DNA of 64,000 bases from positions 17,732 to 81,731 of the forward strand of contig JBGCFN010000005.1 in NCBI GenBank assembly GCA_045106935.1, in the 5' to 3' direction. Source of the DNA: Gammaproteobacteria bacterium (GTDB lineage Bacteria > Pseudomonadota > Gammaproteobacteria > UBA4575). The notes under the pieces were generated by a model. That model was not told the origin of the DNA and made no database searches. It saw only the letters and a list, made by a program, of their open reading frames with translations. Shown here in pieces: positions 1 to 64,000 of this stretch (the first letter of the stretch is position 1; each line of letters starts with the position of its first letter). The translations under genes and the position numbers were made by a program.

Positions 1-1500
1 ATGTTTTACATGGGGCTGTTGACGCATCCAGATGGCAAACTCGTCTAAAGTTTTTAGGTATTCAGGATCACTTATACCGCCCGCTTCTTTGGCAGGGATA
101 GAAAACTCGATAGGATAAAATGCACCAAGGTGTTTAACAGCAAAATCTGTATCTGTACGAAACTTGATTGACTCGTCAAAGTATTTTGTCCAGACATCAT
201 TGAGTTGATTGGTGAATGCGATTGCAGATAAGCCTAATGCGATTGAGCCAGTGACGATCAGTATTTTTAAAGGGCGAGCAATAACAAAATTTGCAAGTTT
301 GGAAAATACGCTGCTATTTGTTGAGTGCTCAGATGCTGGCTTCACTTTCATTGGTAATAGGCTGATCAGTGCGGGCAATAAAAACAATGAAAGTGCCCAT
401 GCTCCTGCAATACCTGCCGCTGTCATATTGCCTAGATGATGAAATGGTGGAGAATCTGAAAAGTTTAATGCTAAAAAGCCTACGATGGTCGTGATGCTGG
501 TGATCGTAACCGCAAGAAAGTTGATGCGGATTGCTTCAACCAAGGCTTTGCTTTTTTCTATACCCGTACTCATTAAGTCGCGCATAGATATGAGTATGTG
601 AATACTATCTGCTATTGCCAGTGTTAATACGATAGTAGGTGCAGTTAATGAAATAGGGGTTAACTGTACAGACATTATTCCTCCCGCACCAAGAGCAACC
701 ATAGTCGATAATATGATCACGGTTAGTGTAGCAATGGTTGCGCTGAACGATCGTAGTGAGAGGAATGTGACTATTAATAAAACGCCATACATGATGGGCG
801 TTAGAGTTTTCATGTCTTTGATGCCAGACTCTGCAAATGAGTTGTTTAGCATTGATACACCGCTCAATGCGATTGTCAGGTCGGGGTAGTCTTGTTCGAT
901 GCCCATGACAATTTTGCGCGCATGAGCGGCAGCCGTGGGTACCTCAAGCAAATCTTTTTCAGGGTACTGAAGGATGACATTAACTGCAGTGGTATCAGCG
1001 TCCTCAGAAATGAGGAAATTACTAATTAAAGGTTCGGCAAGTGCAATGTCAATTTTTTTACCTAAATCTTGTTGAGAGAGCTGATTGCCATCTTTTATTA
1101 AATCTTCAACCGTTAAATCATCTTCATTTGCCCAGGTATATTGAAAGTTTGGCACAGAATCAACGCGGATGGCGTATGGAATTTGCCAGGCTTCTTGAGT
1201 GATCCGTTCAGCAACTTCAGATAATTTCCCGTCAAATCGTTTTCCATCCTCTTCTTGAATAACAAATAGAAAATTATCATTTTTAGTGTATGTTTTTTGA
1301 AAGTCTTCAAAGGCCACTAAATCGGGATTGTCTCCAGAAAAAAATGTGCGGTAGTTGGTAGCAAATTCTAAATTTTTAGCGTGGCTGAAGATGAAGCCAA
1401 CGATAATCAAGCTAATAAATATTGTCAGTAATCTATGTCTAATTACCCACTCACTCCATGTGGTGGCAAGGCTGTCAATTGCGCGTGTAAATTTATCCAC
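1..1500 (-). CDS. RND/MMPL-family exporter, N-terminal part only; the 3' end runs off the window start
   Basis: Absent from the ORF track because it is open at the window edge. My reverse-complement translation of 1441-1500 gives VDKFTRAIDSLATTWSEWVIRHR, with a GTG start at 1498-1500 right after the stop of the upstream gene. Translation of 361-480 gives AAGIAGAWALSLFLLPALIS...GFLALNFSDSPPFHHLGNMT in the same frame. Both are TM-rich and RND-like. Only short antisense ORFs compete, and the frame continues through position 1. Confidence 0.5.
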   Translation of the reverse strand, partial: MDKFTRAIDSLATTWSEWVIRHRLLTIFISLIIVGFIFSHAKNLEFATNYRTFFSGDNPDLVAFEDFQKTYTKNDNFLFVIQEEDGKRFDGKLSEVAERITQEAWQIPYAIRVDSVPNFQYTWANEDDLTVEDLIKDGNQLSQQDLGKKIDIALAEPLISNFLISEDADTTAVNVILQYPEKDLLEVPTAAAHARKIVMGIEQDYPDLTIALSGVSMLNNSFAESGIKDMKTLTPIMYGVLLIVTFLSLRSFSATIATLTVIILSTMVALGAGGIMSVQLTPISLTAPTIVLTLAIADSIHILISMRDLMSTGIEKSKALVEAIRINFLAVTITSITTIVGFLALNFSDSPPFHHLGNMTAAGIAGAWALSLFLLPALISLLPMKVKPASEHSTNSSVFSKLANFVIARPLKILIVTGSIALGLSAIAFTNQLNDVWTKYFDESIKFRTDTDFAVKHLGAFYPIEFSIPAKEAGGISDPEYLKTLDEFAIWMRQQPHVKH

Positions 1501-1521
1501 GTGTGCTCCGTTTAGTGATAT

Positions 1522-2064
1522 TTATATGAATTTTTTGAAAGCATCATCAACAGGCACATGGGTGATGTGGTTGCTGTAATTACTTAAAACTTTCTGTGAC
1601 AAACACAGGATGACTTCCAATACATTCTGCTTTGTATAACCTGCGTTATGGAACTCATGTATGGTTAATTCATCTACATGGCCACGATTTTGCACCACCG
1701 ATATTGTAAACTTTCTAAGTGTTTCTAGTTTTGGATCTGAGAGTGCTTTTTTATTTCGTACTGCAGTGATTATGTCATTATCAACATTACCAACGGTGGC
1801 CAACATTACATGGGCTGGAATACAGTAGTGGCAATCATTTTCTGTATTGATTGTCATCCATACTATATGTTGTTCGGTAGATGAAAAACTTGTTTGAGAA
1901 AATAGCTCATGTAGCATCATGTATGCTTCTAATGCGGCCGGTGCTTCTGCAATCACGGCATGAAAGTTTGGAATCATGCCAAAATTATCTTGTGCTTTTT
2001 TAAGTAATGGCTTTGAAGCGGCTGGCGCAGAATCGATTGTGTGAATTGAATATAAATCAGTCAT
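1522..2064 (-). CDS. carboxymuconolactone decarboxylase / AhpD-like family protein
   Basis: 180 aa with a CHYCIPAH (CxxC...H) AhpD-like core motif. Its stop lies 20 nt upstream of the RND start on the same strand. Confidence 0.65.
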   Translation of the reverse strand: MTDLYSIHTIDSAPAASKPLLKKAQDNFGMIPNFHAVIAEAPAALEAYMMLHELFSQTSFSSTEQHIVWMTINTENDCHYCIPAHVMLATVGNVDNDIITAVRNKKALSDPKLETLRKFTISVVQNRGHVDELTIHEFHNAGYTKQNVLEVILCLSQKVLSNYSNHITHVPVDDAFKKFI

Positions 2065-2097
2065 GATATTACCTCTTTATTAGTTGCTTTGTTTAAA

Positions 2098-2748
2098 CTA
2101 ATTATTAAGTTTAAGTTTTTGTAAATATTGAAGTAGACCGTGGGTGTATTCTGTAAAGCTCTCGGGGTTTTGTGCATTTTTAGCAATGCCTATAGCTCCT
2201 TGTGTGACAGCCATAATTAATGTTGAAATTTCATCTGCATCGACATCTTTGCTCATTTTCCCGCTTTGTTGGCTTTCCTTTAGAGCAATGGAGAGCTGCT
2301 CTCTCCATTGCGTATAAATATTCTCAATTCTGGTTCTAAATCCTTCGTCTATGGGTGACATTTCTTGGGCTAAATTGTTAATCGGACATCCATGTTTTAC
2401 AGATTCACAATCCAAATAATTTTCAGGATTGATGTACATCTCAATGATTGACTGGAGTGGGTTATCGCTACTTAGTATGGGATACCACATCTCATGTTTC
2501 ATTTTGATCAGCGTTTCATCTAGTACCGCATAGCCCAATGCTTGTTTTGTAGAAAAATGATGGTAGAAGCAGCCTTTAGAAATATTTGCTTTTTTGATGA
2601 TTTCTCCGATTGAAGATGATTGAAATCCACATCTCAATATCTCTTGTGTCGCAATATCTAAGATATTGTTTCGAGTTGAGATTGCTTGTGTTTCTCTTTC
2701 TGTAACCATTTTATCAATATACAAACCAACTGGTCGGTTTGTCAACAT
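2098..2748 (-). CDS. TetR/AcrR-family transcriptional regulator
   Basis: N-terminal HTH ILDIATQEILRCGFQSSSIGEIIKKANISKGCFYHHFSTKQAL, typical of TetR_N. It is the first gene of a minus-strand TetR, AhpD-like, RND unit. Confidence 0.8.
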   Translation of the reverse strand: MLTNRPVGLYIDKMVTERETQAISTRNNILDIATQEILRCGFQSSSIGEIIKKANISKGCFYHHFSTKQALGYAVLDETLIKMKHEMWYPILSSDNPLQSIIEMYINPENYLDCESVKHGCPINNLAQEMSPIDEGFRTRIENIYTQWREQLSIALKESQQSGKMSKDVDADEISTLIMAVTQGAIGIAKNAQNPESFTEYTHGLLQYLQKLKLNN

Positions 2749-3075
2749 GTATCATGATTTATCTAGGTCAATGTTGGCATTGTAAAAATATAATGAAGAG
2801 ATGACGTAATTATGAAAAGTGATTGATTTTTAGATAGATATAGATTGATCGATTAAGGATGAATTGATTAAAAAGATATGTGAGAGCCAGATCACAAAAT
2901 TTGACGCTTTACAGAAAGTTTAGACCAATTAGGTAAGCATTGTTTGTCGTTTATCGGATCACTTACTCAATAACCTTAGCGTAAGTATTAATGTGTCATC
3001 CAAGCTGCGCGGCATTTGATTGTCGACAATTATTATATGGAAATTAAATGATTACAATTAAGGACTTAGGCTGGT

Positions 3076-3924
3076 ATGCAGAATAAGACATTCCTAATTG
3101 GTGCTTATGGCATTGATACAAAAGATATACTTGTACTTGAACGAATATTTAAGATCACGCATGGACGAACACGATCTTATCAAGTTCAAGATGATGAGTC
3201 TCGTGCGAATATAGATATCGCAATGGTAAATGTTTCCAATAAAGAGGCGATTAAACAATGGGGGACTGAGAATTTAGATTCCAATGGTCAGCCTTCATGC
3301 CCTACTTTGTTGGTTGGAAAAGTTAAACCAAAAAATGACCGTTTTAAGTTTACGCCATTACCATTTTTTGCCACACGTGTTTTGAAATCACTAGATGAGA
3401 TTACAGTAGAAGATCTGAAATATACCCCTGAAATCAAGATCGATGATAGTGCTGGTAAAGAATTGGAATCACAGAATAGTGAAGAAGCAAATGCAACAGG
3501 CATTATTCAAAAACAAGTCATTTCTAAGACTGGTAATGACACAGTTAAAAACAATGAATCGAAAAGAGCAGTATTAGTTGTTGATGATAGTTTGCCAGTA
3601 AGGCAAGCATTAGAGATGAAATTGACGCTAATGGATTATCAGGTAGAACTTGCGACTAATGGACAGCAGGCAATGGACTTGATTGATGAAAAGTATTACG
3701 ACTCAATTTTTTTAGATGTAGTCATGCCTGGTGTTGATGGCTATGAAGTATGTAAGAAGGTTAAGCGTAATAAAAAAACGAAAAATATCCCTGTGATTAT
3801 GCTGACGAGTAAATCATCACCATTTGACAAAGTTAAAGGCAAGCTGGCCGGTTGTGATTCATATCTTACTAAGCCAGTGGAGCATGAAGAGTTTCAAAAA
3901 GTTGTATCTGGATATCTTGGGTAA
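3076..3924 (+). CDS. pilG: response regulator with roughly 150-aa N-terminal extension plus C-terminal receiver domain (PilG-like)
   Basis: C-terminal REC VLVVDDSLPVRQ...IFLDVVMPGVDGYEV...PVIMLTSK...LTKP. It is the first gene of the chemosensory operon. The N-terminal domain is unassigned. Confidence 0.6.
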   Translation: MQNKTFLIGAYGIDTKDILVLERIFKITHGRTRSYQVQDDESRANIDIAMVNVSNKEAIKQWGTENLDSNGQPSCPTLLVGKVKPKNDRFKFTPLPFFATRVLKSLDEITVEDLKYTPEIKIDDSAGKELESQNSEEANATGIIQKQVISKTGNDTVKNNESKRAVLVVDDSLPVRQALEMKLTLMDYQVELATNGQQAMDLIDEKYYDSIFLDVVMPGVDGYEVCKKVKRNKKTKNIPVIMLTSKSSPFDKVKGKLAGCDSYLTKPVEHEEFQKVVSGYLG

Positions 3925-3958
3925 TATGAGAAAGTTCGATTGTTTAGGAGAATAGCTT

Positions 3959-4321
3959 GTGACAAATAAGATCTTAGTTGTTGATGATTCGCCAACAGAT
4001 TTGCAAAACATCAAATCGATTGTGAGTAATGCTGGACATACTGTTATTACTGCATCATCTGGAAAAGAAGCAGTTATGAAAGCAAAAGAGATGCATCCCG
4101 ACATGATTTTCATGGATGTAATCATGGACAATACTGATGGGTTTGAAGCATGTCGCGAAATCATATCTGATCGTGATACAAAAAATATTCCTGTCGTATT
4201 TGTAAGTTCGAAATGTCAAAAAGCTGATCGTGTATGGGCGGAGCTACAAGGAGGTAAAGCGTTAGTTGGTAAGCCTTATACTGAAGATGAAATCGTCAGC
4301 CAGATTAATCAGTTTAGTTAG
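3959..4321 (+). CDS. pilH: single-domain CheY-like response regulator (PilH-like)
   Basis: 120 aa, KILVVDDSPTDL...MIFMDVIMDNTDGFE...VVFVSSK...VGKP. Confidence 0.75.
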   Translation: MTNKILVVDDSPTDLQNIKSIVSNAGHTVITASSGKEAVMKAKEMHPDMIFMDVIMDNTDGFEACREIISDRDTKNIPVVFVSSKCQKADRVWAELQGGKALVGKPYTEDEIVSQINQFS

Positions 4322-4332
4322 AAGACGCTGTT

Positions 4333-4875
4333 ATGGAGAATGCCGATCTTTCAAAAAATGCTTTCCTATCAATGGGGAAGAAGACGTTAGACGAATCTTT
4401 AGTTATTCCATTGGATGGTTATGATGAAGATCTAGATGCTGAGCGAGGCAAGAAACGATTTTATGGGTTTAAATTACATAACATTCAACTGTTACTAGAA
4501 TCGGATATACGTAGTGAGGTGATCAATGACGCAGTCATTACGCCGTTACCTTTTATGCCTTCATTTATTACAGGTTTATGCAATGTCAGAGGAAATTTAG
4601 TACCTGTATATGATATGCATGAAAAATATAATTTAGAAAAGCCTGCCTCAGATTTAACTGATAAAAAAATATTGGTATTGGATGAAAATGAACATATGGC
4701 AGGTATAGAAATACATGACATGGTGGTTCCGCTTGAATTTGATGAGCAGGATATTCAGAGGGAAACTTTCTCTGATAATGACCAGTTGAATCAATGTATT
4801 TCATATAGTTACCAATTAAATGGAAGTGCTTGGTTCGGTTTAGACTATAAAAAGCTATTTAATATAGATGATTAG
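4333..4875 (+). CDS. pilI: CheW-like coupling protein (PilI-like)
   Basis: 180 aa with a CheW-domain pattern (GLCNVRGNLVPVYD...ILVLDENEHMAGIEIHD). It sits between the CheY-like gene and the MCP. Confidence 0.7.
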   Translation: MENADLSKNAFLSMGKKTLDESLVIPLDGYDEDLDAERGKKRFYGFKLHNIQLLLESDIRSEVINDAVITPLPFMPSFITGLCNVRGNLVPVYDMHEKYNLEKPASDLTDKKILVLDENEHMAGIEIHDMVVPLEFDEQDIQRETFSDNDQLNQCISYSYQLNGSAWFGLDYKKLFNIDD

Positions 4876-4912
4876 CGCGCCGAAAATTAATTAAGGATAT
4901 TTAAAGAGGTAG

Positions 4913-7171
4913 TTGAGTATGATTAATTTTGCGTTACTGGATAACTTGAAAATTAAAGGTAAGCTAGTGGCATTGTTTACAGCAGTGCTTGTTGGTTTCG
5001 TTGTCTTGGGTGTTACTTATTGGTTGGAAGTGAAAGCAAATAATACTGCGGCCAGCCGATCAAGTGCGTTTATTCAATATGAGTCATTGTCTAACCAGGC
5101 ACAGAAAAACTATCTTAAAATGAGAAAGTATGAGACTGATTTTGCGTTAAATATTTCAGGTGATTCGGGTCAAACATATAATGACGCACCGTTGGAACGT
5201 CATAAGCAACACACCCTTGAGCTAGAAGGTATTATGGTGAAATTGACGTCTGCTGCAGAGCAAGTCGATGTGTTTTCTCAGGATGTTGCTTCCAGTGCAG
5301 AAGTTGCTGATACAGATGATTACGTTCGCAACTTGGTAGCACAAGCTGCCGATGTAACTGCCAATTATAAAGATTCATTTGCGGATATTGCTAAATTCCA
5401 AAGACTAGTAGGTTTTACCGAGAATGATGGTCTAAGAAATATTGCAAATAAAAAATATGATCAATTAGATAAGAGTGTTGCTAGAACAGCTGATGCAACA
5501 TTAGCCGCATATATGCAGCTGATGCGCGAGAGCCAAGGAAGAATTATTCGTTCAACCGATTTGACTGCTTCTCATGAAGCTCTTAAAGAGGCTAGTAATA
5601 ATTTTAAAAACTATTTAAAGATCTCTGATACTAGTTCGGATGAGCGAATCAGCATGAATACTTATGTTGATCAATACGTCTCAAGTATTAATTCAATTGT
5701 ATCTAACAAGCGTAGAGCAAATCAATACACGGAACTGTATGACTTTATGTTAGGGCCAATTTTTGACGAAATGGGGCAGTCTGCTCAGAATCGTATAGAT
5801 CAAAATTCAGTGGCTCTGGCTAAACAGACAAATAGATTGAAAACAGTGTTTATTTCAACAATTGTCATTGTTGCCGCTTTACTGTCAGCAATTTTATTTA
5901 TGTTTGGTAGAAGTATTGCTAAGCCCATTCAATCTTTACAGTCGACTATCCATCAAGTTAACCAAGGTCGACTAGACGCACGAAGCAAAATGTCTCGTGA
6001 AGATGAGCTTGGAGAGCTTTCTGATGCATTTGATACTTTGTTAGATGAAAAGGTCGCACAGCTATCTGGTGCGGAGAAAGAGAACGACCAATTGAATGAA
6101 TCGATTGTAGAGCTTCTAAAATCTGTTGCGCAATTAAGTAAAAAAGATTTTACGGTACGTGTCCCAGTTGCTGAGGATGTCACAGGAGCTGTTGGTGACT
6201 CATTGAATTTATTAGCTAAAGAGACAGGTGATGCACTTAATGAAGTTCGTACAATTTCAATGAAAGTAGCCAAAGTATCTATGCAGGTTAAAGACCAAAC
6301 CAAAATGGTGATGGGTGAGACGCGTAAAGAAAGAAAACAAGCGGAAAGTGCAATGAGTGAAATTCGTGTAGCAACGACTGCTATGCAAAAAATATCAAGC
6401 GACGCACAGCAAGCTAATAAACAGGCTGATGCTGCATTTGGTAATACACAAGTGGCACTGGATACAGTAAATGAATCTGTTCAAGGCATTAATAGTATAC
6501 GTGACACTATTAGTGAGACAGAAAAACGAATTAAACGTTTAGGTGAACGATCTCAGGAAATTACTGGCATTGTGAACTTGATTAACAGTATTTCTGAGCG
6601 TACTCACATACTTGCATTGAATGCGAGTATGCATGCTGCATCTGCGGGTGAGGCTGGACGTGGCTTTGCTGTCGTTGCTGATGAAGTCCAGCGACTTGCA
6701 GAGAATGCTCGTGAAGCCACCAAGGAAATTGGAACTTTAGTTAATAATATTCAGGTTGAAACAGGTGATACGGTTGTTGCTATGAATGATGTGATCACTC
6801 AAGTGGCTAAGGGAACTGAGTTGGCAGGTAAGGCAGAGAATGCAATGTTAATGACTCAGGCATCGACAAAAGAACTAGTGGATGCGGTTGATTTAATTGC
6901 TCATAGCTCTAAGTCTCAAGCTAAAGCTACCAACGGTCTATTGGATCAAGCGAACGAGATTGTGGAAAGTACAAGACAGACCGATAGACATATGAAGCAA
7001 CAGTCAGTTAATACTGAATTGCTTGGTCGTTACTCGAAAGGGTTAGTAGAGACGGTTAGTGAGTTTAGACTTTCATCTGAATATCAACAAGAATCTTCTG
7101 TGATTGAAACCACTTCAGTCGATGAACTTGATGAAGAGTTAGATGTGGATCTCATGGTAAGTAATCAATAG
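4913..7171 (+). CDS. pilJ: methyl-accepting chemotaxis protein (PilJ-like)
   Basis: N-terminal TM, a periplasmic region, a second TM plus HAMP, and the highly conserved MCP signalling motif [34 protein letters not shown]. Confidence 0.85.
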
Positions 7172-7220
7172 CTCTAAAAGTATTGCATACATTTAAATTG
7201 AACCAAGGAAGACCATTTAA

Positions 7221-10200
7221 ATGCAAAAGATAGATCAAGAGAAGCTATCGGAATTCACAAGCGAGCTGTCAACATTTCAAACTGAGGCATCTAAAACTGC
7301 CTCAATTGATGTGTATGATCGTTTTACGATTAGCAAATTAGAAGATCACGTAGTTGATCTTTGTCAGTTATCTATAGATGCTTCTCATTCAGGCCTCCAA
7401 TATTTGTGTGAGCGTCTGCGAGATAATATTCGTGACCATTTTATTACGGGCACAAATATATCTAATGATGAATTTTCGTTAATGACAGAATGGAAAAGCT
7501 TGGTCAAAGCGTATTTGATCGATAACGAAAATGAACAAATTGTTAATGCGTTAGCAAGAAATCTATCGAAATCTGCTTGGACATATCCTTTGAATTCAAA
7601 TGATACAGAAGATGTGATCTCTGTTTTATTGGGCCGATCAACTTTGAATGAAAATGATGATTTTACATCTAGCCAGGAGCCTAGCAATGAAGAGGTAAGC
7701 TCTTTTGATGCATTAATGGAAGAGTCAAATACTAGTCTTGCTGATGTTTTTGAGTCTCTTGGTGAAGATGATAATGAAGATGAGAGTGAGATTAGTCCTT
7801 TTGAGGATGACGAATCTTCGATTGCAGCATTCTTTGAAGAAGATGATTCCTTTGAAGCGTCTAAGATAATAGAAAATGAACTAAATAGTCGCCTGAATGA
7901 GAATCACGCAATAACATCTGATAACAATGAGCTGCCTGCAGTGGGTGACCCGGTGGCTGATTCATTCGCTAATGATCTGTCTTCAGAAAACTCTCCCATT
8001 GAAAAAGTTGAAGTCTCTAAGCAAGAGCTTGAAGACATTGAGAAAAGTGTTCCCGAGACAGTCGCAGACGAGTTGTTTGTCGCCGATGAGCATGCACATG
8101 AGTCTGACTACAATGAAGAATTCGATAAAGATTTATCAAGTGCAGAAGAGGCGTTAGCCGAGACTGCCGATTCTTCCATTGAAAAAGTTGAAGTGTCTAA
8201 GCAAGAGCTTGAAGATATTGAGAAAAGTACTGCTATGTCTGTGGCAGATGAGTTGTATGTTGCAGATAAAAGCGACAATGAATTATCTTTTGATTCTCCG
8301 GATTCATCAATTGATGAAATTGAAGAAATCGATCAAGTACATGAAGATGACAGTGAAGTTGTTGTAGGGCTAAATACTGAAGAAATCAATGTTAATGATA
8401 TCAGTGATGATAATCATGAAAAAAATCAGTCTGCTGAAGATGAGCCTGAGACTGTTTATATGCAGCCTGTTAATCAAAAACCTGAAGCTTCTAGAAGTGT
8501 TATTGAATCATACATGGGTGCTATCTCCAATAAAGGTAACAATACCTCTGAAAAAGAAAAACAACCCGAGATAGAAGTATCGTCTAAGGATGATAATCAG
8601 GAAGATATTGTTGCTCGAGTTGAAGAATCATCAGTAGAAGAAGATAGTAATTCTGAATTGTCACAGCAAAAGCCATCAGAAGGAAATCTGTTAAACGCTC
8701 AAGCTGTTGAGCCAGTGAGTACCAAGACTGAAGCGCCTAGAAGTATTATTGAAGCATATGTTGGTGTTATTGCCGATAAGATTCGTGGCAATAAACCAAA
8801 AGAGCTCGAGAGAGCGCTGATACAAGATGCGCCTAAGCCTGTACCTATACAGAAGTTGGAGCCGGTTGATAGTATCTTACTAAAATATCCAGATTGGAGC
8901 GAAGAGCAGAAAGAACTTCTGAGTTTAATTCTTTCTGAAGTGCATGATGTCATTGACCAGCAAGATGAGGTATTAAGTGTTCTGCATCAAGAGAAGATTG
9001 TTGAGCAAGATGTGTTGGATATGATTGCACTGTATTCTGAGCAAATTGAGCGCATGGGATCAGCAGCTGAAATGGTAGGCTTGGATGCTCTCCAAAAATT
9101 ATGCGAATTAATTGATTTTCATTTTGGTGATTTAGAGAAATCAAGCATTGAAATGATTGTCAGCTCTGAGCAGCGAATTAGGAAATGGCCATTTATTGTC
9201 TATGAGTATCTAAAAAATATTCAAAATGAAAAATCACATCAAGAAGCGATTGACTATATATCAGATGATGATTGGGCTAGAACAATACGAGAAGACATCA
9301 AATCAGATTTAAAAGAAGCGTTTGCTCATTCAACAATTCACATAGAGAAAACAGAAGAAGATCGACGTAATACTGAAGCTTCCCCGCAAGATGTTGATAT
9401 TTCTGTTCCAGAAGATGTGCAAGCGGAATTGCTTGATGGGCTATTACAAGAATTACCTCGTCAAACAGAAGAGTTTTCTGAAGCGATACAACAGTTAATT
9501 AAAAGTGACTATATAAATCAATTAGAAGTTGCTCAACGTATCGCGCATACAATTAAAGGGGCAGCTAACACGGTGGGTATTGTCGGTGTAGCAACCCTGA
9601 CGCATCATCTTGAAGATATTCTCCAGGCGTTATCTAAAGTGCAAGCCAAGCCTAGTGGTGATCTTCATGCTGGGTTGATTGACGCATCTGATTGTTTGGA
9701 ACAAATGACAGAATGTTTGTTAGGTCAAGGCGACCAGCCGGAAGACGCACTTCAAATAATGCAGGTGGTTCTTGATTGGGCAAACTATATTGATGAATTT
9801 GGTGTGCCAGAAGATGATGCTGACAAGTCAGTGCCTGCGACTAATGTGGAACAATCTGTTCAAGATCAGAAAGTTGATGTTGAAGAAAATAAAAGCAAAG
9901 CAAAACCATCTCAGGATGCTTCTTTGCGTGTTCCAGCAAATATGATTGATGAATTGATTAATCAGTCGGGCGAAAGCATTATTGCTACGTCTCAAATGCA
10001 TGAGAATGTAGATAAATTGTTAGCGAGTATGCGTGACATTAAGAAAAATAAAGATAACGTATATTCTTTGTCTCAACAATTAGAGCACCTCATAGATGTT
10101 CAAGGCGCAAGTGATAAGTTTTCAAATAATAAAGAAGATGAAAAATTTGATTCATTAGAGCTGGACCAATATAACGAATTGCACACATATTCTAGGCGGT

Positions 10201-11720
10201 TAATTGAAGCGACTGCAGACTCGGTTGAGTTGATCAGTGAGTTAGAGGATCGTTTATATTCATTAGAGTCTGTTATTGCAGATCAAGAAAGAGCTCAAAA
10301 AGATAATCAATACGCAATATTAAAAACTCGGATGATGCCAGTTGAGTCTGTTGTTGCGAGACTTAAGCGTGGCGTTCGTCAAGCAGCAAAAATTAGCGGA
10401 AAATCTGTTGAGCTAGATGTGCTGGGTGCTGACATATTATTGGATAGTAAGATTCTAAATAATCTAATTGATCCACTTATGCATTTACTAAGAAATGCTG
10501 TTGATCATGGGATTGAATCCGATGATATTCGAGAAGCTGCAGGTAAATCATTGCCTGGAAAAATAAAATTATCGTTTACCCAAGTAGGTGAAAAGCTAGA
10601 AATAAATTGCCAAGACGACGGTAAAGGATTAAACGTACAAGATATTAAAGCGCGTGCCATTGATAAAGGCATGATTCTCAATGAGCAAGAACTAACTGAT
10701 GAAGAAATACATCAGATCATTATGCAACATGGTTTCTCTACGCGTGATGAAGTGACTCAGCTTTCAGGGCGTGGCGTAGGCATGGATGTGGTTTATTCTA
10801 ATATTAAAGACCTGAATGGTTCGGTTAAAATTAGTTCGGAATGGGGCAATGGTATGGATGTTGAGCTGTCGTTGCCAGTATCCTTGTTAACAGCACATGC
10901 CTTATTAATTCCTACAGTATCAGGGTCTATGGCTATCTCTGCCAGTGCGATTGAGGAAATTCTTCACGTTAATATCAATGACCTTAAAGAATCAGAGCAG
11001 GGCTTGACTATCCAGGTGGAGGATGAAGAATATCCAGCCGTACACCTTGAGCAACTATTAGAAATGCGTTTATCTGCTTCTAAGGATAAAGAAAGCTACA
11101 CGGCGTTATTAGTTAACGAATTTGGCAGACAGAAGAAAGTTGTATTAGTGAGTGAAATACAAAGTGTTCGCGATATTATTATTAAACCGCTTAGTCAGTA
11201 TTTGCCTAAAGTAGTTGGCTTGGTTGGTGCAACAGTACTTGGAAACGGTGACATTGCCCCAGTTGTTGATGTGGCTGATCTATTGTCTAAACAATCTAAT
11301 ATTGTTGGTAAGCTTGATATTGAACATGCTGGAGAAATAGAAGAGATACATCAGGCCAGTGTGCTAGTAGTGGAAGACTCAATCAGTACTCGCCGGTCTC
11401 TTGCTGAGTTTATGCAAGATTTAAATTACAAAGTGCTGACTGCTAAAGATGGCGTAGAAGCTATTGAAATTATGCGTGACCATTCACCAACGTTATTGTT
11501 GACTGATCTAGAAATGCCTCGCATGAATGGGCTAGAGTTAACTTCTTATGTTCGTTCACACGATGAGACAAAAGATATTCCCATTATTATGCTAACGTCT
11601 CGCACAACAGAAAAGCATCGTAAAGAAGCTAAGTCTATTGGCGTCAATGAATATCTAGCTAAGCCATTTGTTGAAGATTTATTACTAGAAAAAGTACAAA
11701 GTCTAGCCAGTCATAAATAA
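7221..11720 (+). CDS. chpA: ChpA-like multidomain hybrid histidine kinase (CheA family: Hpt, acidic repeat linker, HATPase, CheW-like, C-terminal receiver)
   Basis: 1499 aa. Hpt motif AQRIAHTIKGAANTVGI, an HATPase_c region (LMHLLRNAVDHGIES...GRGVGMDVV), a CheW-like region and a C-terminal REC (VLVVEDSISTRR...LLLTDLEMPRMNGLEL...IIMLTSR...LAKPF). Confidence 0.85.
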   Translation: MQKIDQEKLSEFTSELSTFQTEASKTASIDVYDRFTISKLEDHVVDLCQLSIDASHSGLQYLCERLRDNIRDHFITGTNISNDEFSLMTEWKSLVKAYLIDNENEQIVNALARNLSKSAWTYPLNSNDTEDVISVLLGRSTLNENDDFTSSQEPSNEEVSSFDALMEESNTSLADVFESLGEDDNEDESEISPFEDDESSIAAFFEEDDSFEASKIIENELNSRLNENHAITSDNNELPAVGDPVADSFANDLSSENSPIEKVEVSKQELEDIEKSVPETVADELFVADEHAHESDYNEEFDKDLSSAEEALAETADSSIEKVEVSKQELEDIEKSTAMSVADELYVADKSDNELSFDSPDSSIDEIEEIDQVHEDDSEVVVGLNTEEINVNDISDDNHEKNQSAEDEPETVYMQPVNQKPEASRSVIESYMGAISNKGNNTSEKEKQPEIEVSSKDDNQEDIVARVEESSVEEDSNSELSQQKPSEGNLLNAQAVEPVSTKTEAPRSIIEAYVGVIADKIRGNKPKELERALIQDAPKPVPIQKLEPVDSILLKYPDWSEEQKELLSLILSEVHDVIDQQDEVLSVLHQEKIVEQDVLDMIALYSEQIERMGSAAEMVGLDALQKLCELIDFHFGDLEKSSIEMIVSSEQRIRKWPFIVYEYLKNIQNEKSHQEAIDYISDDDWARTIREDIKSDLKEAFAHSTIHIEKTEEDRRNTEASPQDVDISVPEDVQAELLDGLLQELPRQTEEFSEAIQQLIKSDYINQLEVAQRIAHTIKGAANTVGIVGVATLTHHLEDILQALSKVQAKPSGDLHAGLIDASDCLEQMTECLLGQGDQPEDALQIMQVVLDWANYIDEFGVPEDDADKSVPATNVEQSVQDQKVDVEENKSKAKPSQDASLRVPANMIDELINQSGESIIATSQMHENVDKLLASMRDIKKNKDNVYSLSQQLEHLIDVQGASDKFSNNKEDEKFDSLELDQYNELHTYSRRLIEATADSVELISELEDRLYSLESVIADQERAQKDNQYAILKTRMMPVESVVARLKRGVRQAAKISGKSVELDVLGADILLDSKILNNLIDPLMHLLRNAVDHGIESDDIREAAGKSLPGKIKLSFTQVGEKLEINCQDDGKGLNVQDIKARAIDKGMILNEQELTDEEIHQIIMQHGFSTRDEVTQLSGRGVGMDVVYSNIKDLNGSVKISSEWGNGMDVELSLPVSLLTAHALLIPTVSGSMAISASAIEEILHVNINDLKESEQGLTIQVEDEEYPAVHLEQLLEMRLSASKDKESYTALLVNEFGRQKKVVLVSEIQSVRDIIIKPLSQYLPKVVGLVGATVLGNGDIAPVVDVADLLSKQSNIVGKLDIEHAGEIEEIHQASVLVVEDSISTRRSLAEFMQDLNYKVLTAKDGVEAIEIMRDHSPTLLLTDLEMPRMNGLELTSYVRSHDETKDIPIIMLTSRTTEKHRKEAKSIGVNEYLAKPFVEDLLLEKVQSLASHK
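7994..8270 (+). repeat. two roughly 95-bp direct repeats, about 85-90% identical, 180 bp apart, inside the chpA acidic linker (encoding SIEKVEVSKQELEDIEKS...VADEL.VAD)
   Basis: Units at about 7994-8090 and 8174-8270 align base for base (ccattgaaaaagttgaagt[c/g]tctaagcaagagcttgaaga[c/t]attgagaaaagt...). A second diverged pair lies at about 8480-8540 and 8730-8790, encoding EA(S/P)RS(V/I)IE(S/A)Y.G.I. Confidence 0.8.
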
Positions 11721-11840
11721 GTCTTTATTGATCTCCAGTATTGGTGGTGATTATTTCTACTTTTATGAGTGCTTCATTTGGTTTTACTATATTCTGTCAC
11801 ATCTCATAACTGTATAATTCGTTCTTCTAATCTTCATTAA

Positions 11841-11917
11841 GCGCCCGTAGCTCAGCTGGATAGAGTACCTGGCTTCGAACCAGGTGGTCGGGAGTTCGAA
11901 TCTCTCCGGGCGCGCCA
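11841..11917 (+). tRNA. tRNA-Arg (anticodon UCG by my reading of loop CUUCGAA)
   Basis: Cloverleaf GCGCCCG-UA-GCUC-AGCUGGAUA-GAGU-A-CCUGG-CUUCGAA-CCAGG-UGGUC-GGGAG-UUCGAAU-CUCUC-CGGGCGC-G-CCA. It closely resembles enterobacterial tRNA-Arg(ACG) except for the anticodon. Confidence 0.8.
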
Positions 11918-12077
11918 TCTAGGTAATTGACTAATTTAATATCATATTTTTGGATTAATCACCTAGATCCAAGATAAATATTTATCAAAGTGATTAATAA
12001 GCAATAGATTAATTGTCATAAAAAGTATATTTTCTATTCATACTAATAATAAAATTGTGGGTGGAGAATAAAGCCCT

Positions 12078-13763
12078 ATGTATGGAGAGTTCTTCAATAT
12101 AGATGAAAGTGCATTTTCTATTGCGCCAAATCCTAAATATTTATTCTTAAGTCCTCAGCATCAAGAAGCGCTTGCGCATTTGCTGTATGGGATTACTCGT
12201 GCAGGTGGTTTTGTACTTCTTACAGGTGATATTGGTACAGGTAAGACGACAGTTTGTCGCAGTTTATTTTCAGAAATTCCTGAGAATACTGATATTGCAT
12301 TAATTGTTAACCCAAAGTTAAATTCTGATGACTTGTTAGCTTCGATTTGTGATGAGTTTGATATCACATATCCAGAATACCAACTTTCCTCTAAAACTTA
12401 TCTGAATAAATTAAATGAGCGTTTGATTCAGTCTCATGCTGATGGACGTAACACGATTCTGATAGTGGATGAGGCGCAAAATCTTAGTATTGATGCACTT
12501 GAAACAATTCGCGTATTAACTAATCTTGAAACTGATGAACAAAAATTATTGCAAATTATTTTGATTGGTCAGCCAGAATTGAGGAATCGGCTTAGAGCGC
12601 CAGAAATGGAGCAATTAAATCAACGTATAACTGCTCGCTTTCATTTGCAGGCGCTGACTAAACAAGAAGTTTCAGATTATATAGAGCATCGGTTAAATGT
12701 GGCAGGGAGTGATCCAGAATTATTTAGTCCAAGTAATATTAATTACATATATCGAAAAACGAATGGCATTCCTCGTCTTATCAATGTGCTTTGTGATAGG
12801 TCGTTACTTGGTGCATTTGTATTAAAGAAAAAAATTATAAGCAACGACATAATTGATAAAGCTGCGGAAGAGTCTTTGGGCGTTAACAATAACCATGTCA
12901 GTTTTTCGAAATTTACAAATATCGCTAAATGGCTAGTATTGTTATTACTGGTAGCAGCAACATTATGGGTGATGCTTCATGATAATCAATCTGCTCAAAA
13001 CATAGTCGAAGAAAATAATCTATCTAAGAATCCGCCTCAAGATGAAAAAGTGTTGGTGGAAAAAGTAACAATAGAAGATGAAGGAAAAATTATTGACCAG
13101 CCCCTAAAATCACCTTTGATGCCAAAAGCCGCTAAGGTAGAGCCTTTAATTATAAAAGATCAAGTGAAGATGGAGTCCGCAGTTGAATTATCAATGCAAG
13201 AGTGGGCATACCAACAGTTATTGGCGAGCTGGGGTGTCGATTATTCAAATACTCAAGAGTCTGCTTGTGATGTGGTTGAACGAAATGGCTTGCAATGTTT
13301 TTCTGGTGTTGGAGATATCCATATGCTTCAACGCTTGAATAGGCCTGTAATTCTAAAGAATAGAATCTCAGAAAATGAAACCTCTTATTTGTTCATCAAG
13401 GGAATTGATAAAAGTGATGCCATAGTTTTAGATCAATCAGGAGAATACAGGGTTAGTTGGTTAGAGTTAGCTAATTCATGGCAAGGTGAGTTTGAATTAT
13501 TATGGAAGCCTTTGGCAAAGATTAAATATATTCGGCCCGGTGCAGAAGGAGATTTCGCAAATGAGATAGACCGTAATCTTTCAAGGTTGATGAATCGATC
13601 GCCTAGTTGGGAAGATGTTAAACGTTATGATTTATCTCTTGTGGAAGAAGTAAGAGCGTTTCAGCGAGCCCAAAAAATTGCTGCAGATGGGGTGATTGGA
13701 CCTTTAACTCAAATTTATATGAATAATTTAGTTAATGCAGATGTCCCAAGGTTACGTAAATAA
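12078..13763 (+). CDS. gspA: GspA/ExeA-type AAA ATPase with C-terminal peptidoglycan-binding domain
   Basis: Walker A LLTGDIGTGKTT, an ExeA-like N-terminus (FSIAPNPKYLFLSPQHQEALAHLLYGI), a TM segment and a C-terminal PG_binding_1-like region (RAFQRAQKIAADGVIGPLT). Confidence 0.8.
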   Translation: MYGEFFNIDESAFSIAPNPKYLFLSPQHQEALAHLLYGITRAGGFVLLTGDIGTGKTTVCRSLFSEIPENTDIALIVNPKLNSDDLLASICDEFDITYPEYQLSSKTYLNKLNERLIQSHADGRNTILIVDEAQNLSIDALETIRVLTNLETDEQKLLQIILIGQPELRNRLRAPEMEQLNQRITARFHLQALTKQEVSDYIEHRLNVAGSDPELFSPSNINYIYRKTNGIPRLINVLCDRSLLGAFVLKKKIISNDIIDKAAEESLGVNNNHVSFSKFTNIAKWLVLLLLVAATLWVMLHDNQSAQNIVEENNLSKNPPQDEKVLVEKVTIEDEGKIIDQPLKSPLMPKAAKVEPLIIKDQVKMESAVELSMQEWAYQQLLASWGVDYSNTQESACDVVERNGLQCFSGVGDIHMLQRLNRPVILKNRISENETSYLFIKGIDKSDAIVLDQSGEYRVSWLELANSWQGEFELLWKPLAKIKYIRPGAEGDFANEIDRNLSRLMNRSPSWEDVKRYDLSLVEEVRAFQRAQKIAADGVIGPLTQIYMNNLVNADVPRLRK

Positions 13764-13766
13764 ATT

Positions 13767-14603
13767 ATGTCTTATATCTTAGAAGCGATTAAAAAGGCAG
13801 AAAGTGAGCGAGGTGAGACTCGTTTGTATGAAACTAATCGCCTTGATACTTCTCCGCAAGTGGCTAAGCAGATTCCTTGGGTTGCTATTGCAATTTTCAT
13901 CAATGCAGCAATCTTATTAATTTGGATAGGCATTCAGATATATTCTAATCATGCTAGTGAAGAGAACATTACTGTGAATGCGTTGGATAACACCAATCTT
14001 CAAAATCAGGTGGTTAATCCTGCTCAATCAATAGTGTCAACGGAAAAGGATTTTCAAGAGACCCCAACAGAAAAAAATGATTCATTAGATGCTATGTCTT
14101 CATCTAAACAGATCACTAATGATACGGCTTATAAAAAGCCTCGTTTTGTTAGTGAACCAATCAAAAATGAAATTCCTGCAGTTAAACCTATAAATGTTGA
14201 AAAAATAGCGACAATAGATAAAAAAATAATACCTGCAAAAGTAGCGCCATTACCAGAACGCGAAGATATGACATCAAGCATCAGCGAAGAATTGATGGTT
14301 AAAGAAGAAACAGCCGGTACAGAATTGCCTGCAGAAGTACACATTGATAAAGAGATTCCCATTGTTGAGAATACCAATGTGCCTCACTTTAATGAGTTGC
14401 CTTATCCGTTACAACAAAGAATTCCAGATATTTCAATTAGTGTGCATATTTATAATGTCGTTAAAAATGCAAGAAAAGTACGTGTAAACGGTAGGTTATT
14501 GCATCAAGGGGATGCCGTTAACGATGGTCTTATTATTCAGGAAATAACCACATATGGTGTAATATTTAATTATGAAGGTGAGTTATTTAAGATGCCTCTG
14601 TAG
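13767..14603 (+). CDS. gspB: GspB/ExeB-like T2SS accessory protein
   Basis: The GspB-type N-terminus MSYILEAIKKAESERGE is followed by one TM. It lies immediately after gspA. Confidence 0.55.
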   Translation: MSYILEAIKKAESERGETRLYETNRLDTSPQVAKQIPWVAIAIFINAAILLIWIGIQIYSNHASEENITVNALDNTNLQNQVVNPAQSIVSTEKDFQETPTEKNDSLDAMSSSKQITNDTAYKKPRFVSEPIKNEIPAVKPINVEKIATIDKKIIPAKVAPLPEREDMTSSISEELMVKEETAGTELPAEVHIDKEIPIVENTNVPHFNELPYPLQQRIPDISISVHIYNVVKNARKVRVNGRLLHQGDAVNDGLIIQEITTYGVIFNYEGELFKMPL

Positions 14604-14727
14604 ACACTGAATATTCTATGAGCATAAAGATGGTCGCTGAGAAAAGTGGTTATATGATTAAGATGTGGTCATTTTCTGAGTTATACTAAAATTAATTATA
14701 AGAAAATCAGTATTTAAAAGTATCTTT

Positions 14728-16575
14728 ATGTCTTTGATATATGATTCACTAAAGCAAGCGCAGCAGAAAAGAAAATCTAATCACTTAGATAATGCGTCTG
14801 CTGTGTCTTCAATTAATGAAGATAATCTTATGAATATATCTAGTTCCGAAGATAATTCAATTTCTATACCTAGTGAACCTATGGATAAGCAAGCTTTGCA
14901 AGAACAGTTGATTCAATCGCTTAAACGCAAAAATATTGTGTCAGACAGTGATGTCGCTAATGTTCAACGTATGTGTGATGAAAAACCAGAAGCATCTTTT
15001 TTATCACTGCTTGCAAGAATGGGCATTGCCAGTGATGCCGATATTGCAGAGGTGCTTAGTGATGTATTAGATCTGCCTTTAGCAACTAAAGCAGAATTTC
15101 CTGTTGAAAATATTACGGGGGAATTAATTTCTCAAAGATTCTTAAAAGATCAGAATGTCATTCCTTTAATGATAGACGAGCAACAGGTGCTCGTTGCCAT
15201 GTCGGATCCGACTGATATTGAAACACAACAAGCAATCTCTATGGCGTGTGACCGCGCTATAGATGTCAAAGTCGGTATAGCTTCAGAGATAAACAGCAGC
15301 ATAGATGTGTTATTTGGTGACCGTGCATCGCAGATGGATCAAATACTTGATGATGTTGCGCTGGAAGAGATATCAGATGAAGAAGTTGATCACCTAAAAG
15401 ACTTGGCAAGTGAGGCTCCAGTTATCCGTTTGGTAAATTTGTTGATTCAGCGCGCTGTTGAGCAACATGCATCTGATATTCATATCGAACCTTTTGAAGG
15501 CCAATTAAAAGTGCGCTATAGAATAGACGGCGTGCTTAAAGAGGTTGAATCACCCTCTAAACAATTTGCTGCAGCGATTATTTCGCGTATTAAAATCATG
15601 GCGAAATTAGACATTGCAGAAAGAAGGCTGCCTCAAGATGGAAGAATTCGCACTCGCATGCAAGGGGTGGATTTTGATATGCGAATATCAACAATACCAA
15701 CAATGCATGGTGAAAGTGTTGTCATTCGTTTGTTAAATCAAGAAAGCGTTGTCCTCAATTTTGAATCATTAGGGTTTAGTCAAGATGTTCAAAATGCCTT
15801 GGAAGAGGTATTACGAATGCCTCATGGGATGGTGTTAATCACGGGTCCGACAGGAAGTGGCAAGACAACCTCATTATATACAGCACTGAATATGCTGAAT
15901 GAACCCAATAGAAAAATTATTACCGTCGAGGATCCGATTGAGTATCAGCTTGAAGGAATTAATCAGATCCAAGCAAAATCTTCTATAGGGTTAACTTTCG
16001 CCAGTGCGCTTAGATCAATAGTTCGTCAAGACCCAGATGTCATTATGGTGGGCGAAATGAGAGATCTAGAAACCGCAGAAATCTGTATTAAATCAGCCTT
16101 GACCGGACATTTAGTACTGTCAACATTACATACGAATGATGCTGCCTCGTCTATCACAAGATTAATAGAAATGCGGGTAGAAGATTATCTGTTAACCTCA
16201 ACATTAAATGCCGTTATTGCTCAACGTCTGGTGCGTGTGCTTTGTAAACACTGCAAACAAACGCAACCGATTTCGCAGAAGCTATTAGATGAATGTGAAA
16301 AAAACCATATTAATGTGAATGGTGAATCGCAAATTTGCGTTGCTGATGGCTGTGCAGAATGTGGAGGAACCGGTTATTCAGGTAGAATTTGTATTGTTGA
16401 AGTTCTTCGATTAGACGAAGATATAAAGAAGAAAATTTTAGAACGTGTCGATGCGGGTGAGTTACAGCGTTTTGCAGTTGAACAAGGAATGCAAACCATG
16501 TATCAAGATGGCCTTGCGAAAGTATTGCAAGGTGTCACTACACTTGAAGAAGTGACTCGAGTGACCCAAGAGTAA
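14728..16575 (+). CDS. gspE: type II secretion ATPase GspE (the annotated start may be too far upstream; an alternative start is the ATG at about 14881)
   Basis: Walker A GPTGSGKTT, Asp/His boxes and a C-terminal tetracysteine CKHC...CAECGGTG. The N1E-like region starts near residue 80. Confidence 0.9.
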   Translation: MSLIYDSLKQAQQKRKSNHLDNASAVSSINEDNLMNISSSEDNSISIPSEPMDKQALQEQLIQSLKRKNIVSDSDVANVQRMCDEKPEASFLSLLARMGIASDADIAEVLSDVLDLPLATKAEFPVENITGELISQRFLKDQNVIPLMIDEQQVLVAMSDPTDIETQQAISMACDRAIDVKVGIASEINSSIDVLFGDRASQMDQILDDVALEEISDEEVDHLKDLASEAPVIRLVNLLIQRAVEQHASDIHIEPFEGQLKVRYRIDGVLKEVESPSKQFAAAIISRIKIMAKLDIAERRLPQDGRIRTRMQGVDFDMRISTIPTMHGESVVIRLLNQESVVLNFESLGFSQDVQNALEEVLRMPHGMVLITGPTGSGKTTSLYTALNMLNEPNRKIITVEDPIEYQLEGINQIQAKSSIGLTFASALRSIVRQDPDVIMVGEMRDLETAEICIKSALTGHLVLSTLHTNDAASSITRLIEMRVEDYLLTSTLNAVIAQRLVRVLCKHCKQTQPISQKLLDECEKNHINVNGESQICVADGCAECGGTGYSGRICIVEVLRLDEDIKKKILERVDAGELQRFAVEQGMQTMYQDGLAKVLQGVTTLEEVTRVTQE

Positions 16576-16581
16576 CTTTGC

Positions 16582-17799
16582 GTGCCAACGTTTGAATATA
16601 AAGCGACAACCGAAGATGGCAAGCTGCTATCTGGTCAGCGTGAAAGTAATGATAAGGCTTCCTTGATCTTATGGCTGCAAGAGTCAAATTATATTCCAAT
16701 TAGTGTTGAAGAAGTTAATGCCAACAGCTTAGCCGTTGGAAAATCGTTAGGTCTTCTAAAATCCAATCAACTGACAAATAACCAAGTTCTAGAAATTACT
16801 GAGCAACTGAGTACATTGATTCGCTCAAAGCTGCCACTTGATCACGCTTTGAAAATATTACAACAAATATCTGAACATAAGAATGTAAAAGAGTTAATAG
16901 GAAAATTGCTAGAGAGTGTTCAAGCGGGAAATGAATTTTCCACGGCGCTAGAAGAGCAAAAAGAATTCAGTCCATTCTATATCAATATGATTAGAGCTTC
17001 AGAAGCTAGTGGAAATCTTGATAGTGGGTTGAATCAGTTATATCGATACTTAGATAGTGCTAAGCAAATTCGTGATAAATTGAAATCCGCGTTATTGTAT
17101 CCATTGATACTATTGATAGTGGCAGGTGCATCGATCGTATTAATTCTCTTATTTGTCGTGCCTAAAATTACAGAATTATTTGTAGGCACGGATCAAGCGC
17201 TACCTATACCCACGCAAATAGTCATTGGTATGTCTAATGCGGTCATCGATTATTGGTGGATCATTCCAATCTGTATTGTCATGATTCTGTATTATTTGAA
17301 GTTTATCAGCATGTATGCGCATAGAAAGCGCCCGTGGCACAATTTGTTATTAAAGACCCCGTTAATAAAAGATTTAATCATACGCACTGAAACTGCTAAA
17401 TTTTCTAAAAGCTTGGGGACGTTGATTTCAAATGGTGTCAATATGCAAACTGCATTGCCGATTGCGAATGCTACGCTGACCAATGTTGTTTTTCATGAGA
17501 GTATGAAAGAGGCAATTGAGGAATTCAAAGAAGGTAAGTCTCTATTCGGTATTATGAGTAAAGTGAAACACTTTCCTACTTTGGCGGTCCAAATGATTAA
17601 TGTGGGTGAAGAAACAGGCGAATTAGAATCAATGCTGACGAGAGTAGGAGAGATTTATGATCGTGAAATCTCAAATGCCACTCAGCGATTTTTGGCTTTG
17701 TTAGAGCCGCTGTTAATAGTCACCTTAGGAATAATGATTGGTGGCATTATAATTTCAATTTTAATGGCGATTATCAGTGTCAATGATATACCGTTGTAA
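16582..17799 (+). CDS. gspF: T2SS inner-membrane platform protein GspF
   Basis: 405 aa with three TMs and a duplicated GspF domain. It directly follows gspE. Confidence 0.9.
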   Translation: MPTFEYKATTEDGKLLSGQRESNDKASLILWLQESNYIPISVEEVNANSLAVGKSLGLLKSNQLTNNQVLEITEQLSTLIRSKLPLDHALKILQQISEHKNVKELIGKLLESVQAGNEFSTALEEQKEFSPFYINMIRASEASGNLDSGLNQLYRYLDSAKQIRDKLKSALLYPLILLIVAGASIVLILLFVVPKITELFVGTDQALPIPTQIVIGMSNAVIDYWWIIPICIVMILYYLKFISMYAHRKRPWHNLLLKTPLIKDLIIRTETAKFSKSLGTLISNGVNMQTALPIANATLTNVVFHESMKEAIEEFKEGKSLFGIMSKVKHFPTLAVQMINVGEETGELESMLTRVGEIYDREISNATQRFLALLEPLLIVTLGIMIGGIIISILMAIISVNDIPL

Positions 17800-17822
17800 T
17801 AAAGAAAGAGGAGGATATCTCT

Positions 17823-18254
17823 ATGAAACAGAACAAGAATAATAGTAAATCGTACGGTTTTACCTTGATTGAATTATTAGTTGTACTCGTAATTTTAGGG
17901 TTACTGTCTGGATTAGTGGGGCCTAAAGTAATGAAGCATTTTGGAGAGTCCAAAGTTAAAACAGCTAAATTACAGGTGGAAGAATTAGCGTCGGCGCTTG
18001 ATATGTATAAGCTCGATACAGATAGCTACCCTACATCTAGTCAAGGTTTGCGTGCGTTGGTAGAGGAGCCGAGTAATGTCGCTGGCTGGAATGGCCCATA
18101 TTTGCGTAAAAACTTCGTGCCTAAAGATCCATGGAAACGGGAATACCAATATAAATATCCTGGTGAACATGGCGAATTTGATATTTATAGTTATGGTGCT
18201 GATAACTCTCAGGGTGGGGAAAAAGATAACCGTGACGTTGTTAGTTGGAATTAA
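17823..18254 (+). CDS. gspG: major pseudopilin GspG
   Basis: Prepilin peptidase site G/FTLIELLVVLVILGLL and a GspG-like body. Confidence 0.9.
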   Translation: MKQNKNNSKSYGFTLIELLVVLVILGLLSGLVGPKVMKHFGESKVKTAKLQVEELASALDMYKLDTDSYPTSSQGLRALVEEPSNVAGWNGPYLRKNFVPKDPWKREYQYKYPGEHGEFDIYSYGADNSQGGEKDNRDVVSWN

Positions 18255-18272
18255 TTATTTTATATCAATAAT

Positions 18273-18746
18273 GTGTCAAAATTTATTTATCCAAGAAGCA
18301 AAGGGTTTGCTAATCACTTAGGCTTTACATTAGTTGAGTTACTCGTAGTGCTAGTGATTTCGCTGTCTGTTATTAGTATTTCAACTGTTGCTTATAATAA
18401 ATTATCAACGAATGCGTATTTAAAAAGCGCTTCGCGACATGTGGCGGCTAGTCTGAGGTATGCGCGAAGTTATGCTGTGTCTCGTGGAAAAGAGGCGCAC
18501 TTGAAAATTGATTTAGTAAATAGAACGTATTCCTATACTGGCAATAGTAAGGTATTTAAATTTAAAAATAACATCGACTTGGAAGTGTATTCTGCCAAGA
18601 CATTTAATCAATCTAACAATATCGCTGAAATTAGATTTGCACCCGATGGCAGTTCATCTGGTGGACGAGTAAAGTTATCAAGTAGCAAAAAAGTCTATGT
18701 TATATATGTAGACTGGTTGACAGGTCAGGTTGGGTTTGATGGGTAG
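18273..18746 (+). CDS. gspH: minor pseudopilin GspH
   Basis: N-terminal GFTLVELLVVLVIS prepilin motif, in the pseudopilin order. Confidence 0.7.
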   Translation: MSKFIYPRSKGFANHLGFTLVELLVVLVISLSVISISTVAYNKLSTNAYLKSASRHVAASLRYARSYAVSRGKEAHLKIDLVNRTYSYTGNSKVFKFKNNIDLEVYSAKTFNQSNNIAEIRFAPDGSSSGGRVKLSSSKKVYVIYVDWLTGQVGFDG

Positions 18747-19143
18747 CTTGAATGCCTATAAAGATTCTCAACGAGGGTTTACTTTACTTGAGACTTTAGT
18801 TGCCTTGTCTGTACTGGCTATTTCTCTCGGAGTCATTTATCAGATATTTGGAACAAGCTTGCGTAACATGCAATACGCAAAGGAATATTCTTATGCGCAA
18901 TTATTTGCAGAATCTAAAATTTCAGAGCTAGGGAAGGGAATTCCTATTGCAGAAGGCACATTTGGCGGAGAAATTGATGGTAAATATGAGTGGGAAATTA
19001 GTATAGCGCCTGAATCTGCGTTGAATCATTCTGATAAGAATATTATTCATGCCTATAAAGTATTGTTTAGCATTCAATGGGATTCGTACGGTAAAGATAG
19101 GTCGATCAAAGTGCTGACTTATAAGTTAGCGGTAGAAGGGTGA
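18730..19143 (+). CDS. gspI: minor pseudopilin GspI
   Basis: RGFTLLETLVALSVLAI prepilin motif. Overlaps gspH by 17 nt. Confidence 0.7.
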   Translation: MGLMGSLNAYKDSQRGFTLLETLVALSVLAISLGVIYQIFGTSLRNMQYAKEYSYAQLFAESKISELGKGIPIAEGTFGGEIDGKYEWEISIAPESALNHSDKNIIHAYKVLFSIQWDSYGKDRSIKVLTYKLAVEG

Positions 19144-19147
19144 CGCA

Positions 19148-19774
19148 GTGAAAAATCATCGACGTCAAACTGGATTTACTTTGGTGGAGCTGATTATTGC
19201 TTTATTGATCTTAAGTTTTGTTATGGTGTTGTGTGGTAGTGGGTTTAGGTTTGGTACGCGTGTGTGGGATGCGATTAACACTACGTCTGCTCAAGTTGAT
19301 TTGCTGCAAGCATCACAAGGCTTTTTGAGAAAAAGTATTTCTCATTCCTTGATACATGAAAATTTATTTAGTGAAGAAGAGCAATATCAACAATCTCTTT
19401 TTTTAGGTGAAAGCACCAGATTGAAGTATGTGTCATATTCTCCTAAATATGGAGTGGATGATTTTTTATATAGATATGAGTTGTTTTATAATGATGCCAC
19501 CGATCATTTATCGCTTAAGTATGGCCCATATAATTTAGGAGGAATTGATAAGGATAATTCCATCACTGACATTGTAAAAAATGTCGAAGATGTAGAGATT
19601 CAATATTTTAGTGGTTATGCCCATCAAGGTGACGGAAGTGGTTGGCTTTCTAAATGGGATGACACATATTCATTGCCGCTACTGGTCAAAATTAAAGTCA
19701 CTTTTGTAGATGAAAAATTATATTGGCCAGAAATGATTATTCAAATGCGTAACGGTCCTTATGTGGTTCGTTAG
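19148..19774 (+). CDS. gspJ: minor pseudopilin GspJ
   Basis: TGFTLVELIIALLILS prepilin motif, about 208 aa. Confidence 0.7.
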   Translation: MKNHRRQTGFTLVELIIALLILSFVMVLCGSGFRFGTRVWDAINTTSAQVDLLQASQGFLRKSISHSLIHENLFSEEEQYQQSLFLGESTRLKYVSYSPKYGVDDFLYRYELFYNDATDHLSLKYGPYNLGGIDKDNSITDIVKNVEDVEIQYFSGYAHQGDGSGWLSKWDDTYSLPLLVKIKVTFVDEKLYWPEMIIQMRNGPYVVR

Positions 19775-20630
19775 AAGAAACGTGAAATATCCAAGTCACC
19801 AATCAGGAGTAGCATTGCTCGCCGTGCTCTGGATAACAGCATTTTTAGCTGCTATCGCAAGTACCGTTGCTCATCAATCAAGGACAAGTTTACAAGTGAC
19901 AAAGAATCGCATCGATATGATGCAGCTGGGTCAAATTGCAGAAAGTGCAGTATTGTTAAGAATTGTCGATCAGATTAACTCCCCACAATTACCTAGCACC
20001 AGTGTAGAGACAGCATTACTTCCCGCATTACCCGATGGTATTAACGTTAATTTATCAATACATGATGAATCTGGTAAGGTGGATTTGAATTCTGCACCGC
20101 AAGCAGTGCTTGTTAGTTTGATGATTGAAGTTGGTTTAGATGAAGATACTGCTATTAATGTGTCAAATTCAATTCTTGACTGGCGTGATGAAGATGAGCT
20201 CACAAGAGTTAATGGTGCAGAAGATATTGAATATCAAAAATCTGGATATCAATATGGAAGTAAAGACGCTGATTTTGAAAGAATTGAAGAATTACAATTA
20301 GTTAAAGGTGTGTCGGCAGAACTATTTGCTGCGATAAGTCCTCATGTTACCGTTTATGCGCAAGATTTTGGTGTTAACGTCTCAGCGGCATCGAATCTCG
20401 TTCAGCAAGTGGTATCCAATGCTGCAATCTTAGAGTCTGACCTCGCTGAAGATGAGGCTTTGTTAGATAGTGAGGAGGCGTTCACATCGTTGTCTGGTGG
20501 AGTGGTCTTTAATATTCGTGCAAGTGTGAGTACTAAAAGCGGTGTCAGCCAAAACTTATCTACAGTGATAAGAATAGAAAGAGGGAATATATATGAACCA
20601 TTTACTGTGCTTAAATGGTTGCAAGAGTGA
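19761..20630 (+). CDS. gspK: minor pseudopilin GspK
   Basis: GVALLAVLWITAFLAAIA N-terminus without the Glu+5 that GspK typically lacks, 289 aa. Overlaps gspJ. Confidence 0.7.
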   Translation: MWFVRRNVKYPSHQSGVALLAVLWITAFLAAIASTVAHQSRTSLQVTKNRIDMMQLGQIAESAVLLRIVDQINSPQLPSTSVETALLPALPDGINVNLSIHDESGKVDLNSAPQAVLVSLMIEVGLDEDTAINVSNSILDWRDEDELTRVNGAEDIEYQKSGYQYGSKDADFERIEELQLVKGVSAELFAAISPHVTVYAQDFGVNVSAASNLVQQVVSNAAILESDLAEDEALLDSEEAFTSLSGGVVFNIRASVSTKSGVSQNLSTVIRIERGNIYEPFTVLKWLQE

Positions 20631-21721
20631 TTAGAATGATGACGACATTGATAGATAATTTAAAAATTCGAGAAAACTATGATTGGTGGCGATCTGAGCT
20701 TGCCGGTATGTTGCCGAATTTGAATATTCAATCAGGTAGTAATTCTCAAGTCTTTTCAATTGAGCTATCAATGAATGGGTACCAATTGAATTGGCATGAG
20801 GCTGATAAGCAAGTCGCTAGCCAATCGAAATTTGATTCCAGTGATGCGGTTAAGAAATTTAATGATGTGGTTGGTAATGATAAAAATCTATCGGTAAGTT
20901 CGTGCACTTTACGTATTGCGAGTCATTTAATTCTCTCTAAGGAAATAAGTCTTCCCTCTGCTACAGAAGAAAATTTAGAGAATGTTATTGCATACGAAAT
21001 TGATAGATATACGCCATTCAAGAAAGAAGATGTCTATTTTAGTGTGCAAGTAAAAGATAGAGATAAAAAAGAAAAGAAGATAAATGTTTTATTAAATGTT
21101 GTTAAGAAAAGCCTGCTGGACGATGTGTTGAAGTTTGCAGAATCATGTGATTTATCTATTGATAATGTGTTTAATGCTGATAACGATGAAAGAATATATT
21201 TCGTAGATTTTTTAGGTAATCAACAACAAAACAAAAAGAAAAATTCTTTAGATAGGTTTTTGTTAATTGCTATGGTGATTTTATTTATCACAGCATTGGC
21301 GTTGCCCATTGGTAAAAATTATTGGGTTGGGAAGCAATTGCAAGAAAGATTTACTGCTAAAGAAAGTGAAATTGCTGAAGTGAAAGAATTATTGGCCGAA
21401 TATAAAGCTGTTAAGAATAATGCAGAGCTTGTTGAGCAACTTAGTCTAAATAATATTAAAGTGATGAAGTTGTTAAATGACCTAACAAAGATCATTCCAA
21501 ATGACACGTCGTTGAATAGACTGTCAATGGAAGATGGTGTGGTACGTATACAAGGCTTATCTTCAGAAGCGTCAAAACTGCTTCCTTTGTTGGATTCAGC
21601 AAATAATTTTTCTGCGGTAAGGTTTGTTGCACCAGTCTCGCAAAGTGGTGACTCTAATAAAGAAAAATTTACGATAGAAATTAAGTTGCTACAAATAGGC
21701 GAAAATCATGCAGACGGGTAA
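20615..21721 (+). CDS. gspL: T2SS protein GspL
   Basis: 368 aa, bitopic, with a cytoplasmic actin-like N-terminal region and a periplasmic C-terminus. Its position and overlaps are consistent with gspL. Confidence 0.6.
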   Translation: MVARVIRMMTTLIDNLKIRENYDWWRSELAGMLPNLNIQSGSNSQVFSIELSMNGYQLNWHEADKQVASQSKFDSSDAVKKFNDVVGNDKNLSVSSCTLRIASHLILSKEISLPSATEENLENVIAYEIDRYTPFKKEDVYFSVQVKDRDKKEKKINVLLNVVKKSLLDDVLKFAESCDLSIDNVFNADNDERIYFVDFLGNQQQNKKKNSLDRFLLIAMVILFITALALPIGKNYWVGKQLQERFTAKESEIAEVKELLAEYKAVKNNAELVEQLSLNNIKVMKLLNDLTKIIPNDTSLNRLSMEDGVVRIQGLSSEASKLLPLLDSANNFSAVRFVAPVSQSGDSNKEKFTIEIKLLQIGENHADG

Positions 21722-22283
21722 TCGTCCAAGAGGGCGTCTTTTAGCATTAGGAATATTATTTATTCTTGTATTGCTTTTTGTCATGCTTATTGTGAATCCT
21801 TATCTTGGTTTGCTGAGTGCTTCGAATGATTATGTGAGTGATCAGGCATTTCAATTGCAACGCGGAAATAAGATGTTGCAAAGAAAAGAATTTTACTTGG
21901 ATGAAATAGATCGTTTCCAAGATTCATTTAATGCAGAAGATATATATTTGTCTAGCACGAAAAAAGCATTGGCCACTGCTGAAATTCAACAAATCATAAA
22001 GAGAATTTCAAGTCAAAGTGATGCCGAGCTGATAAGTAGTCAACCTGTCTCTTCTGATGAAGCAGAAATTAATAGAGTAGGTCTTAGTGTGCGCGTCAAA
22101 GCAGATATATTTAGTCTGCAAAAACTTTTATACGAGATAGAAGCAGGCAAACCAAATTTATTTGTTGATGAGATACAAATAGATCGTGGTAGTCGTACGA
22201 TATATAAATTCAAAAGTCAGGAATCGAACAATCAGTCTTTAAATATCACAATGAAGCTATTTGGATATATTAAAAATAAGTAA
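21708..22283 (+). CDS. gspM: T2SS protein GspM
   Basis: 191 aa with a single N-terminal TM. Overlaps gspL. Confidence 0.6.
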   Translation: MQTGNRPRGRLLALGILFILVLLFVMLIVNPYLGLLSASNDYVSDQAFQLQRGNKMLQRKEFYLDEIDRFQDSFNAEDIYLSSTKKALATAEIQQIIKRISSQSDAELISSQPVSSDEAEINRVGLSVRVKADIFSLQKLLYEIEAGKPNLFVDEIQIDRGSRTIYKFKSQESNNQSLNITMKLFGYIKNK

Positions 22284-22288
22284 ATGCT

Positions 22289-23068
22289 ATGAAATATTTC
22301 TTACTGCTTATATGTGCATTGCTACTTGGGTTGATCTTTTATCAGGTAAAATTTTATCCTGGTAATGATGCGATATTGACTGATAATGATGGAGTTTTCG
22401 AGAGTGCAGAGGGAGAGACTGGCAATTTTGATTCTCAACTTCGTTCAATCAAAGCATATTCTGAAATTATTGATCGGCCATTATTTTCATCAAATAGAAA
22501 ACCACCTCTGATCGCTAGTCAAAACTTTTCAAATTCAGTGAGTGCTGCCGAGCTTGAAGACTTGGTTTTATTTGGTGTAGTGGTAAGTCAAGAGCTAACA
22601 TATGCGCTTATTAAAGATAATAACAGCGGCGAAACTGAGCAAATAACAAAAGGACGACAATATCGGGGTTGGAAAGTCAGTGAGATCACGTCAGAAAGTA
22701 TTAAGTTTGAAGCTGATAATGCTCAATATGAATTATTTTTATCACCTAACGAGAGTACTAAGAAAAATGGCGTGAGATCTGCTAATTCATCATCAGAAAG
22801 AATTGTGAATAGTCGAGCTGGAAGTAATAAAAAGCCTGTTGAAAGAACCGTGATTAAATCTTACAAGTCAATATTTCGAAGCTCACAAAAAAAATCATCA
22901 CCTATAAAGCTTCCTCCCGACTCGTCAAGTCAAAAGAAAACACGTGAGCTACCTGAATTTAGTGAGGCAGAACTAGAAAAACTTCATGAAGAGGGAGGGT
23001 ACGAGTATAACCCTGATGATGAAGACTATGATGATGATGATGATGAGGATGAGGGATTCGAAGAGTAG
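22289..23068 (+). CDS. gspN: GspC/XpsN-type T2SS protein with an unusual poly-acidic C-terminal tail
   Basis: N-terminal TM, an HR-like segment (IDRPLFSSNRKPP) and a C-terminal DDEDYDDDDDEDEGFEE. It occupies the position that xpsN holds in Xanthomonas-type clusters. Confidence 0.5.
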   Translation: MKYFLLLICALLLGLIFYQVKFYPGNDAILTDNDGVFESAEGETGNFDSQLRSIKAYSEIIDRPLFSSNRKPPLIASQNFSNSVSAAELEDLVLFGVVVSQELTYALIKDNNSGETEQITKGRQYRGWKVSEITSESIKFEADNAQYELFLSPNESTKKNGVRSANSSSERIVNSRAGSNKKPVERTVIKSYKSIFRSSQKKSSPIKLPPDSSSQKKTRELPEFSEAELEKLHEEGGYEYNPDDEDYDDDDDEDEGFEE

Positions 23069-23314
23069 GAATCTCCCTACTTTGATTAATTGAATTTTAA
23101 AGAGTCATACAAAATACATAATATCAAAACGTTATTGTAGTATTTAAGCGGTATTCTATAATTTTTGACAGCTTTTCATTCTAGAAAATTGCTGTTTTTA
23201 TTATTATGGTCAAAGGGTTCAACGGTTTTATTAATTGATCTTTTATGTGGATGCGGGTTAATCTGGTCGATAGGAGTTTATATACCCATAATAATAATTA
23301 TATAAAAATACACC

Positions 23315-25600
23315 ATGAATACTAAAGTAGAGAATATAAAACCTTTTTTCTTTTCTTTTTTGGCTACCTTGCTTGTTTCATGCGCAGCCCCAAGCGAAGT
23401 GATGAAGCAAGAGTCTGCAGAACCTGTCATGGTTAAGGCGAAGAATACAAATGTCGTTGATGTCGCCACTAGTCAAACGAACACTCAGGTAGCTGAAGAC
23501 AGCAAATCGCCCAAATCTGAAAAATTTAAAGGGTCTGGCCGTTTCGTCAATAAAAATCCTAAGTCTCGTGTTAAGCATTCATACAGCACGAATGATGATG
23601 TCAGCTTGATGTTTCAGGATGCGCCAATTGAAGAAGTCGCCACTACAATTCTTGGTGACTTAATGGGAATGGCGTATGTGCTTGATGAGCGTGTTGCAGG
23701 GTCAGTCAGTTTAAAAACAGGTCGGCCTATCCCGCGTAATGCATTGGTGGCTGTGATGGAAGGTATTCTAAAAGCCAATAATGCTGTGTTACTCGATAAT
23801 GATGGAATATTTCATATAGTCCCTACTAGTGAAAATCTTAGTAGTGTCGTGTCACCATCATTCGCGCTTGAAGCAGACAAAGGTTATCAAATTATTGTCG
23901 TGCCTCTGCGATATATTGCCGCAGAGGAAATGAAAAATATTCTTGGCTCAATACAGGGTGCTGATGCCAAAATACAAACAGATGCGCGTCGTAATTTAAT
24001 ACTGGTCTCTGGATCGCAGTCAGAATTAAAGAATATGCTGGATACCATTGAAATATTTGATGTTGACCAGCTTAAAGGGATGTCTACTGGCATCTTTAGA
24101 CTTTCTCAAGCTGATGCACCGACAATCGCCAATGAGCTGCAAACAATATTCAATTATGAGATCAACCCAGCCAATGGTGCTGAAGGCAGTACTACCGCTT
24201 CTATTATTCGCTTTGTTCCCATAGAAAGAATTAATGCCGTTTTAGTCATCACGCCGCAAGCGAATTATTTGGATGCTGTTGAGCAGTGGGTAAACCGTCT
24301 AGATGTCGTTGATAACAGTATCGATAGAGCATTGCATGTGTATTTCGTTCAGAATGTTCGTTCAGGTTATTTAGCAGGTATTTTGCAAGAGTTGTTTGAT
24401 GCCGATGTTAGTACGCAGGAGAGTCAAGACGCACAAGGTGGTTTGAGTCCAGGTTCTTCAGGCAATACTCAATCGAGTTTTGGGGCAAGTAATGCATTGA
24501 GTACAAGCGCTGATTCGCTTGATGGTGATCCGCCATCGGGCCCTTCCTCAGGTGGCTTGGGTTCTTTGCAAAGACGATCCGCATTCTCTAGTAACTTCAG
24601 TAGTTCAAATAGTAGTAGTGGCGGCGGCAATAGTGATAGCCCAATTAAGATTATCGCTGACGAAGAAAATAATGCTTTGGTCATTAAAGCAACCAATGAT
24701 GAGTATGCGGATATAGAGGATGCGATTAAGCGGCTTGATATTGTTCCTCTGCAAGTGCTTGTTGAAGCAACGATTGTGGAAGTGACTTTGACTGGTGATT
24801 TAACTTATGGGCTAGAATGGTTTTTCAGAAACAATAATGTCGCTGATGGTAATGATGGAATCGCACGTCTTGATATTGGTGGCGGTGGCGTCACGAGTGA
24901 TTTGGGAGTTGCCCCTGGATTTTCATACTCGATAGTGGATAGTGCCGGCCTAGTAAGAGCAACATTAAACGCGTTAGCTGGAGATTCAAAAATTAAAGTT
25001 ATTTCATCTCCTTCACTGATGGTGTTAGATAATCACTCAGCTTCAATCAATGTTGGAGATCAAGTGCCAGTCAGAACCTCGGAGTCAACCAACACTGGCA
25101 CGACAGGTGATAACTCAATCGTTACCAGCACAATTCAGTTTGTTGAGACGGGAGTGACTTTGGAAGTGTCTCCTCGAGTAAGTAAAGGTGGTAATGTGGC
25201 AATGGATATTTTTCAGAGTATTCGTACTGCCGATACTACGATTACTTCATCTATCGATTCTCCAACGATTAACCAGCGTCAAGTTCAAACATCTGTGTCT
25301 GTCTTAAGTGGGGAAACCATAGTGCTTGGTGGTTTAATCCAAGATAACAATGGTAAACGTAATAATGGTATACCTGGTTTGAGGAACTTACCCATTGCAG
25401 GTGCATTATTTGGGACCACAACAAATAACTCATCTCGTACTGAATTGTTAGTGTTAATCACCCCAACTGCAGTACGTAATGCGACTGAATCTAAAGAAGC
25501 CACTGTTGAATTGAGAGATAAATTGAAAGGCTTAAAACTTCCGGAACTGGATTCTGATGGAACAATTAAAGCGACAGAATACAAAGGCATTCGTTGGTAG
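23315..25600 (+). CDS. gspD: T2SS secretin GspD, lipoprotein type
   Basis: Lipobox LLVSC, N0-N3-like domains, a Gly/Ser-rich linker and a secretin C-domain (VVLGGLIQDN...GIPGL..LPI.GALFG). Confidence 0.9.
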   Translation: MNTKVENIKPFFFSFLATLLVSCAAPSEVMKQESAEPVMVKAKNTNVVDVATSQTNTQVAEDSKSPKSEKFKGSGRFVNKNPKSRVKHSYSTNDDVSLMFQDAPIEEVATTILGDLMGMAYVLDERVAGSVSLKTGRPIPRNALVAVMEGILKANNAVLLDNDGIFHIVPTSENLSSVVSPSFALEADKGYQIIVVPLRYIAAEEMKNILGSIQGADAKIQTDARRNLILVSGSQSELKNMLDTIEIFDVDQLKGMSTGIFRLSQADAPTIANELQTIFNYEINPANGAEGSTTASIIRFVPIERINAVLVITPQANYLDAVEQWVNRLDVVDNSIDRALHVYFVQNVRSGYLAGILQELFDADVSTQESQDAQGGLSPGSSGNTQSSFGASNALSTSADSLDGDPPSGPSSGGLGSLQRRSAFSSNFSSSNSSSGGGNSDSPIKIIADEENNALVIKATNDEYADIEDAIKRLDIVPLQVLVEATIVEVTLTGDLTYGLEWFFRNNNVADGNDGIARLDIGGGGVTSDLGVAPGFSYSIVDSAGLVRATLNALAGDSKIKVISSPSLMVLDNHSASINVGDQVPVRTSESTNTGTTGDNSIVTSTIQFVETGVTLEVSPRVSKGGNVAMDIFQSIRTADTTITSSIDSPTINQRQVQTSVSVLSGETIVLGGLIQDNNGKRNNGIPGLRNLPIAGALFGTTTNNSSRTELLVLITPTAVRNATESKEATVELRDKLKGLKLPELDSDGTIKATEYKGIRW

Positions 25601-25696
25601 TTAAGAATTAATAAACATCCATGTGTCATATTTCAATTACAGCGTCATTGAATGTGAATCTAAGCATGGATAATCAACGTCAATACCTATAATTTT

Positions 25697-27619
25697 ATGC
25701 AAAGTAAGATTCGTGATGATTCTGATGCACTGAGAGAATTTTATTCTATTGCTTTATCCAAAGATCTGACATTTGTAGATCAGGCTAAAGAAGTGCTACG
25801 CCTAGGTTGCGAATATCTAGGTCTGCATTGTGGAATAATTTCATACGTCGAAGGCGAGCGTTACACTATACTGCATGTGTATACGGCCACTGATGAGTAT
25901 GAAATACAAGGTGGTGATGTATTTGAATTAGGGCTGACTTATTGCAAATTCACTTTAGAGCAGAAAAAAGCAATCGGTTTTCATCATGCGGCGCTCACAG
26001 ATATCGCTAAGCACCCTTCCTATGAAGCACTGAAATTAGAATCTTATCTCGGTGCTCCTACGTTTTTGAATGATACATTATTCGGTACAGTCAATTTTAC
26101 CAGTATCAATCCTCGTGCTCATGAATTCACAGAGAGCGAAATTTACTATGCTCAACTAATTTCAGAATGGATTTCAAAAGAGCTTGATAGAAATTATCGT
26201 CAAGTACCAAGTTATCAGCAACATGTCACTTTGACCTCACGGTTAGAGACCTCACCATTAGCCATTATAGAAATGACGCCTGCATTTGAAGTGACTAAAT
26301 GGAGTGATACTGCAGAATTAATTTTGGGCTGGCGCGAAGAACAAGTACTGAATAAGGCACCCAAAGATTGGCCAGTGGTTGGGAAAGATGACTTGGTCAA
26401 TCTAATTTCAATGCTAGATAATTTGCAAAACTGTAACGATCAAGGGTGTGCATTTTCCTGTGACCTACGAAAAAATAACGGCCAATTAATTTCAACGGAA
26501 TGGATGCTCTCATGTACATTCTCTGAAAAAGAAAAGTGTACAAAAGCCCAGGCGCATGTGTTGGATATTACCGATAGAGTCAATGCAGAGAATGAATTGT
26601 TAAGAAAAAGTGCTTTATACCTAGACTTATTTCAGAACGCGCCAGATATGTATATGTCACTTGATCAGACGGGCAATATTATTTCTATCAATAACCAGTG
26701 TAAAAATATATTGGGGTATGAGGTTGTTGAACTTATTGGGACGCCTTTCTGGAGTTTGATAGATAAAAAAGATCTTAGACGAATTCGTCGATTGATTGAT
26801 GTCGCTTTTCTAGGAGATGTTGAAGAGCTAGAAATGGAAGCGAATATTCTTAAAAAGGATAATTCAATCATTAGAGCGCATCAAAGAATTAGAATTATTC
26901 AAGTCGGAAAGGGTGCACCACATGAACTAAGAATAATTCTAAGGGATATTACAGAGCGCACAAGAGGGCAAATATATCGGCTAGACCATATGAGGCACCA
27001 GCGTGATGAAATCACCACAGAAGTTCAGCATCGAATAAAAAACAGTTTGCAAGCAGTGATTGGTATGTTGACCGTTAGTGTCGATGCGCATCCAGATTTG
27101 AAGCCCATACTGACAAACTCAATCGCCCAAATAAATACCATCTCAATCGTTAACGGTTTGATCATGGATGGTAAGCAAGATGTAAATGTATTGAATTTAT
27201 TGACTAACTTATTTGATGCATCATCAAAATTATTCAATTGTGAAATACGCTTAAAGCAAACTAGTAAAGATCAAGCTGTCCAGATGTTGGTTGCTGACGA
27301 AGTCATTTCTGTCTCACTGGTCATTACGGAGTTATTAATTAATGCATTAAAGCACCACGCGCAAAATAGTAATAATGAGGATTATGTCTCTGCTAGCGTT
27401 GAAATTGATGACGATGAAGTTAATCTGAGTATCATCAATACCTTTGATCAATCGATACCTTCAAAAGAGCATGAATCACACCTTGGGCTGATGATGATTG
27501 ATGCTTTGTTGCCTCCGCAGGGCGCAGTGCTTCAAGCTTCTAATGAGCATGGAGTCTATGCAGCCAAATTGACTATAAAAGAACCAGTAATAATAAATGG
27601 TAATAATGATACATGGTAA
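25697..27619 (+). CDS. cytoplasmic GAF/PAS sensor histidine kinase of the HWE/HisKA_2 type (PdtaS-like)
   Basis: No TMs. HWE-type H-box EVQHRIKNSLQAVIGML and an ATPase region ELLINALKHHAQN. The partner REC-ANTAR gene follows. Confidence 0.65.
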   Translation: MQSKIRDDSDALREFYSIALSKDLTFVDQAKEVLRLGCEYLGLHCGIISYVEGERYTILHVYTATDEYEIQGGDVFELGLTYCKFTLEQKKAIGFHHAALTDIAKHPSYEALKLESYLGAPTFLNDTLFGTVNFTSINPRAHEFTESEIYYAQLISEWISKELDRNYRQVPSYQQHVTLTSRLETSPLAIIEMTPAFEVTKWSDTAELILGWREEQVLNKAPKDWPVVGKDDLVNLISMLDNLQNCNDQGCAFSCDLRKNNGQLISTEWMLSCTFSEKEKCTKAQAHVLDITDRVNAENELLRKSALYLDLFQNAPDMYMSLDQTGNIISINNQCKNILGYEVVELIGTPFWSLIDKKDLRRIRRLIDVAFLGDVEELEMEANILKKDNSIIRAHQRIRIIQVGKGAPHELRIILRDITERTRGQIYRLDHMRHQRDEITTEVQHRIKNSLQAVIGMLTVSVDAHPDLKPILTNSIAQINTISIVNGLIMDGKQDVNVLNLLTNLFDASSKLFNCEIRLKQTSKDQAVQMLVADEVISVSLVITELLINALKHHAQNSNNEDYVSASVEIDDDEVNLSIINTFDQSIPSKEHESHLGLMMIDALLPPQGAVLQASNEHGVYAAKLTIKEPVIINGNNDTW

Positions 27620-27792
27620 ATATTAAAATTAGACAATAAAATTGTTTAATATATTTATATATGAATAATCTAATTTAGATTTCATATTAGACTTTCATTA
27701 TAGTAAGAGAATCTTATTGCGCTGAGTAATGTCTTGCTGTTATAACTGTTAAGATAATAAAAAAATATAAATTTGCTGGGGGGCGGTTTTAT

Positions 27793-28437
27793 ATGTCACA
27801 GCCGAAAATTTTATTGGCAGATGATGATCGTGTCATTCGGGTTACATTTGCAAATGGCCTGCGTATGCGGAATTTTGACGTTATTGAAGCTGAAAACGGT
27901 GAGAAAGCCATTGAACTGGGGTGTGAACACCAGCCTGAGCTCGCTATCATGGATTTCCGCTTGCCAGACATCTCTGGCGCTGAAGTCGCAACTCAGCTGC
28001 AAGAACAAGCCAATGTCTCTAGTATTTTCTTATCTGCCTATGCTGAGCAAGAGTTTGTTGAAAAAGCCACACAAGCAGGTGCATTAGGTTATTTAATCAA
28101 ACCAATCGATTTTGATCATGCGTTACCCACCATCAATTCTGCATTGGAACGATCAAAAGAAATCAAACAACTCAAAGATACTGAGAGTCAACTGAACACA
28201 GCGTTGGAACAGGGTAGAGAGACCAGTGTCGCGATTGGAATTCTCATGCAGGAGTACCACATCACTTCTGAGCAGGCATTCGATATGATTCGAGGCCAAG
28301 CACGCTCGCAACGACGCAAAGTAGCCAATGTGGCAACAGACTTAGTTCAGGCAGTGAATAACTTAAATGGGTTCACCACCGAAATGCGTGATAGAAATGA
28401 AGAATTTCTAAAACAAATGAAGCGCCCTAAGTCATAA
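27793..28437 (+). CDS. REC-ANTAR response regulator (AmiR/NasT/EutV/PdtaR-type RNA-binding antiterminator)
   Basis: REC (ILLADDDRVIR...MDFRLPDISG...IFLSAYAE...IKP) plus a C-terminal ANTAR domain (ALEQGRETSVAIGILMQEYHITSEQAFDMIRGQARSQRRKVANVATDLV). Confidence 0.8.
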   Translation: MSQPKILLADDDRVIRVTFANGLRMRNFDVIEAENGEKAIELGCEHQPELAIMDFRLPDISGAEVATQLQEQANVSSIFLSAYAEQEFVEKATQAGALGYLIKPIDFDHALPTINSALERSKEIKQLKDTESQLNTALEQGRETSVAIGILMQEYHITSEQAFDMIRGQARSQRRKVANVATDLVQAVNNLNGFTTEMRDRNEEFLKQMKRPKS

Positions 28438-28609
28438 TTACCTGACAACAAAGTGCAATAAATTCAAGTAACGTATTAATTATATTAGTTAAATATGCAT
28501 CTACAGAATCATTCTAAAAATTCTCTTTAGTGCTTGATTTATATCAATAATAAGTCTATAAATGTACCTACAGCTTTGTGGGTATATAAATAAAATAAAC
28601 TTACCCACC

Positions 28610-28645
28610 GAGGACCCAAACCAACTAGTCCTCATTTTCATTCCA
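28610..28645 (+). promoter_or_regulatory. leader hairpin (GAGGAC-12 nt-GUCCUC) followed by a U-rich tract, a candidate attenuator within the 490-nt leader upstream of 28930
   Basis: Direct reading: gaggacccaaaccaactagtcctc then attttcatt. Confidence 0.3.
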
Positions 28646-28929
28646 ATCAATGGCTATAACCTTTGCCATCAGCAATAAATCTTTAGGCCTCGTTCCTGCC
28701 TAATTCAAATCAAAAGAATTGATTTTGTGTATTCGCAAACAATTTTGCGTATATGCGGAAAATTTCTGGAGAGCGACTTAAAGATTTTTCATCCTAAATA
28801 ATTCTTTGAGTAATTCACCAGAAATGTACATCCCAGGGAAGAGCCGCAGCATCTAACAATGTTGGGGGAACATCTACACGGACAGTAGATACCAATGTTG
28901 TTAAACAAAGTTTTCATGGGAGGAGTTTT

Positions 28930-30546
28930 ATGAAACTTAAATTTAGTACAAGTGGATTGTTGCTACTCGCGTTGGGCCTATCTTTTAGCTCAGTGCAAGC
29001 AAGTGACAGCTACGATTGTGATTATGATTTGCGTGATGGAGCGTTTTTCTACAACGCAAATAACCCAGCCACCGACGGTAATGGAAATGCACAGCAAAAT
29101 GAGCTGCTCGTATTCCTTCGAAACGCTGACGGTACCCTAGATCCTAATATTCAAACGCATCGTGTTAATTCTGGTGGTTATGGTAACCAAGCAGGTATTG
29201 TGACTTCTGGTCAAAATGCTGTTTACCACACAGGTGAAGGTGATGATCAATACGTGTTTATGATCAATGCTGGATTCAATCCTGTGGCAAAACCAAGACG
29301 CCTTGGTTATGGCAAGCACTGGAATAAAAAACGACTTGATAGAAACGGTAGTGTTTCAGCATTTAAAGTCAACAAGTGTGATGTTGTTAGAACAAGTGTT
29401 CGATCAACTCGTGGTCAAGAGCCTCGTGCAGTCACTCGTCATGGAAACTTAGTCTATGTCGTGAATGCTGGTTCTGGTGAAGTTGAGTTCAACGGATGCC
29501 CAGGCTTACCTGAAGGATTTTTACCTCCAACAGGACAAGTTTGTGGAGAACGTGCAGAAATTTCAGAAGATAATAAAGATCCACAAAGTATCACTGGCTA
29601 TAGATTCAGAAATGGTAAATTACGCTATATCCGTGGTTCTAATATAAACTCAGCTGATGCTGATGGTGATCCAGTACAGCTTTCATTCATCAATGAAGGT
29701 CGTCAACTTCTAGTCGCTAACCGTAATACTTTCTTTGCGTTAGGTGATGGAACTGAGGCTGATGAAATTGAAGTTCACAATATCGACAAAAGAGGTCGTC
29801 CAAGTTACCCAGTTGTTAGTACAACCACTGGTAATGATAACTTTGGTTTCTCTGTCTATCCACGTGATGGTGATGACTACAATGATTGCGTCATGATGAC
29901 TCATGGTAGTTTCCAACAACGTGATCAAGGTGGTGCGTCAGTATTCACTATTAATAAACGTGCTGAAAAAGTACGTATCATTCCAAATAAGGCTGATGGC
30001 GGATCTGACACGTGTTGGACTGCGATTTCTGCAAAGACAAACACGCTATACACATCAGCGTTTTTTGATTCAGAAATTTCTATTCGTGGAATCAATCCTG
30101 AAACATGTAACCTAACTGATGGTGGACCACCAGTCGTTGTTGTTGATGGTGTACCACAATTCACAGGACCATTAGCAAACATCAGACATAGAGTGTCTAG
30201 CTCTGGTGCTAATTTTGATGGCACACCTCGTGGTGATGACATCTCACTTAGAACTGACCAAAGAGACTTCTTGTATGAAGCAGGTGGACTTGATCTTGCT
30301 GTATCTAAAGCAGGTGAGGAAGAGTACTTGTATGCGATTTGGGCACCTGTGCCTTTCTACGTAGATCGTGATGGTGATGGAAACTTCTTGTACCCGAATA
30401 CAACTCAAATCACAGTATTCCGTGTTATTCAGGACTGTGATGGTGTTGATTCAATGTACGAAGATGGTTGCCGTCCAGGTGATCTGGAGTTAGTACAGCG
30501 TGTACCTGGTTTACCAGGAAGTGGTTACGGAGCTGCGGCTCAGTAA
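28930..30546 (+). CDS. secreted protein, probably a 7-bladed beta-propeller (lactonase-like fold); function unknown
   Basis: Signal peptide MKLKFSTSGLLLLALGLSFSSVQA. Repeated propeller-like strands (LVYVVNAGSGEV, LLVANRNTFF, LYTSAFFDSEISIRGI, YLYAIWAPVPFYVD). Confidence 0.45.
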   Translation: MKLKFSTSGLLLLALGLSFSSVQASDSYDCDYDLRDGAFFYNANNPATDGNGNAQQNELLVFLRNADGTLDPNIQTHRVNSGGYGNQAGIVTSGQNAVYHTGEGDDQYVFMINAGFNPVAKPRRLGYGKHWNKKRLDRNGSVSAFKVNKCDVVRTSVRSTRGQEPRAVTRHGNLVYVVNAGSGEVEFNGCPGLPEGFLPPTGQVCGERAEISEDNKDPQSITGYRFRNGKLRYIRGSNINSADADGDPVQLSFINEGRQLLVANRNTFFALGDGTEADEIEVHNIDKRGRPSYPVVSTTTGNDNFGFSVYPRDGDDYNDCVMMTHGSFQQRDQGGASVFTINKRAEKVRIIPNKADGGSDTCWTAISAKTNTLYTSAFFDSEISIRGINPETCNLTDGGPPVVVVDGVPQFTGPLANIRHRVSSSGANFDGTPRGDDISLRTDQRDFLYEAGGLDLAVSKAGEEEYLYAIWAPVPFYVDRDGDGNFLYPNTTQITVFRVIQDCDGVDSMYEDGCRPGDLELVQRVPGLPGSGYGAAAQ

Positions 30547-30589
30547 GTCACTGTTAAAGTATACTTTTTAAGCTATACTGATGGATAAT

Positions 30590-30635
30590 CGCAGGCAGAT
30601 AAAGAACACATCTACCTGCGGTTCTCTTCAAAATT
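30590..30635 (+). terminator. 11-bp stem hairpin with one mismatch (cgcaggcagat/atctacctgcg) followed by a T-rich tract. Either a partial terminator or a regulatory hairpin between the two ANTAR-downstream genes.
   Basis: Direct reading of 30590-30620 plus gttctcttcaaaattttg. Confidence 0.4.
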
Positions 30636-30724
30636 TTGTCAGTGTTTTTTTATTAATAGAGCGCCAAAACCATTCGCACTCTAGAAAGAACGACTGACAA
30701 ATCCTCGGCTGTTAATCTTTTTCT

Positions 30725-32467
30725 TTGCCTAATCAACGCATGGAGAAGAAACGTTTAGCCAATTTTAAAATTGGGAGATATAAAGTGAAACAGCACTTTA
30801 CTAGTAAAAAGCAACCAAACTGGTTGGTATTAGCCCTAAGCGCGACACTAGTTGGCGCATCATCATTTGCATCAGCAAGTGATCCAGGTGCAGATATTGA
30901 CTATTCACATTTAACACCACAACTCATTAAAGAGACTGACGGAACTGCGTTTAGCTCAGACTTTTTTAATCGAAATGGTAATGGTCCGGCATTAGATGCA
31001 AACATCACTGAAGATGATTTCAGTAAATTAAGCTTGACTGAAATTCGTCAAATCGGTGTGCGTATGTATACCACGCCTTTCCGTCGTGCTGATGGATATG
31101 GTGACGGTCCTGGTATTAATACCGCTATCCTAGATGACGGAACACCAGCGCTTAACATTCCTGATCTAGGCCCTACAGGACGCCCAACCTTACAAGGTAA
31201 CGGCACATGGTTACGAATGAACGGTTTAGATTCGCAAACATGTTTAGAGTGTCATGGTGTTGTTGATAACTCTGTTGTTCCTGCGCAGTTAGGTGTCGGT
31301 GGTCAAGCCGGTATTGGTGGTTCACCATTCTTCAGATCAAAAACTGCTGATATAGATGACTCAGGTAATCAGTCATTTGGTGGTGGTGATCTTACAGGTG
31401 CAGGCATCGGTGATGCGATTGGTATTGCAGCATTTGACGGACGTTCAATTAACCCGCCAGCCAACTTCGGTTTAGGTGGTGTTGAGTTAGTTGGTCAAGA
31501 AATCACTGAGCGTTTACAAAAAATTCGTGAACGTGCTGGTGGTACTTGTGAAGAAGGTGGTAGAGATGTGAAGCTAAGAGCGAAAGGCATCGACTTCGGA
31601 ACTAACTGTAACCCTGAAGGTGTGGATGGCGACTTAGAAATTCGTCCATTTGGCCGTAAAGGTGAATTTGCGACTGTTCGTGGGTTTGATGAAGGTGCGT
31701 TAGCATTCCATCAAGGTATGCAAGATGCAACAATCTTTGAAGGTGATGCTGATGGTGATGGTGTCTCAGATGAGATTACTAGTGCGCAAGCACGTGCATT
31801 CCACGTATTCATGACAACACAAGAGCGTCCAGTTCAGAAGAAGCGAACAAGACAAGCTCGTCGTGGCTTTAGATTGTTTAATGACGTGGGTTGTGCAGGA
31901 TGTCATGTTCCATTCTTAGATACTGAATCTCCAGTACTAGAATATACTGACCCAGAAAGCGAAGAAGTTTACTTCAGTGCGGATCTTTCCAAAGGTGTAT
32001 CAAACTTTGAGAAAAATCGTTGGGGTGGTATTCGTGTTCGTGCACACTCAGATTACAAGCGTCACAACATGGGCTACCGTTTGAAAGAAACAGCTCATTT
32101 CTTAAACGATCCTGAAGGCGAAAATGCATGTCAAGATGAAGTGGCTGGATCAGAAATCGACAACTGTAACTTTATTACAATGAAGTTATGGGGTGTTGCT
32201 GACTCTGCACCGTACTTGCATGATGGTCGTGCGTTATCATTATTTGAAGCCGTAGCTTTACACGGTGGAGAAGCGCAAGATGTTCGTGATCGTTTCTTGA
32301 AACTTGGCAAAAATGGACAAAATGCAATCTTTGCTTACTTGGGAACACTGAAGCATCCTGAAGATCCAAACCAGGATGTAGCTAACCAAGTTCAGTTAGA
32401 TCCAATTGCAAGAAGCCAGGATCAACGTCCTATACCTAGAAGAAAGTACGATTACTATAAGCACTAA
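30725..32467 (+). CDS. secreted di-haem cytochrome c peroxidase-like / DUF1111-type oxidoreductase (likely true start ATG 30740)
   Basis: Two CxxCH motifs (CLECH, CAGCH), a signal peptide, and a C-terminal LWGVADSAPYLHDGRALSLFEAVALHGGEA motif of DUF1111-type di-haem proteins. Confidence 0.65.
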   Translation: MPNQRMEKKRLANFKIGRYKVKQHFTSKKQPNWLVLALSATLVGASSFASASDPGADIDYSHLTPQLIKETDGTAFSSDFFNRNGNGPALDANITEDDFSKLSLTEIRQIGVRMYTTPFRRADGYGDGPGINTAILDDGTPALNIPDLGPTGRPTLQGNGTWLRMNGLDSQTCLECHGVVDNSVVPAQLGVGGQAGIGGSPFFRSKTADIDDSGNQSFGGGDLTGAGIGDAIGIAAFDGRSINPPANFGLGGVELVGQEITERLQKIRERAGGTCEEGGRDVKLRAKGIDFGTNCNPEGVDGDLEIRPFGRKGEFATVRGFDEGALAFHQGMQDATIFEGDADGDGVSDEITSAQARAFHVFMTTQERPVQKKRTRQARRGFRLFNDVGCAGCHVPFLDTESPVLEYTDPESEEVYFSADLSKGVSNFEKNRWGGIRVRAHSDYKRHNMGYRLKETAHFLNDPEGENACQDEVAGSEIDNCNFITMKLWGVADSAPYLHDGRALSLFEAVALHGGEAQDVRDRFLKLGKNGQNAIFAYLGTLKHPEDPNQDVANQVQLDPIARSQDQRPIPRRKYDYYKH

Positions 32468-32492
32468 AAGCTAATAGTAATAAGTTAGATCA

Positions 32493-32530
32493 AAGCCGAG
32501 AAGCTAGTATTATTTCTCGGCTTTTTTTTT
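32493..32530 (+). terminator. rho-independent terminator
   Basis: Perfect 10-bp stem aagccgagaa/ttctcggctt, an 11-nt loop, then T9. Confidence 0.8.
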
Positions 32531-32555
32531 ATAAAATAGTTTATAATGATCAATA

Positions 32556-33233
32556 ATGAAAAAAAATATTTATATAGTCAGTGCGTTAATATTGATTGTA
32601 GCTGCGATAGCTAGTTTTTACGCTTATACCCACCACTGTAAACATCAGCTGCGTGAAGTTGACCGCTATGCATTACCCACCGTTGTATCATTCATGAAAG
32701 CATTGAGTGATTGGGAACTAGAAAAGCTCAGACCTTACTTATCAGATGAATATATTAACGCGATATCAGAAGAAGAATGGGCGTCTGTGTTAGAAGAACT
32801 ATCTGTGTTAGGTGAATTGAAATCATTTGCGCGACCTAACTTTGTCTCTCACACACCGTATTTGAGATATAAATTATGGCCTTCTGCGGTTGACATGTAT
32901 TCCGTTGCCAGTGAATTTGAAAACGATAATGCGGTTGTTAGAATATTTTTTGATAACAACTGTGCAAAATTAAAAATCAGTTCATTTGTTGTGACATCAA
33001 AATCAATCGTAACAACCCCAGATTATTTAGAAGAAATAGAAAACGACAGCAAAGAAGATGAAATATTAGATAATTTGAATGAAGACGAGTTGGATGAAGA
33101 TTTAGATTCGCTATATGAGCAAAATCAAAAAGAGACGCCTATCGATGAGCTCGAAGAAAATGTCAGTAGCGAGATCAAAGAAAAAGTAACTGAGAAAAAA
33201 ACTAAACAGCATGGAAAGGCATATAGGTATTAA
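32556..33233 (+). CDS. hypothetical membrane-anchored protein with acidic C-terminal region
   Basis: N-terminal TM and an E/D-rich tail. No recognisable domain. Confidence 0.4.
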   Translation: MKKNIYIVSALILIVAAIASFYAYTHHCKHQLREVDRYALPTVVSFMKALSDWELEKLRPYLSDEYINAISEEEWASVLEELSVLGELKSFARPNFVSHTPYLRYKLWPSAVDMYSVASEFENDNAVVRIFFDNNCAKLKISSFVVTSKSIVTTPDYLEEIENDSKEDEILDNLNEDELDEDLDSLYEQNQKETPIDELEENVSSEIKEKVTEKKTKQHGKAYRY

Positions 33234-33236
33234 GCA

Positions 33237-33593
33237 ATGATCAGAATGTTTAAAATTATCATTAACCATAAGATATTGCTGATGATGCTTTTGATTTTGG
33301 TGTCAGGGTGCCATGATTCTGGCGAACCATGGCGAATTACGGTTGGCTTAGATAAACCGAAAAAATTGGTATTTATAGATGGTGATGAAGCACGTGAAGT
33401 ACGGGTCTGTCTAGATAAGCAAGGTGGATCAGGATACCCAACACGAGTGGTAGCTAGATTTGATGACAAAAAATACACGCCAATGTTACCTGGCCAATGT
33501 ATGTTTTTTGTGGGTAAACATGTGTCAGTATCTTTTCCTAATCCATCATCAGGAAAATTTGCTGAAGGTACCTATACTATAATTCAAAAATAA
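33237..33593 (+). CDS. small hypothetical lipoprotein
   Basis: Lipobox LVSGC, 118 aa. Confidence 0.4.
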   Translation: MIRMFKIIINHKILLMMLLILVSGCHDSGEPWRITVGLDKPKKLVFIDGDEAREVRVCLDKQGGSGYPTRVVARFDDKKYTPMLPGQCMFFVGKHVSVSFPNPSSGKFAEGTYTIIQK

Positions 33594-33639
33594 TGTTGTT
33601 CTAATTTAAGAAACAAGTGTTATTCAGGAGAGGATAGAG

Positions 33640-35787
33640 GTGCAAGCCGCAACACTACTAGTCTCCAATAAAAACAGTTATCAATCATATCTAGCTGCAA
33701 TGATTGTATTGGCACTGGCGTGCCATTTTGCAGTCTTAATCAGTGCGCAATTCACATTCATTTCAATTCATGTTTCATTATTCGATATAGCCACAGGTGT
33801 GGCTGTTGGTGGCTTAGTAGTTTATGGATTAAAATATTGGCCAGCTGTTTTTCTTGGTGTGGCATCAGGTCTCATGCTGCAAGAAGAATCATTGCTATTG
33901 GCGTGTGCAATTGCTTCAGGTATAACACTGGAAGCAGTACTGGCTGGGTATTTTTTGCGAATATACTTACACCAACACTATAGCTTGGACTATATTCCAG
34001 AATTATTAAGCTATTTCCTAATTACAGGAATAGTGGCAATTATAGTTGGTGCTACTTATATTAGTTTAGTGTTAATGCTGTTTTATAATATTACATTCAA
34101 CGATATTGGCTTTATATGGTTGAATGCAAGTTTGGGTAAAGTGACTGGCGTGGCTGTCATTGCACCATTTGTGATGGTGTGGAGCCAAAAGTTTACTGAT
34201 ACTTTGTCATGGAAAAAAATTATCGAATTACTCTGTCTCTATACAATATTGATTGTATGTGGTGGCATCATATTTTTTGGTTGGTTCGATTCAAGTATTA
34301 AAGGCTATTCTCGCTATCCGCTTGCTTATTTGTTTTTTCCTATACTTGCCTGGGCAGCGTTTAGGTTCGGTCAGCGTGTATCCACAGCGAGTACGATCAT
34401 TATTACTACATTTGCTTTGTGGAGTTTGGCTAATTACTTGGGGCCATTTTCAAGGGACTCAATATATGAAAGTCATTTTTTAACGTGGTTGTGTATTAAT
34501 GTTGCCTCAATATTGTCAATGATACTCGCTGCAGATATTACGCAATGTAAAAAGGTCCGGATTGCACTACAGACGAGTGATGAACGTCTTGCATTAGCGA
34601 CAAGTGGATCTCAAGATGGATTATGGGACTGGATGGATGTGACTAACGATAAGATGTGGTGGTCACCTAATTTTCATGAATTGATAGATTATAAAGAAGA
34701 TGAAATCGAATCTTCACATACACAGCTGACTAATATAATGCATCCGGATGATCGAGAGATGCATTTCAAAGCACTTGAAGCACATCTCAATAATAATCAA
34801 CCTTACAATATTGATTATAGAATTCAAACAAAATCTCAAGGTTATCGCTGGTTTCATGCAAAAGCTGAAGTCACTTATGATGAAAAGACCACTTCAAGAA
34901 GAATGGCTGGTTCTATTATTGATATCGATGATCGAAAAATTGCTCAAAATGAGATTGTCTCATTAAATAAGAATCTTGAAAAACGTGTGCAAACTCGAAC
35001 TAATGAACTTCAAGAAATTAACGATAATCTTCACTGTGAAATTGAAGAAAGAATTAAAGCAGAGCAAGAGATTGTAAAATTGCAAAATGATCTGATTCGT
35101 ATGAGTCGAGTGTCAACGATGGGTGAAATGGCGTCTGCGCTTGCTCATGAATTACATCAACCACTAATGGCAATTGTCAATTATTCTCAATCTGCTTTGT
35201 TAGATTTATCGGAGTCAAAAAAACAAAATACTAATGCAATCGATGATGTAAAAATAATCTCTCAGCAAGCTCTGCGAGGAGGAGAAATCATTCGCAGAAT
35301 GAAAGAGTTTGCTATACGCGGTGAAGTATCAAAAGAGCGCGTTGATTTGAATGAATTGATTGATGAGTTAAGGCCGCTATTTGATATCGAGGTCGCAGAA
35401 AATAACATTGACTTGACGATTAAGTTGTTTGCAGATGAACTTATTGTATTAGTTAACCATGTTCAAATGCAGCAAGTTGTTAGTAATCTTGTGCGAAATA
35501 GTATTGAAGCGATGAAAAATAATACTGGAAGAAAAGTGTTATTAATCAAATTATATAGATTAAATGATGAGTTTGCTGCGATTGAAATTATTGATAATGG
35601 ATGCGGTATTAATTCTGATATTAAAAATAAAATGTATGATTCATTCTACACAACTAAATCTACCGGTTTAGGCTTAGGTTTGTCGATAAGTGAAAAAATT
35701 GTAAAAGCGCATCATGGTCAATTAACATTATTTGATAATACTCGTGGGGCAACGGCACGTGTGTGCCTAAAATTGATTCATGAATAA
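33640..35787 (+). CDS. membrane sensor histidine kinase (polytopic MASE1-like N-terminus, PAS/PAC, HisKA, HATPase)
   Basis: Multiple TMs, a PAS region with WDW, H-box MGEMASALAHELHQPL and a G-box IEIIDNGCGI. Confidence 0.8.
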   Translation: MQAATLLVSNKNSYQSYLAAMIVLALACHFAVLISAQFTFISIHVSLFDIATGVAVGGLVVYGLKYWPAVFLGVASGLMLQEESLLLACAIASGITLEAVLAGYFLRIYLHQHYSLDYIPELLSYFLITGIVAIIVGATYISLVLMLFYNITFNDIGFIWLNASLGKVTGVAVIAPFVMVWSQKFTDTLSWKKIIELLCLYTILIVCGGIIFFGWFDSSIKGYSRYPLAYLFFPILAWAAFRFGQRVSTASTIIITTFALWSLANYLGPFSRDSIYESHFLTWLCINVASILSMILAADITQCKKVRIALQTSDERLALATSGSQDGLWDWMDVTNDKMWWSPNFHELIDYKEDEIESSHTQLTNIMHPDDREMHFKALEAHLNNNQPYNIDYRIQTKSQGYRWFHAKAEVTYDEKTTSRRMAGSIIDIDDRKIAQNEIVSLNKNLEKRVQTRTNELQEINDNLHCEIEERIKAEQEIVKLQNDLIRMSRVSTMGEMASALAHELHQPLMAIVNYSQSALLDLSESKKQNTNAIDDVKIISQQALRGGEIIRRMKEFAIRGEVSKERVDLNELIDELRPLFDIEVAENNIDLTIKLFADELIVLVNHVQMQQVVSNLVRNSIEAMKNNTGRKVLLIKLYRLNDEFAAIEIIDNGCGINSDIKNKMYDSFYTTKSTGLGLGLSISEKIVKAHHGQLTLFDNTRGATARVCLKLIHE

Positions 35788-36139
35788 TGAAATAAATTAC
35801 CAAAATCATATTCATCTTGTTGATGATGATAGGGTTGTTGCTCATTCATTAACTAGAATATTAAATAAACATGGCTATCATGTTGAGGTGTTTAATTCGG
35901 CTGAGCAGTACTTGGAAATGTTAGATGATGACTATGATGGCTATCTTCTACTTGATTATAAAATGAGCGGTATGTCAGGGTTGGATCTACAAGAACAATT
36001 ATTACAAAAAAATGTGAATCCAAGAATTATATTTATTACAGCGATGGGCGAGCAAATTGAACAACGCGCATTAAAAAATGGAGCGCTGAGAGTCTTTGAT
36101 AAACCATTTGATCTGAATGAACTGATAGAAATTCTTTGA
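35780..36139 (+). CDS. stand-alone receiver-domain response regulator (no output domain)
   Basis: 119 aa, IHLVDDDRVVAHSL...LLLDYKMSGMSGLDL...IFITAMG...FDKPF. Overlaps the kinase stop. Confidence 0.7.
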   Translation: MNNEINYQNHIHLVDDDRVVAHSLTRILNKHGYHVEVFNSAEQYLEMLDDDYDGYLLLDYKMSGMSGLDLQEQLLQKNVNPRIIFITAMGEQIEQRALKNGALRVFDKPFDLNELIEIL

Positions 36140-36359
36140 TTAAAAGCCTACATCTTTGCTATGAAATTCAATGGCTTGTATTCATTAATTATGCTGATGC
36201 TAATCAAGGCGAGTTGAATCTTATTCTGTTGTAAACTCTAACTCATCCATTACCAAAATCTATCAAAATAGTTTTATATATCATATATACCCTAAAGCTA
36301 TTAAAGTAACGTTTTTAATATATTCAATATTATCCAAAATTAATTAACTGGATGAAATT

Positions 36360-37985
36360 TTGACAGACGATATCGATTTTCCCACAGGGTTTAAAGTGCT
36401 AAACAGTGCTTCATTAAATAAAGGTACTGCTTTTACCACTGAAGAGCGTGATAAATATAAGTTGCATGGTTTATTACCGCCAACTATTAATTCACCTGAA
36501 GCTCAATTAGATCGTGCTTTGCAAAACATGCGACGTAAATACTACGATATTGAGCGATATGTTTTTTTGAAATCACTTCAAGGTAGAAATGAACGTCTTT
36601 TCTACCAATTAGTCATGAACAATATTGAAGAAGTTATGCCGCTTATTTACACGCCTACTGTCGGTCAAGCGTGTAAAGAGTTTGGTCGTTTGTTTAGGCG
36701 TCCAAGAGGCATGTATCTTTCTTTGCATGAAAAAGGCCGAATAAAGCAAGTGATGGAAAATTGGCCATACAAAGATATTCGAGTCATTGTAGTGACAGAT
36801 GGTGAACGTATTCTAGGTCTAGGAGACCTGGGTGCAAATGGAATGGGTATTTCTATTGGCAAGCTCGCTTTATATGTTGCATGCGCCGGTATTCATCCGT
36901 CTCAATGTTTACCAGTTATGTTGGATGTTGGCACAAATAATGAAGAGTATCTAAATGATGATCTTTATCTTGGAATACATCAAAAGCGCAGCACAGGTGA
37001 TGAGTATTATGATTTCGTTGATGAATTTATTCAGGTCTCAAGGCAGCTTTATCCAAATGTGCTTATACAATTTGAGGATTTTTTAACGCCGCGTGCTTAT
37101 TCATTAATGAATAAATATAAGCATAAAACTTTATGCTTTAATGATGATATTCAAGGAACAGCAGGTGTTGCCTTAGCAGGTGTATATGCAAGTACACGTA
37201 TTTCTAAAGTTTCATTTTCTGATTTACGCATACTATTTTTAGGTGCAGGGTCAGCCGCAACTGGAATTGCTGATTTAATTTGTTATGCATTGCAAAAAGA
37301 AGGCTTAACTGAGTTACAAGCGAGGCAACGACTGTGGTTTATTGATAGAGCCGGACTTTTAGTCAATGGTCGAGATAATATCAGCGAGCATAATTTGCCA
37401 TATTTACAGAATCAAGCCGAGCAATCATTTTCAGAAGCGATTGAGAACTTTAAACCTCATGTATTAATCGGTGCAACAGGTTCACCAGGCTCGTTTTCCC
37501 AAGAAATAATTGAGCAGATGAGTCGAATTAATGCTCGGCCTGCAATTTTTGCTTTATCCAATCCTACTTCGCATGCAGAGTGTACTGCAGAACAGGCTTA
37601 TCAATGGTCAAATGGCAATGCAATATTTTCAAGTGGAAGTCCGTTCGATATGGTGGAGTATAAAGAGAAGACTCTTAAGCCAGGACAGGGAAATAATGCC
37701 TATATATTCCCAGGAATTGGTCTAGGAGTAGTTGCTTGTCAAGCAAAGTTAATTGATGATGATATGTTCTTAGTGGCAGCAAGAGAATTGGCTGCACAAG
37801 TGAGTGAATCTGATTTGAGCTCTGGTGCATTGTATCCCCCATTAAATAATATTCGTGAGATATCATCCAATATTGCTGAAGCTGTTATAAATTATGCATA
37901 TGATAACGATTTAGCAACATTGCAGCCTAAGCCTGATAATATTAAAAAGTTTTTATCAGATTATATGTATGATCCTACCTATTAA
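36360..37985 (+). CDS. maeA: NAD-dependent malic enzyme (TTG start)
   Basis: Malic-enzyme signatures VYTPTVG, GLGDLGANGMGISIGKLALYVACAGI and FNDDIQGTAGVALAG, 541 aa. Confidence 0.85.
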   Translation: MTDDIDFPTGFKVLNSASLNKGTAFTTEERDKYKLHGLLPPTINSPEAQLDRALQNMRRKYYDIERYVFLKSLQGRNERLFYQLVMNNIEEVMPLIYTPTVGQACKEFGRLFRRPRGMYLSLHEKGRIKQVMENWPYKDIRVIVVTDGERILGLGDLGANGMGISIGKLALYVACAGIHPSQCLPVMLDVGTNNEEYLNDDLYLGIHQKRSTGDEYYDFVDEFIQVSRQLYPNVLIQFEDFLTPRAYSLMNKYKHKTLCFNDDIQGTAGVALAGVYASTRISKVSFSDLRILFLGAGSAATGIADLICYALQKEGLTELQARQRLWFIDRAGLLVNGRDNISEHNLPYLQNQAEQSFSEAIENFKPHVLIGATGSPGSFSQEIIEQMSRINARPAIFALSNPTSHAECTAEQAYQWSNGNAIFSSGSPFDMVEYKEKTLKPGQGNNAYIFPGIGLGVVACQAKLIDDDMFLVAARELAAQVSESDLSSGALYPPLNNIREISSNIAEAVINYAYDNDLATLQPKPDNIKKFLSDYMYDPTY

Positions 37986-38001
37986 AATCTGGTCTTGAGT
38001 T

Positions 38002-38988
38002 ATGAAAATAATTGAAGTTATCACTGATGAAGGTCATGTTGATACAATTTTGGGAATTGCTGAACAATTAGATGTAGCAGATTGTTGGCGCTACCCATTA
38101 GCTGGTGATGATAGGCATGTTGTTCGTATGCTAGTGCCTAATGAATTGATTCAGTCAGTTTTAGATACATCTCAAAAAACAATTAGTGCCACTGATGGTT
38201 CTAGGATTGTAGTGATGCCAGTCGAAGCGACAATGCCTCGAGTTGAAAATTCAGATAAAGCAAAATCTTCATCAAAGAATTCGACATCTAGAGAAGAGCT
38301 TTATCAGTCGATTGAGCGTAATGCTCGTATTAATCAAAATTATATTTTACTTGTTGTGCTCTCGACTATTGTAGCTGCAGTTGGGATGTTAGAAGATAGT
38401 ATAGCTGTTGTGATAGGGGCTATGGTAATTGCTCCATTGCTTGGCCCAAATATAGCTCTGGCATTTGGCACAGTATTGGGTGATGGCAAGCTTATGCTGA
38501 GAGCATTAACTGCATTGTTAGTAGGTGTTGTCATCGCAATACTGACTTCTTTTTCAATTTCTCAGTTATATCCAATAGAAGAATTTAGTAAAGAACTTTC
38601 AGCAAGAACTATTGTAGGATTTGGTTCCGCTGTCATGGCATTTGCCTCAGGTGCGGCGGCTGCATTATCGATGACGACAGGATTATCTACAGTATTGGTA
38701 GGTGTTATGGTTGCTGTTGCGATTTTGCCACCCACAGCAGCGCTTGGTTTGATGCTGGGATACCAGCAGTATTCATTAGCATTAGGTGCGTTTATATTAC
38801 TTGCTGTGAATATAGTCTGTATCAATTTGTCAGCTAATATTGTATTTGCATTTAAGGGTATAAACCCTCGTACGACAGGTGAAAAACGTAAAGCAAAGAA
38901 ATCTACACGAATCTATTTATTGGTATGGTTAATACTGTTGGCTTCACTTCTCATCGTGCTCCTGGACTTTAAATTAAAAGGTGTCTGA
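38002..38988 (+). CDS. DUF389-family membrane protein
   Basis: Soluble N-terminal domain followed by a hydrophobic Gly/Ala-rich multi-TM region typical of DUF389/TIGR00341. Assigned from general resemblance only. Confidence 0.45.
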   Translation: MKIIEVITDEGHVDTILGIAEQLDVADCWRYPLAGDDRHVVRMLVPNELIQSVLDTSQKTISATDGSRIVVMPVEATMPRVENSDKAKSSSKNSTSREELYQSIERNARINQNYILLVVLSTIVAAVGMLEDSIAVVIGAMVIAPLLGPNIALAFGTVLGDGKLMLRALTALLVGVVIAILTSFSISQLYPIEEFSKELSARTIVGFGSAVMAFASGAAAALSMTTGLSTVLVGVMVAVAILPPTAALGLMLGYQQYSLALGAFILLAVNIVCINLSANIVFAFKGINPRTTGEKRKAKKSTRIYLLVWLILLASLLIVLLDFKLKGV

Positions 38989-39361
38989 GTTGGAACTGCA
39001 AAAAAACGTCTACGGAGACGATTTAAAAGAATGTGGCTGTGATCCAATGACTGGGTTTTTTCGTGATGGATTATGTAGCACAGATGCTGATGATATAGGG
39101 TCACATACAGTATGTGTTCAGATGACTGATTCATTTCTTCAATATTCGAAAGCTCAAGGGAATGACTTAACCACTCCGGTGCCTGAATTTAATTTTCCAG
39201 GTTTATGTGCTGGAGATAGGTGGTGTGTCTGTGCGCAACGCTGGAAAGAAGCTTATAAAGAGGGGGTCGCACCTAAAATAATATTATTAGCAACAAATCA
39301 AAAGGTGTTAGACATTATACCGTTGGAAATATTAAAGCAGTATGCAATAGATTTATCATAG
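38981..39361 (+). CDS. small Cys-rich conserved hypothetical protein (DUF2237-like)
   Basis: 126 aa with multiple Cys (CGCDP, GLCSTD, CVQM, GLCAGDRWCVCAQRW). Overlaps its neighbours on both sides. Confidence 0.35.
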   Translation: MSELELQKNVYGDDLKECGCDPMTGFFRDGLCSTDADDIGSHTVCVQMTDSFLQYSKAQGNDLTTPVPEFNFPGLCAGDRWCVCAQRWKEAYKEGVAPKIILLATNQKVLDIIPLEILKQYAIDLS

Positions 39362-40119
39362 TGGCTGTTATTTGGAAGAAAACTAAGGGCGAGACAAGCT
39401 ATAAAGTTACAAAAGCGGGCAGTGCTGTTCGTTTGTATCGAAATAATGTTTTACATAGTCAGTGGAATGAAAATAATCCTATTTCGGGTAAGTTGTGGGA
39501 TCTTTTCCTGTTATCAAGTTTAAATAGTGAGAAATCTATTGATAAGGTATTAGTATTAGGAGCAGGTGGTGGCGCGGTGATTAATTTGATTCATTGTTTG
39601 TTCCCGAAATGTCATGTAGATGCCATTGATTTGGATAAAACTCATTTATATGTAGCAAGAAAATATTTTAAAGTTTCAAAAAAATACTGCCGATTAATAC
39701 ATGATGATGTAAAGAATTGGTTGCCAAATAATGAAAATAAGCAATATGATTTAATAATAGATGATGTTTTCTTTGAATCTAATAATATTCCATATAGATC
39801 AGTGAAAGCACAAGCGATATGGATTGAAAAGTTATTGAAAAAATTAACCAAGCAGGGTGTGCTAGTAATTAACTTTGCTGACAATAAAGAGTGGAAAAAA
39901 AGTAGAAAAAAATTAGCAAATAGACGTTTAGTAAATCAATATAAATTTGCGATTTCGTCACATAGTACTTGTGATAATAAAGTTGTTCATATTGCTAAAA
40001 AGCAACTCTCCAAAAAAAATATTAAACAAAGGTTTGATTCTGCTATATGTCAACGATATATGAAGATTCTCAATAATGGCAAAATCTCTTATAAGAAGCT
40101 TTCAAAGTTGTCACCGTAA
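39361..40119 (+). CDS. spermidine-synthase-like SAM-dependent methyltransferase-fold protein
   Basis: VLVLGAGGGAVI glycine-rich SAM/dcSAM site and ...LIIDDVF... Start overlaps the previous stop. Confidence 0.45.
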   Translation: MAVIWKKTKGETSYKVTKAGSAVRLYRNNVLHSQWNENNPISGKLWDLFLLSSLNSEKSIDKVLVLGAGGGAVINLIHCLFPKCHVDAIDLDKTHLYVARKYFKVSKKYCRLIHDDVKNWLPNNENKQYDLIIDDVFFESNNIPYRSVKAQAIWIEKLLKKLTKQGVLVINFADNKEWKKSRKKLANRRLVNQYKFAISSHSTCDNKVVHIAKKQLSKKNIKQRFDSAICQRYMKILNNGKISYKKLSKLSP

Positions 40120-40364
40120 TGCATGGTTATGTCCCACCCGACCCGATGGAAGGGGTTTCAAAAATTCAGTATGCCGTGATTTATGCACCACGTGCCAAAA
40201 GACATCGATTTTCGGCGAATTGTGTAGAGCTATACAATGATGAGCTTGAGGCAATCGCGAATGCCTGTGTTGAAGATAATAGGTATCCTGCAAAAGTGTT
40301 AGGTCCTTCTAAATCATCTGAAGGGCAATTTATTTTTTATCTCATAGAATGGCTAAGTGCATGA
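40119..40364 (+). CDS. small hypothetical protein, translationally coupled to the preceding gene
   Basis: 81 aa; its start lies at the stop of the upstream ORF. Confidence 0.3.
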   Translation: MHGYVPPDPMEGVSKIQYAVIYAPRAKRHRFSANCVELYNDELEAIANACVEDNRYPAKVLGPSKSSEGQFIFYLIEWLSA

Positions 40365-40487
40365 TTTTTATTGCTTTATGTCGTTTCATCAAGTATTTGC
40401 TTCCATATAGCATAAATTGATTTAGATTCTTAACTAACTGAGTAATTATGTGTTTATTAATATCACTCTATGTAATAAGTATAAATC

Positions 40488-43337
40488 ATGCTCAACTTGT
40501 TCGGCAGAAGCAAAAACAGCGACTCGGATGAGGAAGTATCGGATGCTGCCTTGTTGGAATCCAATGCTAAATATTCAATACAGTTAGATAATAAAGGAAA
40601 TATCCTTTTTATTAGTTTTGGCTTGAAAGAATATTTTTTAATATACGACATTTATGATGTTGCTCAAGTATTACCAAACAATATAGATCAGTTGTGTCAG
40701 TCCTTATTTAAATCTAAAGAATCTCAGGTTGTTAAATGTGAGCATAACGATAAAGTATGGGCATGGGGATTTTCTACACAAGATAAGACTAATGTACTTG
40801 TAGAATTATTAAATCAAAGTGATTTTGAGAGTGTTAACCGATCTTCAGCAAGTGAAGATGTTGCAAACCTGAATGAAGAAATATTTGGCAGTATTCCTGC
40901 GAGTATCTGTATAACGCCATACGACTCATTTGAAGTTATTTATAATAATAATAAGTTTTTAGAAATGTTTTCTATTTCTGAAGATGAAGTTCAAGAGTTG
41001 TCACAGTTAATTAAAAATAAAGCTGTACTTCAGGATATAAAATCTTCGATTAATGGTACCGATCAAGTTGATAATGTTCTTTTTGTCTATACAAAATCAG
41101 GTGAAAGCTTTTGGCAAAATAGAAATTTATATATTTCTATAAACATTAAAAGAACAAAGCAGATATATGGTGATGCATTAGTATGGAAATTTGAAGATTT
41201 CACTGAACTAAAATCATTGCAACATCAACATCAACAATTCAAAAAGAAATTTGACACAGCAATTCAAGCAGCGACCGAGGGAATTTGGGAGTGGTCAAAA
41301 TTAAAAGATAATGGTGATTGGTGGTCAAAGCCAATGTTTAGCTTGTTGGAATTGGATAAAGAGAATTCTAAACCGTCTTTCGAACTAATAAAAAGGTTAA
41401 TGCATCCTAAAGAGAAGAAATTATTCGAACGTCATGTTGAAAATGAGATTCGTAGTAAACAATTCTTTTCAATGGAATGTCGTTTATCTGTTAAGGAAAA
41501 AGGATTTCGTTGGTTTAGGCTAAGAGTGGTAGGTTCTTTTGATTCTAGTGGTGATCTGAATAAAATGATTGGCTCTCTAGTTAATATACATTCAGAAAAA
41601 ACAAATAGAATCCAATTGCAGCAAGAGAAAGATAAAGCAATGGCAACACTAAACTCTATTGTTGATGCTGTGATAACAACTGATGCTGAAGGGGTTGTTG
41701 AATATGAGAATTCTGCTGCAGAACGGTTAACTGGTGTTTCCAGAAAAGATACGCGCGGCAAACGAATCGAAAACGTTATTTCTTTCTATAAAGAACATTC
41801 TATGGAAGATATTGACAACCCTGTGCTTGTTTGTTTGGATTCGGGTGAGAGGATGGGGCAAAAGATCTATGCGGATATGCTTGATAAAGACGGTACTCGA
41901 TATACAGTGCAAGTAATGGCTACGCCTCTAGTACGAAAAGATGGAGAAGTATTTGGTGCGGTACTAGTACTTAACGATGTCACCAATATTCGAGTGTTAT
42001 CTCGTCGATTAAAATATCAGGCCTCACATGATATTTTAACTAAGCTAATAAACCGCAGTGAGTTTGAACGGAGAGTTTCTACTGCAATCACACTGGCTGA
42101 AAATAATGAAGGTAATTCTGCTGTTATCTATATTGATTTAGATCGATTTAAGTTAATAAATGATATTTGTGGGCATGCTGCAGGTGATGAACTGCTCAAA
42201 CAGGTGGCTAAGTTATTGCGCAGTATTGTGGGTAATAAAAACTCTGTTGCGCGTATGGGGGGTGATGAATTTTCTGTATTACTTGAGGGGATTGAGTTTT
42301 CATATGCAGAAAAAATGGCAGAGAAAATTCTAGCAGATTTGGCTGCCTATCGATTCTCTTGGGATGAAAAAACATTTTCAATTGAATGCAGTATAGGACT
42401 AGCAGAAATACAACCAACATGTGATGGATTAACCTATATTTTAAATGCGGTGGATAGTGCATGCTATTTAGCAAAAGAATCTGGCCGTAATTGCATTCGC
42501 AAATATAGTGATGGAGATGACACGATTATTGAGAGGAAAGGGCAAGAACGCTGGATTCAACATTTTGATAAAGCAATCGATTCAGATGGCTTGGTGCTTT
42601 ATGCTCAACCAATTATTTCTTTAGACAAAAGTAAGCCTAAGAAAACATCTATTGAAGTACTAGTACGTATGCTGGACGATGATGGCAGTATAATCCCTCC
42701 GAATGCATTTTTACCTGCTGTCGAGCGATATGATCGTGCATATAAGTTAGATAAATGGATCATTGAAAAAGTGTTTGAATATATAAGTTCTCATAAGAAA
42801 CAAGTGAGAGAACTTACTAAAATTTCAATCAATCTATCTGGGCAATCTGTCGCTGAAGATGACTTGTTACCTTTTATACAAGAGAAATCTAGAGAATATA
42901 GGATTGACTCTAGTAAAATTTGTTTTGAAATTACTGAAACCGCGGCGATTGCTAATTTGACTACTGCGATTGATTTGATAGAGCAACTTAAAGATGATGG
43001 GTTTCTATTTGCATTAGATGATTTTGGTTCAGGGCTTTCCTCGTTTGCTTATCTTAAAACACTACCAGTGGACTTTTTAAAAATTGACGGAATTTTTGTT
43101 AAAGATATGCAAACAGACAAGGTCAATTACGCAATGGTGAAGGCTATCCATGACATGAGTGCTGTCTTAGATAAACAAACCATCGCTGAATATGTTGAAA
43201 ATGAAGCGGTTGTAGAGTTATTAACAGAAATTGGTGTAGATTATGGACAAGGTTTTCATTTAGGTAAGCCAGAGCCAATAAGTAATTTTTTGTCTAATAA
43301 AGGTTTCTTTCATAAGAAGGCTAATTCGGCCGCATAG
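40488..43337 (+). CDS. PAS/PAC-GGDEF-EAL c-di-GMP turnover protein
   Basis: GGDEF site ARMGGDEFSVLL, EAL motifs IEVLVRM, FEITE and KIDGIFV, and upstream PAS repeats. 949 aa. Confidence 0.85.
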   Translation: MLNLFGRSKNSDSDEEVSDAALLESNAKYSIQLDNKGNILFISFGLKEYFLIYDIYDVAQVLPNNIDQLCQSLFKSKESQVVKCEHNDKVWAWGFSTQDKTNVLVELLNQSDFESVNRSSASEDVANLNEEIFGSIPASICITPYDSFEVIYNNNKFLEMFSISEDEVQELSQLIKNKAVLQDIKSSINGTDQVDNVLFVYTKSGESFWQNRNLYISINIKRTKQIYGDALVWKFEDFTELKSLQHQHQQFKKKFDTAIQAATEGIWEWSKLKDNGDWWSKPMFSLLELDKENSKPSFELIKRLMHPKEKKLFERHVENEIRSKQFFSMECRLSVKEKGFRWFRLRVVGSFDSSGDLNKMIGSLVNIHSEKTNRIQLQQEKDKAMATLNSIVDAVITTDAEGVVEYENSAAERLTGVSRKDTRGKRIENVISFYKEHSMEDIDNPVLVCLDSGERMGQKIYADMLDKDGTRYTVQVMATPLVRKDGEVFGAVLVLNDVTNIRVLSRRLKYQASHDILTKLINRSEFERRVSTAITLAENNEGNSAVIYIDLDRFKLINDICGHAAGDELLKQVAKLLRSIVGNKNSVARMGGDEFSVLLEGIEFSYAEKMAEKILADLAAYRFSWDEKTFSIECSIGLAEIQPTCDGLTYILNAVDSACYLAKESGRNCIRKYSDGDDTIIERKGQERWIQHFDKAIDSDGLVLYAQPIISLDKSKPKKTSIEVLVRMLDDDGSIIPPNAFLPAVERYDRAYKLDKWIIEKVFEYISSHKKQVRELTKISINLSGQSVAEDDLLPFIQEKSREYRIDSSKICFEITETAAIANLTTAIDLIEQLKDDGFLFALDDFGSGLSSFAYLKTLPVDFLKIDGIFVKDMQTDKVNYAMVKAIHDMSAVLDKQTIAEYVENEAVVELLTEIGVDYGQGFHLGKPEPISNFLSNKGFFHKKANSAA

Positions 43338-43638
43338 AACTAATTGTTCTTAATTTCACTCTTACAAGTGGCATCTTAATTTCGTCTTCATATCATGTTT
43401 TATATGTGTCTTGATTTCTATACTTATGTTTTTAAGTATTGATAATTTTCGTGCTAAAATTAACCATGCAAATGAGAATCATTATTAACTGGTCTAATAA
43501 GTAGTAAATTAAGTGTATGAATAATATGATTATTTACTATTGTGATTGATGAGTATATTTGGTGATAGGGTGAAATTTATTGCATTATTGAAACATCAAA
43601 TGCGTACAATAGTAAGATTAGCAATTCTGGAAGAATAA

Positions 43639-44187
43639 ATGAAAATAGCCCTAATATCCCTTCTATTTTATCTGGTTATTAATACTAATTTTGTCTTAGC
43701 AGAGACAAATTACTACTTACAACCAGGTGATGTACTGTCTGTTTCTGTCTGGAAGGAAGAAGATTTACAGCAATCTGTTCTTGTACGTCCCGATGGAGGC
43801 ATTTCATTTCCGCTTGTTGGAGATATTCGTGCGAGTGGTAAAACGGTGGAAGATGTCCGCCAAATAATAACGAGAAAACTAGCAAAGTTAATCCCAGACG
43901 TTCAAGTGAGTGTGGCGTTACAAGAACTAAATGGTAATTTAATTTATGTCGTTGGAAAGGTGAATCGGCCTGGAGTGTTCCCATTTAGTAAAAATGTAGA
44001 TGTATTACAAGCGTTGGGAATGGCAGGAGGGGCGACAGCTTTTGCTGGTTTAAATGAAATAAAAATATTACGTAGATCTTCTGGCCAATTGAAGTCAATA
44101 CCATTTCGTTATGTCGATATAGAGAAAGGCAGAAATCTACAGCAAAATATAATTTTGCATAGTGGTGATACCGTTCTTGTTCCATAA
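43639..44187 (+). CDS. Wza-like polysaccharide export protein (Poly_export/SLBB), PEP-CTERM-locus type
   Basis: Signal peptide, then YYLQPGDVLSVSVW and PLVGDI.ASGKTVEDV, 182 aa. First gene of the EPS locus. Confidence 0.7.
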   Translation: MKIALISLLFYLVINTNFVLAETNYYLQPGDVLSVSVWKEEDLQQSVLVRPDGGISFPLVGDIRASGKTVEDVRQIITRKLAKLIPDVQVSVALQELNGNLIYVVGKVNRPGVFPFSKNVDVLQALGMAGGATAFAGLNEIKILRRSSGQLKSIPFRYVDIEKGRNLQQNIILHSGDTVLVP

Positions 44188-44193
44188 AAACTA

Positions 44194-45390
44194 ATGATCG
44201 TTAGAGATTCTATGAAAGTAATAACATTATCAATTTTAGCGCTAATATCATTTGCAACAGTATCCAATGTGGTGCTTGCGGATGGATGGTTTTATCAAAC
44301 AACTTTTAGTTCTCAACTTGAAGCAGATGATAATAAACGTCTACGAACAGATGACGAGAAAGGAGTGATTGGTGCAAATGCACGAATCGATATTAAACTT
44401 TCTAATGTGACTGAAATTAGTGAAGTATATGTTCGAGGTGCTCTTCGTTCAGTGCGCTATGATGGAAGTGAAGATCGAGGAATAGATACGGATGATCAAT
44501 TATTATATGCAGGAGGTCGCTGGAACGGTGAACGTTCACAGTTCTCAATTGATGGGGAATTTCTTAGGCAGTCATCACAGCTAACAGAGTTAACAGATAC
44601 TGGATTCTTTGATGATGTGGATCGTCGAGTAACTAAGTCAATTGAGCCGCAGTATTCATATATATTATTTGAAGACACACAAGCATTTGTTGGGCTTAAT
44701 TACGAAGAAGTTGATTTTCCAAATAGTATTCCCGTTAATTTGACGGAATATACTGTTGAAGGCGGAAATCTTGGTGTGATTCATACAATTAATGAATTAA
44801 ATTCTGTCACCGCAAGTGTATTTCATTCTCAATATGAAGCAGATACATTCTCTAATGAAGTTGATACAACTGGTGTCAATGTCCGATATGCTAAAACCAT
44901 TAATGAATTATGGGATGCTTATGCGCAAGTGGGATACCGCAAATCAAATTTTAAAAATGTGGTTTCGGGAATTGTTGTGCGTGATGATGATACTGGTGAA
45001 TCTTATGATGTCGGCGCAACACGGCAATCAGAATTATCTACACTAAATGTATCTGCCAGTAATGAATTACAACCTAGTGCATCTGGTGATGTGAATGAAC
45101 GGTTAACGTTAAATTTTGCTTACAATCGATCGTTTAGTGACTATTGGGCAGGATTAATAGATTTTATTTGGCTAAATAATGAATCGGTTAATAATGAGGG
45201 TAATGATAATGACCGTGAATATTGGCAATTTACATTAGGTGCAGATTATCGAATAACACCTGCATGGACAGCCACAGCGCGTCTTCGTCATAGAGAGCAA
45301 AATAGAGATGATATTTCGGGTTCTCGAGCAGAATCTGATGCAGTGATATTAGGTATTCGTTACGCTGGTAATAATAAAAGAATAAAATAG
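44194..45390 (+). CDS. putative outer-membrane beta-barrel protein of the EPS locus
   Basis: Signal peptide, alternating amphipathic strands and a C-terminal aromatic residue pattern. No specific family assignable. Confidence 0.35.
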   Translation: MIVRDSMKVITLSILALISFATVSNVVLADGWFYQTTFSSQLEADDNKRLRTDDEKGVIGANARIDIKLSNVTEISEVYVRGALRSVRYDGSEDRGIDTDDQLLYAGGRWNGERSQFSIDGEFLRQSSQLTELTDTGFFDDVDRRVTKSIEPQYSYILFEDTQAFVGLNYEEVDFPNSIPVNLTEYTVEGGNLGVIHTINELNSVTASVFHSQYEADTFSNEVDTTGVNVRYAKTINELWDAYAQVGYRKSNFKNVVSGIVVRDDDTGESYDVGATRQSELSTLNVSASNELQPSASGDVNERLTLNFAYNRSFSDYWAGLIDFIWLNNESVNNEGNDNDREYWQFTLGADYRITPAWTATARLRHREQNRDDISGSRAESDAVILGIRYAGNNKRIK

Positions 45391-45392
45391 TA

Positions 45393-47165
45393 ATGGATAA
45401 TGCAACTAGTGAGTTTGAAGATGCACTCGAGCCAGAGAAAAGTCTTGGTGACTGGATTCGAGCTGTTAAAAGAAGAAAAGTAGCTGTTGCTGTCACTGCA
45501 AGCATATTACTCATCGCGTCTGCTTTATTGGCTTTCTTGTTACCGGCTAAATATCAGTCGGCGGGGACAATTTTAATTGAGCAGCAGGAAATCCCGCAAG
45601 ATTTTGTTCGGTCGACTATTACGACCTTTGCTGATCAGCGACTTCAAGTGATCAAGCAACGTGTTATGACTTCCACTAATTTGTTTCAAATTATAAACAA
45701 ATTCAATCTCTATCAGGATATGTTGCAAGAAGAGCCGAGAGAGGTTGTTCTTGAAGAGATCAGAGATGCTATTTCGCTTGATTTTATCAGTGCTGATGTG
45801 ATCGACCCACGCAGTGGAAGACCCGTTCAAGCAACTATTGCTTTTAAAGTCTCTTACGAGCATGAATCGCCAGCGTTAGCACATAAAGTTGCCAATGAGA
45901 TTACAGGTTTATTCCTCAATGAGAACATTAAAGAACGCACGCAAAAAGCTCAAGATGCAACAAAATTTTTAGAAGATGAAGCTGATAAATTAGAAGGTGA
46001 GATAAATAAACTTGAGGAAAATTTAGCAGAGTTTAAAACGGGTAACGTAGAGAAGTTACCAGAACTTGTATCCATGAATTTAAACTTAATGGATAGAACA
46101 GATCAAGAGATTAAGCAAATTGATCAGCAGTTACGAACACTTAGGGAAAGACAAATATATTTGCAATCTGAGCTTGCTCAGATGAATCCAAATCAAGCTT
46201 TATTTAGTGAGCAGGGTGAACGTTTGCTCGGTTCAGGTGACCGTTTGAAAATCCTTAAAATAGAGCTTGCACAATTATTGGGGGTATATTCTCCGAATCA
46301 TCCAGATGTATTAAGAACAAAGCGTGAAATATCAGCTTTAGAAAAAGATAGCGGACAAAATAGTAGTGGCTTTAAAGAAATTAATGCTGAATTACAATTG
46401 TTGAGACAACGACTTCAGGAAGCAGAGTTGAAATATTCTAAAAATCATCCTGATGTTAAGTCGCTTAAACGTTCTATTGCAGGTTTAGAAAAGTCACTTA
46501 ACGATTCTGATTTTAATGCAGAATTTCAAGTCAATAGTAGCAATGTATCTAATCCAGCATATTCACAGTTATTAGCTCAATTGGATGCGTCTAAATCTGA
46601 AATTAATAGTCTCAAGATTACGCGTTCATCACTACAAACAAAAATAAAAATGTTGGAGAGAAGGTTAATTGAATCTCCAGAGGTTGAACGCAAGTATAGA
46701 GCATTAGTACGAGACTATGATAATGCTCGAGCAAAATATGCTGATGTCAAAGCTAAGCTTTCTGAAGCAAAAATAGGAGAGTCATTAGAACTAGGGAAGC
46801 AAAGTGAACGATTTACTATAATCGAGCCACCATTGCTGCCTGAACAGCCAGTCAGTCCCAATCGACCTGCTATTTTATTATTAGGAGTTTTATTGAGCGG
46901 CATTACAGCACTAGGCGTTGTACTGCTAAAAGAAAGTTTGGATGATGCAATTTATGACCGTACAACTGTTCTCCAAATGACTGGTTTTATGCCAATTGCT
47001 GTTTTGCCTACTATGTATACTATTGAGGAAGTATCAAAGACTAATAATACAAAGTTATTTTTATTAGGTATGGGTTTAATTGGCACGGCTTGTTTACTTA
47101 CGTTAATTCATATTTTTTATCTTCCACTTGATGTGCTTTTTTATAAAATTCTGAGAAAAATATAA
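45393..47165 (+). CDS. polysaccharide chain-length determinant (Wzz/PCP) protein, PEP-CTERM-locus subfamily
   Basis: N-terminal TM, a long coiled-coil periplasmic region and a C-terminal TM. 590 aa. Confidence 0.65.
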   Translation: MDNATSEFEDALEPEKSLGDWIRAVKRRKVAVAVTASILLIASALLAFLLPAKYQSAGTILIEQQEIPQDFVRSTITTFADQRLQVIKQRVMTSTNLFQIINKFNLYQDMLQEEPREVVLEEIRDAISLDFISADVIDPRSGRPVQATIAFKVSYEHESPALAHKVANEITGLFLNENIKERTQKAQDATKFLEDEADKLEGEINKLEENLAEFKTGNVEKLPELVSMNLNLMDRTDQEIKQIDQQLRTLRERQIYLQSELAQMNPNQALFSEQGERLLGSGDRLKILKIELAQLLGVYSPNHPDVLRTKREISALEKDSGQNSSGFKEINAELQLLRQRLQEAELKYSKNHPDVKSLKRSIAGLEKSLNDSDFNAEFQVNSSNVSNPAYSQLLAQLDASKSEINSLKITRSSLQTKIKMLERRLIESPEVERKYRALVRDYDNARAKYADVKAKLSEAKIGESLELGKQSERFTIIEPPLLPEQPVSPNRPAILLLGVLLSGITALGVVLLKESLDDAIYDRTTVLQMTGFMPIAVLPTMYTIEEVSKTNNTKLFLLGMGLIGTACLLTLIHIFYLPLDVLFYKILRKI

Positions 47166-47167
47166 TT

Positions 47168-47971
47168 GTGGACAAAATTACAAAAGCGCTAGATCTCACC
47201 AGAGCAAAGAGAGACAAGCAGAATTCTGTTTCGCCAATCACCGAAAGAAGTGATGCTGTGCAATTTCCTAGGGCGAATTCTTACGCGATAAAAGAATTTA
47301 GTCCGAATGCTCTAACTTTAGAAAAAAACAGAATTCTCAATAGTGCTAGTCGTGAAGAGATGATTCAACCATATAAAGTGTTGAGAACGCGATTAATGCA
47401 TATCATGCAAGAGAAAGATTGGCGCTCTATTGCTGTGATAAGCCCAGCTAAAGATGAAGGTAAGTCTACTGTAGCGATCAATTTGGCTATTAGTATAGGT
47501 AATAGCCGAAAAGAAAATGCAGTATTGTTAGATTTGGATTTATTAACACCATCTATACATTCTTATTATGGTTATCAGCCTGACGTGGGATTAGATGAGT
47601 ATTTTAAACAAGATAAGCCGCTAAAAGAAATTTTAGTGTCACCAGGTATAAAAGGTTTGGCAATAGCACCATCAATTAAGCCATTGCATGATTCATCTGA
47701 GTATTTGTCAACGACTAAAGGTGCAGATTTAATACGTGAAGCAAATTCAGTATATGATGATTCAATTGTCATTGTTGATTTGCCGCCGATTCTTGTAAGT
47801 GATGATGCTATATCATTTCTACCGCATGTTGATGCTGTGTTATTGGTGATTAGAGAAGGTCAAACTAATAAGCTAGAACTGCAACGGGCCCAAGAGATGC
47901 TTGCTGGCGTAAATATTGCTGGTGTTGTCATTAATGATTCCTTGGAGCCTGCAACATTAGGCTATTACTGA
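47168..47971 (+). CDS. ParA/MinD-like tyrosine-kinase-type ATPase (EpsG-like)
   Basis: Deviant P-loop SPAKDEGKST and a Walker B IVIVDLPP. Confidence 0.6.
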   Translation: MDKITKALDLTRAKRDKQNSVSPITERSDAVQFPRANSYAIKEFSPNALTLEKNRILNSASREEMIQPYKVLRTRLMHIMQEKDWRSIAVISPAKDEGKSTVAINLAISIGNSRKENAVLLDLDLLTPSIHSYYGYQPDVGLDEYFKQDKPLKEILVSPGIKGLAIAPSIKPLHDSSEYLSTTKGADLIREANSVYDDSIVIVDLPPILVSDDAISFLPHVDAVLLVIREGQTNKLELQRAQEMLAGVNIAGVVINDSLEPATLGYY

Positions 47972-48008
47972 TTCAAATTTTAGAGTAGCTGCTTAAATAT
48001 AACTGCCT

Positions 48009-48830
48009 ATGTATAACAGTCATTTTGGATTGAGCGAAAAACCATTCGCATTATCACCAGATCCTGATTTTCTATACTTCACAAGTAGCCATCGTCTAGC
48101 AATGACGATGTTGGAGTATGGTATTCAAAATGAATCTGGATTTACATTAATTAGTGGTGATGTAGGGTGTGGTAAAACCACATTAATTAGATATCTATTG
48201 CGTAGCATTGATAAAGATCATGTGGTTGGCTTAATTAGTAATACACATGAATCATTTGGGGATCTTATTGATTTAGTATTGTTAGCATATGGATTAGATT
48301 ATAAAGATAAAACTAATATTGAAAAATATCATACATTTGAAGATTTCTTATTAGAGCAATATCGCTCAGGTAAGAGTACATTATTAATTGTTGATGAGGC
48401 TCAGAATCTTAGCCCTAAAATGTTAGAAGAACTTAGAGTAATTTCTAATATTAATTCTGGCAAGGATCATGTTTTTCAAATTATCCTATCGGGTCAGCCA
48501 GAAATTAGAGAAACATTAAGATTGCCAGAATTGAAGCAATTTGCTCAGAGAATATCATCTGACTTTCATCTTAAGCCATTAACTCTTGATCAGTTAACAG
48601 AATATATAAAATATCGATTGGAAGTGGCTGGAGCTAAACGCATGCTATTTACCGATAAAGCTATTCGAATGGTATTTAATTTTAGTAAAGGTGTGCCTAG
48701 AGTGGCGAATACATTTTGTGATTTAGCAATGATATATGCATTTGCTGATGGGTTAGACGTTGTGGATTGGAAGACGGTGATGAGTGTAGCTATCGATAAG
48801 AAAAACAGTGGTGCAATTGGAATATTATAA
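48009..48830 (+). CDS. ExeA-like AAA ATPase, PEP-CTERM-system associated type (no peptidoglycan-binding domain)
   Basis: FALSPDPDFLYFTSSHRLAMTMLEYGI plus Walker A SGDVGCGKTT. It is a paralogue of the gspA N-terminal half at 12078. Confidence 0.75.
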   Translation: MYNSHFGLSEKPFALSPDPDFLYFTSSHRLAMTMLEYGIQNESGFTLISGDVGCGKTTLIRYLLRSIDKDHVVGLISNTHESFGDLIDLVLLAYGLDYKDKTNIEKYHTFEDFLLEQYRSGKSTLLIVDEAQNLSPKMLEELRVISNINSGKDHVFQIILSGQPEIRETLRLPELKQFAQRISSDFHLKPLTLDQLTEYIKYRLEVAGAKRMLFTDKAIRMVFNFSKGVPRVANTFCDLAMIYAFADGLDVVDWKTVMSVAIDKKNSGAIGIL

Positions 48831-48846
48831 AGTAATGAGTAATTAA

Positions 48847-50445
48847 ATGAATGCGACAAATGTAACTGGTGAAGTTGGTCAGAAAATAAATGTATGGAGA
48901 TTTACATTACGACAAATTGGCTTAGTTGTTGTTTCATTTATATTATTATATTTTCTTTTTGAGGAGGGAATATTACATGCGATTCAAAAATGGGACTCAC
49001 CCGAATATAGTCACGCATATTTAATTCCTTTCATATCTCTATTTATAATTTGGCAGAATCATTCTGAATTTATCAAGTATAGATTCAGTGGATCATGGCT
49101 GGGAGTACTCATCTTACTGGTCGGTTTATTTTTATTATTGTTGGGAGAGATGAGTACTCTCTATATTATTATAAAATATTCATTGTTGGTCGTTATATTT
49201 GGTTTGGTCTTGTCTCTGACAGGAGTTAAAAGATTTCATTATTTTCTTTTTCCAATCTTTTTATTGTTTTTCACCATACCTTTACCTAACTTCATTTATA
49301 ACAATCTATCAGCATATTTGCAGCTAATTTCATCTAGCATTGGCGTTGAAGTGATTAGATTGTTTGGAATTAGTGTCTTTTTAGAGGGTAATGTCATTGA
49401 TCTTGGAAATTATAAGCTACAGGTAGTAGAGGCTTGTAATGGACTAAGGTATTTATTCCCACTTGTCACATTGGGTGTAATAGCAGCATATTTTTATAAT
49501 GACAGCTTTTGGAAAAAATGTATTGTCGTTATTTCAACGTTACCAATTACCATTCTTATGAATAGTATACGCATAGGTGTTATCGGTATATTAGTAGAGC
49601 ATTGGGGCATTGCTATGGCTGAAGGCTTTCTGCATGATTTTGAAGGCTGGATTATCTTTATGGTGTGTTTTTCAATTTTATTAATTGAGATGTGGCTATT
49701 AACAAAATTGACAACAGGAAGATCGTTGAGAGATGTGTTAAGTATTGAAGTACCCACCAAGCTGAATATGAATAACTTTAATGTGTCTGAAAGACATATT
49801 CCTAAACCGTTTTATGTTTCTGTTTTTATATTGTTATTAATATTGTTTGCACAGTATGCATTACCAGAAAGACGGGAAAATGTACCAGAAAGAAGCCAAT
49901 TCATTGAATTTCCTGTTGATATATCTGGATGGCAGAGTACTCGCAAGTCTATGGAAGCCAAATTCATCAATGCACTTAAATTTGAAGATTATTTGCTCGC
50001 GAATTACTCCAGCAATGCTGGGGCATTAGAATTATACATTGCATATTACGAATCTCAGCGAAAAGGTGAGTCTGCACACTCACCAAGATCATGTCTTCCA
50101 GGTGCTGGCTGGAAAATTACAGATAGAGGTTTGGTTAATATTAGTTATAAAAATCATGTAAATATTGACACGCAAATACCAGTAAGTCGTATGTTGGTTC
50201 AACAAGGTGATAGTAGATACTTAATGTATTACTGGTTTAAGCAACGAAACAGGCATATCACGAATGAATATTTAGTTAAATGGTATTTATTTTTAGATGG
50301 AATAATAAAAAATAGAACTGATGGTGCATTAATTAGAATAATGTTCCCTATTGCACAGCATCAAGATATAAGTACAGCCGATGAAACAGTACAGTTATTC
50401 TTGCAAGAAACATTGCCTATTTTGCCTGAATTTGTACCAGATTAG
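48847..50445 (+). CDS. xrtA: exosortase (XrtA-like) fused to a C-terminal EpsI-family domain
   Basis: Polytopic N-terminal half with the exosortase catalytic motif VVEACNGLRYL and the Arg motif LMNSIRIG. C-terminal soluble domain with SPRSCLPGAGW (EpsI-like). Confidence 0.75.
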   Translation: MNATNVTGEVGQKINVWRFTLRQIGLVVVSFILLYFLFEEGILHAIQKWDSPEYSHAYLIPFISLFIIWQNHSEFIKYRFSGSWLGVLILLVGLFLLLLGEMSTLYIIIKYSLLVVIFGLVLSLTGVKRFHYFLFPIFLLFFTIPLPNFIYNNLSAYLQLISSSIGVEVIRLFGISVFLEGNVIDLGNYKLQVVEACNGLRYLFPLVTLGVIAAYFYNDSFWKKCIVVISTLPITILMNSIRIGVIGILVEHWGIAMAEGFLHDFEGWIIFMVCFSILLIEMWLLTKLTTGRSLRDVLSIEVPTKLNMNNFNVSERHIPKPFYVSVFILLLILFAQYALPERRENVPERSQFIEFPVDISGWQSTRKSMEAKFINALKFEDYLLANYSSNAGALELYIAYYESQRKGESAHSPRSCLPGAGWKITDRGLVNISYKNHVNIDTQIPVSRMLVQQGDSRYLMYYWFKQRNRHITNEYLVKWYLFLDGIIKNRTDGALIRIMFPIAQHQDISTADETVQLFLQETLPILPEFVPD

Positions 50446-50464
50446 CTGTTGATAGAGAATATAT

Positions 50465-52081
50465 ATGCAGTTTTATACAATATTTTTGGTGGCAATGTTC
50501 GCGGCAATTATTTTAATTCCACCACTAACTTATATCTACCAGAAATTAAATATTGTTGATTTACCTGCTGCAAGGAAAGTACATAAAAAACCTATTCCTA
50601 GAGTAGGTGGTATAGCAATTGTTGTTGCAACTATATTTCCAATCATTGCTTGGATTCAGTTGGATGCACCAATATTGGGTGTGTTAATAGGAATTGCGAT
50701 ATTATTTATTTTGGGAATTATTGATGATGCTAGGAATCTATCCTATAAGATTAAATTTATTATTCAAATCCTATCTATTTCTTTAGTGTTTATATATGGG
50801 TTTGTAGATTTGAATGCATCACATTTTGTCGCAAAAGAATTAGTCCCATATGCAGTATTGTTTACAGCCTACTTCTTATTTATTTTAGGTGTAACTAATG
50901 CGATAAATTTGTCTGATGGTTTGGATGGTCTAGCAGGTGGAGAAGCTTTATTGTCCTTTAGTGTGATTGGGTTGCTAGCGTATGAAACGAATAATAGTCT
51001 AATCATTCTTTTAGTATTAGCTATAGTTGGCGCAGTCTTTGGTTTTCTAAGGTTTAATACTTATCCAGCAAAAATATTTATGGGTGATACGGGCAGCTTG
51101 TTTTTGGGGTTTGTCCTAGGCTTGCTTAGCGTTGCTTTGACATATCGTGTTGACAATGCATATGCAAAAATGTTGCCGCTATTGTTGGTGGGACTGCCAG
51201 TGTTAGACACGTTAATGGTAATGATAATTAGATTGTATCATGGAAAATCTCCTTTTAATGCTGACCGAAATCATTTGCATCATCGTCTTTTAGATCATGG
51301 TTTTGCACATTATCAAAGTGTATTAATTATTTATCTTATACAAAGTATATTTGTATTAACTGCGTATTTCATGCGTTATGACACAGAAGTAAATGTGTTA
51401 ATAGCATTTACGATTATTTCAATTTTGGCAATATCGATAAGTTATGCAACTACTAAAGACAATAAGCCAATACTAAGTAATAGTATCGTTAATAAAATTT
51501 TTAATATATCTAGAGACATTGTAAATATTCATACTGAAAAATTGTTTTCTATTCTTGGGGTATTGTTATTGCTGTATACATTAACGGCATCGTTTGCTGT
51601 TGATAAATTCGATAAAGATATATTACTTTTATTATTGGTCATTAGTGTTATAGGTATGATTGGGTTAATTCTGTTAAGAGAAAAGCCTTGTCATTGGATA
51701 GAAAGAGTTGCCATTCATGTGATGATTGTGCTGTCTATATACTTTGGTGTTGGCGTCAATCAAGGAAATATAATGGATGTATTTCAGATTGGCATACTGC
51801 TGGTAAGCGTGGTCATTATTGTTCTGTTATTTTTAGGTGAAGGAAGAAAAAAATTCATTGGTTCGCCATTGGATTTTTTATTAATAGCAACTGCTATTGT
51901 GATACCGAATTTACCAAATTCACCAATAGCTAATCATGGGCTAAGTCTGTTAATACTAAAGTTAGTCGTGCTTTTCTATTGTGTGGAATATGTTTTGTTT
52001 AACGTGACTAGTCATTGGTGGGTAATTCGTTTGACTTTGATAATTGGTGCTTTTGTACCAATTATTTTAAATTATATATAG
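50465..52081 (+). CDS. WecA/MraY-family polyprenyl-phosphate sugar-1-phosphate transferase (GT4) with roughly 200-aa extra C-terminal TM region
   Basis: DDxxN (IIDDARNL), NAINLSDGLDGLAGG and KIFMGDTGSLFLGF motifs. Confidence 0.7.
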   Translation: MQFYTIFLVAMFAAIILIPPLTYIYQKLNIVDLPAARKVHKKPIPRVGGIAIVVATIFPIIAWIQLDAPILGVLIGIAILFILGIIDDARNLSYKIKFIIQILSISLVFIYGFVDLNASHFVAKELVPYAVLFTAYFLFILGVTNAINLSDGLDGLAGGEALLSFSVIGLLAYETNNSLIILLVLAIVGAVFGFLRFNTYPAKIFMGDTGSLFLGFVLGLLSVALTYRVDNAYAKMLPLLLVGLPVLDTLMVMIIRLYHGKSPFNADRNHLHHRLLDHGFAHYQSVLIIYLIQSIFVLTAYFMRYDTEVNVLIAFTIISILAISISYATTKDNKPILSNSIVNKIFNISRDIVNIHTEKLFSILGVLLLLYTLTASFAVDKFDKDILLLLLVISVIGMIGLILLREKPCHWIERVAIHVMIVLSIYFGVGVNQGNIMDVFQIGILLVSVVIIVLLFLGEGRKKFIGSPLDFLLIATAIVIPNLPNSPIANHGLSLLILKLVVLFYCVEYVLFNVTSHWWVIRLTLIIGAFVPIILNYI

Positions 52082-52103
52082 CTAAAATTAATATTTTATT
52101 TCA

Positions 52104-54506
52104 GTGTTACTGAAGGAGTTTGTTGTGAGTAAGTTTTTAATTGTTACATTGTGCGCTGTTTTAGTCATTAGTGGATGTGGTGGAGCTGAGTCAAGGAAAG
52201 AAAAATACATTCAAAGTGGTAATCAACACTATATACAAGATGATTGTAATAAAGCCAAATTAGACTATAAAAATGCACTGCAAATTGATCCAAAAAGTGT
52301 AGATGGGCTTATTGGGTTGGCTAGATGTATGCTAGAAGAGAAAGAGTGGCGTAAAGGATATCAATTGTTAAATGGTGCGTTAGAGCATGACCCTACATCT
52401 GTTGATGCCAAATTGGATTTGGCAAAACTATATTTAATATCAGGTGAAAGTGATAAATCTTATCAATTGATAGAAGAGATATTAACTGCTGAATCTAATA
52501 ATTCTACAGCAATTGCATTAAGAGGTATTTTTCACTTGAAAAATAATACGCTTTCTGCAGCAAGAACTGACTCTGAAATTGCTATTAACCTCGAAGCAGA
52601 TAACTTATCAGCGATTACTTTGTTTTCATCTCTTAAAGTTAAAGATGGAAAGACAGACCAGGCTGCAACGTATATCAGTGATATTGTTAATAATAAAGAA
52701 ATTACTAAGCGTAAAAAGAAAGAGCTACAAGTAATACTAATTGCGTTATACGACCAGCTTAAAGATATTGACAGTGTTATAGATATTTATAAGGATTTAA
52801 TTACACAGTATCCTGATAATTACAGTTATATTTATAGATTATCAGCTATCTATGCTAACAATGATGAAGTTGATCAGGCTGAAGAATTATTATTGACGAG
52901 TATTGATTCTGATGACAGCGATAGTCAGTTAGCCTATATTTCTTTTCTAGATGCTTATAGATCATCTGGTGATGCAACTAAAAAACTAGAAGAGTTTAGT
53001 GCGCAATCTAACAATGGCAAGTTAAAGCTTGCGCTTGGTAAACGCTATCTTGCGAGCAATGAAGAAGAGAAGGCGATATCAGTTTTTACTGACTTGGCCG
53101 GTAAGATAACAATTGTAGAGCATAATGAGGCTAAAAATGAACTAGCATTTTTGCATTTAAAAAATGGTAAATCTGATTTAGCGTTAGAATTAGTCCAGCA
53201 AGTATTATCTGATCAACCAAACAATCTAAGAGCACTAGTCATACGTGGCACATTGGCTATATCTGAGCGTGATGCACCTCAGGCAGTATCGGATTTTAGG
53301 ACGATTTTGCGTGATCAACCTAATAATATTTTTGCTATTAGACAGCTAGCTACAGCATATATATTAAATGACCAAGAAGATTTGGCTAAAGAGTTGTTGC
53401 AGAAAGCTGTCAACATTGATAGTCATGATAAGGCATTAGGCTTGTTGTATGCGCGTCTTCAGGGTAAGGATAATGAATTTGAATCTGCAATTAATACTGT
53501 TAATGAGCTGTTAGAGTCTAATGAAGAAGATCTAGAAACAATTAAAACATTATTTGATTTGCAGATTGCTAACAAAGACTTTGAGGGGGCTAAACATACT
53601 GCTGCAACTATGAAAGCATCGTTGAAAGATAATCCGTTAGGGTATTATCTTTCTGGAGTGTTGTTGCAGAATGAAAACAACAATCTAGCTGCAGAAAAAG
53701 AGTATTTAACTGCACTAGATAAAGAACCGCGTGCAAATGAACCATTATCAGGGTTGGTTAGATTGTATTTGTCTGAAGGTAAGCCTAATAAAGCAATTGA
53801 TCTATTAAATGACATTGTTAGCAAAGATCCTGAGTATTTGGTGCCTTACAATCTTTTAGGTGAGGTAGGTATTAGTATAGAAAATTATTCTTTAGCTGAA
53901 GATAGTTTTAATACTGCAATCAAACTCAATAAACAATGGTGGGTTCCGTATCGAGGTCTTTCCTTAGTACATTCAGCTAAAGGCAATAAAGAAAAATCAA
54001 TTCAAGTGTTACAACGTGGATTTGATAATGGTGTTGGCATTGAACGATTAGGGCTTGAATTAGCGTTAAATCAATATCAGCTAGGTGATAGATCTTCGGC
54101 AATTAATACTTATGAGAAAATTATCTCTGAAATTCCAACGTCCGCATTAGCAAAAAATAATTTATCAATGATTTTGGTTGACGATCAAGCAAATGATCAA
54201 GATATAAATAATGCACTTAATCTTATTGCTGATCTTGAAAAAATTAATGATGCAGCTTCATTAGACACTGTTGGTTGGGTCTACTACCGAGCTGGAAAAT
54301 TTAATCAAGCAATTGAATATTTAGCTAGGGCTGTTGAATTAGCACCGAATGCAGCTGAACTTCATTATCATTTGGGGATGGCCTATGCTGAAGATGGTAA
54401 TAGTCCTGAAAAAGCTAAGCAACATTTGAAGATAGCTGCTGAATCTGAACAAAGTTATGTAGGTAAAGACGTAGCTATTGCTAAGTTTAAACAACTGTCG
54501 CTTTAA
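52104..54506 (+). CDS. PEP-CTERM-system-type TPR-repeat lipoprotein
   Basis: Lipobox LVISGC and about 800 aa of TPR-like repeats. Its context after the exosortase matches the PrsT-like family. Confidence 0.65.
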   Translation: MLLKEFVVSKFLIVTLCAVLVISGCGGAESRKEKYIQSGNQHYIQDDCNKAKLDYKNALQIDPKSVDGLIGLARCMLEEKEWRKGYQLLNGALEHDPTSVDAKLDLAKLYLISGESDKSYQLIEEILTAESNNSTAIALRGIFHLKNNTLSAARTDSEIAINLEADNLSAITLFSSLKVKDGKTDQAATYISDIVNNKEITKRKKKELQVILIALYDQLKDIDSVIDIYKDLITQYPDNYSYIYRLSAIYANNDEVDQAEELLLTSIDSDDSDSQLAYISFLDAYRSSGDATKKLEEFSAQSNNGKLKLALGKRYLASNEEEKAISVFTDLAGKITIVEHNEAKNELAFLHLKNGKSDLALELVQQVLSDQPNNLRALVIRGTLAISERDAPQAVSDFRTILRDQPNNIFAIRQLATAYILNDQEDLAKELLQKAVNIDSHDKALGLLYARLQGKDNEFESAINTVNELLESNEEDLETIKTLFDLQIANKDFEGAKHTAATMKASLKDNPLGYYLSGVLLQNENNNLAAEKEYLTALDKEPRANEPLSGLVRLYLSEGKPNKAIDLLNDIVSKDPEYLVPYNLLGEVGISIENYSLAEDSFNTAIKLNKQWWVPYRGLSLVHSAKGNKEKSIQVLQRGFDNGVGIERLGLELALNQYQLGDRSSAINTYEKIISEIPTSALAKNNLSMILVDDQANDQDINNALNLIADLEKINDAASLDTVGWVYYRAGKFNQAIEYLARAVELAPNAAELHYHLGMAYAEDGNSPEKAKQHLKIAAESEQSYVGKDVAIAKFKQLSL

Positions 54507-54820
54507 TGCTGAAGATAATATGGGATTAAGTTATTGATATCAGGTTGTTCTGATGATTGCTGAATTCCTTGTATAACTTGGAATTCAGCTTCTGTAATGA
54601 GTTCATTTGCCTGCGCAAAATTATTAGTCTCCGCTTGTTTCCTAGCCTTTGATGTCAAGTCTTTGGTGTCTCGCCATAAACTATTTGCAAGTGTAGCTTT
54701 TTGTATTAATTCATTAACTGTATTGATGCGTTCAATTAGTTCTTGGTATTTTTCTTCATTACTATGTACAGATATAGAATAGACTAGTAATAAAATCACA
54801 ATATAAATATGTTTATTCAT
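54503..54820 (-). CDS. small secreted protein, last gene of the sox unit (possibly a SoxK-like SoxAX-stabilising subunit)
   Basis: Signal peptide MNKHIYIVILLLVYSISVHS, 105 aa. It lies immediately downstream of a monohaem soxA. Confidence 0.25.
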   Translation of the reverse strand: MNKHIYIVILLLVYSISVHSNEEKYQELIERINTVNELIQKATLANSLWRDTKDLTSKARKQAETNNFAQANELITEAEFQVIQGIQQSSEQPDINNLIPYYLQH

Positions 54821-54824
54821 AATT

Positions 54825-55664
54825 TTATCTTCTTACTGCAGGACCATTAATAGCTAGTCCATTATTCATGTGTGTATGAAAATACTCTAAGTTTCTATAT
54901 ATTTCGCTCTGAGCTTCAAATGGTGCCGCTCGAACTTGTTTGTTGCATCCGATATATCTTTTATGTAATGGTCCTAATGCCCCCCATTTATTGCGATAAG
55001 TAGGCCATCCTGTCGTTTGACCTAGTGCTGGGCCAAGAGACTCGGTTCGCAATTTTTTTCCAGCATTATCGAAATGACAATGAAAGCATGCGAAATTCAA
55101 TTGCCCACGTCTTGTAAAGTAGAATTTTTTTCCTTTTTGATAGGCTTCTAATGCATTCTCATTAGGTATTCTAATGTTTATAATTTCTCCTCTGCTTTGG
55201 TAGGCAATATATGCAACCAAGCTATTCATCTCCATGCCCATATAATCTAGTTCATCTAATTCATGAGATTGTCTGCATAAATTAATTGCATAGGGCAGAG
55301 TAATCACTGTATTTAGCTTGTCATCCCAACTAGGGTAGTTGTGTTTAATTGAAGGGCCAGAGGGAAAACATTTGCTATAAATTGCACTATTGTTATGCCA
55401 ATACTCTTCACCAGAGTCAATATGTACCTCATATGGAGGGAATTCTTCCAGGGCTTCCCAGTTCTCTCTTGCGGTACTGTCTAATGCATAGACGCCATTA
55501 GCGAAATCTTCGAAAGGCACCTCAGGAAAACGCTTTTTAAAATAACTTTGTATTAAATTAAGATCTTTAATATGTTCAGATGCTGGTGACTCAGCTCTGG
55601 TAATGTCAGTAATTGATAGGGATGCTGCAATTAATAGACAAAATGTAAAAAAAATATTTCGCAT
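54825..55664 (-). CDS. soxA: SoxA-like c-type cytochrome (single CxxCH)
   Basis: Signal peptide, a haem site FACFHCHFDNAG and a SoxA-like C-terminal region (IGCNKQVRAAPF). Adjacent to soxX and soxY. Confidence 0.6.
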   Translation of the reverse strand: MRNIFFTFCLLIAASLSITDITRAESPASEHIKDLNLIQSYFKKRFPEVPFEDFANGVYALDSTARENWEALEEFPPYEVHIDSGEEYWHNNSAIYSKCFPSGPSIKHNYPSWDDKLNTVITLPYAINLCRQSHELDELDYMGMEMNSLVAYIAYQSRGEIINIRIPNENALEAYQKGKKFYFTRRGQLNFACFHCHFDNAGKKLRTESLGPALGQTTGWPTYRNKWGALGPLHKRYIGCNKQVRAAPFEAQSEIYRNLEYFHTHMNNGLAINGPAVRR

Positions 55665-55678
55665 ACTGTTTGAAGCTT

Positions 55679-56131
55679 TTATCCGCCACAGCCACCGATT
55701 GTCACTTTGATGCTTTTAGAAGCAGTAAAGTGTTGATTATCAGATGTAGATACTAGCGCGATAATGTTTGATGATTTGGCCATTTTTACTCGTGTAGAGA
55801 CGTAAGCTTCAATCTTCGGATTGATATCATAGGATGATGTTAAAGGGCTAGGGTTGTTATCGACTAAAATAGATATCATATTGACGTTGTCGATTGTTGT
55901 GTTAACTGTAATTGGAACCACAGCTCAATTTTCAGCAATTTCTGGTGCCTTGATATGGATTGCATCACTGGCATTTGCTGTTTGATTACTAGTCAATTTG
56001 CTGATTAGGTCATCAACATTTGCATGGTCAAATAACTCTTTTTGCCAGTCAGCAAAAGCAAAATTAACTCCACTGAAAAGAGGGAGGGCTAATAAGGTGC
56101 TTGTATTTTTTAGAAATGTTCTTTTAAGCAT
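55679..56131 (-). pseudogene. soxY: soxY interrupted by an in-frame TGA at 55925-55927 (conserved Gly codon position). Could be a nonsense mutation, a read-through or a sequencing error.
   Basis: ORFs 55925..56131 and 55679..55921 are in the same frame. Joined they read ...IHIKAPEIAEN*AVVPITVN...KVTIGGCGG. The Tat-like signal, the APEIAEN(G)AVVP motif and the C-terminal GGCGG are SoxY hallmarks. Confidence 0.6.
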
Positions 56132-56139
56132 AGTAATAC

Positions 56140-56478
56140 CTATAGAGCGTGTATAAAGTCAACGACTTGATCTATTTCTTCTTCTGTTAATATGCGATGT
56201 TTACCAAATGGCGGCATCACTGTAATAGGGTTAAATTGGGTTTCGTCCCAGATTCTTTGTCGTAATAGAGATTTATCTGGATAACGCTGCTTCATGTTTA
56301 TAAGCGCAGGACCAATATTTCCCGGGCTTTCTCCACCCTCTATTGCATGACATGCTAGACAATTACCTTTAGTTCTATCAAATGCTAATTGCTTGCCATC
56401 AGCGTATGAAATTGAGCTTATTGCTGCAAATATGCAGATAATTAAAATGTTACATTTTGTTTTAGCTAGATTGAGCAT
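56140..56478 (-). CDS. soxX: SoxX-like monohaem cytochrome c
   Basis: Signal peptide and GNCLACH haem motif, 112 aa, directly upstream of soxY. Confidence 0.6.
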   Translation of the reverse strand: MLNLAKTKCNILIICIFAAISSISYADGKQLAFDRTKGNCLACHAIEGGESPGNIGPALINMKQRYPDKSLLRQRIWDETQFNPITVMPPFGKHRILTEEEIDQVVDFIHAL

Positions 56479-56713
56479 AATTCCAAGCTAATTGTAAAAA
56501 CTGTCTGGAGGGCTTTAATTTTATTTACTGACAGTATGATAGCGTGACTCTGAACGTCTATCTACTAGTTTGGTGGTATCGGTAGCTGCTGATTGTTTAT
56601 TTAGAGATTTTAGTATTTTATTAAAAATCTCATTGGTCTGCGTACGAATTTTATTTTTCATATTATCCTCAAGACTGTAACGGCAGTCTCAGGAATATGT
56701 TGATGGATGATTA

Positions 56714-59305
56714 CTATTTAGTGTGATATTGATCAGCAATTCTATAATTGAGTTCCCTTAACTTGTTGTTATTTAAGGTAATATTGAGGCTTTCTATAGG
56801 CCTTAGTTTGTCAGAATAATTGACCAATGCAGGTGCGTTTAGGTCTATCTCATTAAAGGCTATAAATATCACTGGATGACCGTGCCATTCATGTGGAATC
56901 GTCCATTGTTCATACATGCTGGCAGTTCTGCCTACGGCGTTCCTAGATAAAATATTATCAACTTGCTTGTCAACGTCGTAAAAACGTAAGGAGCTTGCGA
57001 TTGACCATTTGCTCAAACCAACAATGAGTGGTTTTTGACCGGTTTCATTCTCTAGTTGTTTCTCTAGCATGTCTAATTCGTATGCTGTTTGTTGCCAAAA
57101 ATAATGGTTTGTGACTTGAGTATTTATATTTATTGGTAGCCCTAAAGCTGCGTAGTGGAGTATTGCACCATAAATTAAACCTAGAATGGCTGTCGACAGC
57201 AAAGTTAATTTTGTAAATAACTTCTTGTTTGTAAAATTTGAAGTCGGGCTTAAGGCAAATGATATTAATGGAATGGCAATTAACCAGATTGGTGCAGTCC
57301 AATGGAATCGAGGGTAATGAGTGAAACTAAAATACACATATACCAATAAGGGTATGAATGTAAATATGACAAAAAACTGTTTGTAAGTTTTGATGGTTGA
57401 TTTGTTTTGGATTTTATCCTGCAGTAGAGAAGTTATGTTTCTATACGCATTAATGATGAATAATAATATTAATGGAGAGAGAAGAATCATTAAATGAAGT
57501 AATAAGTAATGAGTCGAAAATTCTATAGTTCGATCCAATCGGCGAGTGGTTTGAAATAAAAATGAGCTCCATTCATTTTGTGCATTCCAATAGAGAGTAG
57601 GTGAAAATATCAATAGAGAAATTACTCCAGCAATATATAAAATAGGTTGCTTCCACCATTGTCTGGTTGCTTGATTAACGCTTATAAAAATAATAATGCT
57701 AATTGCAAACAGCGCGATTGAGTACTTTGAAAGCATTCCGATTCCTATACAAATGCCTAAGCTCAGCCAGGAACCGGCCGACTTTTCGAATGTAATCTTT
57801 GCAATAAAGTATAAACATGCAGCCCATATAGCTATTTGTAGTGCATCAGTTGTCGCCAAAAACCCAGTGACTGCTGCAAATGGAATAACGGAAGTCAGTA
57901 TGAGAGAAATATATGCAGAGGTCTTATCAAAGAGCATTGAGCTGAGACGAAATACAAAATATAAAGTGACTATTCCACTAATATATGAAAAAAATCTCAC
58001 ACCAAATTCATTGTCACCAAATACGCTTGTTGCAAGCCATATCAACCAAGCGACCATAGGTGGATGATCTAAGTAGCCTAAGCTTAAATGCTCTTTATAA
58101 TTCCAGTAATATGCTTCATCAGGTATTAATTCAGTTGTGCCTAAGTATAAAAAGCGCAATATCAACATAAAGCCGGTAATTGCAATAGCTAATACTCGCC
58201 AATTGATAGAGCTATATTTAAAGCTATTAGAAGTATTTGCAGGAAATACAATAAATGAGGCAGCAAAATAGTTTACTAAAGCTGCTGCAATAATGGCGGG
58301 ATAAATAGCAAAACCAGGACTGAAATTTAATAAATTGATCAGAATAGCGAGAACTCCGCCACGGATAGTCAGTGCAATCAAGCCAAAGTAAATATACTTT
58401 ATTGCTTTACTCAGCCAGCTATTAAATGAGTTATGTATGTATTTAAATGACCAAATTGAGTTTAAAATATAGTTGAAGGTAGCAGCAATAAAAAAACTGC
58501 TGATATGAGCGCTAGCAATGCTCCATCCTTTACCTAAGAATAATTGGAAGAATAATGCATCTATTACTACACCTAGAATACCAACCATCATAAAACGGCC
58601 AGTAGTAGAACCGCTAACTCTTCCACCGCTTAATTCAATCAAGCGCTGAAAATATTGAATGAGTTGTTTGCCTGAAAGTTTAGACTCACCAAGCACTCGA
58701 TCTGTAAATACAATAGGTGTTTCAGTGACTCGAAATTTGTCTAAGCCTGATGCAAGTAACTCCAATAGTACTTTATAGCCTCTAGCATTTTGGTCAATAT
58801 CGGAAAAACAGGTTTTTTTACAAGCAAAAAAACCTGATGTAGTATCTTTTACATCAGTCAGGACTCTTGCAGGTAATCCACCAAACCATGATAAGAATCG
58901 TCTGTGTGCTGGCCAGTTAGCGATGCCGCCATTTTTGGTGTAGCGACTACCCACGACGACATCATGAGTACCGTTAATGATTGGCTTGAGTAAATCTGGT
59001 ATGCAATCTATGGGATGGCTTAAGTCAGCATCCATTACTAAGATATACTCAGAATGACTAGTTGCTACTCCATCTAAGATGGCTTGTGTTAAATCTGGAT
59101 GGCCCGTGCGTTGCAGTACTGATATCCAGTTGAAACGCTGGCTCCAAGCATTAATTTTTTCTATCGTATTGTCTTTAGACTGGTCATCGACAAACAAAAT
59201 TTCAAGATCGCAATTCTCAATTTTAAGTTGAGTCAACCCTTCTAGAAGCGGGTCAATATTATCCTGTTCATTCAGCGTGGGAATGACTATTGTAGCACTG
59301 CTCAT
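56714..59305 (-). CDS. three-module glycosylation fusion: N-terminal GT2 polyprenyl-phosphate sugar synthase (DPM1/ArnC/GtrB-like), GtrA-like TM segment, and a large GT-C (PMT/ArnT-like, GT39/83-type) membrane glycosyltransferase
   Basis: IVIPTLNEQDNI...VDDQSKDNT...VMDADLSHP (GT2 DxD). GtrA-like FMMVGILGVVIDALFFQLFL. GT-C signature ELIPDEAYYWNYKEHLSLGYLDHPPMVAWLIW followed by about 10 TMs. 863 aa. Confidence 0.65.
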   Translation of the reverse strand: MSSATIVIPTLNEQDNIDPLLEGLTQLKIENCDLEILFVDDQSKDNTIEKINAWSQRFNWISVLQRTGHPDLTQAILDGVATSHSEYILVMDADLSHPIDCIPDLLKPIINGTHDVVVGSRYTKNGGIANWPAHRRFLSWFGGLPARVLTDVKDTTSGFFACKKTCFSDIDQNARGYKVLLELLASGLDKFRVTETPIVFTDRVLGESKLSGKQLIQYFQRLIELSGGRVSGSTTGRFMMVGILGVVIDALFFQLFLGKGWSIASAHISSFFIAATFNYILNSIWSFKYIHNSFNSWLSKAIKYIYFGLIALTIRGGVLAILINLLNFSPGFAIYPAIIAAALVNYFAASFIVFPANTSNSFKYSSINWRVLAIAITGFMLILRFLYLGTTELIPDEAYYWNYKEHLSLGYLDHPPMVAWLIWLATSVFGDNEFGVRFFSYISGIVTLYFVFRLSSMLFDKTSAYISLILTSVIPFAAVTGFLATTDALQIAIWAACLYFIAKITFEKSAGSWLSLGICIGIGMLSKYSIALFAISIIIFISVNQATRQWWKQPILYIAGVISLLIFSPTLYWNAQNEWSSFLFQTTRRLDRTIEFSTHYLLLHLMILLSPLILLFIINAYRNITSLLQDKIQNKSTIKTYKQFFVIFTFIPLLVYVYFSFTHYPRFHWTAPIWLIAIPLISFALSPTSNFTNKKLFTKLTLLSTAILGLIYGAILHYAALGLPININTQVTNHYFWQQTAYELDMLEKQLENETGQKPLIVGLSKWSIASSLRFYDVDKQVDNILSRNAVGRTASMYEQWTIPHEWHGHPVIFIAFNEIDLNAPALVNYSDKLRPIESLNITLNNNKLRELNYRIADQYHTK

Positions 59306-59334
59306 TGATTCTTATGTGAAGTGTAGAATGGCGT

Positions 59335-61008
59335 TTATTTGATATAAATATTGGAGAAATGATACCAGAAATCTGAGTTGTATACGTCTGGCTTACGATG
59401 GATCCTGCAATGAAAGCCGATGCTTAGTTCTTCCCATGATTTATGGTCTTTAATCGCTTGCCATAACAAAGTAGCCCTTACTTTTATCAGTAACTGGCGG
59501 TGGTCTGATGATGCTGAATCGTATTCTGATTGAATGTCTCGATGACTCATTATTTTAGTTTTAGCCTGTTGGCTAAAATCAACAGTAAGCCCTTTGTCTA
59601 ATGGGGTAAAGTCAGACGTACATGGGATTATATAAACGACTAAATCATCTTGAAATTGACTTGCTGAAAAATAGTCTTTTGTAGCCTTGAAGAATGACTC
59701 TTCCTTGGGAATGCTTTCACTATCTATGTATTTGCTAATTTCTTCTTTAGTAATGATGGGACGATTTATATTGCTTGATAATGTGGTTATTGAAGTGCCA
59801 ATTGATATTTTATCGGTGATGGTAGGATTAATTGTCATGACGCTAGGGTATAAACGATTCACTTCTTCTTCTATATCTTCTAGTGAATTTTTATTATTAT
59901 TATTTTTTATATACTCATCTCTAGGCGCTGCTTCAGAAAAATAGCCTGCATAGGGCATATATGATTTTGGTTTGCAGATGTCTATATATTTATAGATCGA
60001 ATTTTTAACTGAAAGAAGTCTGTTTTCTGAAATTTTTGATTTCTCATTTTCATCGTAATGATCAAAGCACCAAGGATGGCTAGAAGCACCGCCAGCAAAA
60101 GAGGTGGCTAAGAAATCAATATCTGTTGGAAGCACATAGTGATTGAGTGCTGAGGAGTCTACTGTGATAAGCGCTTGTTTTTTTCCATAGCAAAGATATA
60201 AGCCGCTATCATCCCTGAAATCTCCAGATTTTAAAATTGATATATAAATTTCATTTTCATCTAGTTTGTGAATCTGATTGAAGGCTAGTGGAATAACGTT
60301 AGTGAAGCCTAGATTTCTTAGTGGCGTTTCTGCTGATTTTGTTTTGAATTTGGGAATAACAATTGGTATGTCAGGACGATGCTGTATAAGTTTTATTAGT
60401 GTTTCTTCATGCATGTGATCTGGATGGTTGTGAGAGATATAGACAAGATCTGCATTAAATAGTTGATCGAGTGCGTCGCTGCACGGGGCTGGATCGTGCC
60501 ACCATCCATTTAGAAAACATGGGCCATGTATCCATGGGTCTGTGATGATATTGATTGTGTCGCAATTAAATAGAAGGCTAGCATGCGATAAAAAACGGAT
60601 ATTTAGATCAAGTGCTTGTTGTTGTGAAGTAATATTTTCAGGTAATTGCAAGTGAGTCTTTGGTTGATGGATAACAACCTGGTTGTTTGTCACCTCAAAT
60701 TCAAGTTTTTCTTTAGTAACATTTACATTGTTATATTTGAGTTTTTCTAAATCAAGCTTCCAACCATGAAGTGGGCATTCTGCTAATTTTTCATCTTGAC
60801 ATGGCTGTAATGTGCCACTGGCATGGTCGCATATACGTGAGATTACCCAGTCGACTTGTTTCTCTTTAGATAGTTTAAGAATATGTTTGTCTTGATAGTT
60901 TATTCCTGGTGTTAAGTTATCGAGATCATAATGATAATGGCTATGATTTTTATCATCTATACACGAAAACGATCCAGCTAAACGCAATTTTATTTTTAAT
61001 TTTCCCAT
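59335..61008 (-). CDS. Rieske [2Fe-2S] plus metallo-beta-lactamase-fold protein, CMP-N-acetylneuraminate hydroxylase (CMAH)-like
   Basis: Rieske motif CDHASG-x13-CPLHGWKLDLEKLKY; compare animal CMAH CKHQGG...CTKHNWKLD. It is followed by an MBL-fold region with YISHNHPDHMHEE (HxHxDH). 557 aa. Confidence 0.6.
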   Translation of the reverse strand: MGKLKIKLRLAGSFSCIDDKNHSHYHYDLDNLTPGINYQDKHILKLSKEKQVDWVISRICDHASGTLQPCQDEKLAECPLHGWKLDLEKLKYNNVNVTKEKLEFEVTNNQVVIHQPKTHLQLPENITSQQQALDLNIRFLSHASLLFNCDTINIITDPWIHGPCFLNGWWHDPAPCSDALDQLFNADLVYISHNHPDHMHEETLIKLIQHRPDIPIVIPKFKTKSAETPLRNLGFTNVIPLAFNQIHKLDENEIYISILKSGDFRDDSGLYLCYGKKQALITVDSSALNHYVLPTDIDFLATSFAGGASSHPWCFDHYDENEKSKISENRLLSVKNSIYKYIDICKPKSYMPYAGYFSEAAPRDEYIKNNNNKNSLEDIEEEVNRLYPSVMTINPTITDKISIGTSITTLSSNINRPIITKEEISKYIDSESIPKEESFFKATKDYFSASQFQDDLVVYIIPCTSDFTPLDKGLTVDFSQQAKTKIMSHRDIQSEYDSASSDHRQLLIKVRATLLWQAIKDHKSWEELSIGFHCRIHRKPDVYNSDFWYHFSNIYIK

Positions 61009-61037
61009 TGATATATTGGATTTGTGTAGTGCTTGAT

Positions 61038-62393
61038 TTAGTTGTGTAACTTAAATATATCTTTTGATATGGAGGATATATTTACATCGTTAAAACGGCC
61101 AGTAATATTTTGAAGGCGAGTGACTCGCTCTTGGATATAATCAATACTGATTGGTGGGAATCTATGCTTGTGATAGGCAGTACTATTGCGATGTGATGAA
61201 TTTTTGCTTTTAACTTTTTTCACCAACGTACGAGTGTTGTTATGTATTATGCTTGGTAAGCGAGCTAAGGACCCACGATGTGTGTGTGCGCTTGTAATAT
61301 ATTGTTGAAATAAGGTGTTAGTGATTATATCTGATGCTAAATCACCCTCTTGGCTACTAATATGTTCTGATAGCACGGGGCAGTGGCCTTTTGGTTTGGT
61401 ATCGCTTGTAAGCGTTGTTTGAATTTTGTCGAGTAAGGATTGACTGCTAGTGGCTATGTCACACAATGCTTTAGGTAAACTATCATCTATTTTTTCGTTA
61501 GAGATAGGGTAATAACCAAGTGTTGGTTTATCTAATATTGTTGCTTCAATTGAAGTTGTGCATCCATTTGAAATTAATGCCTTTGATCCCATTATCCAAG
61601 GAATCACATTACCTTCATTGACTACTTTGATATTTTTATTGTCACTGAATATTTGTTGCCAGTTATTAATATTTTCTGAAGGGTGTGGTCTGACAATTAT
61701 ATTAATTGATGGAAATGTATCAGCTATTAAAGGAATAATTTTTTTAAATTCATTGAATAGTATTTGTTTATGTTTGAATCTATCTGCAATAAAGTTGTCA
61801 TTTGAGTTTCCACTAAAATTTTTGTCTCTATTGGCTTCACCAATACCTACGCTAGAAATAAAATGATTTACCTGCCCAAAATTTGTATTGATTAGAATGT
61901 AGTCACCATATTGATTGATAATTTTTTCTGTTTCAGGATTAAAGTAACCTCGTAATTCAGGTCTAATAATATCGATTCTTGGGTTGCCTGTGATATGAAT
62001 GGGCTGGTTATTGTAGGCGGAATAATTTTGAAATACCTGTGCATCATTTTTCCCCCATGCAAATAAGTGATCAATATAATCAAATGCGACTGGAGATAAT
62101 CTATGTCTATAATATTGATCGTCAGGCAATCTCACTAAGCCTTCTTCATCCCATGCGGTAATTCTATGGCCTAGGCCGTGCATGATCTTGAACATTCTGA
62201 TGCTGAATCTTCTCATGCTTTTAGCAAGGTAGACGGCATTATAAACTTTCGATGAATGATGATGGATGTATGCTCGTGACCCGATAATCGAGTTAAAGCC
62301 TTTTTCTGCAGCTGTACAAGCAAGAAGTATTTTGCCGTCTAGCTCACGTACCTGACTCTCAACAGGAATTAGTAAAGTATCAAATGTACTCAT
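61038..62393 (-). CDS. putative ulosonic-acid transferase of the capsule-synthesis (KpsS/KpsC-like, HP-motif) family
   Basis: IIVRPHPSE (HP motif) and ALISNGCTTSIEATILDKP. It sits between the cytidylyltransferase and the CMAH-like gene. Family assignment is tentative. Confidence 0.35.
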   Translation of the reverse strand: MSTFDTLLIPVESQVRELDGKILLACTAAEKGFNSIIGSRAYIHHHSSKVYNAVYLAKSMRRFSIRMFKIMHGLGHRITAWDEEGLVRLPDDQYYRHRLSPVAFDYIDHLFAWGKNDAQVFQNYSAYNNQPIHITGNPRIDIIRPELRGYFNPETEKIINQYGDYILINTNFGQVNHFISSVGIGEANRDKNFSGNSNDNFIADRFKHKQILFNEFKKIIPLIADTFPSINIIVRPHPSENINNWQQIFSDNKNIKVVNEGNVIPWIMGSKALISNGCTTSIEATILDKPTLGYYPISNEKIDDSLPKALCDIATSSQSLLDKIQTTLTSDTKPKGHCPVLSEHISSQEGDLASDIITNTLFQQYITSAHTHRGSLARLPSIIHNNTRTLVKKVKSKNSSHRNSTAYHKHRFPPISIDYIQERVTRLQNITGRFNDVNISSISKDIFKLHN

Positions 62394-62395
62394 TA

Positions 62396-63109
62396 CTATT
62401 TATGTAGCTCTTCGAGTAAAACTTCGGCAAGCTTTAAATCAATTTCTTCATCAATATTGACTACAGGGCGTTCAATTATGAGAGGAATGCACTGCTTCTC
62501 CATTAAGTTATTTTGATCAATCAAGCTTTCTCGTGTGGTGGCATAACAAATGCCATTGCGATGGTAATAATCAGGTATCTGTTGGCGTATAGAATATTGA
62601 ATTCCACCTTCTAAGTAGGGGTTGATAAAGCCGTTGTCCGAAAGTTGTAATGTTTTATGTGGTGTGTAATGTCCGGGGGTTTTGCTGACAGTTGCGACGG
62701 TGAAGGCGTTTTTTTCTATTAGTAAACTTACAGCATTTGTAATATCTTCTGGTGTTCTCATTGGGCTGGTTGGTTCAAGTAACACTGAAATATCAAATTT
62801 TTTATTGTAATAATCTTCACTATATAACCACGCATGTTTCCACATATCAATTGACTTCGCATGGTCGGTCGATAATTCTTTGGGACGTGTGAATGGGACA
62901 TCAATATTTTCATTGCGAGCATGAGTGCATATTTCAGCATCATCCGAGCTTAGGACAATTTCATCTATCCAGTTTAGTTGTTTAACACAGTTTGCTGCAT
63001 GGGCAATTAAAGAATTGCCATGAATGTTACGTAAATTTTTGCGTATTATTCCTTTGCTTCCACCGCGTGCTGGAATGACAGCAAGAATGTTTTTGTTCTT
63101 GAATGACAT
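62396..63109 (-). CDS. CMP-N-acylneuraminate / ulosonic acid cytidylyltransferase (NeuA/KdsB-like, CTP_transf_3)
   Basis: ILAVIPARGGSKGIIRKNL...IVLSSDD, 237 aa. Confidence 0.8.
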   Translation of the reverse strand: MSFKNKNILAVIPARGGSKGIIRKNLRNIHGNSLIAHAANCVKQLNWIDEIVLSSDDAEICTHARNENIDVPFTRPKELSTDHAKSIDMWKHAWLYSEDYYNKKFDISVLLEPTSPMRTPEDITNAVSLLIEKNAFTVATVSKTPGHYTPHKTLQLSDNGFINPYLEGGIQYSIRQQIPDYYHRNGICYATTRESLIDQNNLMEKQCIPLIIERPVVNIDEEIDLKLAEVLLEELHK

Positions 63110-63128
63110 GTTTTTCTAAGGATAGCGG

Positions 63129-63926
63129 TTAGCGTTTTTCAGCAAGAATTGAGAAACCAACAGGAAATTTAGTATGTTCTCGAACTAAATTGTCTGTGAA
63201 TTTTTCATCCCATTCTTTGAGTTGTGGCCAATGTTCTTCATAAAACCATTTCTCAGATTTTTTACGCTGTTCTGCCGGCATATATTCTAATGCTTGAAGC
63301 CAACAATAACCTATCGCGCTGAAAGGGCCGCCATCTAACTGAGTATCAATTGGTTCTAGGCCAACAGAGCGCATAATTTCATACATGCCATAAGGTGTAT
63401 AGCGTAGGTAATCATCTGGTATTTGGTGTAGTTCTCTTAAGGTCGGTTCAAATACAAATACTTTGCCGTTTGGTTTGGTGATTCTTGCCATTTCGCTAAA
63501 TAAATCATGCTGGTTGGCAATATGATGAACTAAGTTAGGCACCAGGACCAAGTCTGCAATATTATCTTCTAGACCTGTATTTTCGATTGGTGCACGTTTT
63601 GTGATCGGCACGCGTAAAAAATTCTTGTCTATCACTTTGTCTTTATTGTAAGCCCCACGATCATCGGCACTTTTTGGGCTGCTATCAATCGAGATAAATT
63701 CTTGTTGGTGGAAATATGGGCCGACCAAACTCAGTCCTCCATATAAGAGTCCACGTTCTAGTGAAACAACTGTTGATTCAGGTGCTATTTCTTGTGCTAG
63801 CTTTCTAATTTCACGCAACAATAAGTCAAAGTGTGGTAAACGATCAGTAATGAAGACCTTCTCCGCAAGGACTTGAGTATGCTTGGCTAGCTGATCGTTT
63901 GAGTAGTTCATAGGCTTATTGTACAA
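63129..63926 (-). CDS. class I SAM-dependent methyltransferase
   Basis: DLVLVPNLVHHI...ITKPNGKVFVFEP pattern of a Methyltransf_11/23-like fold. It is the first visible gene of the minus-strand operon, which continues beyond 64000. Confidence 0.5.
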   Translation of the reverse strand: MYNKPMNYSNDQLAKHTQVLAEKVFITDRLPHFDLLLREIRKLAQEIAPESTVVSLERGLLYGGLSLVGPYFHQQEFISIDSSPKSADDRGAYNKDKVIDKNFLRVPITKRAPIENTGLEDNIADLVLVPNLVHHIANQHDLFSEMARITKPNGKVFVFEPTLRELHQIPDDYLRYTPYGMYEIMRSVGLEPIDTQLDGGPFSAIGYCWLQALEYMPAEQRKKSEKWFYEEHWPQLKEWDEKFTDNLVREHTKFPVGFSILAEKR

Positions 63927-64000
63927 GAAAAATATGTGCTGATACCTGTTTAATTTTAATTGAGGAACGAGTATTAAGGACAGAAGAAAACCTATCTATT

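Follow-up and report, generated by a model that had tools for sequence, protein, structure and literature searches.

A conserved structured leader lies between a REC-ANTAR regulator gene and a secreted beta-propeller gene beside a type II secretion cluster in uncultured marine Gammaproteobacteria

The window, a 64,000-nucleotide stretch of the gammaproteobacterial contig JBGCFN010000005.1, harbours on its + strand a sensor kinase gene and a REC-ANTAR regulator gene, followed by a gap of 492 nt (28438-28929), a gene for a seven-bladed beta-propeller with a signal peptide, a gene for a di-haem oxidoreductase (DHOR) and a strong terminator. All the genes were found where a preliminary description of this DNA had placed them. 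Directly upstream lies a complete type II secretion system (T2SS) gene cluster encoding GspA, B, E-M, C and D, with GspD scoring 458 bits against TIGR02517 (cutoff 351). The locus, immediately 3' of this cluster, is specific to a clade of uncultured marine Gammaproteobacteria. No nitrate or nitrite genes were found near it.

The kinase (25697..27619, + strand) has a PdtaS-like architecture, with GAF, PAS and HisKA_2 domains (32.6 bits for the latter) above their Pfam cutoffs and a weak HATPase match. No transmembrane segments were predicted, and the protein is thus cytoplasmic. The preliminary description had presented it as a cytoplasmic GAF/PAS kinase of the HWE type. Its location, GAF and PAS domains and PdtaS architecture stand, but the HWE_HK profile scored 18.1 bits, below its cutoff of 22.8, which makes the kinase HisKA_2-type rather than strictly HWE. 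Orthologues of this gene are found 5' of the regulator gene in all related loci.

The regulator (27793..28437, + strand) is of the EutV/PdtaR/NasT type, as had been proposed with reference to PdtaR. It matches PF00072 (2.6e-23) and PF03861 (2e-13, positions 2-54 of the 54 of the profile), and it aligns over its full length with EutV (6WSH, 3e-29) and Rv1626/PdtaR (1S8N, 5e-27). The phospho-acceptor Asp of its ...AIMDFRLP segment aligns with Asp54 of EutV (...VLMDIQMP), and the three-helix ANTAR domain is C-terminal, after a coiled-coil linker. A metagenome-derived NCBI protein annotated 'ANTAR domain-containing response regulator' is 100% identical to it, and its gene seems to have its own promoter. 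Some of the positions that contact RNA in EutV are kept or conservatively replaced (Y164F, R168, R175, R177K, K143R) and others are changed (R142G, K147V, K149I, E160S, M172R, N173S). As the same pattern recurs in many proteobacterial homologues that form a wide NasT-like subfamily, these substitutions are not special to the locus, and we dropped the idea that they denote an altered RNA specificity.

The propeller (28930..30546, + strand) has the signal peptide MKLKFSTSGLLLLALGLSFSSVQA, and its seven-bladed fold is similar to those of 6PGL and PpgL, in agreement with its earlier description as a secreted, lactonase-fold-like beta-propeller. The family is very small and confined to uncultured marine Gammaproteobacteria. 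The spacer that follows (30547..30784, + strand) is structured (z = -4.4), and no clear terminator-like site was found on its + strand.

The DHOR/DUF1111 gene (30785..32467, + strand) was assigned a mechanical start at TTG 30725; its likely start is GTG 30785, which comes after GGGAGA and is followed by a signal peptide. The protein harbours two CXXCH haem motifs (CLECH and CAGCH) and scores 37.3 bits against PF06537 (cutoff 22), a domain that its homologues also carry; weaker matches of the profile extend to CCP, MauG and the gamma chains of hydrazine synthase. These features bear out the prediction of a secreted, DUF1111-type, di-haem peroxidase-like protein. We collected 1239 relatives, and an NCBI entry named 'di-heme oxidoredictase family protein' shows 100% identity to the protein. 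Its predicted model is of low quality in the N-terminal half (pLDDT 63.6), which makes it unsuitable for fold comparisons. Apart from the propeller, other neighbours of the DHOR are a DUF3887-like protein and a small lipoprotein. The unit ends, as already noted in the preliminary description, at a strong intrinsic terminator (32492..32530, + strand), composed of a hairpin with a 12-bp stem (32492-32524, -17.3 kcal/mol) and a U-run to position 32530. The DHOR gene is missing in four related loci (L004, L006, L024, L026) and frameshifted in a fifth (L027), and therefore the unit is best described as the propeller with or without the DHOR. The latter is an optional downstream passenger, with transcription predicted to extend to the strong terminator.

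Analyses of the genetic environments of 25 related loci for which upstream DNA is available, all from uncultured marine Gammaproteobacteria and with propeller identities of 46% to 90%, revealed the same order in each case, namely T2SS secretin, kinase, ANTAR regulator, gap and propeller. The gap between the regulator and propeller genes ranges from 440 to 690 nt. The locus had been considered a complete signal-to-output module; the adjacency of regulator, gap and propeller in all 25 loci agrees with this, but the DHOR is not a constant member. Furthermore, a region of ~30 kb is syntenic as a whole throughout the clade, which makes the proximity of the regulator and propeller genes weak evidence for regulation, and this adjacency may represent plain vertical inheritance. 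In an outgroup, a kinase-regulator pair adjoins unrelated genes. Both the propeller and the DHOR display features of T2SS substrates at the sequence level, i.e. Sec signal peptides and genetic linkage to a T2SS.

We identified a sigma-70-type promoter, TTGATT-17 nt-TATAAA (28534..28562, + strand; -35 box 28534-28539, -10 box 28557-28562), within the gap. It is conserved in 25 of 26 related loci, always equally far from the ATG; the automated promoter scan had missed it, its -10 box ending in A. Based on its position, transcription would start near 28569. The untranslated leader of about 490 nt that had been described thus corresponds to a 492-nt gap with a shorter leader of ~360 nt (28570..28929, + strand), the conserved promoter being inside the gap. 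The 5' half of this leader is C-rich with a negative GC skew, reminiscent of rut sites. The presence of a small ORF or an sRNA in the gap was rejected, since its ORFs are short and not conserved, with alignment indels that are not multiples of three, and no terminator precedes the ATG; more generally, no terminator-like site was found on the + strand of 28438-28929.

The leader has a minimum free energy of -98 kcal/mol (z = -5.4). We distinguished two groups, of 14 (group 1) and 11 leaders (group 2). In the leader consensus structure, 84.9% of cells are paired (slid controls, 33-46%), and compensatory changes affect 20 pairs, versus 10.9 +/- 2.1 in shuffles. The corresponding values for the second leader type, group 2, are 92.9% paired and 15 compensatory pairs versus 5.5, so that covariation exceeds both controls in both types. 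Searches with nhmmer found one copy per locus and no extra copies elsewhere. No Rfam family was detected in a permissive scan of 27500-33000 (E <= 10), whose sole output was a sub-threshold SdsR-like match on the terminator. The leader is a real, conserved and structured RNA, and a separate conserved promoter, followed by this long, highly structured region, precedes the propeller gene.

Two hairpins on the + strand are common to both leader types. The first, GAGGAC-CCAAACCAACUA-GUCCUC (28610..28633), has a conserved CYAAAC.. loop. The second, UUAGGC-CUCGUUCCU-GCCUAA (28683..28703; helix 3), is 97% paired with three compensatory pairs; its CCUGCCU stretch shows partial complementarity to the Shine-Dalgarno sequence (SD), from which we can only infer an anti-SD role. 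Further downstream, a long hairpin, AUUUCUGG...CCAGAAAU (28762..28825, + strand; helix 5), shows compensatory changes in five of its six pairs and gives way to GAAAUUUAGUU...AACUAAAUUUC in the second type. The 3' domain (28831..28921, + strand), which differs wholly between the two types, is closed by a helix between UCCCAGGGAA (28831-28840) and UUUUCAUGGGA (28911-28921). Both RNAalifold and the single-sequence fold predict this helix, and in both cases the initial G's of the SD, GGGAGGAG (28918-28925), are sequestered in it. The helix is 93.6% paired, with one pair varying as AU/CG/UG and the others too conserved to covary. An internal hairpin of this domain is CCGCAGCAU-CUAACA-AUGUUGGGG (28844-28867, + strand).

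Targets of ANTAR regulators are described as a pair of hairpins with stems of 3 bp or more and hexaloops carrying A1 and G4, separated by a linker of about 5-12 nt (PMC3369931), and a single hexaloop as the minimal site (PMC8934654). No strict dual hexaloop was found in the leader, where the strict scan gave one hairpin, UUUC-AUGGGA-GGAG. Dual hexaloops are not enriched in the window as a whole (20 observed versus 18.6 +/- 3.9 expected), nor did the strict scan reveal any enrichment across all loci. The leader contains no canonical motif but a near-miss pair, UACC-AAUGUU-GUUA and UUUC-AUGGGA-GGAG (28890..28925, + strand), with a linker of 8 nt (28904-28911) read from the sequence. The upstream hairpin has one C.U mismatch beside the closing pair, within the three closing base pairs that EutV contacts. 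The second hairpin contains the SD and overlaps no terminator; its conservation cannot be told apart from that of the SD itself, and two pairings of higher stability compete with it. Only in L003, L027 and L028 does the pair take the canonical form (GAC-AACGUU-GUU and GUUUC-AUGGGA-GGAGU). Twelve of the 14 group-1 leaders have an A1/G4 hexaloop hairpin at -14, and 6 of the 11 group-2 leaders have one at -27; the group-2 leaders do not have the second near-miss hairpin. Near the start codon, 32 A..G.. hexaloops were observed versus 12 expected; as the relatives are not independent and control A..A.. loops are similarly enriched, this count was set aside. A link between the ANTAR regulator and the leader is plausible but unproven.

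The best-conserved hairpin of the leader is a better fit for CsrA than for an ANTAR protein, judging from its sequence. This candidate, AUCUAC-ACGGACA-GUAGAU (28872..28890, + strand; CUACACGGACAGU in the window), matches the SELEX-derived CsrA consensus RUACARGGAUGU, in which ACA and GGA are 100% conserved (PMC7652899). Both elements are invariant in all 14 leaders of group 1, in contrast to the variable stem, and in L003 the hairpin reads AUACAGGGAUGU, a 12/12 match to the consensus. Chance would produce TACANGGAN1-2GT 0.64 times per 128 kb. The 7-nt loop also suits CsrA and not an ANTAR protein. The SD provides a second GGA ~38 nt downstream, a spacing that we take to be within CsrA bridging distance, and a third A-N-GGA is found at -93 in 11 of the 14 group-1 leaders. 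We searched for csrA by tblastn with the E. coli protein and obtained nothing significant in ~390 kb of flanks, a coverage at which the search is uninformative. The leader was also considered as a CsrB-like sponge and rejected as such, its GGA count being only ~2x chance.

As the leader has no dual hexaloop or terminator, but a CsrA-like hairpin and a buried SD, control of the propeller is most likely exerted mainly at translation initiation. The best explanation of the locus as a whole, to which we assign a probability of roughly 40%, is translation-level control of the propeller leader by the ANTAR regulator with CsrA as a second input. Propeller expression would be set after transcription has started, mainly at translation initiation, rather than through a terminator/antiterminator switch of the classical kind. 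The most likely binding site of the phosphorylated REC-ANTAR dimer would be the SD-proximal A1/G4-type hairpins with AAUGUU and AUGGGA loops (28890-28925), and the ribosome-binding region would be remodelled or occupied. A parallel is offered by ANTAR RNAs of mycobacteria, which overlap start sites and are reported to repress translation (bioRxiv 10.1101/660928). A CsrA/Rsm-type protein would be the probable second input, bridging the ACA-N-GGA hairpin and the GGA-rich SD, and the propeller, together with the DHOR where present, would be the probable cargo of the adjacent T2SS. That the leader represents a cis-regulatory RNA of a new class, where a gammaproteobacterial REC-ANTAR regulator acts on translation via non-canonical, SD-embedded hairpins in a 3' domain shared with CsrA, appears doubtful.

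Alternatively, CsrA/RsmA could control translation initiation through the 3' domain in the manner of glgC or psl, with the ANTAR system only a syntenic neighbour that regulates something else. A CsrA dimer on the ACA-N-GGA hairpin, and perhaps on CAGGGAA (28835-28841), would bridge to the GGA-rich SD and block the ribosome, as in the bridging model of glgC repression (PMC7652899). The conserved and rare motif, its suitable loop and the additional GGA elements all speak for this possibility. Nevertheless, a motif match alone is not binding evidence, group-2 leaders have no upstream CsrA-type hairpin and contain GGA only in the SD, and the invariable adjacency of the ANTAR pair would be left unexplained. 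We consider control by CsrA without the ANTAR pair possible but, on balance, unlikely.

Classical antitermination, in which the regulator would stabilize a dual hexaloop against a leader terminator and allow read-through into the propeller gene, had been put forward in the preliminary description. This model draws on a bona fide REC-ANTAR protein, on a covarying group-2 hairpin with compensatory changes in four of its six pairs that is followed by AUUUUGUAAUU in ~6 of the 11 leaders, and on L006, where A1/G4 hexaloops follow one another and that hairpin bears one of them. Nevertheless, neither the leader of the window nor any other group-1 leader has a terminator-like element, and the strict dual hexaloop is missing, as is any Rfam match. 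The conserved GAGGAC hairpin carries a U-tail in some relatives only, and we rejected it as a terminator because its AUUUUCAUU tail is not conserved. An X-Y-X' antiterminator/terminator switch in group 2 was likewise rejected, its competing antiterminator pairing being no better than slid controls (72.7% versus 63-67%) and its score being reached by 203 of 500 shuffles. Antitermination is thus very unlikely.

An autonomous RNA that acts without either protein, be it a ligand-sensing riboswitch, a thermosensor or a Rho-dependent attenuator, is an equally remote prospect: the leader is large with many helices, conserved loop and junction sequences (the CYAAAC loop, AAUGUUGUUAAC), an SD inside the closing helix, a rut-like 5' half and no match to known RNA families, but its two types have completely different 3' domains, which is unusual for an aptamer, a conserved core resembling a ligand pocket could not be defined, and it is confined to one gene in one clade.

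Apart from the eut, ami and nas operons and lipid genes of mycobacteria, very few targets have been assigned to the widespread ANTAR regulators, and predictions of new ones depend on the dual-hexaloop rule. The long, conserved leader described here, which invariably accompanies a bona fide ANTAR pair, does not follow this rule. The locus would either widen the recognized ANTAR target repertoire or show that adjacency can be misleading. The A-R-G-G-A-U hexaloop of high-affinity CsrA hairpins also fits the A1/G4 rule, which is a practical warning for motif-based searches of ANTAR targets. If the leader responds jointly to ANTAR and CsrA proteins, the signal sensed by the dedicated kinase and the global state of the Csr system would together gate a T2SS cargo protein. 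As a member of a tiny family, with predicted tight regulation and a T2SS beside it, the propeller is a candidate for biochemical study.

Comparisons with known systems place these components as follows. Relative to the 6-phosphogluconolactonase, PpgL and carboxy-muconate lactonizing propellers (Lactonase, PF10282), the likeness is one of fold, with 13-15% identity. The propeller also has ~200 extra residues as insertions, many invariant Cys residues and the motifs HGSFQQRxQ, TTGNDNFGF and FNGCPGLP. The DHOR shares two CXXCH motifs, PF06537 and a signal peptide with the DHOR/DUF1111 proteins of the imelysin iron-uptake operons (PA4370-4373), but it has no imelysin or EfeO neighbour. The preliminary description had regarded the pairing with a propeller as unusual on the grounds that DUF1111 proteins are usually paired with imelysin/EfeO. 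The absence of such a partner holds, but the literature supports the reverse dependence only, imelysins being nearly always accompanied by such peroxidases (PMC3143127), and imelysin neighbours are also missing in two sampled relatives from outside the clade.

With CsrA-repressed leaders (E. coli glgC and pgaA, P. aeruginosa psl), the propeller leader shares an ACA-N-GGA hairpin just 5' of a GGA-containing SD, and its SD is in a weak helix. It differs from them by its far greater length, with ~250 nt of extra conserved structure, and by the existence of a second leader type without the upstream site; the role of CsrA is predicted here from the motif. Outside the clade, the closest relatives of the regulator (42-53% identity) carry the names NasT, AmiR/NasT or PdtaR in their source records. 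Unlike in the NasS/NasT and NasR systems, its partner is a histidine kinase and not a NasS-type sensor, and the neighbourhood is devoid of nitrate/nitrite genes. Other close parallels are PdtaS/PdtaR of M. tuberculosis (Rv3220c/Rv1626) and EutW/EutV of Enterococcus faecalis, with which the regulator shares its REC, coiled-coil and ANTAR organization, and like PdtaS the kinase is a soluble GAF-PAS-HisKA_2 protein. As reported for the mycobacterial ANTAR RNAs, the site that the regulator may target overlaps with the region of the start. In contrast with both systems, the leader has neither a canonical dual hexaloop nor a terminator, and the candidate target is a secreted protein encoded beside a T2SS rather than a catabolic operon.

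The ORF list and the Pfam scan bore out the gene anatomy proposed for the locus, namely kinase, REC-ANTAR regulator, gap, propeller, di-haem protein and terminator. The kinase (25697-27619) carries GAF, PAS and HisKA_2 domains, and a search for transmembrane segments in it found none; by Pfam it is of the HisKA_2 type, not strictly of the HWE type named in the preliminary description. The regulator gene (27793-28437) comes next, and its product can be aligned over its full length with EutV (6WSH, 3e-29) and with Rv1626/PdtaR (1S8N, 5e-27). The assignment of the pair as PdtaS/PdtaR-like was right, given this kinase architecture and these full-length matches. Differences at the EutV RNA-contact residues are uninformative, since they are common to many proteobacterial NasT-like regulators. 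In an outgroup, a regulator of 53% identity is likewise paired with a GAF-PAS-HisKA_2 protein, but its neighbours are different. Regulator and di-haem proteins identical to those of the window are encoded on a 101.6-kb contig of an NCBI gammaproteobacterial MAG.

Genome and metagenome scans, plus look-ups, yielded 26 usable related loci, all from uncultured marine Gammaproteobacteria. The propeller-gene leaders are of two types, group 1 (14 loci, window included) and group 2 (11 loci). Every locus with upstream DNA has the order secretin, kinase, REC-ANTAR regulator, 440-690-nt gap and propeller, and synteny held at propeller identities down to 46%. The locus is preceded by chemosensory genes and by a full set of type II secretion genes (GspA, B, E, F, G, H, I, J, K, L, M, C and D, with GspD above the TIGR02517 cutoff). 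The genes beyond the terminator encode a membrane-anchored protein resembling DUF3887, a small lipoprotein, a kinase with MASE1 and PAS domains, and a receiver that stands alone. Because synteny extends over the entire ~30-kb region, the adjacency of these genes is in itself weak evidence for a regulatory link. The 1499-aa CheA-type hybrid kinase at 7221-11720 (Hpt, dimerisation domain, HATPase, CheW and REC), with an MCP and receivers just upstream of the secretion genes, makes up a Chp/Wsp-like chemosensory system. The kinase-regulator spacer (27620-27792) measures 140-250 nt in most loci and is shorter in a few group-2 loci; in group 1 it holds a promoter-like box, TTGCAA/TTGCGC-17-TATAAC (~27722-27750 in the window), from which the regulator may have its own transcription.

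The propeller (28930-30546) is 538 aa long, carries a signal peptide and matches Lactonase weakly. Its family is very small: one search found 58 proteins among 5.8e9, and a second, at E <= 1e-30, gave 15 representatives out of 1.84e9. Insertions account for ~200 residues of the protein, and many Cys are invariant. The di-haem protein (DHOR), with CLECH and CAGCH motifs, probably starts at GTG 30785. It is a typical representative of a large family, and its profile has weak matches to CCP, MauG and hydrazine synthase gamma. Propeller and DHOR had been described as one unit. The propeller is indeed constant, but DHOR and the two small genes downstream of it are missing from four loci (L004, L006, L024 and L026), and DHOR is frameshifted in a fifth (L027). 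The constant unit is therefore the regulator pair, the leader and the propeller, to which DHOR is accessory. According to a published study, imelysins almost always occur together with di-haem peroxidases of this kind (PMC3143127). The view that pairing with a propeller is unusual is only mildly supported, because two sampled DHOR relatives have no imelysin neighbour either. The terminator closing the unit is present, as a 12-bp hairpin and U-run ending at 32530.

In L004, the gene after the propeller (9258-11617) starts with a DHOR-type signal peptide and acidic/Gly-rich linker and runs on into another paralogue of the propeller, which shares 52% identity with that of the window; it seems that a propeller has replaced the catalytic part of DHOR. 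The two products of 32556-33593, a DUF3887-like protein and a lipoprotein of 118 aa with the lipobox LVSGC, may be functional partners of DHOR more than of the propeller, since they are gained and lost together with it (L024, L026, L004, L006). Group-2 DHOR proteins (L009:3860-5872 and other group-2 loci) have, behind the signal peptide, an additional acidic stretch of low complexity, ~110 residues long, that the DHOR of the window lacks. The propeller-DHOR spacer (30547-30784) is highly structured (z = -4.4) and includes GCAGGCAGAU...AUCUACCUGC, a clear U-tract being absent.

The gap between the regulator and propeller genes spans 492 nt (28438-28929). In 25 of the 26 loci it contains a promoter, TTGATT-17-TATAAA, at a constant spacing from the ATG (window positions: -35 box at 28534-28539 and -10 box at 28557-28562); the automated promoter scan missed TATAAA, as its -10 rule requires a final T. 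The long untranslated leader is thus real, but with the conserved promoter inside the gap its length is ~360 nt and not the ~490 nt first suggested. The leader is much more stably folded than its shuffled versions (z = -5.4). In group 1, 84.9% of cells are paired (33-46% in slid controls), and compensatory changes affect 20 pairs, where shuffles gave 10.9 +/- 2.1; in group 2, 92.9% are paired, with 15 compensatory pairs (5.5 +/- 1.7 in shuffles). For neither type did any of 500 shuffles score as high, and covariation exceeded both controls in both. The 5' domain is homologous between the types (nhmmer cross-hits), whereas the 3' ~120 nt differ. The element occurs once per locus (nhmmer), an Rfam search of the leader returned no matching family, and no conserved small ORF was found in the gap. 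The leader is a real, new conserved structured RNA.

Two elements near the promoter are kept in both leader types: the box GTAAC(G/T)YAYTAAT, ~50-55 nt upstream of the -35 (28468-28481), and TCTAAAAA (28513-28520). They could be bound by a DNA-binding regulator or serve as an UP element. GC skew is negative (-0.13) at 28250-28750, in the 5' half of the leader, and positive in every flanking gene; RNA rich in C and poor in G is characteristic of Rho-utilisation sites.

The group-1 3' domain is closed by the helix UCCCAGGGAA:UUUUCAUGGGA in consensus and single-sequence folds. This helix, one pair of which switches between AU, CG and UG, buries the first G's of the Shine-Dalgarno sequence (SD, 28918-28925). 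Within the domain, a hairpin (28872-28890) has a variable stem and an ACA-N-GGA that is invariant in 14/14 group-1 leaders. It fits the consensus that SELEX gave for CsrA, RUACARGGAUGU, whose ACA and GGA were 100% conserved and whose GGA lies in a short hairpin loop (PMC7652899); in L003 it reads AUACAGGGAUGU, a 12/12 match. The motif TACANGGAN1-2GT is expected by chance 0.64 times per 128 kb. Its sole other match in the window (4245-4257, + strand) lies 88 nt upstream of the ORF 4333-4875 in the chemosensory cluster. A second GGA lies in the SD, ~38 nt downstream of the hairpin, and a third site, A-N-GGA at ~-93, is found in 11/14 group-1 leaders. The hairpin loop is of 7 nt in the window, a size fitting CsrA and not ANTAR; only the L003 subclade has a 6-nt A1/G4 loop. 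A pseudoknot of TAACA (28855-28859) with UGUUA (28899-28903) is also proposed for the leader.

ANTAR targets are defined by a pair of hairpins, each with a stem of 3 bp or more and a hexaloop bearing A1 and G4, joined by a 5-12-nt linker (PMC3369931). A near miss is found at 28890-28925, where UACC-AAUGUU-GUUA, with one C.U mismatch, is followed after an 8-nt linker by UUUC-AUGGGA-GGAG; the loop and 3' arm of this second hairpin make up the SD. L003, L027 and L028 have the pair in canonical form, and 6/11 group-2 leaders have an AAUGUU hexaloop hairpin at -27. ANTAR may thus act on translation here, as the minimal site is now considered a single hexaloop (PMC8934654) and mycobacterial ANTAR RNAs are described in a preprint (bioRxiv 10.1101/660928) as overlapping start sites and repressing translation.

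Our preferred reading, held tentatively at a probability of about 0.4, is that propeller expression would be set post-transcriptionally, in the 3' domain close to the SD; the neighbouring ANTAR regulator would probably be one input, and a CsrA-type protein is likely to be another. Control by CsrA alone, to which the invariant hairpin and the GGA of the SD would lend themselves in a glgC-type layout, is somewhat doubtful. Classical antitermination, in which the second hairpin competes with a terminator (PMC3369931), had been proposed on the understanding that a leader devoid of dual hairpin or terminator would speak against it. A dual-hexaloop scan of both strands of the window gave 20 pairs where 18.6 +/- 3.9 were expected; nearly all of them lie in coding sequence and the leader has none, nor was any terminator-like site found in it. 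With both elements absent, antitermination is refuted for this window on those terms; the mechanism is not supported here and is very unlikely. Group-2 leaders have a covarying hairpin followed by AUUUUGUAAUU, terminator-like in look; a competing pairing that we proposed for it was tested and not supported. That the leader acts as an autonomous RNA switch is equally improbable. As for the CsrA-type input of the preferred reading, the hairpin GGA, the SD GGA and the A-N-GGA at ~-93 together reproduce the layout of the glgC-type CsrA leader.

Follow-up and report, generated by a model that had tools for sequence, protein, structure and literature searches.

A probable XrtD exosortase operon with a polysaccharide export apparatus in a sulfur-oxidising gammaproteobacterium

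Genes and leader of the locus

The window is the whole stretch of DNA that was analysed, 64,000 nucleotides in length, and its source organism is an uncultured sulfur-oxidising gammaproteobacterium. Eight co-directional open reading frames are tightly spaced on the forward strand at 43639-54506, with intergenic gaps of 2-37 bp. The comparison set consisted of 82 related gammaproteobacterial XrtD loci, labelled L001 and so on. The first gene (43639..44187) encodes a Wza-like outer-membrane polysaccharide export protein of 182 aa with a signal peptide and Poly_export and SLBB domains (PF02563, 87.8 bits; PF10531/PF22461 match too). Its score with TIGR03027 (pepcterm_export) was 134.9 bits, below the cut-off of 180, and a Wza-like gene occupies the same position in L001-L005, L016, and L053. 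An extra gene (44194..45390) is located between the Wza and the chain-length genes. Its product of 398 aa is a predicted outer-membrane beta-barrel protein with a signal-peptide-like N-terminus and a borderline PF13505 match. No NCBIfam model, TIGR03016 included, matches the window protein directly, and its homologues in L004, L080, and L053 scored 38, 44, and 21 bits with TIGR03016, all below the cut-off. The protein is predicted to be distantly related to TIGR03016, an outer-membrane protein of the PEP-CTERM system.

The polysaccharide co-polymerase, or chain-length determinant (45393..47165, 590 aa), has a coiled-coil periplasmic domain and transmembrane segments. TIGR03007 (pepcterm_ChnLen, cut-off 278.85) gave 263.4 bits, together with weak Wzz and GNVR Pfam matches. 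The next gene (47168..47971, 267 aa) encodes a stand-alone BY-kinase-like P-loop ATPase with the Walker A motif DEGKST and a C-terminal GYY, scored at 133.9 bits by TIGR03018 (cut-off 230.65) and at 82 bits by TIGR01007 (cut-off 108). It is followed by an ExeA/GspA-like AAA ATPase (48009..48830, 273 aa) with matches to PF13401 and TIGR03015 (278.3 bits, cut-off 324.5). The type II secretion GspA encoded at 12078-13763 has about the same TIGR03015 score, 282 bits. This indicates that the TIGR03015 match reflects membership of the family, not of the system.

The XrtD exosortase with a fused C-terminal EpsI domain (48847..50445, 532 aa) precedes a WecA/MraY-family polyprenyl-phosphate N-acetylhexosamine-1-phosphate transferase of the GT4 type (50465..52081, 538 aa; PF00953, 129 bits). 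This transferase carries a long extra C-terminal transmembrane region, and its score with TIGR02380 (wecA), 149.8 bits, is below the cut-off of 326. The last gene (52104..54506) encodes a PrsT-like TPR lipoprotein of 800 aa with the lipobox LVISGC. TIGR02917 gave it 272.9 bits against a cut-off of 312.2; the orthologues in L040 and L063 exceed this PrsT cut-off. Neither Wzx, nor Wzy, nor any glycosyltransferase other than the priming enzyme was found within the eight-gene block. A convergent nonulosonic-acid-type glycan cluster lies just downstream.

An earlier sequence-only reading took the locus for an exosortase-linked EPS export locus. The family assignment of the genes shows this general reading to be right, and its family calls for the exporter, chain-length protein, kinase-like ATPase, ExeA-like ATPase, exosortase, transferase, and TPR protein match the profile results. 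Its statement that all hallmark genes are present was not confirmed: none of the accessory genes reaches the trusted cut-off of the corresponding XrtA-system model.

A promoter-proximal element upstream of wza (43570..43612, forward strand), with a -10-like TACAAT at 43605-43610, is the sole leader block conserved across the window and L001-L005. It is kept even in L004 and L005, where the upstream genes are different. The operon appears to possess a conserved promoter region of its own. A search for sigma-54 promoters gave 43 matches in the window, compared with an expectation of 33; the wza leader contained none. Based on the tight gene spacing and the conserved leader element, the eight genes very probably form one operon that encodes an XrtD-type exosortase system together with a Wzx/Wzy-style polysaccharide export apparatus.

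The full eight-gene order was found again in L001-L005, L016, and L053, and the core order of XrtD, GT4, and TPR is recurrent among the 82 loci. In 61 of the 82, the gene after XrtD encodes a GT4 homologue of comparable size (median 551 aa), and a TPR gene follows the XrtD-GT4 pair in 55. Other XrtD loci are embedded among glycosyltransferase and sugar-nucleotide genes. That this core is common to loci of sulfur-oxidising Gammaproteobacteria is a by-product of modest value.

The XrtD exosortase

The exosortase had been labelled as an XrtA-EpsI fusion. Profile scoring identifies it as XrtD: TIGR04152 (XrtD, cut-off 400) gave 562.4 bits and covered model positions 3-486 of 486, whereas TIGR03109 (XrtA, cut-off 208) gave 177 bits and fell short. 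The XrtD score is three times the XrtA score. The EpsI domain is located at residues 354-529 (TIGR02914, 136.8 bits, cut-off 42.8), PF11984 scored 178 bits, and the XrtD homologues listed all carry both Pfam domains. The fusion to EpsI is therefore present as reported, but the XrtD model itself spans the EpsI domain, so the fusion is not unusual. EpsH-EpsI fusions were already described in 2006 (Haft et al. 2006, PMC1569441).

The catalytic motif VVEACNGLRYLFP reported earlier in this EpsI-fused exosortase is present in the sequence. Its cysteine, C197 (ACNGLRY), does not vary across an alignment of 18 homologues that extends down to 49% identity, and the same is true of R242 and H263. XrtD identity among the related lineages is 69-78%; the conservation of the whole protein and of the catalytic Cys/Arg/His argues for purifying selection on XrtD. 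A PDB sequence search returned no solved structure related by sequence.

The window protein and NCBI MFK8026563.1 are 100% identical; the latter is named "VPLPA-CTERM-specific exosortase XrtD", and thousands of homologues bear the XrtD name too. The locus is an ordinary, experimentally uncharacterised member of a known family that is already annotated in the public record; the literature searched for XrtD and VPLPA-CTERM holds no experimental study of any XrtD system. As a discovery it carries little weight, because the family is curated, the public name is already correct, and the apparent anomalies are common.

Regulators and substrates

PrsK and PrsR were scored with TIGR02916 and TIGR02915, which NCBIfam assigns by name to the XrtA/PEP-CTERM system. 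Among the kinases of the window, just one gave a PrsK score at all, a FixL-like PAS kinase (69 bits, cut-off 300), and no GAFTGA sigma-54 activator is present in the window. The DNA just outside was covered with flanks of +20.4 kb downstream and -7.9 kb upstream from a 98%-identical ENA strain, which together with the window make 92 kb, and these flanks contain no PrsK/PrsR pair either. The reported lack of an adjacent pair is thus confirmed.

The same state was found in most related loci. PrsK directly follows the TPR gene in 6 of the 43 assessable XrtD loci and is missing there in the other 37, so there is no specific PrsK loss to explain. A GAFTGA scan with NCBIfam scoring identified genuine PrsK/PrsR after XrtD in L040, L063, L034, L038, L033, and L012. 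The idea that PrsK/PrsR are restricted to XrtA systems was dropped, because a genuine PrsT-PrsK-PrsR series follows XrtD in several loci. The expectation of PrsK/PrsR is reasonable, since some XrtD loci have them. That a minority of XrtD loci is directly followed by proteins passing both models has modest comparative value. In the EpsH survey (Haft et al. 2006, PMC1569441), 3 of 13 genomes had PrsK/PrsR in the vicinity of EpsH.

The gene directly upstream of the operon (40488..43337, forward strand) encodes a PAS-PAS-GGDEF-EAL protein of 949 aa (PF00990, PF00563, PAS), as had been reported, and is co-directional with it. It is a neighbour rather than a demonstrated part of the system. The motifs GGDEF, EVLVR, EITE, and DDFGSG are intact, so the protein looks catalytically intact. 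This arrangement led to the alternative that the locus is an atypical XrtA-EpsI locus that lost PrsK/PrsR and came under c-di-GMP control through the adjacent protein. No terminator is predicted between this gene and wza, the adjacency is kept in L001-L003, PrsK/PrsR are absent from the 92 kb, and the genuine PrsT-PrsK-PrsR series after XrtD in some relatives makes a loss conceivable. However, the enzyme is XrtD, not XrtA, and an adjacent PrsK is missing from most assessable XrtD loci as well. The GGDEF-EAL gene stays beside the operon only where XrtD identity is 76% or higher (L001-L003); relatives of about 70% identity keep the operon and the leader element, and ExbB/ExbD/TonB/porin genes replace the GGDEF-EAL gene upstream. 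Rfam searches of the leader and the window returned no c-di-GMP riboswitch, only tRNA and noise, and profile matches of the eight operon proteins included no PilZ or comparable c-di-GMP receptor domain. PrsK/PrsR could also be encoded at another site of the genome, which is the case in most genomes of the EpsH survey (PMC1569441). The alternative as a whole is unlikely, and c-di-GMP control of the operon, proposed in place of PrsK/R control, is unsupported speculation beyond the local gene order.

The substrates to be expected for XrtD belong to the VPLPA-CTERM type rather than to the classic PEP-CTERM type. Regex and hydropathy scans of every frame of the window found neither a PEP-CTERM nor a VPLPA-CTERM-like tail, in agreement with the reported lack of a PEP-CTERM substrate, and an HMM trained on eight real VPLPA tails gave a best window score of 5 bits. 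No tail of either type was found in the flanks of the 98%-identical strain. Among the related loci, a VPLPA-tagged gene is within 10 kb of XrtD in 5 of the 34 with full flanks. Such neighbours were found in seven loci (L015, L016, L053, L055, L065, L067, L073), and three of the seven exceed the TIGR03370 cut-off, which indicates that the XrtD/VPLPA pairing holds in the clade. Only a minority of related XrtD loci has a neighbouring tagged gene, and the tagless window is therefore unremarkable. The absence of regulators and substrates thus stands as first described, and its reading as an anomaly does not, since it is the common state of related XrtD loci.

A second alternative is that XrtD in this low-GC lineage has no substrates, being a non-sorting or decaying enzyme in a locus for polysaccharide export or modification only. 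It is consistent with the lack of a tagged gene in the 92 kb and, for the closest relatives L001-L005, at distances of up to 10 kb from XrtD, and with a preprint in which many exosortase-containing genomes have no PEP-CTERM model match. Using the tagged protein of L016 as the query gave 36 matches, none on large contigs of close relatives, a result that is uninformative about substrates in this lineage. Against it, the catalytic residues are invariant and purifying selection is argued for the enzyme; L016, which shares the eight-gene operon, carries a gene with a VPLPA-type tag 1.5 kb upstream of wza; and the 92 kb cover only a few percent of the genome, whose size is roughly 2.4-2.7 Mb. A substrate-less XrtD is thus very unlikely.

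The least probable alternative is iron-responsive repression of the operon by Fur: the Fur-box-like leader site GCAAATGAGAATCATTATT at 43468-43486 agrees with the 19-bp consensus at 15/19 positions, is the best match in the window, and is retained in L001 and L003, but the consensus used is that of E. coli, the sequence there has a very high AT content, L002, L004, and L005 show no clear conservation of the site, and it was rejected as not significant alone because shuffled sequence gives 1.4 sites of equal quality per window.

Proposed mechanism and comparison with known systems

From family knowledge, the VPLPA-CTERM tag would consist of [VI]P[LIV]PA, a transmembrane helix, and then a cluster of Arg/Lys. 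Tagged proteins, presumably encoded elsewhere in the genome of the window organism, would be exported by Sec, and the tag would retain them in the inner membrane. XrtD would then cleave or transfer them at the VPLPA motif, and the processed clients may join the polysaccharide matrix exported by the rest of the operon through a putative outer-membrane route. The remaining sugar-assembly genes would also be elsewhere, and some may sit in the downstream glycan cluster.

Sortase A uses lipid II, which is derived via MraY. By analogy, XrtD may transfer its clients onto an undecaprenyl-pyrophosphate-linked sugar made by its WecA/MraY-family neighbour, with expression in the window lineage possibly tuned by the GGDEF-EAL protein. 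The recurrent XrtD-GT4-TPR pairing suggests the transfer, and the combined proposal is rather doubtful. The conserved presence of an MraY-family enzyme beside XrtD offers a testable lead as to the attachment target of exosortase clients.

Compared with Group 1-type Wza-Wzc systems, the operon shares an outer-membrane polysaccharide export protein and a co-polymerase with a BY-kinase-type ATPase. It differs in its short Wza of 182 aa without the C-terminal outer-membrane helix region, in its separate co-polymerase and kinase proteins, in the lack of the Wzb phosphatase, Wzx, and Wzy, and in the embedded exosortase.

The operon also resembles the XrtA/PEP-CTERM/EpsH system (Haft et al. 2006, PMC1569441). 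The accessory cast is shared from the exporter to the TPR lipoprotein and is recognisable by XrtA-system models, and the proposed logic, in which tagged proteins are sorted into the exopolysaccharide matrix, is alike. In contrast, the XrtA score and every accessory score are below cut-off in the window operon, the sorting motif is VPLPA for XrtD and PEP for XrtA, and the window operon has neither nearby PrsK/PrsR nor a sigma-54 promoter in its leader. The priming enzyme is of the WecA/MraY type, whereas an EpsB/WbaP-type sugar transferase (EpsB2, TIGR03013) is associated with PEP-CTERM systems (PMC9850573).

Another comparison is with the XrtD/VPLPA-CTERM system (TIGR04152 and TIGR03370). Its cognate substrates were not found in the 92 kb of the window organism and the 98%-identical strain, and the window operon is compact, with the priming transferase only, whereas many XrtD loci sit in large sugar clusters. 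The two are alike in the full-length model match, the EpsI fusion, the Cys-Arg-His triad, and the EPS-locus context.

Gene content of the operon and identity of its exosortase

Genes in the region 43639-54506 were assigned by NCBIfam and Pfam scans. Eight plus-strand ORFs with an intergenic spacing of 2-37 bp were found. The first four encode a Wza-like Poly_export/SLBB protein (182 aa, 43639-44187), a 398-aa protein whose N-terminus resembles a signal peptide and whose match to an outer-membrane beta-barrel is borderline (44194-45390), a chain-length determinant (590 aa, 45393-47165) and a BY-kinase-like P-loop ATPase (267 aa, 47168-47971). These are followed by an ExeA-like AAA ATPase (273 aa, 48009-48830), an exosortase with a fused EpsI domain (532 aa, 48847-50445), a WecA/MraY-family GT4 transferase (538 aa, 50465-52081) and a TPR protein with a lipobox (800 aa, 52104-54506). 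The gene list and coordinates of the sequence-only reading were confirmed by these scans. In L001, a 98%-identical strain, the TPR lipoprotein gene is broken into ORFs of 496 aa and 298 aa (13258-15661); it is intact in the window.

The exosortase was named an XrtA-EpsI fusion in that reading. This label was rejected. The protein scored 177 bits with the XrtA model, below the cut-off of 208, and 562.4 bits (cut-off 400) with TIGR04152, the model for the VPLPA-CTERM-specific exosortase XrtD. The match spans positions 3-486 of the 486 in the XrtD model and includes the fused EpsI domain. Both Pfam domains are present in all 120 homologues among the matches listed, many of which carry the NCBI or JGI name XrtD. 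The search for related loci turned up XrtD in at least 547 genomes. The exosortase motif is VVEACNGLRYLFP, and residues C197, R242 and H263 do not vary among aligned homologues down to 49% identity; the catalytic residues of the operon are established, as are its gene content and conserved order. EpsH-EpsI fusions were described already in 2006 (PMC1569441). The window exosortase is 100% identical to NCBI MFK8026563.1, found on a 101.6-kb contig and recorded as 'MAG: VPLPA-CTERM-specific exosortase XrtD [Gammaproteobacteria bacterium]'. The identity of the enzyme is already stated in public annotation. A sequence search returned no structures related to XrtD, and the literature searched contains no experimental test of any XrtD system.

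The accessory genes each match the corresponding XrtA-system model, all under the trusted cut-off. These scores fit a system that is sister to XrtA, not XrtA itself. The 398-aa protein had no match of its own in the NCBIfam scan, and the clear homologues of it that related loci encode gave weak matches to TIGR03016, the outer-membrane protein linked to PEP-CTERM systems. The 273-aa ATPase scores with TIGR03015 no higher than GspA of the type II secretion system in the same window (12078-13763). Because the two score equally, this match shows family, not system, membership. The operon ATPase and the 561-aa GspA are paralogues. GspA belongs to a complete type II secretion cluster 18 kb upstream of the operon (12078-25600), with GspA/ExeA, B, E, F, G, H, minor pseudopilins, K, an L-like protein, M and secretin D.

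Substrates and PrsK/PrsR among related XrtD loci

The cognate sorting signal of the exosortase should be VPLPA-CTERM. A total of 82 related XrtD loci were scanned. Clear tails, with [VI]P[LIV]PA followed by a hydrophobic helix and an Arg/Lys cluster, were found on signal-peptide-bearing proteins adjoining XrtD in loci L015 (two genes), L016, L053, L055, L065, L067 and L073. Three of the tagged proteins exceeded the TIGR03370 cut-off, and one fell just under it. In the window, none of the real genes carried such a tail when all six frames were scanned by regex and hydropathy. A tail HMM trained on the eight real tails of the related loci gave at best 5 bits in the window, versus 41-54 bits for true tails. 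Contigs of the 98%-identical strain, reaching 20.4 kb past the 3' end and 7.9 kb past the 5' end, also showed no tail. The statement that the window encodes no PEP-CTERM substrate was borne out. Full 10-kb flanks were available for 34 relatives, of which only five have a tagged gene within 10 kb, so the absence of one near the operon is normal for XrtD loci.

The tagged protein of L016 (2463-3137, minus strand) is small and secreted, and its tail is of the VPLPA type. Its homologues (P0244-P0279) carry mixed source names: PEP-CTERM sorting domain, LPXTG-motif anchor and T9SS type A sorting domain. These differing names suggest exchange of the sorting tag on a common N-terminal domain.

Similarly, the reported lack of an adjacent PrsK/PrsR pair held, as neither was found in the window or in the extensions beyond it from the 98%-identical strain. 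The PrsK model gave a score for one window kinase only, a FixL-like PAS kinase (33640-35787; 69 bits, cut-off 300), partnered with a single-domain receiver. The GAFTGA motif of sigma-54 activators occurs in no window ORF.

The PrsT, PrsK and PrsR models are named for XrtA/PEP-CTERM system components. Confinement of PrsK/PrsR to XrtA systems was rejected, since genuine PrsT-PrsK-PrsR sets lie downstream of XrtD-GT4 in L040 (15302-21524) and L063 (15532-21584). The order there is XrtD, GT4, fucose-synthesis genes, PrsT, PrsK and PrsR. All three proteins score above the NCBIfam cut-offs: 763 and 761 bits for PrsK (cut-off 300), 642 bits for PrsR (502.6), and 379 and 388 bits for PrsT (312). Homologues of this PrsK follow the TPR gene in L034, L038, L033, L012 and L070. 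The expectation of PrsK/PrsR was legitimate, because a minority of XrtD loci have the genuine set. In 43 loci the sequence extends at least 1.5 kb past the TPR gene; PrsK follows that gene in only 6 of these, and a non-adjacent pair is the majority state. A pair near EpsH was likewise reported in only 3 of 13 genomes (Haft et al. 2006, PMC1569441). The supposed anomalies, missing regulators and missing substrate, are both typical of the family (PrsK present in 6/43; tagged gene in 5/34).

The upstream GGDEF-EAL gene and the operon leader

A PAS-PAS-GGDEF-EAL protein is encoded upstream of the operon (40488-43337), as had been noted, with intact GGDEF, EVLVR, EITE and DDFGSG motifs. The c-di-GMP control proposed from this position is unsupported. 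Only L001, L002 and L003 (76-99% XrtD identity) have the gene immediately 5' of the operon. The whole eight-gene operon is kept in L004 and L005 (about 70% XrtD identity), and in L004 ExbB, ExbD, TonB and porin genes stand in place of GGDEF-EAL, with the downstream sox and glycan genes also kept. An Rfam search of the leader, the DNA 5' of wza, found no c-di-GMP riboswitch and no other match. The link between this gene and the operon is one of local gene order, nothing beyond.

Leader alignment revealed a single conserved block (43570-43612) with a -10-like TACAAT. The block is common to all six lineages, regardless of the upstream gene, and this conservation points to an operon-specific promoter. 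No terminator was predicted in the leader, and no sigma-54 promoter was found there. A Fur-box-like sequence, GCAAATGAGAATCATTATT, lies at 43468-43486 in the same leader. It matches 15 of 19 consensus positions, the best match in the window, and is retained in L001 and L003; shuffles give 1.4 matches this good per window by chance.

Surrounding clusters and place within the XrtD family

The compact operon meets a small convergent sox cluster, and beyond it lies a nonulosonic-acid-type glycan cluster that runs past the window. The sox order is soxX, soxY, soxA and a weak SoxAX-binding-protein-like gene, with no soxZ between soxY and soxA. soxY (55679-56131, minus strand) has an in-frame TGA at 55925-55927, where L001 has GGA for the Gly of the conserved 'AENGA' motif. 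Given this codon, the window copy is truncated, a pseudogene or misassembled. The convergent surface-glycan cluster covers 56714-64000 (minus strand) and continues on a further contig (L085, 282-13431). Its window part encodes a GT2-GtrA-PMT2 fusion (863 aa), two TIGR04396-type proteins, a PseF-like cytidylyltransferase and a methyltransferase; NeuB, a 2-epimerase, an aminotransferase, an acyl carrier protein and an AMP-ligase follow past the window. In L002 this cluster abuts the XrtD operon directly, without sox genes.

Elsewhere in the window, a Pil-Chp-like chemosensory cluster (3076-11914) encodes two receiver proteins, CheW, an MCP and a 1499-aa CheA-receiver hybrid. One receiver falls in a protein cluster with JGI members named PilH, and a tRNA gene (11841-11914) follows. 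A GAF-PAS-HisKA_2 histidine kinase and, next after it, a receiver-ANTAR (RNA-binding antiterminator) response regulator (25697-28437) sit between the type II secretion cluster and poorly annotated genes for a beta-propeller protein, a di-haem oxidoreductase-like protein and a DUF3887 protein.

From the exosortase literature, VPLPA-CTERM proteins would be Sec-exported and held in the inner membrane by the tag. XrtD would then process them at the VPLPA motif, and the products would join the polysaccharide layer that the Wza/co-polymerase machinery of the same operon exports. The XrtD-following transferase (50465-52081 and its homologues in 61/82 loci) is about 540-550 aa; extra C-terminal transmembrane segments make it some 170 aa longer than WecA, and there is no family model specific to it. 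That XrtD is almost always paired with this MraY-family enzyme raises the speculative idea, the one here with some reach, that XrtD clients might be transferred in a sortase-like manner onto a lipid-linked sugar.

XrtD, the long WecA-like GT4 (61/82) and the TPR lipoprotein (55/82) form the recurrent core of the 82 loci. Export genes lie upstream in a subset; other loci have them at a different place or rearranged. Genes for glycosyltransferases, GDP-fucose and dTDP-rhamnose enzymes, acetyltransferases and a heparinase-like lyase are also common near XrtD. The sequence-only reading was largely right, apart from the XrtA label and the supposed anomalies. The operon falls within the XrtD/VPLPA-CTERM family as an ordinary and previously annotated member.

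Follow-up and report, generated by a model that had tools for sequence, protein, structure and literature searches.

The soxY gene on the minus strand at positions 55679–56131 of the window, by which we mean the whole 64-kb stretch of DNA that was analyzed (approximately 36% G+C), is interrupted by an in-frame TGA at codon 69, the codon of an invariant glycine, and in our best reading this is probably a very recent strain-specific nonsense allele in which the GGA codon of Gly69 became TGA. We infer that the change is present in the cells and is not confined to the consensus sequence. Translation of the interval gives 150 codons followed by a TAA terminator, with codon 69 as the sole internal stop; the preliminary description of this locus gave no strand, but its placement of the TGA at exactly codon 69 agrees with both the translation and the nucleotide sequence. 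The stop codon occupies positions 55925–55927, where the plus strand reads tca, and the changed base is position 55927 of the plus strand (C>A on the plus strand, G>T on the coding strand).

The interruption divides soxY into two open reading frames. The N-terminal ORF (55925–56131, minus strand; 68 aa and the TGA) contains a signal peptide and a linker that extends up to the sequence APEIAEN, and the second ORF, in the same frame and on the same strand (55679–55921; 80 aa), has a GTG start at codon 71, two codons past the TGA. Codons 70–150 and the TAA (55679–55924, minus strand) encode nearly the whole SoxY β-sandwich domain, and these codons have neither a further lesion nor a private substitution. 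When codon 69 is taken as glycine, the conceptual read-through product matches the Pfam SoxY model (PF13501) over residues 46–148 with a score of 115 bits (cut-off 28.4) and TIGR04488 (SoxY_true_GGCGG), the NCBIfam equivalog model for true SoxY, with a score of 162 bits (cut-off 125), in agreement with the original proposal that the two ORFs share a frame and together reconstitute a full SoxY. This arrangement cannot be a chance juxtaposition. Both sequence motifs that had been pointed out are present in the translation: APEIAEN-(Gly69)-AVVP (codons 62–73; 55913–55948, minus strand), which has the TGA in its middle, and the sulfur-carrying C-terminal arm GGCGG (codons 146–150; 55682–55696, minus strand), which is invariant in all aligned homologs and gives the read-through product the C-terminus VTIGGCGG. 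The leader, read from the translation as codons 1–27 (56051–56131, minus strand), was first described as Tat-like, a designation that suits its overall shape (MLKRTFLK...AFA) but not its arginine pair, given that Lys-Arg replaces the Arg-Arg of the Tat consensus. Arginine 4 of the leader is invariant among the aligned homologs and is preceded by either lysine or arginine, the KR form being present in most close homologs and the RR form in more distant ones; the putative cleavage site lies between AFA and DW, and export may depend on either Tat or Sec. An exported full-length SoxY requires an uninterrupted frame, which this gene lacks; as written, it is either a soxY pseudogene or an ORF cut short at 68 aa.

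The gene lies in a compact sox cluster in which all genes are on the minus strand. Upstream of soxY by 8 nt is soxX (56140–56478), which encodes a 112-aa mono-heme cytochrome c (TIGR04485, 99.6 bits versus a cut-off of 61), and downstream is soxA (54825–55664; 279 aa; TIGR04484, 216 bits versus a cut-off of 110), which starts 14 nt past the soxY TAA. The last gene of the cluster (54503–54820) encodes a 105-aa secreted helical protein that we refer to as SAXB-like (SAXB/SoxK) on the basis of a weak match to NF052674 (E 2.6e-9; 37.5 bits, below the cut-off of 95); its position is conserved in the related loci L002, L009, L013, and L134, and no other gene of the cluster evolves as fast (94.7% nucleotide identity and a pN/pS of 0.33 against a contig of the same species). 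The gene order soxX-soxY-soxA-(SAXB-like) is common to this clade (window 54503–56478, minus strand; L002 5177–7182; L009 5155–7134; L013 9654–11629; L134 298–2273), and in all five loci soxA directly follows soxY with a gap of 12–16 nt. With an HMM made from 78 SoxZ sequences, neither the window (64 kb) nor any of 14 related loci gave a match at E<1, and no soxZ was detected within approximately 6 kb of soxA in 11 related genomes. By comparison, 78 of the 91 unrelated metagenomic loci that have this SoxY motif, among the matches listed, carry soxZ directly after soxY. We presume that soxZ is encoded elsewhere in these genomes.

A polysaccharide locus and a glycosyltransferase gene flank the sox cluster on opposite sides. 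Immediately upstream of soxX and on the same strand is a gene for an 863-aa fusion of GT2, GtrA-like, and PMT_2 (ArnT-like) domains (56714–59305, minus strand), the position of which is conserved in L002, L009, and L013 and which has no obvious link to sulfur oxidation. On the other side, an exosortase/PEP-CTERM-type polysaccharide export locus (43639–54506, plus strand) is convergent with the sox cluster and overlaps the 3' end of the SAXB-like gene by 4 nt. Its genes encode a Poly_export/SLBB protein, an outer-membrane β-barrel protein, a GNVR chain-length protein, a ParA-like ATPase, an AAA protein, a fused EpsH-EpsI exosortase, a family-4 glycosyltransferase (Glycos_transf_4), and an 800-aa TPR lipoprotein.

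Comparison with homologs points to a private origin of the stop codon. A SoxY protein search returned full-length matches at 99%, 96%, 89%, and 82% identity, followed by many 153-aa orthologs. Position 69 is glycine in 18 of 18 aligned homologs, down to 51% identity, and is flanked in the alignment by the invariant columns A62, P63, I65, A66, E67, N68, A70, V71, V72, and P73; the solved structures of SoxY (2nnc and 2oxg/2ox5) share the sequence AENG. Glycine is thus typical of this position, as had been stated. The accompanying statement that the codon is typically GGA holds for the species itself and its nearest relatives but not across SoxY, where GGC and GGT dominate: among the 119 metagenomic loci in the matches listed, codon 69 is GGC in 71, GGT in 33, GGA in 9, and GGG in 6. 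The minority form GGA is the only glycine codon that is one step from TGA. All five relatives that were aligned as DNA have GGA at codon 69. Three of these are sequences of the same species, namely L012 (JBFPEK010112256; 98.9% identical over 1,319 nt), L134 (JBFPEL010050347), and L013 (ERZ28496113 ctg28562; 97.8% over 18.3 kb), and the others are L135, with 89% amino acid identity, and L002, a more distant ortholog. The same-species sequences with GGA number four in total, all from other assemblies and 97–99% identical to the window, and the related loci belong to MAGs of uncultured Gammaproteobacteria/Thiotrichales. Because the relatives carry GGA and Gly69 is invariant, the TGA is a private change, and the original suggestion that a single G>T substitution explains it is directly confirmed. 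When the metagenome collection was scanned with degenerate patterns, PEIAEN-TGA-AVVP matched 0 contigs and the control PEIAEN-GGN-AVVP gave at least 120 matches, and the contig index contains no exact record of the TGA-truncated 68-aa product; it likewise contains none of the window SoxA.

One of the same-species alleles has a composite appearance. The 5' half of the L134 soxY (645–1097) is identical to that of the window and the 3' half shares variants with the more distant allele of L135 (244–696), a distribution by which the L134 gene looks like a recombination mosaic among co-occurring strains.

To place the change among the other differences within the species, substitutions were polarized over a 2.4-kb sox region in the window and three same-species sequences. 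The window has 2 private substitutions, compared with 12 in L012, 32 in L134, and 52 in L013. One is the nonsense change at plus-strand position 55927 and the other is an A>T change (coding strand) at 54573 that results in K83I in the SAXB-like protein; both are protein-altering transversions that yield T on the coding strand. A longer alignment with ctg28562 covers 26 kb at 97.7% identity, with approximately 600 mismatches and two indels: one falls between genes, and the other is an extra T in ctg28562 by which the TPR gene of that contig itself is broken. In this alignment, soxY codon 69 is the only disruption of a gene on the window side, where the base-by-base comparison found no frameshift, and the 49 ORFs of the window have no other premature stop or frameshift. 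The pN/pS ratio against the same-species contig ranges from 0 to 0.33 in 15 of 15 genes compared (SoxA 0.10; SoxY 0.29; SoxX 0.27; these values reflect very few changes), and such ratios indicate that all 15 genes are under purifying selection. Derived amino acid changes are balanced between the window (35) and L013 (26) and, apart from Gly69, occur at variable sites. Relaxed selection on the sox cluster was rejected on the strength of its pN/pS values (0.10–0.33) and the location of its amino acid changes at variable sites, and general genome decay or a noisy assembly was rejected for the 26 kb compared, in which the window side has no other disruption. Given that the sox cluster is selectively maintained in the species, the lesion must be of extremely recent origin if it is real at all, and the fact that no second lesion has accumulated suggests a very young one.

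The 1-nt T insertion in ctg28562 (TTTGTAGGGG against TTTGAGGGG; L013 12522–12539 / L136 ~15586–15603, corresponding to window ~53584) splits the ortholog of the 800-aa TPR lipoprotein gene (window 52104–54506) into ORFs of 496 and 298 aa. Lesions or errors that break genes are therefore found in the sister assembly as well.

The alternative that survives best is that the TGA is a consensus, assembly, or sequencing error, in which case soxY would be intact, with GGA in the genome of the cells, and the coding-strand T would be a miscall; low coverage, G-oxidation damage (G>T / C>A), or a mis-polished MAG base could be its source. We consider such an error possible but somewhat doubtful. The source of the window appears to be a MAG, as the 68-aa product matches a MAG protein at NCBI (MFK8026569.1), and a wrong base can become fixed in such an assembly when coverage is low or strains are mixed. 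The stop is also a singleton at an invariant residue, every other same-species sequence has GGA, and the neighboring genes and the rest of soxY are intact and under purifying selection. Moreover, both private changes in the 2.4-kb region are the protein-altering transversions to T described above, and G>T is the classic artifact of oxidative damage. However, a consensus prone to error is difficult to reconcile with the lack of frameshifts and premature stops elsewhere in the 49 ORFs and in the 26 kb compared, the absence of frameshifts over the 26 kb being an argument against a noisy consensus, or with the amino acid differences from the same-species contig, which look like normal polymorphism; substitution errors that survive without indel errors are, furthermore, rare. 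We counted the absence of frameshifts and other premature stops from the window and its normal polymorphism pattern in favor of a real nonsense allele, together with the general observations that natural genomes usually hold several nonsense-inactivated genes and that stop-creating substitution errors in a consensus are rarer in assemblies without indel errors. Two points were counted against a real allele: the TGA was seen in no other assembly in the contig index or the metagenome scan, and soxX, soxA, and the rest of soxY are without decay, which an error predicts as well.

The preliminary description had offered programmed read-through as a third option beside recent pseudogenization and a sequencing error. 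The first two remain, the former as probable and the latter as the doubtful possibility just discussed, but read-through is not supported. Programmed recoding would have the UGA decoded, in a regulated or constitutive manner, to yield full-length SoxY, and we find this very improbable by any of the routes considered (near-cognate read-through by tRNA-Trp, a suppressor tRNA, selenocysteine insertion, or a reassigned code). UGA is the leakiest bacterial stop codon, the reading frame downstream of it is perfectly preserved, and a 9-bp hairpin begins at its last base. This hairpin, which has three G-U pairs, starts at the A of the UGA, and is the only downstream structure that we found, is nonetheless not significant (z = -0.79; 37 of 200 shuffles fold as well) and is made of coding sequence that the GGA-bearing strains share unchanged, and the region 54000–57500 has no Rfam match at E<=1. 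The TGA itself is missing from the 97–99% identical sequences of the same species and from all homologs, and near-cognate read-through would place tryptophan at an invariant glycine. UGA is a stop in this organism: in a census of 49 long ORFs (19,670 codons; 92% of the window), TGA ends 5 of the 49 and is absent in frame from the other 19,670 codons. Read-through is accordingly unsupported given a TGA that is not conserved within the species, that is a normal stop elsewhere, and that is accompanied by no recoding element and by no other SoxY with a TGA.

Individual forms of recoding were rejected on specific grounds. The in-frame UGA resembles that of bacterial selenocysteine recoding (UGA and SECIS); in contrast to those systems, the UGA is unconserved, the aligned residue is glycine and never cysteine or selenocysteine, and no significant downstream element is present, whether by fold or by Rfam match. 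Translation table 25 (Gracilibacteria/SR1) assigns UGA to glycine, the residue expected at codon 69, but UGA is used as a stop in the window and the organism, uncultured and of marine type, is a gammaproteobacterium; stop-codon usage and the lack of any other in-frame TGA also dispose of an alternative code in which UGA is read as glycine or tryptophan. Recoding conserved across SoxY is contradicted by the metagenome scan, in which 0 TGA stand against at least 120 GGN. We conclude that soxY is very unlikely to be a selenoprotein gene or a read-through gene: a SECIS element, cysteine or selenocysteine at the aligned position, conservation of the in-frame stop, and an atypical use of UGA elsewhere in the window were looked for and were absent. 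The only tRNA in the 64-kb window is Arg-TCG. We give as little credence to a real UGA that is decoded in part, whether through near-cognate read-through or by a suppressor tRNA not seen here, to yield a low level of full-length SoxY, a "leaky knock-down" and not a knockout.

Apart from its interrupted frame, the gene conforms to the SoxY family. It is similar to SoxY as defined by TIGR04488 and PF13501 and by the known structures (2nnc of Chlorobium limicola and 2oxg/2ox5, the SoxYZ of Paracoccus pantotrophus) in length, in its putative export leader, in the APEIAENG-AVVP motif, in the β-sandwich domain and C-terminal GGCGG arm, in the adjoining soxX and soxA genes, and, when read through, in a score above the equivalog cut-off. 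It differs in that the frame is broken at the invariant Gly69, in that soxZ does not follow, and in its Lys-Arg leader. Likewise, the locus resembles the canonical soxXYZA cluster in the co-location of soxX and soxA, both of which exceed the cut-offs of their models (TIGR04485 and TIGR04484), but soxY is followed by soxA without soxZ between them. Strain-specific nonsense pseudogenes, or segregating loss-of-function alleles, have the same characteristics as those described here, including one private substitution without secondary decay, an operon that is otherwise intact, and sister strains with intact alleles, and we found no feature that distinguishes the present case from them. A private nonsense substitution is an entirely ordinary phenomenon.

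If the nonsense allele is real, a canonical gene for a carrier in thiosulfate oxidation would just have been knocked out by one lineage-private transversion. With the TGA acting as an ordinary stop, translation would end after residue 68, and approximately 41 residues would be left once the signal peptide is removed. This truncated product would be without nearly the whole SoxY fold and without the cysteine arm GGCGG that carries the sulfur adduct, and we infer that it is inactive. As the fold and the cysteine arm would both be missing, no functional carrier is expected from this copy; in the established Sox model, SoxAX, SoxB, and SoxCD act on the Cys148 arm. Re-initiation at the GTG of codon 71 would yield an 80-aa fragment that, being leaderless, would be unable to reach the periplasm. 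Polarity from the early stop may, in addition, leave soxA and the SAXB-like gene less strongly expressed. Sulfur-oxidizing Gammaproteobacteria may have several soxY or soxYZ copies at separate loci, and multiple soxY are common (PMC11237559), so that a cell could lose one copy and still oxidize sulfur. Whether Sox function is lost in the cell thus depends on the presence of another soxY.

The interruption also affects how this genome is read. The public record MFK8026569.1 ([quoted passage not shown]) is identical to the 68-aa piece encoded at window 55925–56131 and has no flag of a soxY pseudogene. Since the record is a 68-aa hypothetical protein, Sox pathway calls from the MAG would miss SoxY, and a verdict of "Sox incomplete" from this MAG needs care irrespective of whether the TGA is an error. 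If it is an error, the public record, in which a 68-aa "hypothetical protein" stands for SoxY, needs correction. Beyond annotation, we regard the significance of the finding as small. If the TGA is real, one SoxY carrier has only just disappeared from this strain, whose oxidation of thiosulfate or sulfur could then differ from that of its sister strains, and the allele would be a small example of a loss-of-function polymorphism in a wild population of sulfur oxidizers.

Follow-up and report, generated by a model that had tools for sequence, protein, structure and literature searches.

The gene described here occupies positions 56714..59305 on the minus strand of the window, the whole 64,000-nucleotide stretch of DNA that was analysed. 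As shown by the list of open reading frames and their translation, it starts with ATG, runs for 863 codons without interruption and stops at 56714-56716 (minus strand). A protein in the NCBI database (P0001) is 100% identical to its product. Pfam searching placed three separate, non-overlapping domains on the 863-aa protein, each well over its gathering score: Glycos_transf_2 at aa 5-163 (96.4 bits against a cutoff of 23.3), GtrA_DPMS_TM (PF04138) at aa 237-354 (57.7 bits against 26.1, covering profile positions 1-117 of 117) and PMT_2 at aa 413-573 (140.4 bits against 26.1). Together with the reading frame and the full-length homologues, these domains define the gene as one for a fused polyprenyl-phosphate-hexose synthase / GT-C transferase. 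A preliminary description had put a GT2 synthase, a GtrA-like TM module and a GT-C domain in one 863-aa ORF, and the intact frame and the three domains bear this out. Among the families that it had proposed for a domain search, GT2, PF04138 and PMT_2 were matched above their gathering scores and PF02366 was not.

The AlphaFold2 model of the protein was confident (pLDDT 80.4, pTM 0.82) and gave a coherent topology, another of the checks proposed at that stage: a cytoplasmic GT2 domain, four TM helices, a short cytoplasmic linker, 11 GT-C TM helices and a periplasmic alpha/beta domain at the C-terminus. In the model, the GT2 domain is thus predicted to lie inside, and the first loop of the GT-C module and the C-terminal domain outside. 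The linker joining both enzymes (aa 357-364; 58214..58237, minus strand) was of low confidence, with pLDDT <50 at aa 358-362, and was placed in the cytoplasm because the number of TM helices before it is even.

The synthase and its transmembrane domain

The cytoplasmic GT-A/GT2 catalytic domain and its interface helices comprise aa 1-230 (58616..59305, minus strand) and are DPMS-like. A GT-A fold was found, with a DXD motif (D92-A-D94; 59024-59032, minus strand) and the nucleotide-binding Asp. The family profile aligned at positions 2-347 to residues 23-365 of the type III DPMS of Pyrococcus furiosus (PfDPMS), covering all four TM helices. In PfDPMS, D39 contacts guanine, D91 metal and diphosphate, and D89, H94, R117 and K178 mannose; R117, R131 and S135 bind the lipid phosphate, and E12, R202 and K208 belong to the A-loop (PMC5526996). 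The corresponding residues of the fusion protein are, in the same order, D41; D94; D92, H97, R121 and K178; R135 and S139 beside R121; and E13, R203 and K209. They were invariant in 40 homologues and near-universal in 82, and the acceptor-phosphate triad and A-loop residues R121, R135, S139, R203 and K209 were kept in 81-82 of the 82 sequences. Together, the GT2 and four-helix domains form a complete type III DPMS-like synthase. From the retained mannose- and guanine-contacting residues, the donor is most likely GDP-mannose and the product polyprenyl-P-mannose. Sugar specificity is not reliably readable from sequence, since Ser (S96) takes the place of the metal-binding PfDPMS residue Q93 throughout the fusion family, and 7 of the 82 members have Gly at the position of the Asp that reads guanine.

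The GtrA/DPMS-type TM domain (aa 231-356; 58238..58615, minus strand) was delimited by the PF04138 match, the profile alignment to PfDPMS and the modelled helices at 232-258, 263-286, 294-325 and 330-353. Its buried polar residues are D249, S270, N278, R315 and N345. D249 was kept in 77 of 82 homologues, R315 (TM3) in 40/40 and 73/82, and N345 (TM4) in 35/40 and 61/82. A 2026 crystal study of PfDPMS suggests that its TM domain can hold flipped Dol-P-Man, and flipping of its own product has been proposed; the TM signature of type III enzymes is a polar pocket, N248/N277/R341, with a gating F338 (PMC12992685). A buried polar cluster is present in the fusion protein, yet it differs from that signature: the aligned residues are D249/N278/N345 and A342, and the conserved Arg is instead on TM3 (R315). 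The flipping mechanism of PfDPMS is therefore not simply transferable. GtcA requires R95 in TM3 and N132 in TM4 (PMC7389260); R315 and N345 sit on the analogous helices, a match by helix position and not by residue alignment. GtrA proteins have elsewhere been argued to be hubs or anchors, not flippases.

The GtrA-type domain is not free-standing (~120-150 aa) here; it is internal, flanked by GT2 and GT-C. A GtrA-like flippase segment acting as an independent third protein, as first supposed, does not hold, since with GT2 the domain forms a DPMS-like synthase as in PfDPMS. The domain itself is there, and its flippase role is a hypothesis (PMC12992685) rather than a fact. The idea of three proteins merged into one likewise needs rewording: all three domains are present, but GT2 plus TM has the architecture that PfDPMS already carries in one chain. 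What is new is the joining of synthase and GT-C.

The GT-C module

The GT-C membrane module spans aa 365-725 (57131..58213, minus strand). A PMT_2 domain, a multi-TM core of ~11 helices and a periplasmic C-terminal domain were all found, so that the C-terminal region belongs, as first described, to the GT-C enzymes of the ArnT/PMT superfamily. The first periplasmic loop carries the motif P395-D-E397-A-Y-Y-W401 (58103-58123, minus strand), and a D413-H-P-P motif follows in the same module on the same strand. D487 (57845-57847, minus strand) aligns with the catalytic D158 of ArnT. Both E397 and D487 were present in 82/82 sequences; D396 varied among homologues (D/E/Q/H). D158 and the E84-K85-P-P segment of ArnT have invariant counterparts in the family. 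ArnT binds undecaprenyl phosphate through K85, R270 and Y345; K85 aligned to H414, and R588, an Arg that ranges from invariant to common (64/82), lies within 2-3 positions of R270 in a weak alignment. The alpha/beta domain at aa 726-863 (56717..57130, minus strand), delimited by AlphaFold2 secondary structure, was assigned to the periplasm from the odd TM count of the GT-C module. It may recognize the acceptor, and it is the least conserved module (mean identity 0.33, against 0.42-0.49 in the others).

The GT-C half was compared with ArnT, a GT83 enzyme, and with the protein O-mannosyltransferases (PMTs). ArnT is a distant match (15% identity, profile E ~1e-5), and it outscored every PMT by all methods used; in the fold ranking, Pmt4 and Pmt1 came below ArnT and ALG12. 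No PMT chain was found at E<=10 in the sequence-profile search, and neither PF02366 nor MIR, which eukaryotic PMTs carry in loop 5, at E<=0.1 in the Pfam search of the whole protein. We therefore rejected assignment to PMT/GT39 proper. The module is not an ArnT orthologue either, given its 42 bits with NCBIfam NF009784 against a cutoff of 567. Profiles and folds thus put the module nearest to ArnT and not to the protein O-mannosyltransferases; of the earlier label PMT/ArnT-like, the ArnT part stands and the closeness to PMTs does not.

These comparisons bear directly on the possibility that the protein is an O-mannosyltransferase with a built-in donor synthase, which would mannosylate Ser/Thr of exported proteins in the manner of actinobacterial Ppm1 and Pmt. 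In this organism, exosortase (VPLPA/PEP-CTERM) substrates with genes close to the adjacent XrtD locus would be possible targets. This activity is unlikely, as the ranking of ArnT above any PMT and the lack of PMT-type domains speak against it. PEP-CTERM-like ORFs were detected by motif scan at only 6 of 86 loci, mostly of one lineage, and among the loci compared the exosortase link was absent outside the gammaproteobacterial lineage of the window. A general association with PEP-CTERM/exosortase systems is thus not supported.

Genomic neighbourhood and distribution of the family

In the window, the fusion gene lies 29 nt downstream of a CMAH-like gene, and genes for a PseF-like cytidylyltransferase and a 'surface carbohydrate biosynthesis protein' are on the same strand. 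It had been described as the last gene of the CMAH-like operon, but that link is one of position only. On its other side soxX-soxY-soxA follow on the same strand, and no terminator was found in the 235-nt gap before soxX, so that the gene need not be the last. Promoter-like matches around the gene were fewer than in shuffled sequence, and none defined the ends of an operon. The neighbouring soxY contains an in-frame TGA, which could be an assembly error of this metagenome-assembled genome. Of 13 related gammaproteobacterial loci, only 6 had the CMAH-like gene immediately upstream, and 4 lacked the island altogether. The fusion gene stays in place in relatives at 57-78% identity, although these are missing either the CMAH-like gene or the entire nonulosonic-acid island; at 54-57% identity the island is absent as well. 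In distant relatives the surrounding genes are unrelated, and no neighbour was universally conserved across the loci. A functional tie to the CMAH-like/nonulosonic-acid operon was therefore rejected as a general claim. Its place beside these genes is best explained by chance, through a genomic island that varies, with the gene working as an autonomous unit.

The tight packing behind the CMAH-like gene, on the strand of the sugar genes, would suit periplasmic side-chain decoration of an exopolysaccharide, capsule or O-antigen, as in Gtr-type serotype conversion, with a nonulosonic-acid/CMAH-like polymer or an exosortase-linked exopolysaccharide as the target. The combination of GT2, GtrA and GT-C follows the logic of GtrABC (PMC11127046). 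We regard this as distinctly unlikely, however, because the island is variable and the genes around distant homologues are housekeeping ones, fabG-acpP-fabF-mltG for example. In addition, Gtr-type GT-C enzymes are hypervariable and serotype-specific, whereas the GT-C of the fusion is conserved across phyla.

A different neighbour was found in relatives at 54-57% identity (loci L004-6 and L013), in which the gene lies directly downstream of a serine palmitoyltransferase gene (spt; NF047599, 588 bits against a cutoff of 500) accompanied by genes for an ACP, a fatty acyl-AMP ligase and an SDR reductase. In L001 the spt cluster lies just past the inserted sugar island, and in four Nitrosomonas species it is two genes from the fusion gene in a different arrangement. 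The cluster matches the ceramide cluster aasR-cerR-acpR-spt documented in N. eutropha (PMC9386255, PMC11324152). This proximity raises the possibility that a bacterial sphingolipid made by the spt cluster (ceramide or the head group of a phospho-ceramide) is glycosylated in the periplasm, and a lipid acceptor would be mechanistically natural for an ArnT-like enzyme. Such a role is improbable. Most loci, including those of Nitrosospira, Rhizobiales, Desulfobulbaceae, Synergistales and most Nitrosomonas, have no spt cluster within 8 kb. To our knowledge, some of the groups that carry the fusion are not known for sphingolipids, and the bacterial glycosphingolipid glycosyltransferases known to us are cytoplasmic. 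Two glycosyltransferases are mentioned in PMC11324152.

A two-component system (OmpR-type regulator and histidine kinase) adjoins the gene in 11 loci of at least 5 phyla. Its closest families are the heavy-metal CopRS-type ones, whose cutoffs it does not reach, and it hints only weakly at an envelope modification under regulation. The neighbourhood hints from ceramide cluster, exosortase locus and two-component systems conflict with one another.

The best 120 database homologues were nearly all 855-917 aa in length, with the same three domains and identity down to 41%. The 82 full-length homologues came from Gammaproteobacteria, Nitrosomonadaceae, Nitrospira, Rhizobiales, Desulfobulbaceae, Synergistales, Myxococcota and Planctomycetota. 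In them the catalytic residues of synthase and transferase alike were near-universal, and purifying selection on every module extended over at least 6 phyla. The architecture was found in hundreds of species, routinely under the automatic names 'glycosyltransferase family 39 protein', a generic label, or 'dolichol-phosphate mannosyltransferase'. A single ORF was present at 84 of the 86 fetched genomic loci (median 880 aa; the exceptions are L055, where a contig end truncates the gene, and L070), including isolates of Nitrosomonas, Nitrosospira, Nitrosovibrio, Rhizobium, Ancylobacter, Labrys and Desulfoprunum. An origin by frameshift, which had been named beforehand as a refutation, or by mis-assembly or read-through, as a metagenome-assembled genome with an interrupted soxY could suggest, or a degenerate, non-catalytic anchor as the GT-C half, is refuted by these independent single ORFs and by the universally conserved catalytic residues of both halves, and retains practically no probability. 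The fusion is genuine and widespread among environmental bacteria, not rare.

Among the top 150 cluster representatives in the GT-C family, 71 were TM+GT-C forms, 47 were triple fusions and 32 were GT-C alone or truncated. The TM+GT-C class is genuine, as exemplified by P0122, which has no GT2; P0056 (632 aa), considered as a split form in the same lineage, was rejected because a contig end cuts its gene. The occurrence of TM+GT-C forms without GT2 within the same GT-C family links the function of the TM domain to the transferase, and not to the synthase alone. In the open-access literature we found no description of the synthase+GT-C architecture and no biochemical or genetic work on any member.

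Proposed pathway and comparison with known systems

The results point to a single inner-membrane protein that probably performs two consecutive steps of lipid-carrier-dependent glycosylation. A self-contained module for glycosylation from a polyprenyl-phosphate sugar, as originally suggested, is the most economical reading of the domains and topology. On the cytoplasmic face, the GT2 domain would move a hexose from a nucleotide sugar onto polyprenyl phosphate as in PfDPMS; with GDP-mannose as the most likely donor, the product would be beta-linked polyprenyl-P-mannose. The lipid-linked sugar would then reach the periplasmic leaflet, and the built-in four-helix domain, which lies between the enzymes and has a conserved buried Asp/Arg/Asn cluster, is the obvious candidate for translocation or at least hand-over. 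On the periplasmic face, the ArnT-like GT-C would pass the sugar to the acceptor, giving an alpha-linked sugar if it inverts like other GT-C enzymes. Since ArnT is the nearest solved relative, we tentatively favour a glycolipid of the envelope, be it lipid A/LPS core or some other lipid of the outer leaflet, over a protein as acceptor, and because the likeness to ArnT is remote, the acceptor class is a guess.

A further, rather doubtful possibility is that the four-helix domain with its D249/R315/N345 cluster itself moves polyprenyl-phosphate-mannose from the synthase to the GT-C with no separate flippase. In addition, an envelope lipid other than LPS, for example a bacterial sphingolipid, might serve as its acceptor. 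If such a 'make-flip-use' machine exists, the GT2+TM+GT-C, TM+GT-C and GT-C-only forms would be a natural Rosetta stone, and GtrA-type domains would be identified as the long-sought translocators of monosaccharide-phosphate-polyprenols. Which protein carries Dol-P-Man or Und-P-monosaccharides across membranes is a decades-old question, and the GtrA family is the usual bacterial suspect, though its members are also called mere hubs. A chain in which a GtrA-type domain is all that separates the synthase on one face of the membrane from the consuming GT-C on the opposite face offers a compact test system for the crossing, and the sister TM+GT-C forms offer comparative genetics for the same question. 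The gene of the window alone is an ordinary member of a large, already auto-annotated family. As the family occurs in cultured nitrifiers, rhizobia and sulfate reducers, it probably makes an unrecognised envelope modification in environmentally important bacteria.

The nearest counterpart of the synthase half is PfDPMS (PDB 5mlz, 5mm0, 5mm1, 9ep0), in which a single chain likewise carries the GT2 domain, the interface helices and, at its C-terminus, a GtrA-like TM domain of four helices. The two share 29-30% identity across ~350 residues and 13 of 14 donor, metal and acceptor-phosphate residues; Q93 is replaced by Ser. PfDPMS stops after the TM domain, whereas the fusion protein continues with a 500-residue GT-C enzyme. 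The lipid is dolichyl phosphate in PfDPMS and, in the fusion, presumably a polyprenyl phosphate of bacterial type. The fusion of a lipid-modifying synthase to a membrane domain that translocates its product has a precedent in MprF, a lysyl-phosphatidylglycerol synthase with its own flippase, cited as such in the context of DPMS flipping (PMC12992685). Its folds and chemistry are unrelated to those of the fusion, and its chain has no third, consuming enzyme.

The same order of reactions is found in actinobacterial Ppm1 and Pmt and in eukaryotic DPM1-3 and PMT1/2, in which a DPM1-like GT2 makes polyprenyl-P-mannose and a GT39 GT-C with an acidic motif in its first loop transfers the sugar. These are separate proteins, however; their PMTs score below ArnT against the fusion protein, which lacks MIR. 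Ppm1 of M. tuberculosis is fused to an Lnt-like domain, not to a GT-C.

In the modification of lipid A with aminoarabinose, ArnC, ArnE-ArnF and ArnT are three or four separate proteins, against one here. ArnT has 13 TM helices, compared with ~11 in the GT-C of the model; its structure was solved from Cupriavidus metallidurans (PDB 5ezm/5f15), and its K85, replaced by H414 here, binds phosphate. The synthase of the fusion is of DPMS type and not of ArnC type (E 3.6e-50 against 4.5e-10). The Arn sugar is Ara4N and its acceptor lipid A; the likeness of the fusion to ArnT is one of sequence and fold.

GtrB has two C-terminal TM helices and no GtrA-type domain, and its structure (5ekp) was matched by the fusion protein over the catalytic domain only. 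The GtrA/GtrB/GtrC systems, which glucosylate O-antigen, and the Gram-positive CsbB/GtcA/YfhO systems have the same parts list, a GT2 polyprenyl-P-sugar synthase, a four-TM GtrA protein and a GT-C (PMC11127046, PMC7389260). Their components are separate genes, unlike the fusion, and GtrC is hypervariable. The function set of the three-component Gtr and Arn systems is thus complete in one chain with its catalytic residues intact, and it is the single polypeptide that departs from them.

The fusion gene and its carriers

The fusion gene (56714..59305, minus strand) was an uninterrupted ORF of 863 codons with an ATG start, according to the ORF list and the translation of the window. Three mutually non-overlapping Pfam domains were found in its product, all far above the gathering score: Glycos_transf_2 at residues 5-163 (E 2.4e-27), GtrA_DPMS_TM at 237-354 (E 1.7e-15) and PMT_2 at 413-573 (E 7.5e-41). 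The intact ORF and the three domains confirmed the claim of the preliminary description that a GT2 synthase, a GtrA-like segment and a GT-C transferase, usually separate proteins, are joined in one polypeptide. An identical NCBI protein originated from a gammaproteobacterial MAG. The best 120 database relatives, with identity down to 41%, were nearly all 855-917 aa long with the same three domains, and our own ORF calling gave one ORF (median 880 aa) in 84 of the 86 fetched loci. An artificial fusion by frameshift or assembly artefact is excluded by these observations.

Scanning a single genome for each species yielded at least 592 relatives, the best 80 of which span the entire query. Carriers include uncultured sulfur-oxidising Gammaproteobacteria/Thiotrichales, the lineage of the window, and Nitrosomonas, Nitrosospira, Nitrosovibrio, Nitrospira, Rhizobium, Pararhizobium, Ancylobacter, Labrys, Geminicoccus, Desulfobulbaceae/Desulfocapsaceae, Synergistales, Myxococcota and Planctomycetota.

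Synthase, membrane domain and transferase

The N-terminal 356 residues are one known enzyme type and not two parts. In sequence searches of the PDB, residues 4-311 matched Pyrococcus furiosus dolichyl-phosphate mannose synthase, PfDPMS (E 3.6e-50), and a profile of 40 homologues extended the match to positions 2-347 (E 2.8e-68), thereby taking in the catalytic domain and each of the four TM helices; ArnC and GtrB were more distant matches. PfDPMS is the prototype of 'type-III' DPMS, in which the catalytic domain is joined to a GtrA-like TM domain (PMC5526996; PMC12992685). The current Pfam name of PF04138 is 'GtrA/DPMS transmembrane domain'. The ligand-binding residues that Gandini et al. (PMC5526996) list for PfDPMS were transferred to the fusion protein by pairwise alignment. 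E12 corresponded to E13, D39 (guanine) to D41, L69 to L72, D89 to D92, D91 to D94, Q93 to S96, H94 to H97, R117 to R121, R131 to R135, S135 to S139, F177 to Y177, K178 to K178, R202 to R203 and K208 to K209, with Q93 to Ser as the sole real change. All 14 positions were invariant in 40 homologues and near-universal in 82 full-length proteins from all carrier phyla. As judged from sequence, the synthase half is best taken as a metal-dependent, inverting enzyme producing polyprenyl-phosphate-beta-hexose, most likely with GDP-mannose as donor.

The predicted model of the middle domain contains four helices (232-258, 263-286, 294-325 and 330-353). A 2026 study proposed that the PfDPMS TM domain can hold Dol-P-Man head-down in a polar pocket (N248/N277/R341) with gate F338, and may flip it (PMC12992685). 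The residues aligned to this region are D249, N278, N345 and A342, with arginine conserved on TM3 instead (R315); thus alignment did not recover the PfDPMS pocket signature in the fusion protein. A buried polar cluster is strongly conserved, with D249 in 77/82 sequences, S270 in 72/82, R315 in 73/82 and N345 in 61/82. In GtcA, a bona fide GtrA protein, a TM3 Arg and a TM4 Asn are the two essential residues (PMC7389260), which R315 and N345 match by position only. Five full-length fusions (P0050-P0054, 47-49% identity) form a sub-clade without a detectable Pfam GtrA match in the middle domain; N278 and N345 are substituted in a few of them, and D249 and R315 are still invariant.

No signal peptide precedes the GT2 domain, which is cytoplasmic. 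In the model, the four TM helices are predicted to return the chain to the cytoplasm, and a short, low-confidence linker (residues 357-364) leads into GT-C helix 1. A cytoplasmic linker at this point would place the E397 loop in the periplasm, and about 11 GT-C helices would then bring the C-terminal domain there as well. To our knowledge, the corresponding loop is periplasmic in all GT-C enzymes. The fusion is geometrically possible owing to the even helix count of the DPMS-type domain.

By similarity, the C-terminal 500 residues are a putative GT-C enzyme nearest to ArnT. The one GT-C enzyme found among PDB sequences by profile was ArnT of Cupriavidus metallidurans (E 5e-6 and 1.5e-5), and the same search found no PMT chains at E<=10. 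Catalytic D158 of ArnT aligned with D487, and its E84-K85-P-P with D413-H414-P-P. A motif P-D396-E397-A-Y-Y-W directly follows the first GT-C helix. E397, Y399, Y400, W401, D413, H414, P415, P416 and D487 were present in 82/82 sequences, and D396 was variable (D/E/Q/H). The Pfam search found neither PF02366 nor MIR domains, and databases use 'glycosyltransferase family 39 protein' as a generic name. The final 138 residues make up a small alpha/beta domain. Conservation is lowest here (mean identity 0.33), and the domain is a candidate for acceptor recognition. An ArnT orthologue was ruled out by the NCBIfam ArnT model (42 bits, cutoff 567).

The most interesting result came from a search with the GT-C module only (residues 360-863) against 1.84 billion cluster representatives, which gave 613 representatives at E<=1e-30. 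The best 150 of these were sorted by match start: 47 were triple fusions of GT2, TM and GT-C (median 884 aa), 71 had an N-terminal extension of ~147 aa before the GT-C (median 653 aa) and 32 were GT-C alone or truncated (median 522 aa). The extension of the second class aligns from residues ~232-247 of the fusion protein onward, and several of its proteins had GtrA_DPMS_TM and PMT_2 without GT2 by Pfam. One such protein, P0122, is encoded in the interior of a 224-kb contig with no adjoining GT2 gene. The GtrA-type domain thus travels with either enzyme, the synthase (as in archaeal DPMS) or the transferase, or with both at once. Such varied partners are the pattern expected if the domain mediates the step between the enzymes, by translocation or physical hand-over, and constitute comparative evidence and not proof. 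GtrA proteins have also been proposed as hubs.

Gene neighbourhood in the window and in related loci

The fusion gene starts 29 nt after the CMAH-like gene (59335-61008, minus strand), whose 557-aa product had an above-threshold metallo-beta-lactamase-fold match, a sub-threshold Rieske match (17.5 bits, cutoff 20.3) and no matching NCBIfam family. A 'surface carbohydrate biosynthesis protein', a PseF-like cytidylyltransferase and a methyltransferase are encoded upstream on the same strand. Downstream on this strand, across a gap of 235 nt in which no terminator could be recognised, lies the sox cluster (54825-56478, minus strand), with soxX, soxY and soxA followed by an unannotated ~105-aa gene. 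The gap contains a 46-aa ORF (MKNKIRTQTNEIF…; 56521-56661, minus strand) with a GAGGA ribosome-binding site, which is probably not conserved since in relatives the gap is shorter, at about 54-125 nt. No separate soxZ gene was evident in the sox cluster of the window or of relatives L003-L013 and L087, and in most relatives, though not in L001, the fusion gene is separated from the exosortase locus by this inserted cluster and the ~105-aa gene. The window soxY (55679-56131, minus strand) has an in-frame TGA at 55925-55927 (…APEIAEN*AVVPITVN) where 11/11 related loci encode Gly (AENGAVVP). Joined, its 68-aa and 80-aa ORFs give a single SoxY of normal length (150 aa); the interruption may reflect a pseudogene, an error in the MAG consensus or a single GGA>TGA change.

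An exosortase-type EPS locus (43639-54506, plus strand) converges on the sox/fusion operon. It encodes an export protein, an unknown 398-aa protein, a chain-length determinant, a tyrosine autokinase, a PEP-CTERM-system ATPase, XrtD (a VPLPA-CTERM-specific exosortase with fused EpsI domain, 562 bits), a 538-aa WecA-like transferase and a PrsT-like TPR lipoprotein. The 949-aa GGDEF-EAL (c-di-GMP turnover) protein encoded immediately upstream (40488-43337, plus strand) plausibly regulates it.

The preliminary description placed the fusion gene last in a CMAH-like operon, and a functional link was not borne out: immediate neighbours are interchangeable among related loci and none is universal, so that the gene acts as a self-sufficient unit. 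The CMAH-like gene lay directly upstream in 6/13 related gammaproteobacterial loci, and its presence varied even in close relatives retaining the rest of the nonulosonic-acid island. Locus L001 (78% identity) had neither the CMAH-like gene nor sox genes, and carried a ceramide/sphingolipid cluster at 1-2257. In L004-6 and L013 (54-57% identity) the entire sugar island was absent, and the fusion gene directly followed such a cluster (L004:5740-9940), consisting of serine palmitoyltransferase (NF047599, 588 bits), a dedicated ACP, fatty acyl-AMP ligase and SDR. In L004, genes for a GNAT-like 363-aa protein and for a fatty-acid hydroxylase were also in the vicinity. In the window such a cluster would lie beyond position 64000. 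In Nitrosomonas the fusion gene follows fabG-acpP-fabF-mltG, and in four species (L017, L027, L031, L054) a ceramide cluster is two genes off, matching the N. eutropha aasR-cerR-acpR-spt cluster (PMC9386255). Nitrosospira, Rhizobiales, Desulfobulbaceae and others had unrelated neighbours, and PEP-CTERM-like proteins were nearby in only 6/86 loci. In 11 loci spanning at least five phyla (L029, L048, L050, L052, L059, L063, L069, L077, L079, L080, L085), the gene adjoined an OmpR-type regulator and/or HAMP histidine kinase, both being present in 8/11. They were nearest to heavy-metal CopRS/CzcRS-type families, below the cutoffs of those families, a hint that these organisms may control the modification in response to stress.

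Proposed pathway and comparison with known systems

Polyprenyl-P-hexose, probably mannose, would be synthesised at the cytoplasmic face, pass to the outer leaflet, possibly via the protein's own TM domain, and be transferred by the ArnT-like module to an acceptor at the periplasmic face. We consider this overall scheme of making, passing and transferring likely. For the acceptor, the leading but tentative candidate is a glycolipid of the envelope, for example lipid A or core, consistent with ArnT as nearest relative and with the recurrent two-component neighbours. Exported proteins are an unlikely acceptor, and polysaccharide side chains somewhat less likely again. Sphingolipids are improbable: the ceramide cluster does, intriguingly, recur in two classes, but most loci lack it.

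The architecture is common in sequence databases, where it is annotated automatically, and our full-text searches of open-access papers found no description or test of it. The family is large and uncharacterised, the window gene is an unremarkable member of it, and a fusion of consecutive pathway enzymes would not astonish a specialist. The family and its TM+GT-C sisters offer a direct handle on who flips monosaccharide-phosphate-polyprenols. The synthase half is of the same kind as type-III DPMS apart from its TM pocket, which departs from the published signature, and the transferase half is a member of the ArnT/PMT_2 superfamily, yet neither ArnT nor PMT. The fusion protein would work like ArnC/ArnEF/ArnT, GtrB/GtrA/GtrC and Ppm1/Pmt, but on one polypeptide.
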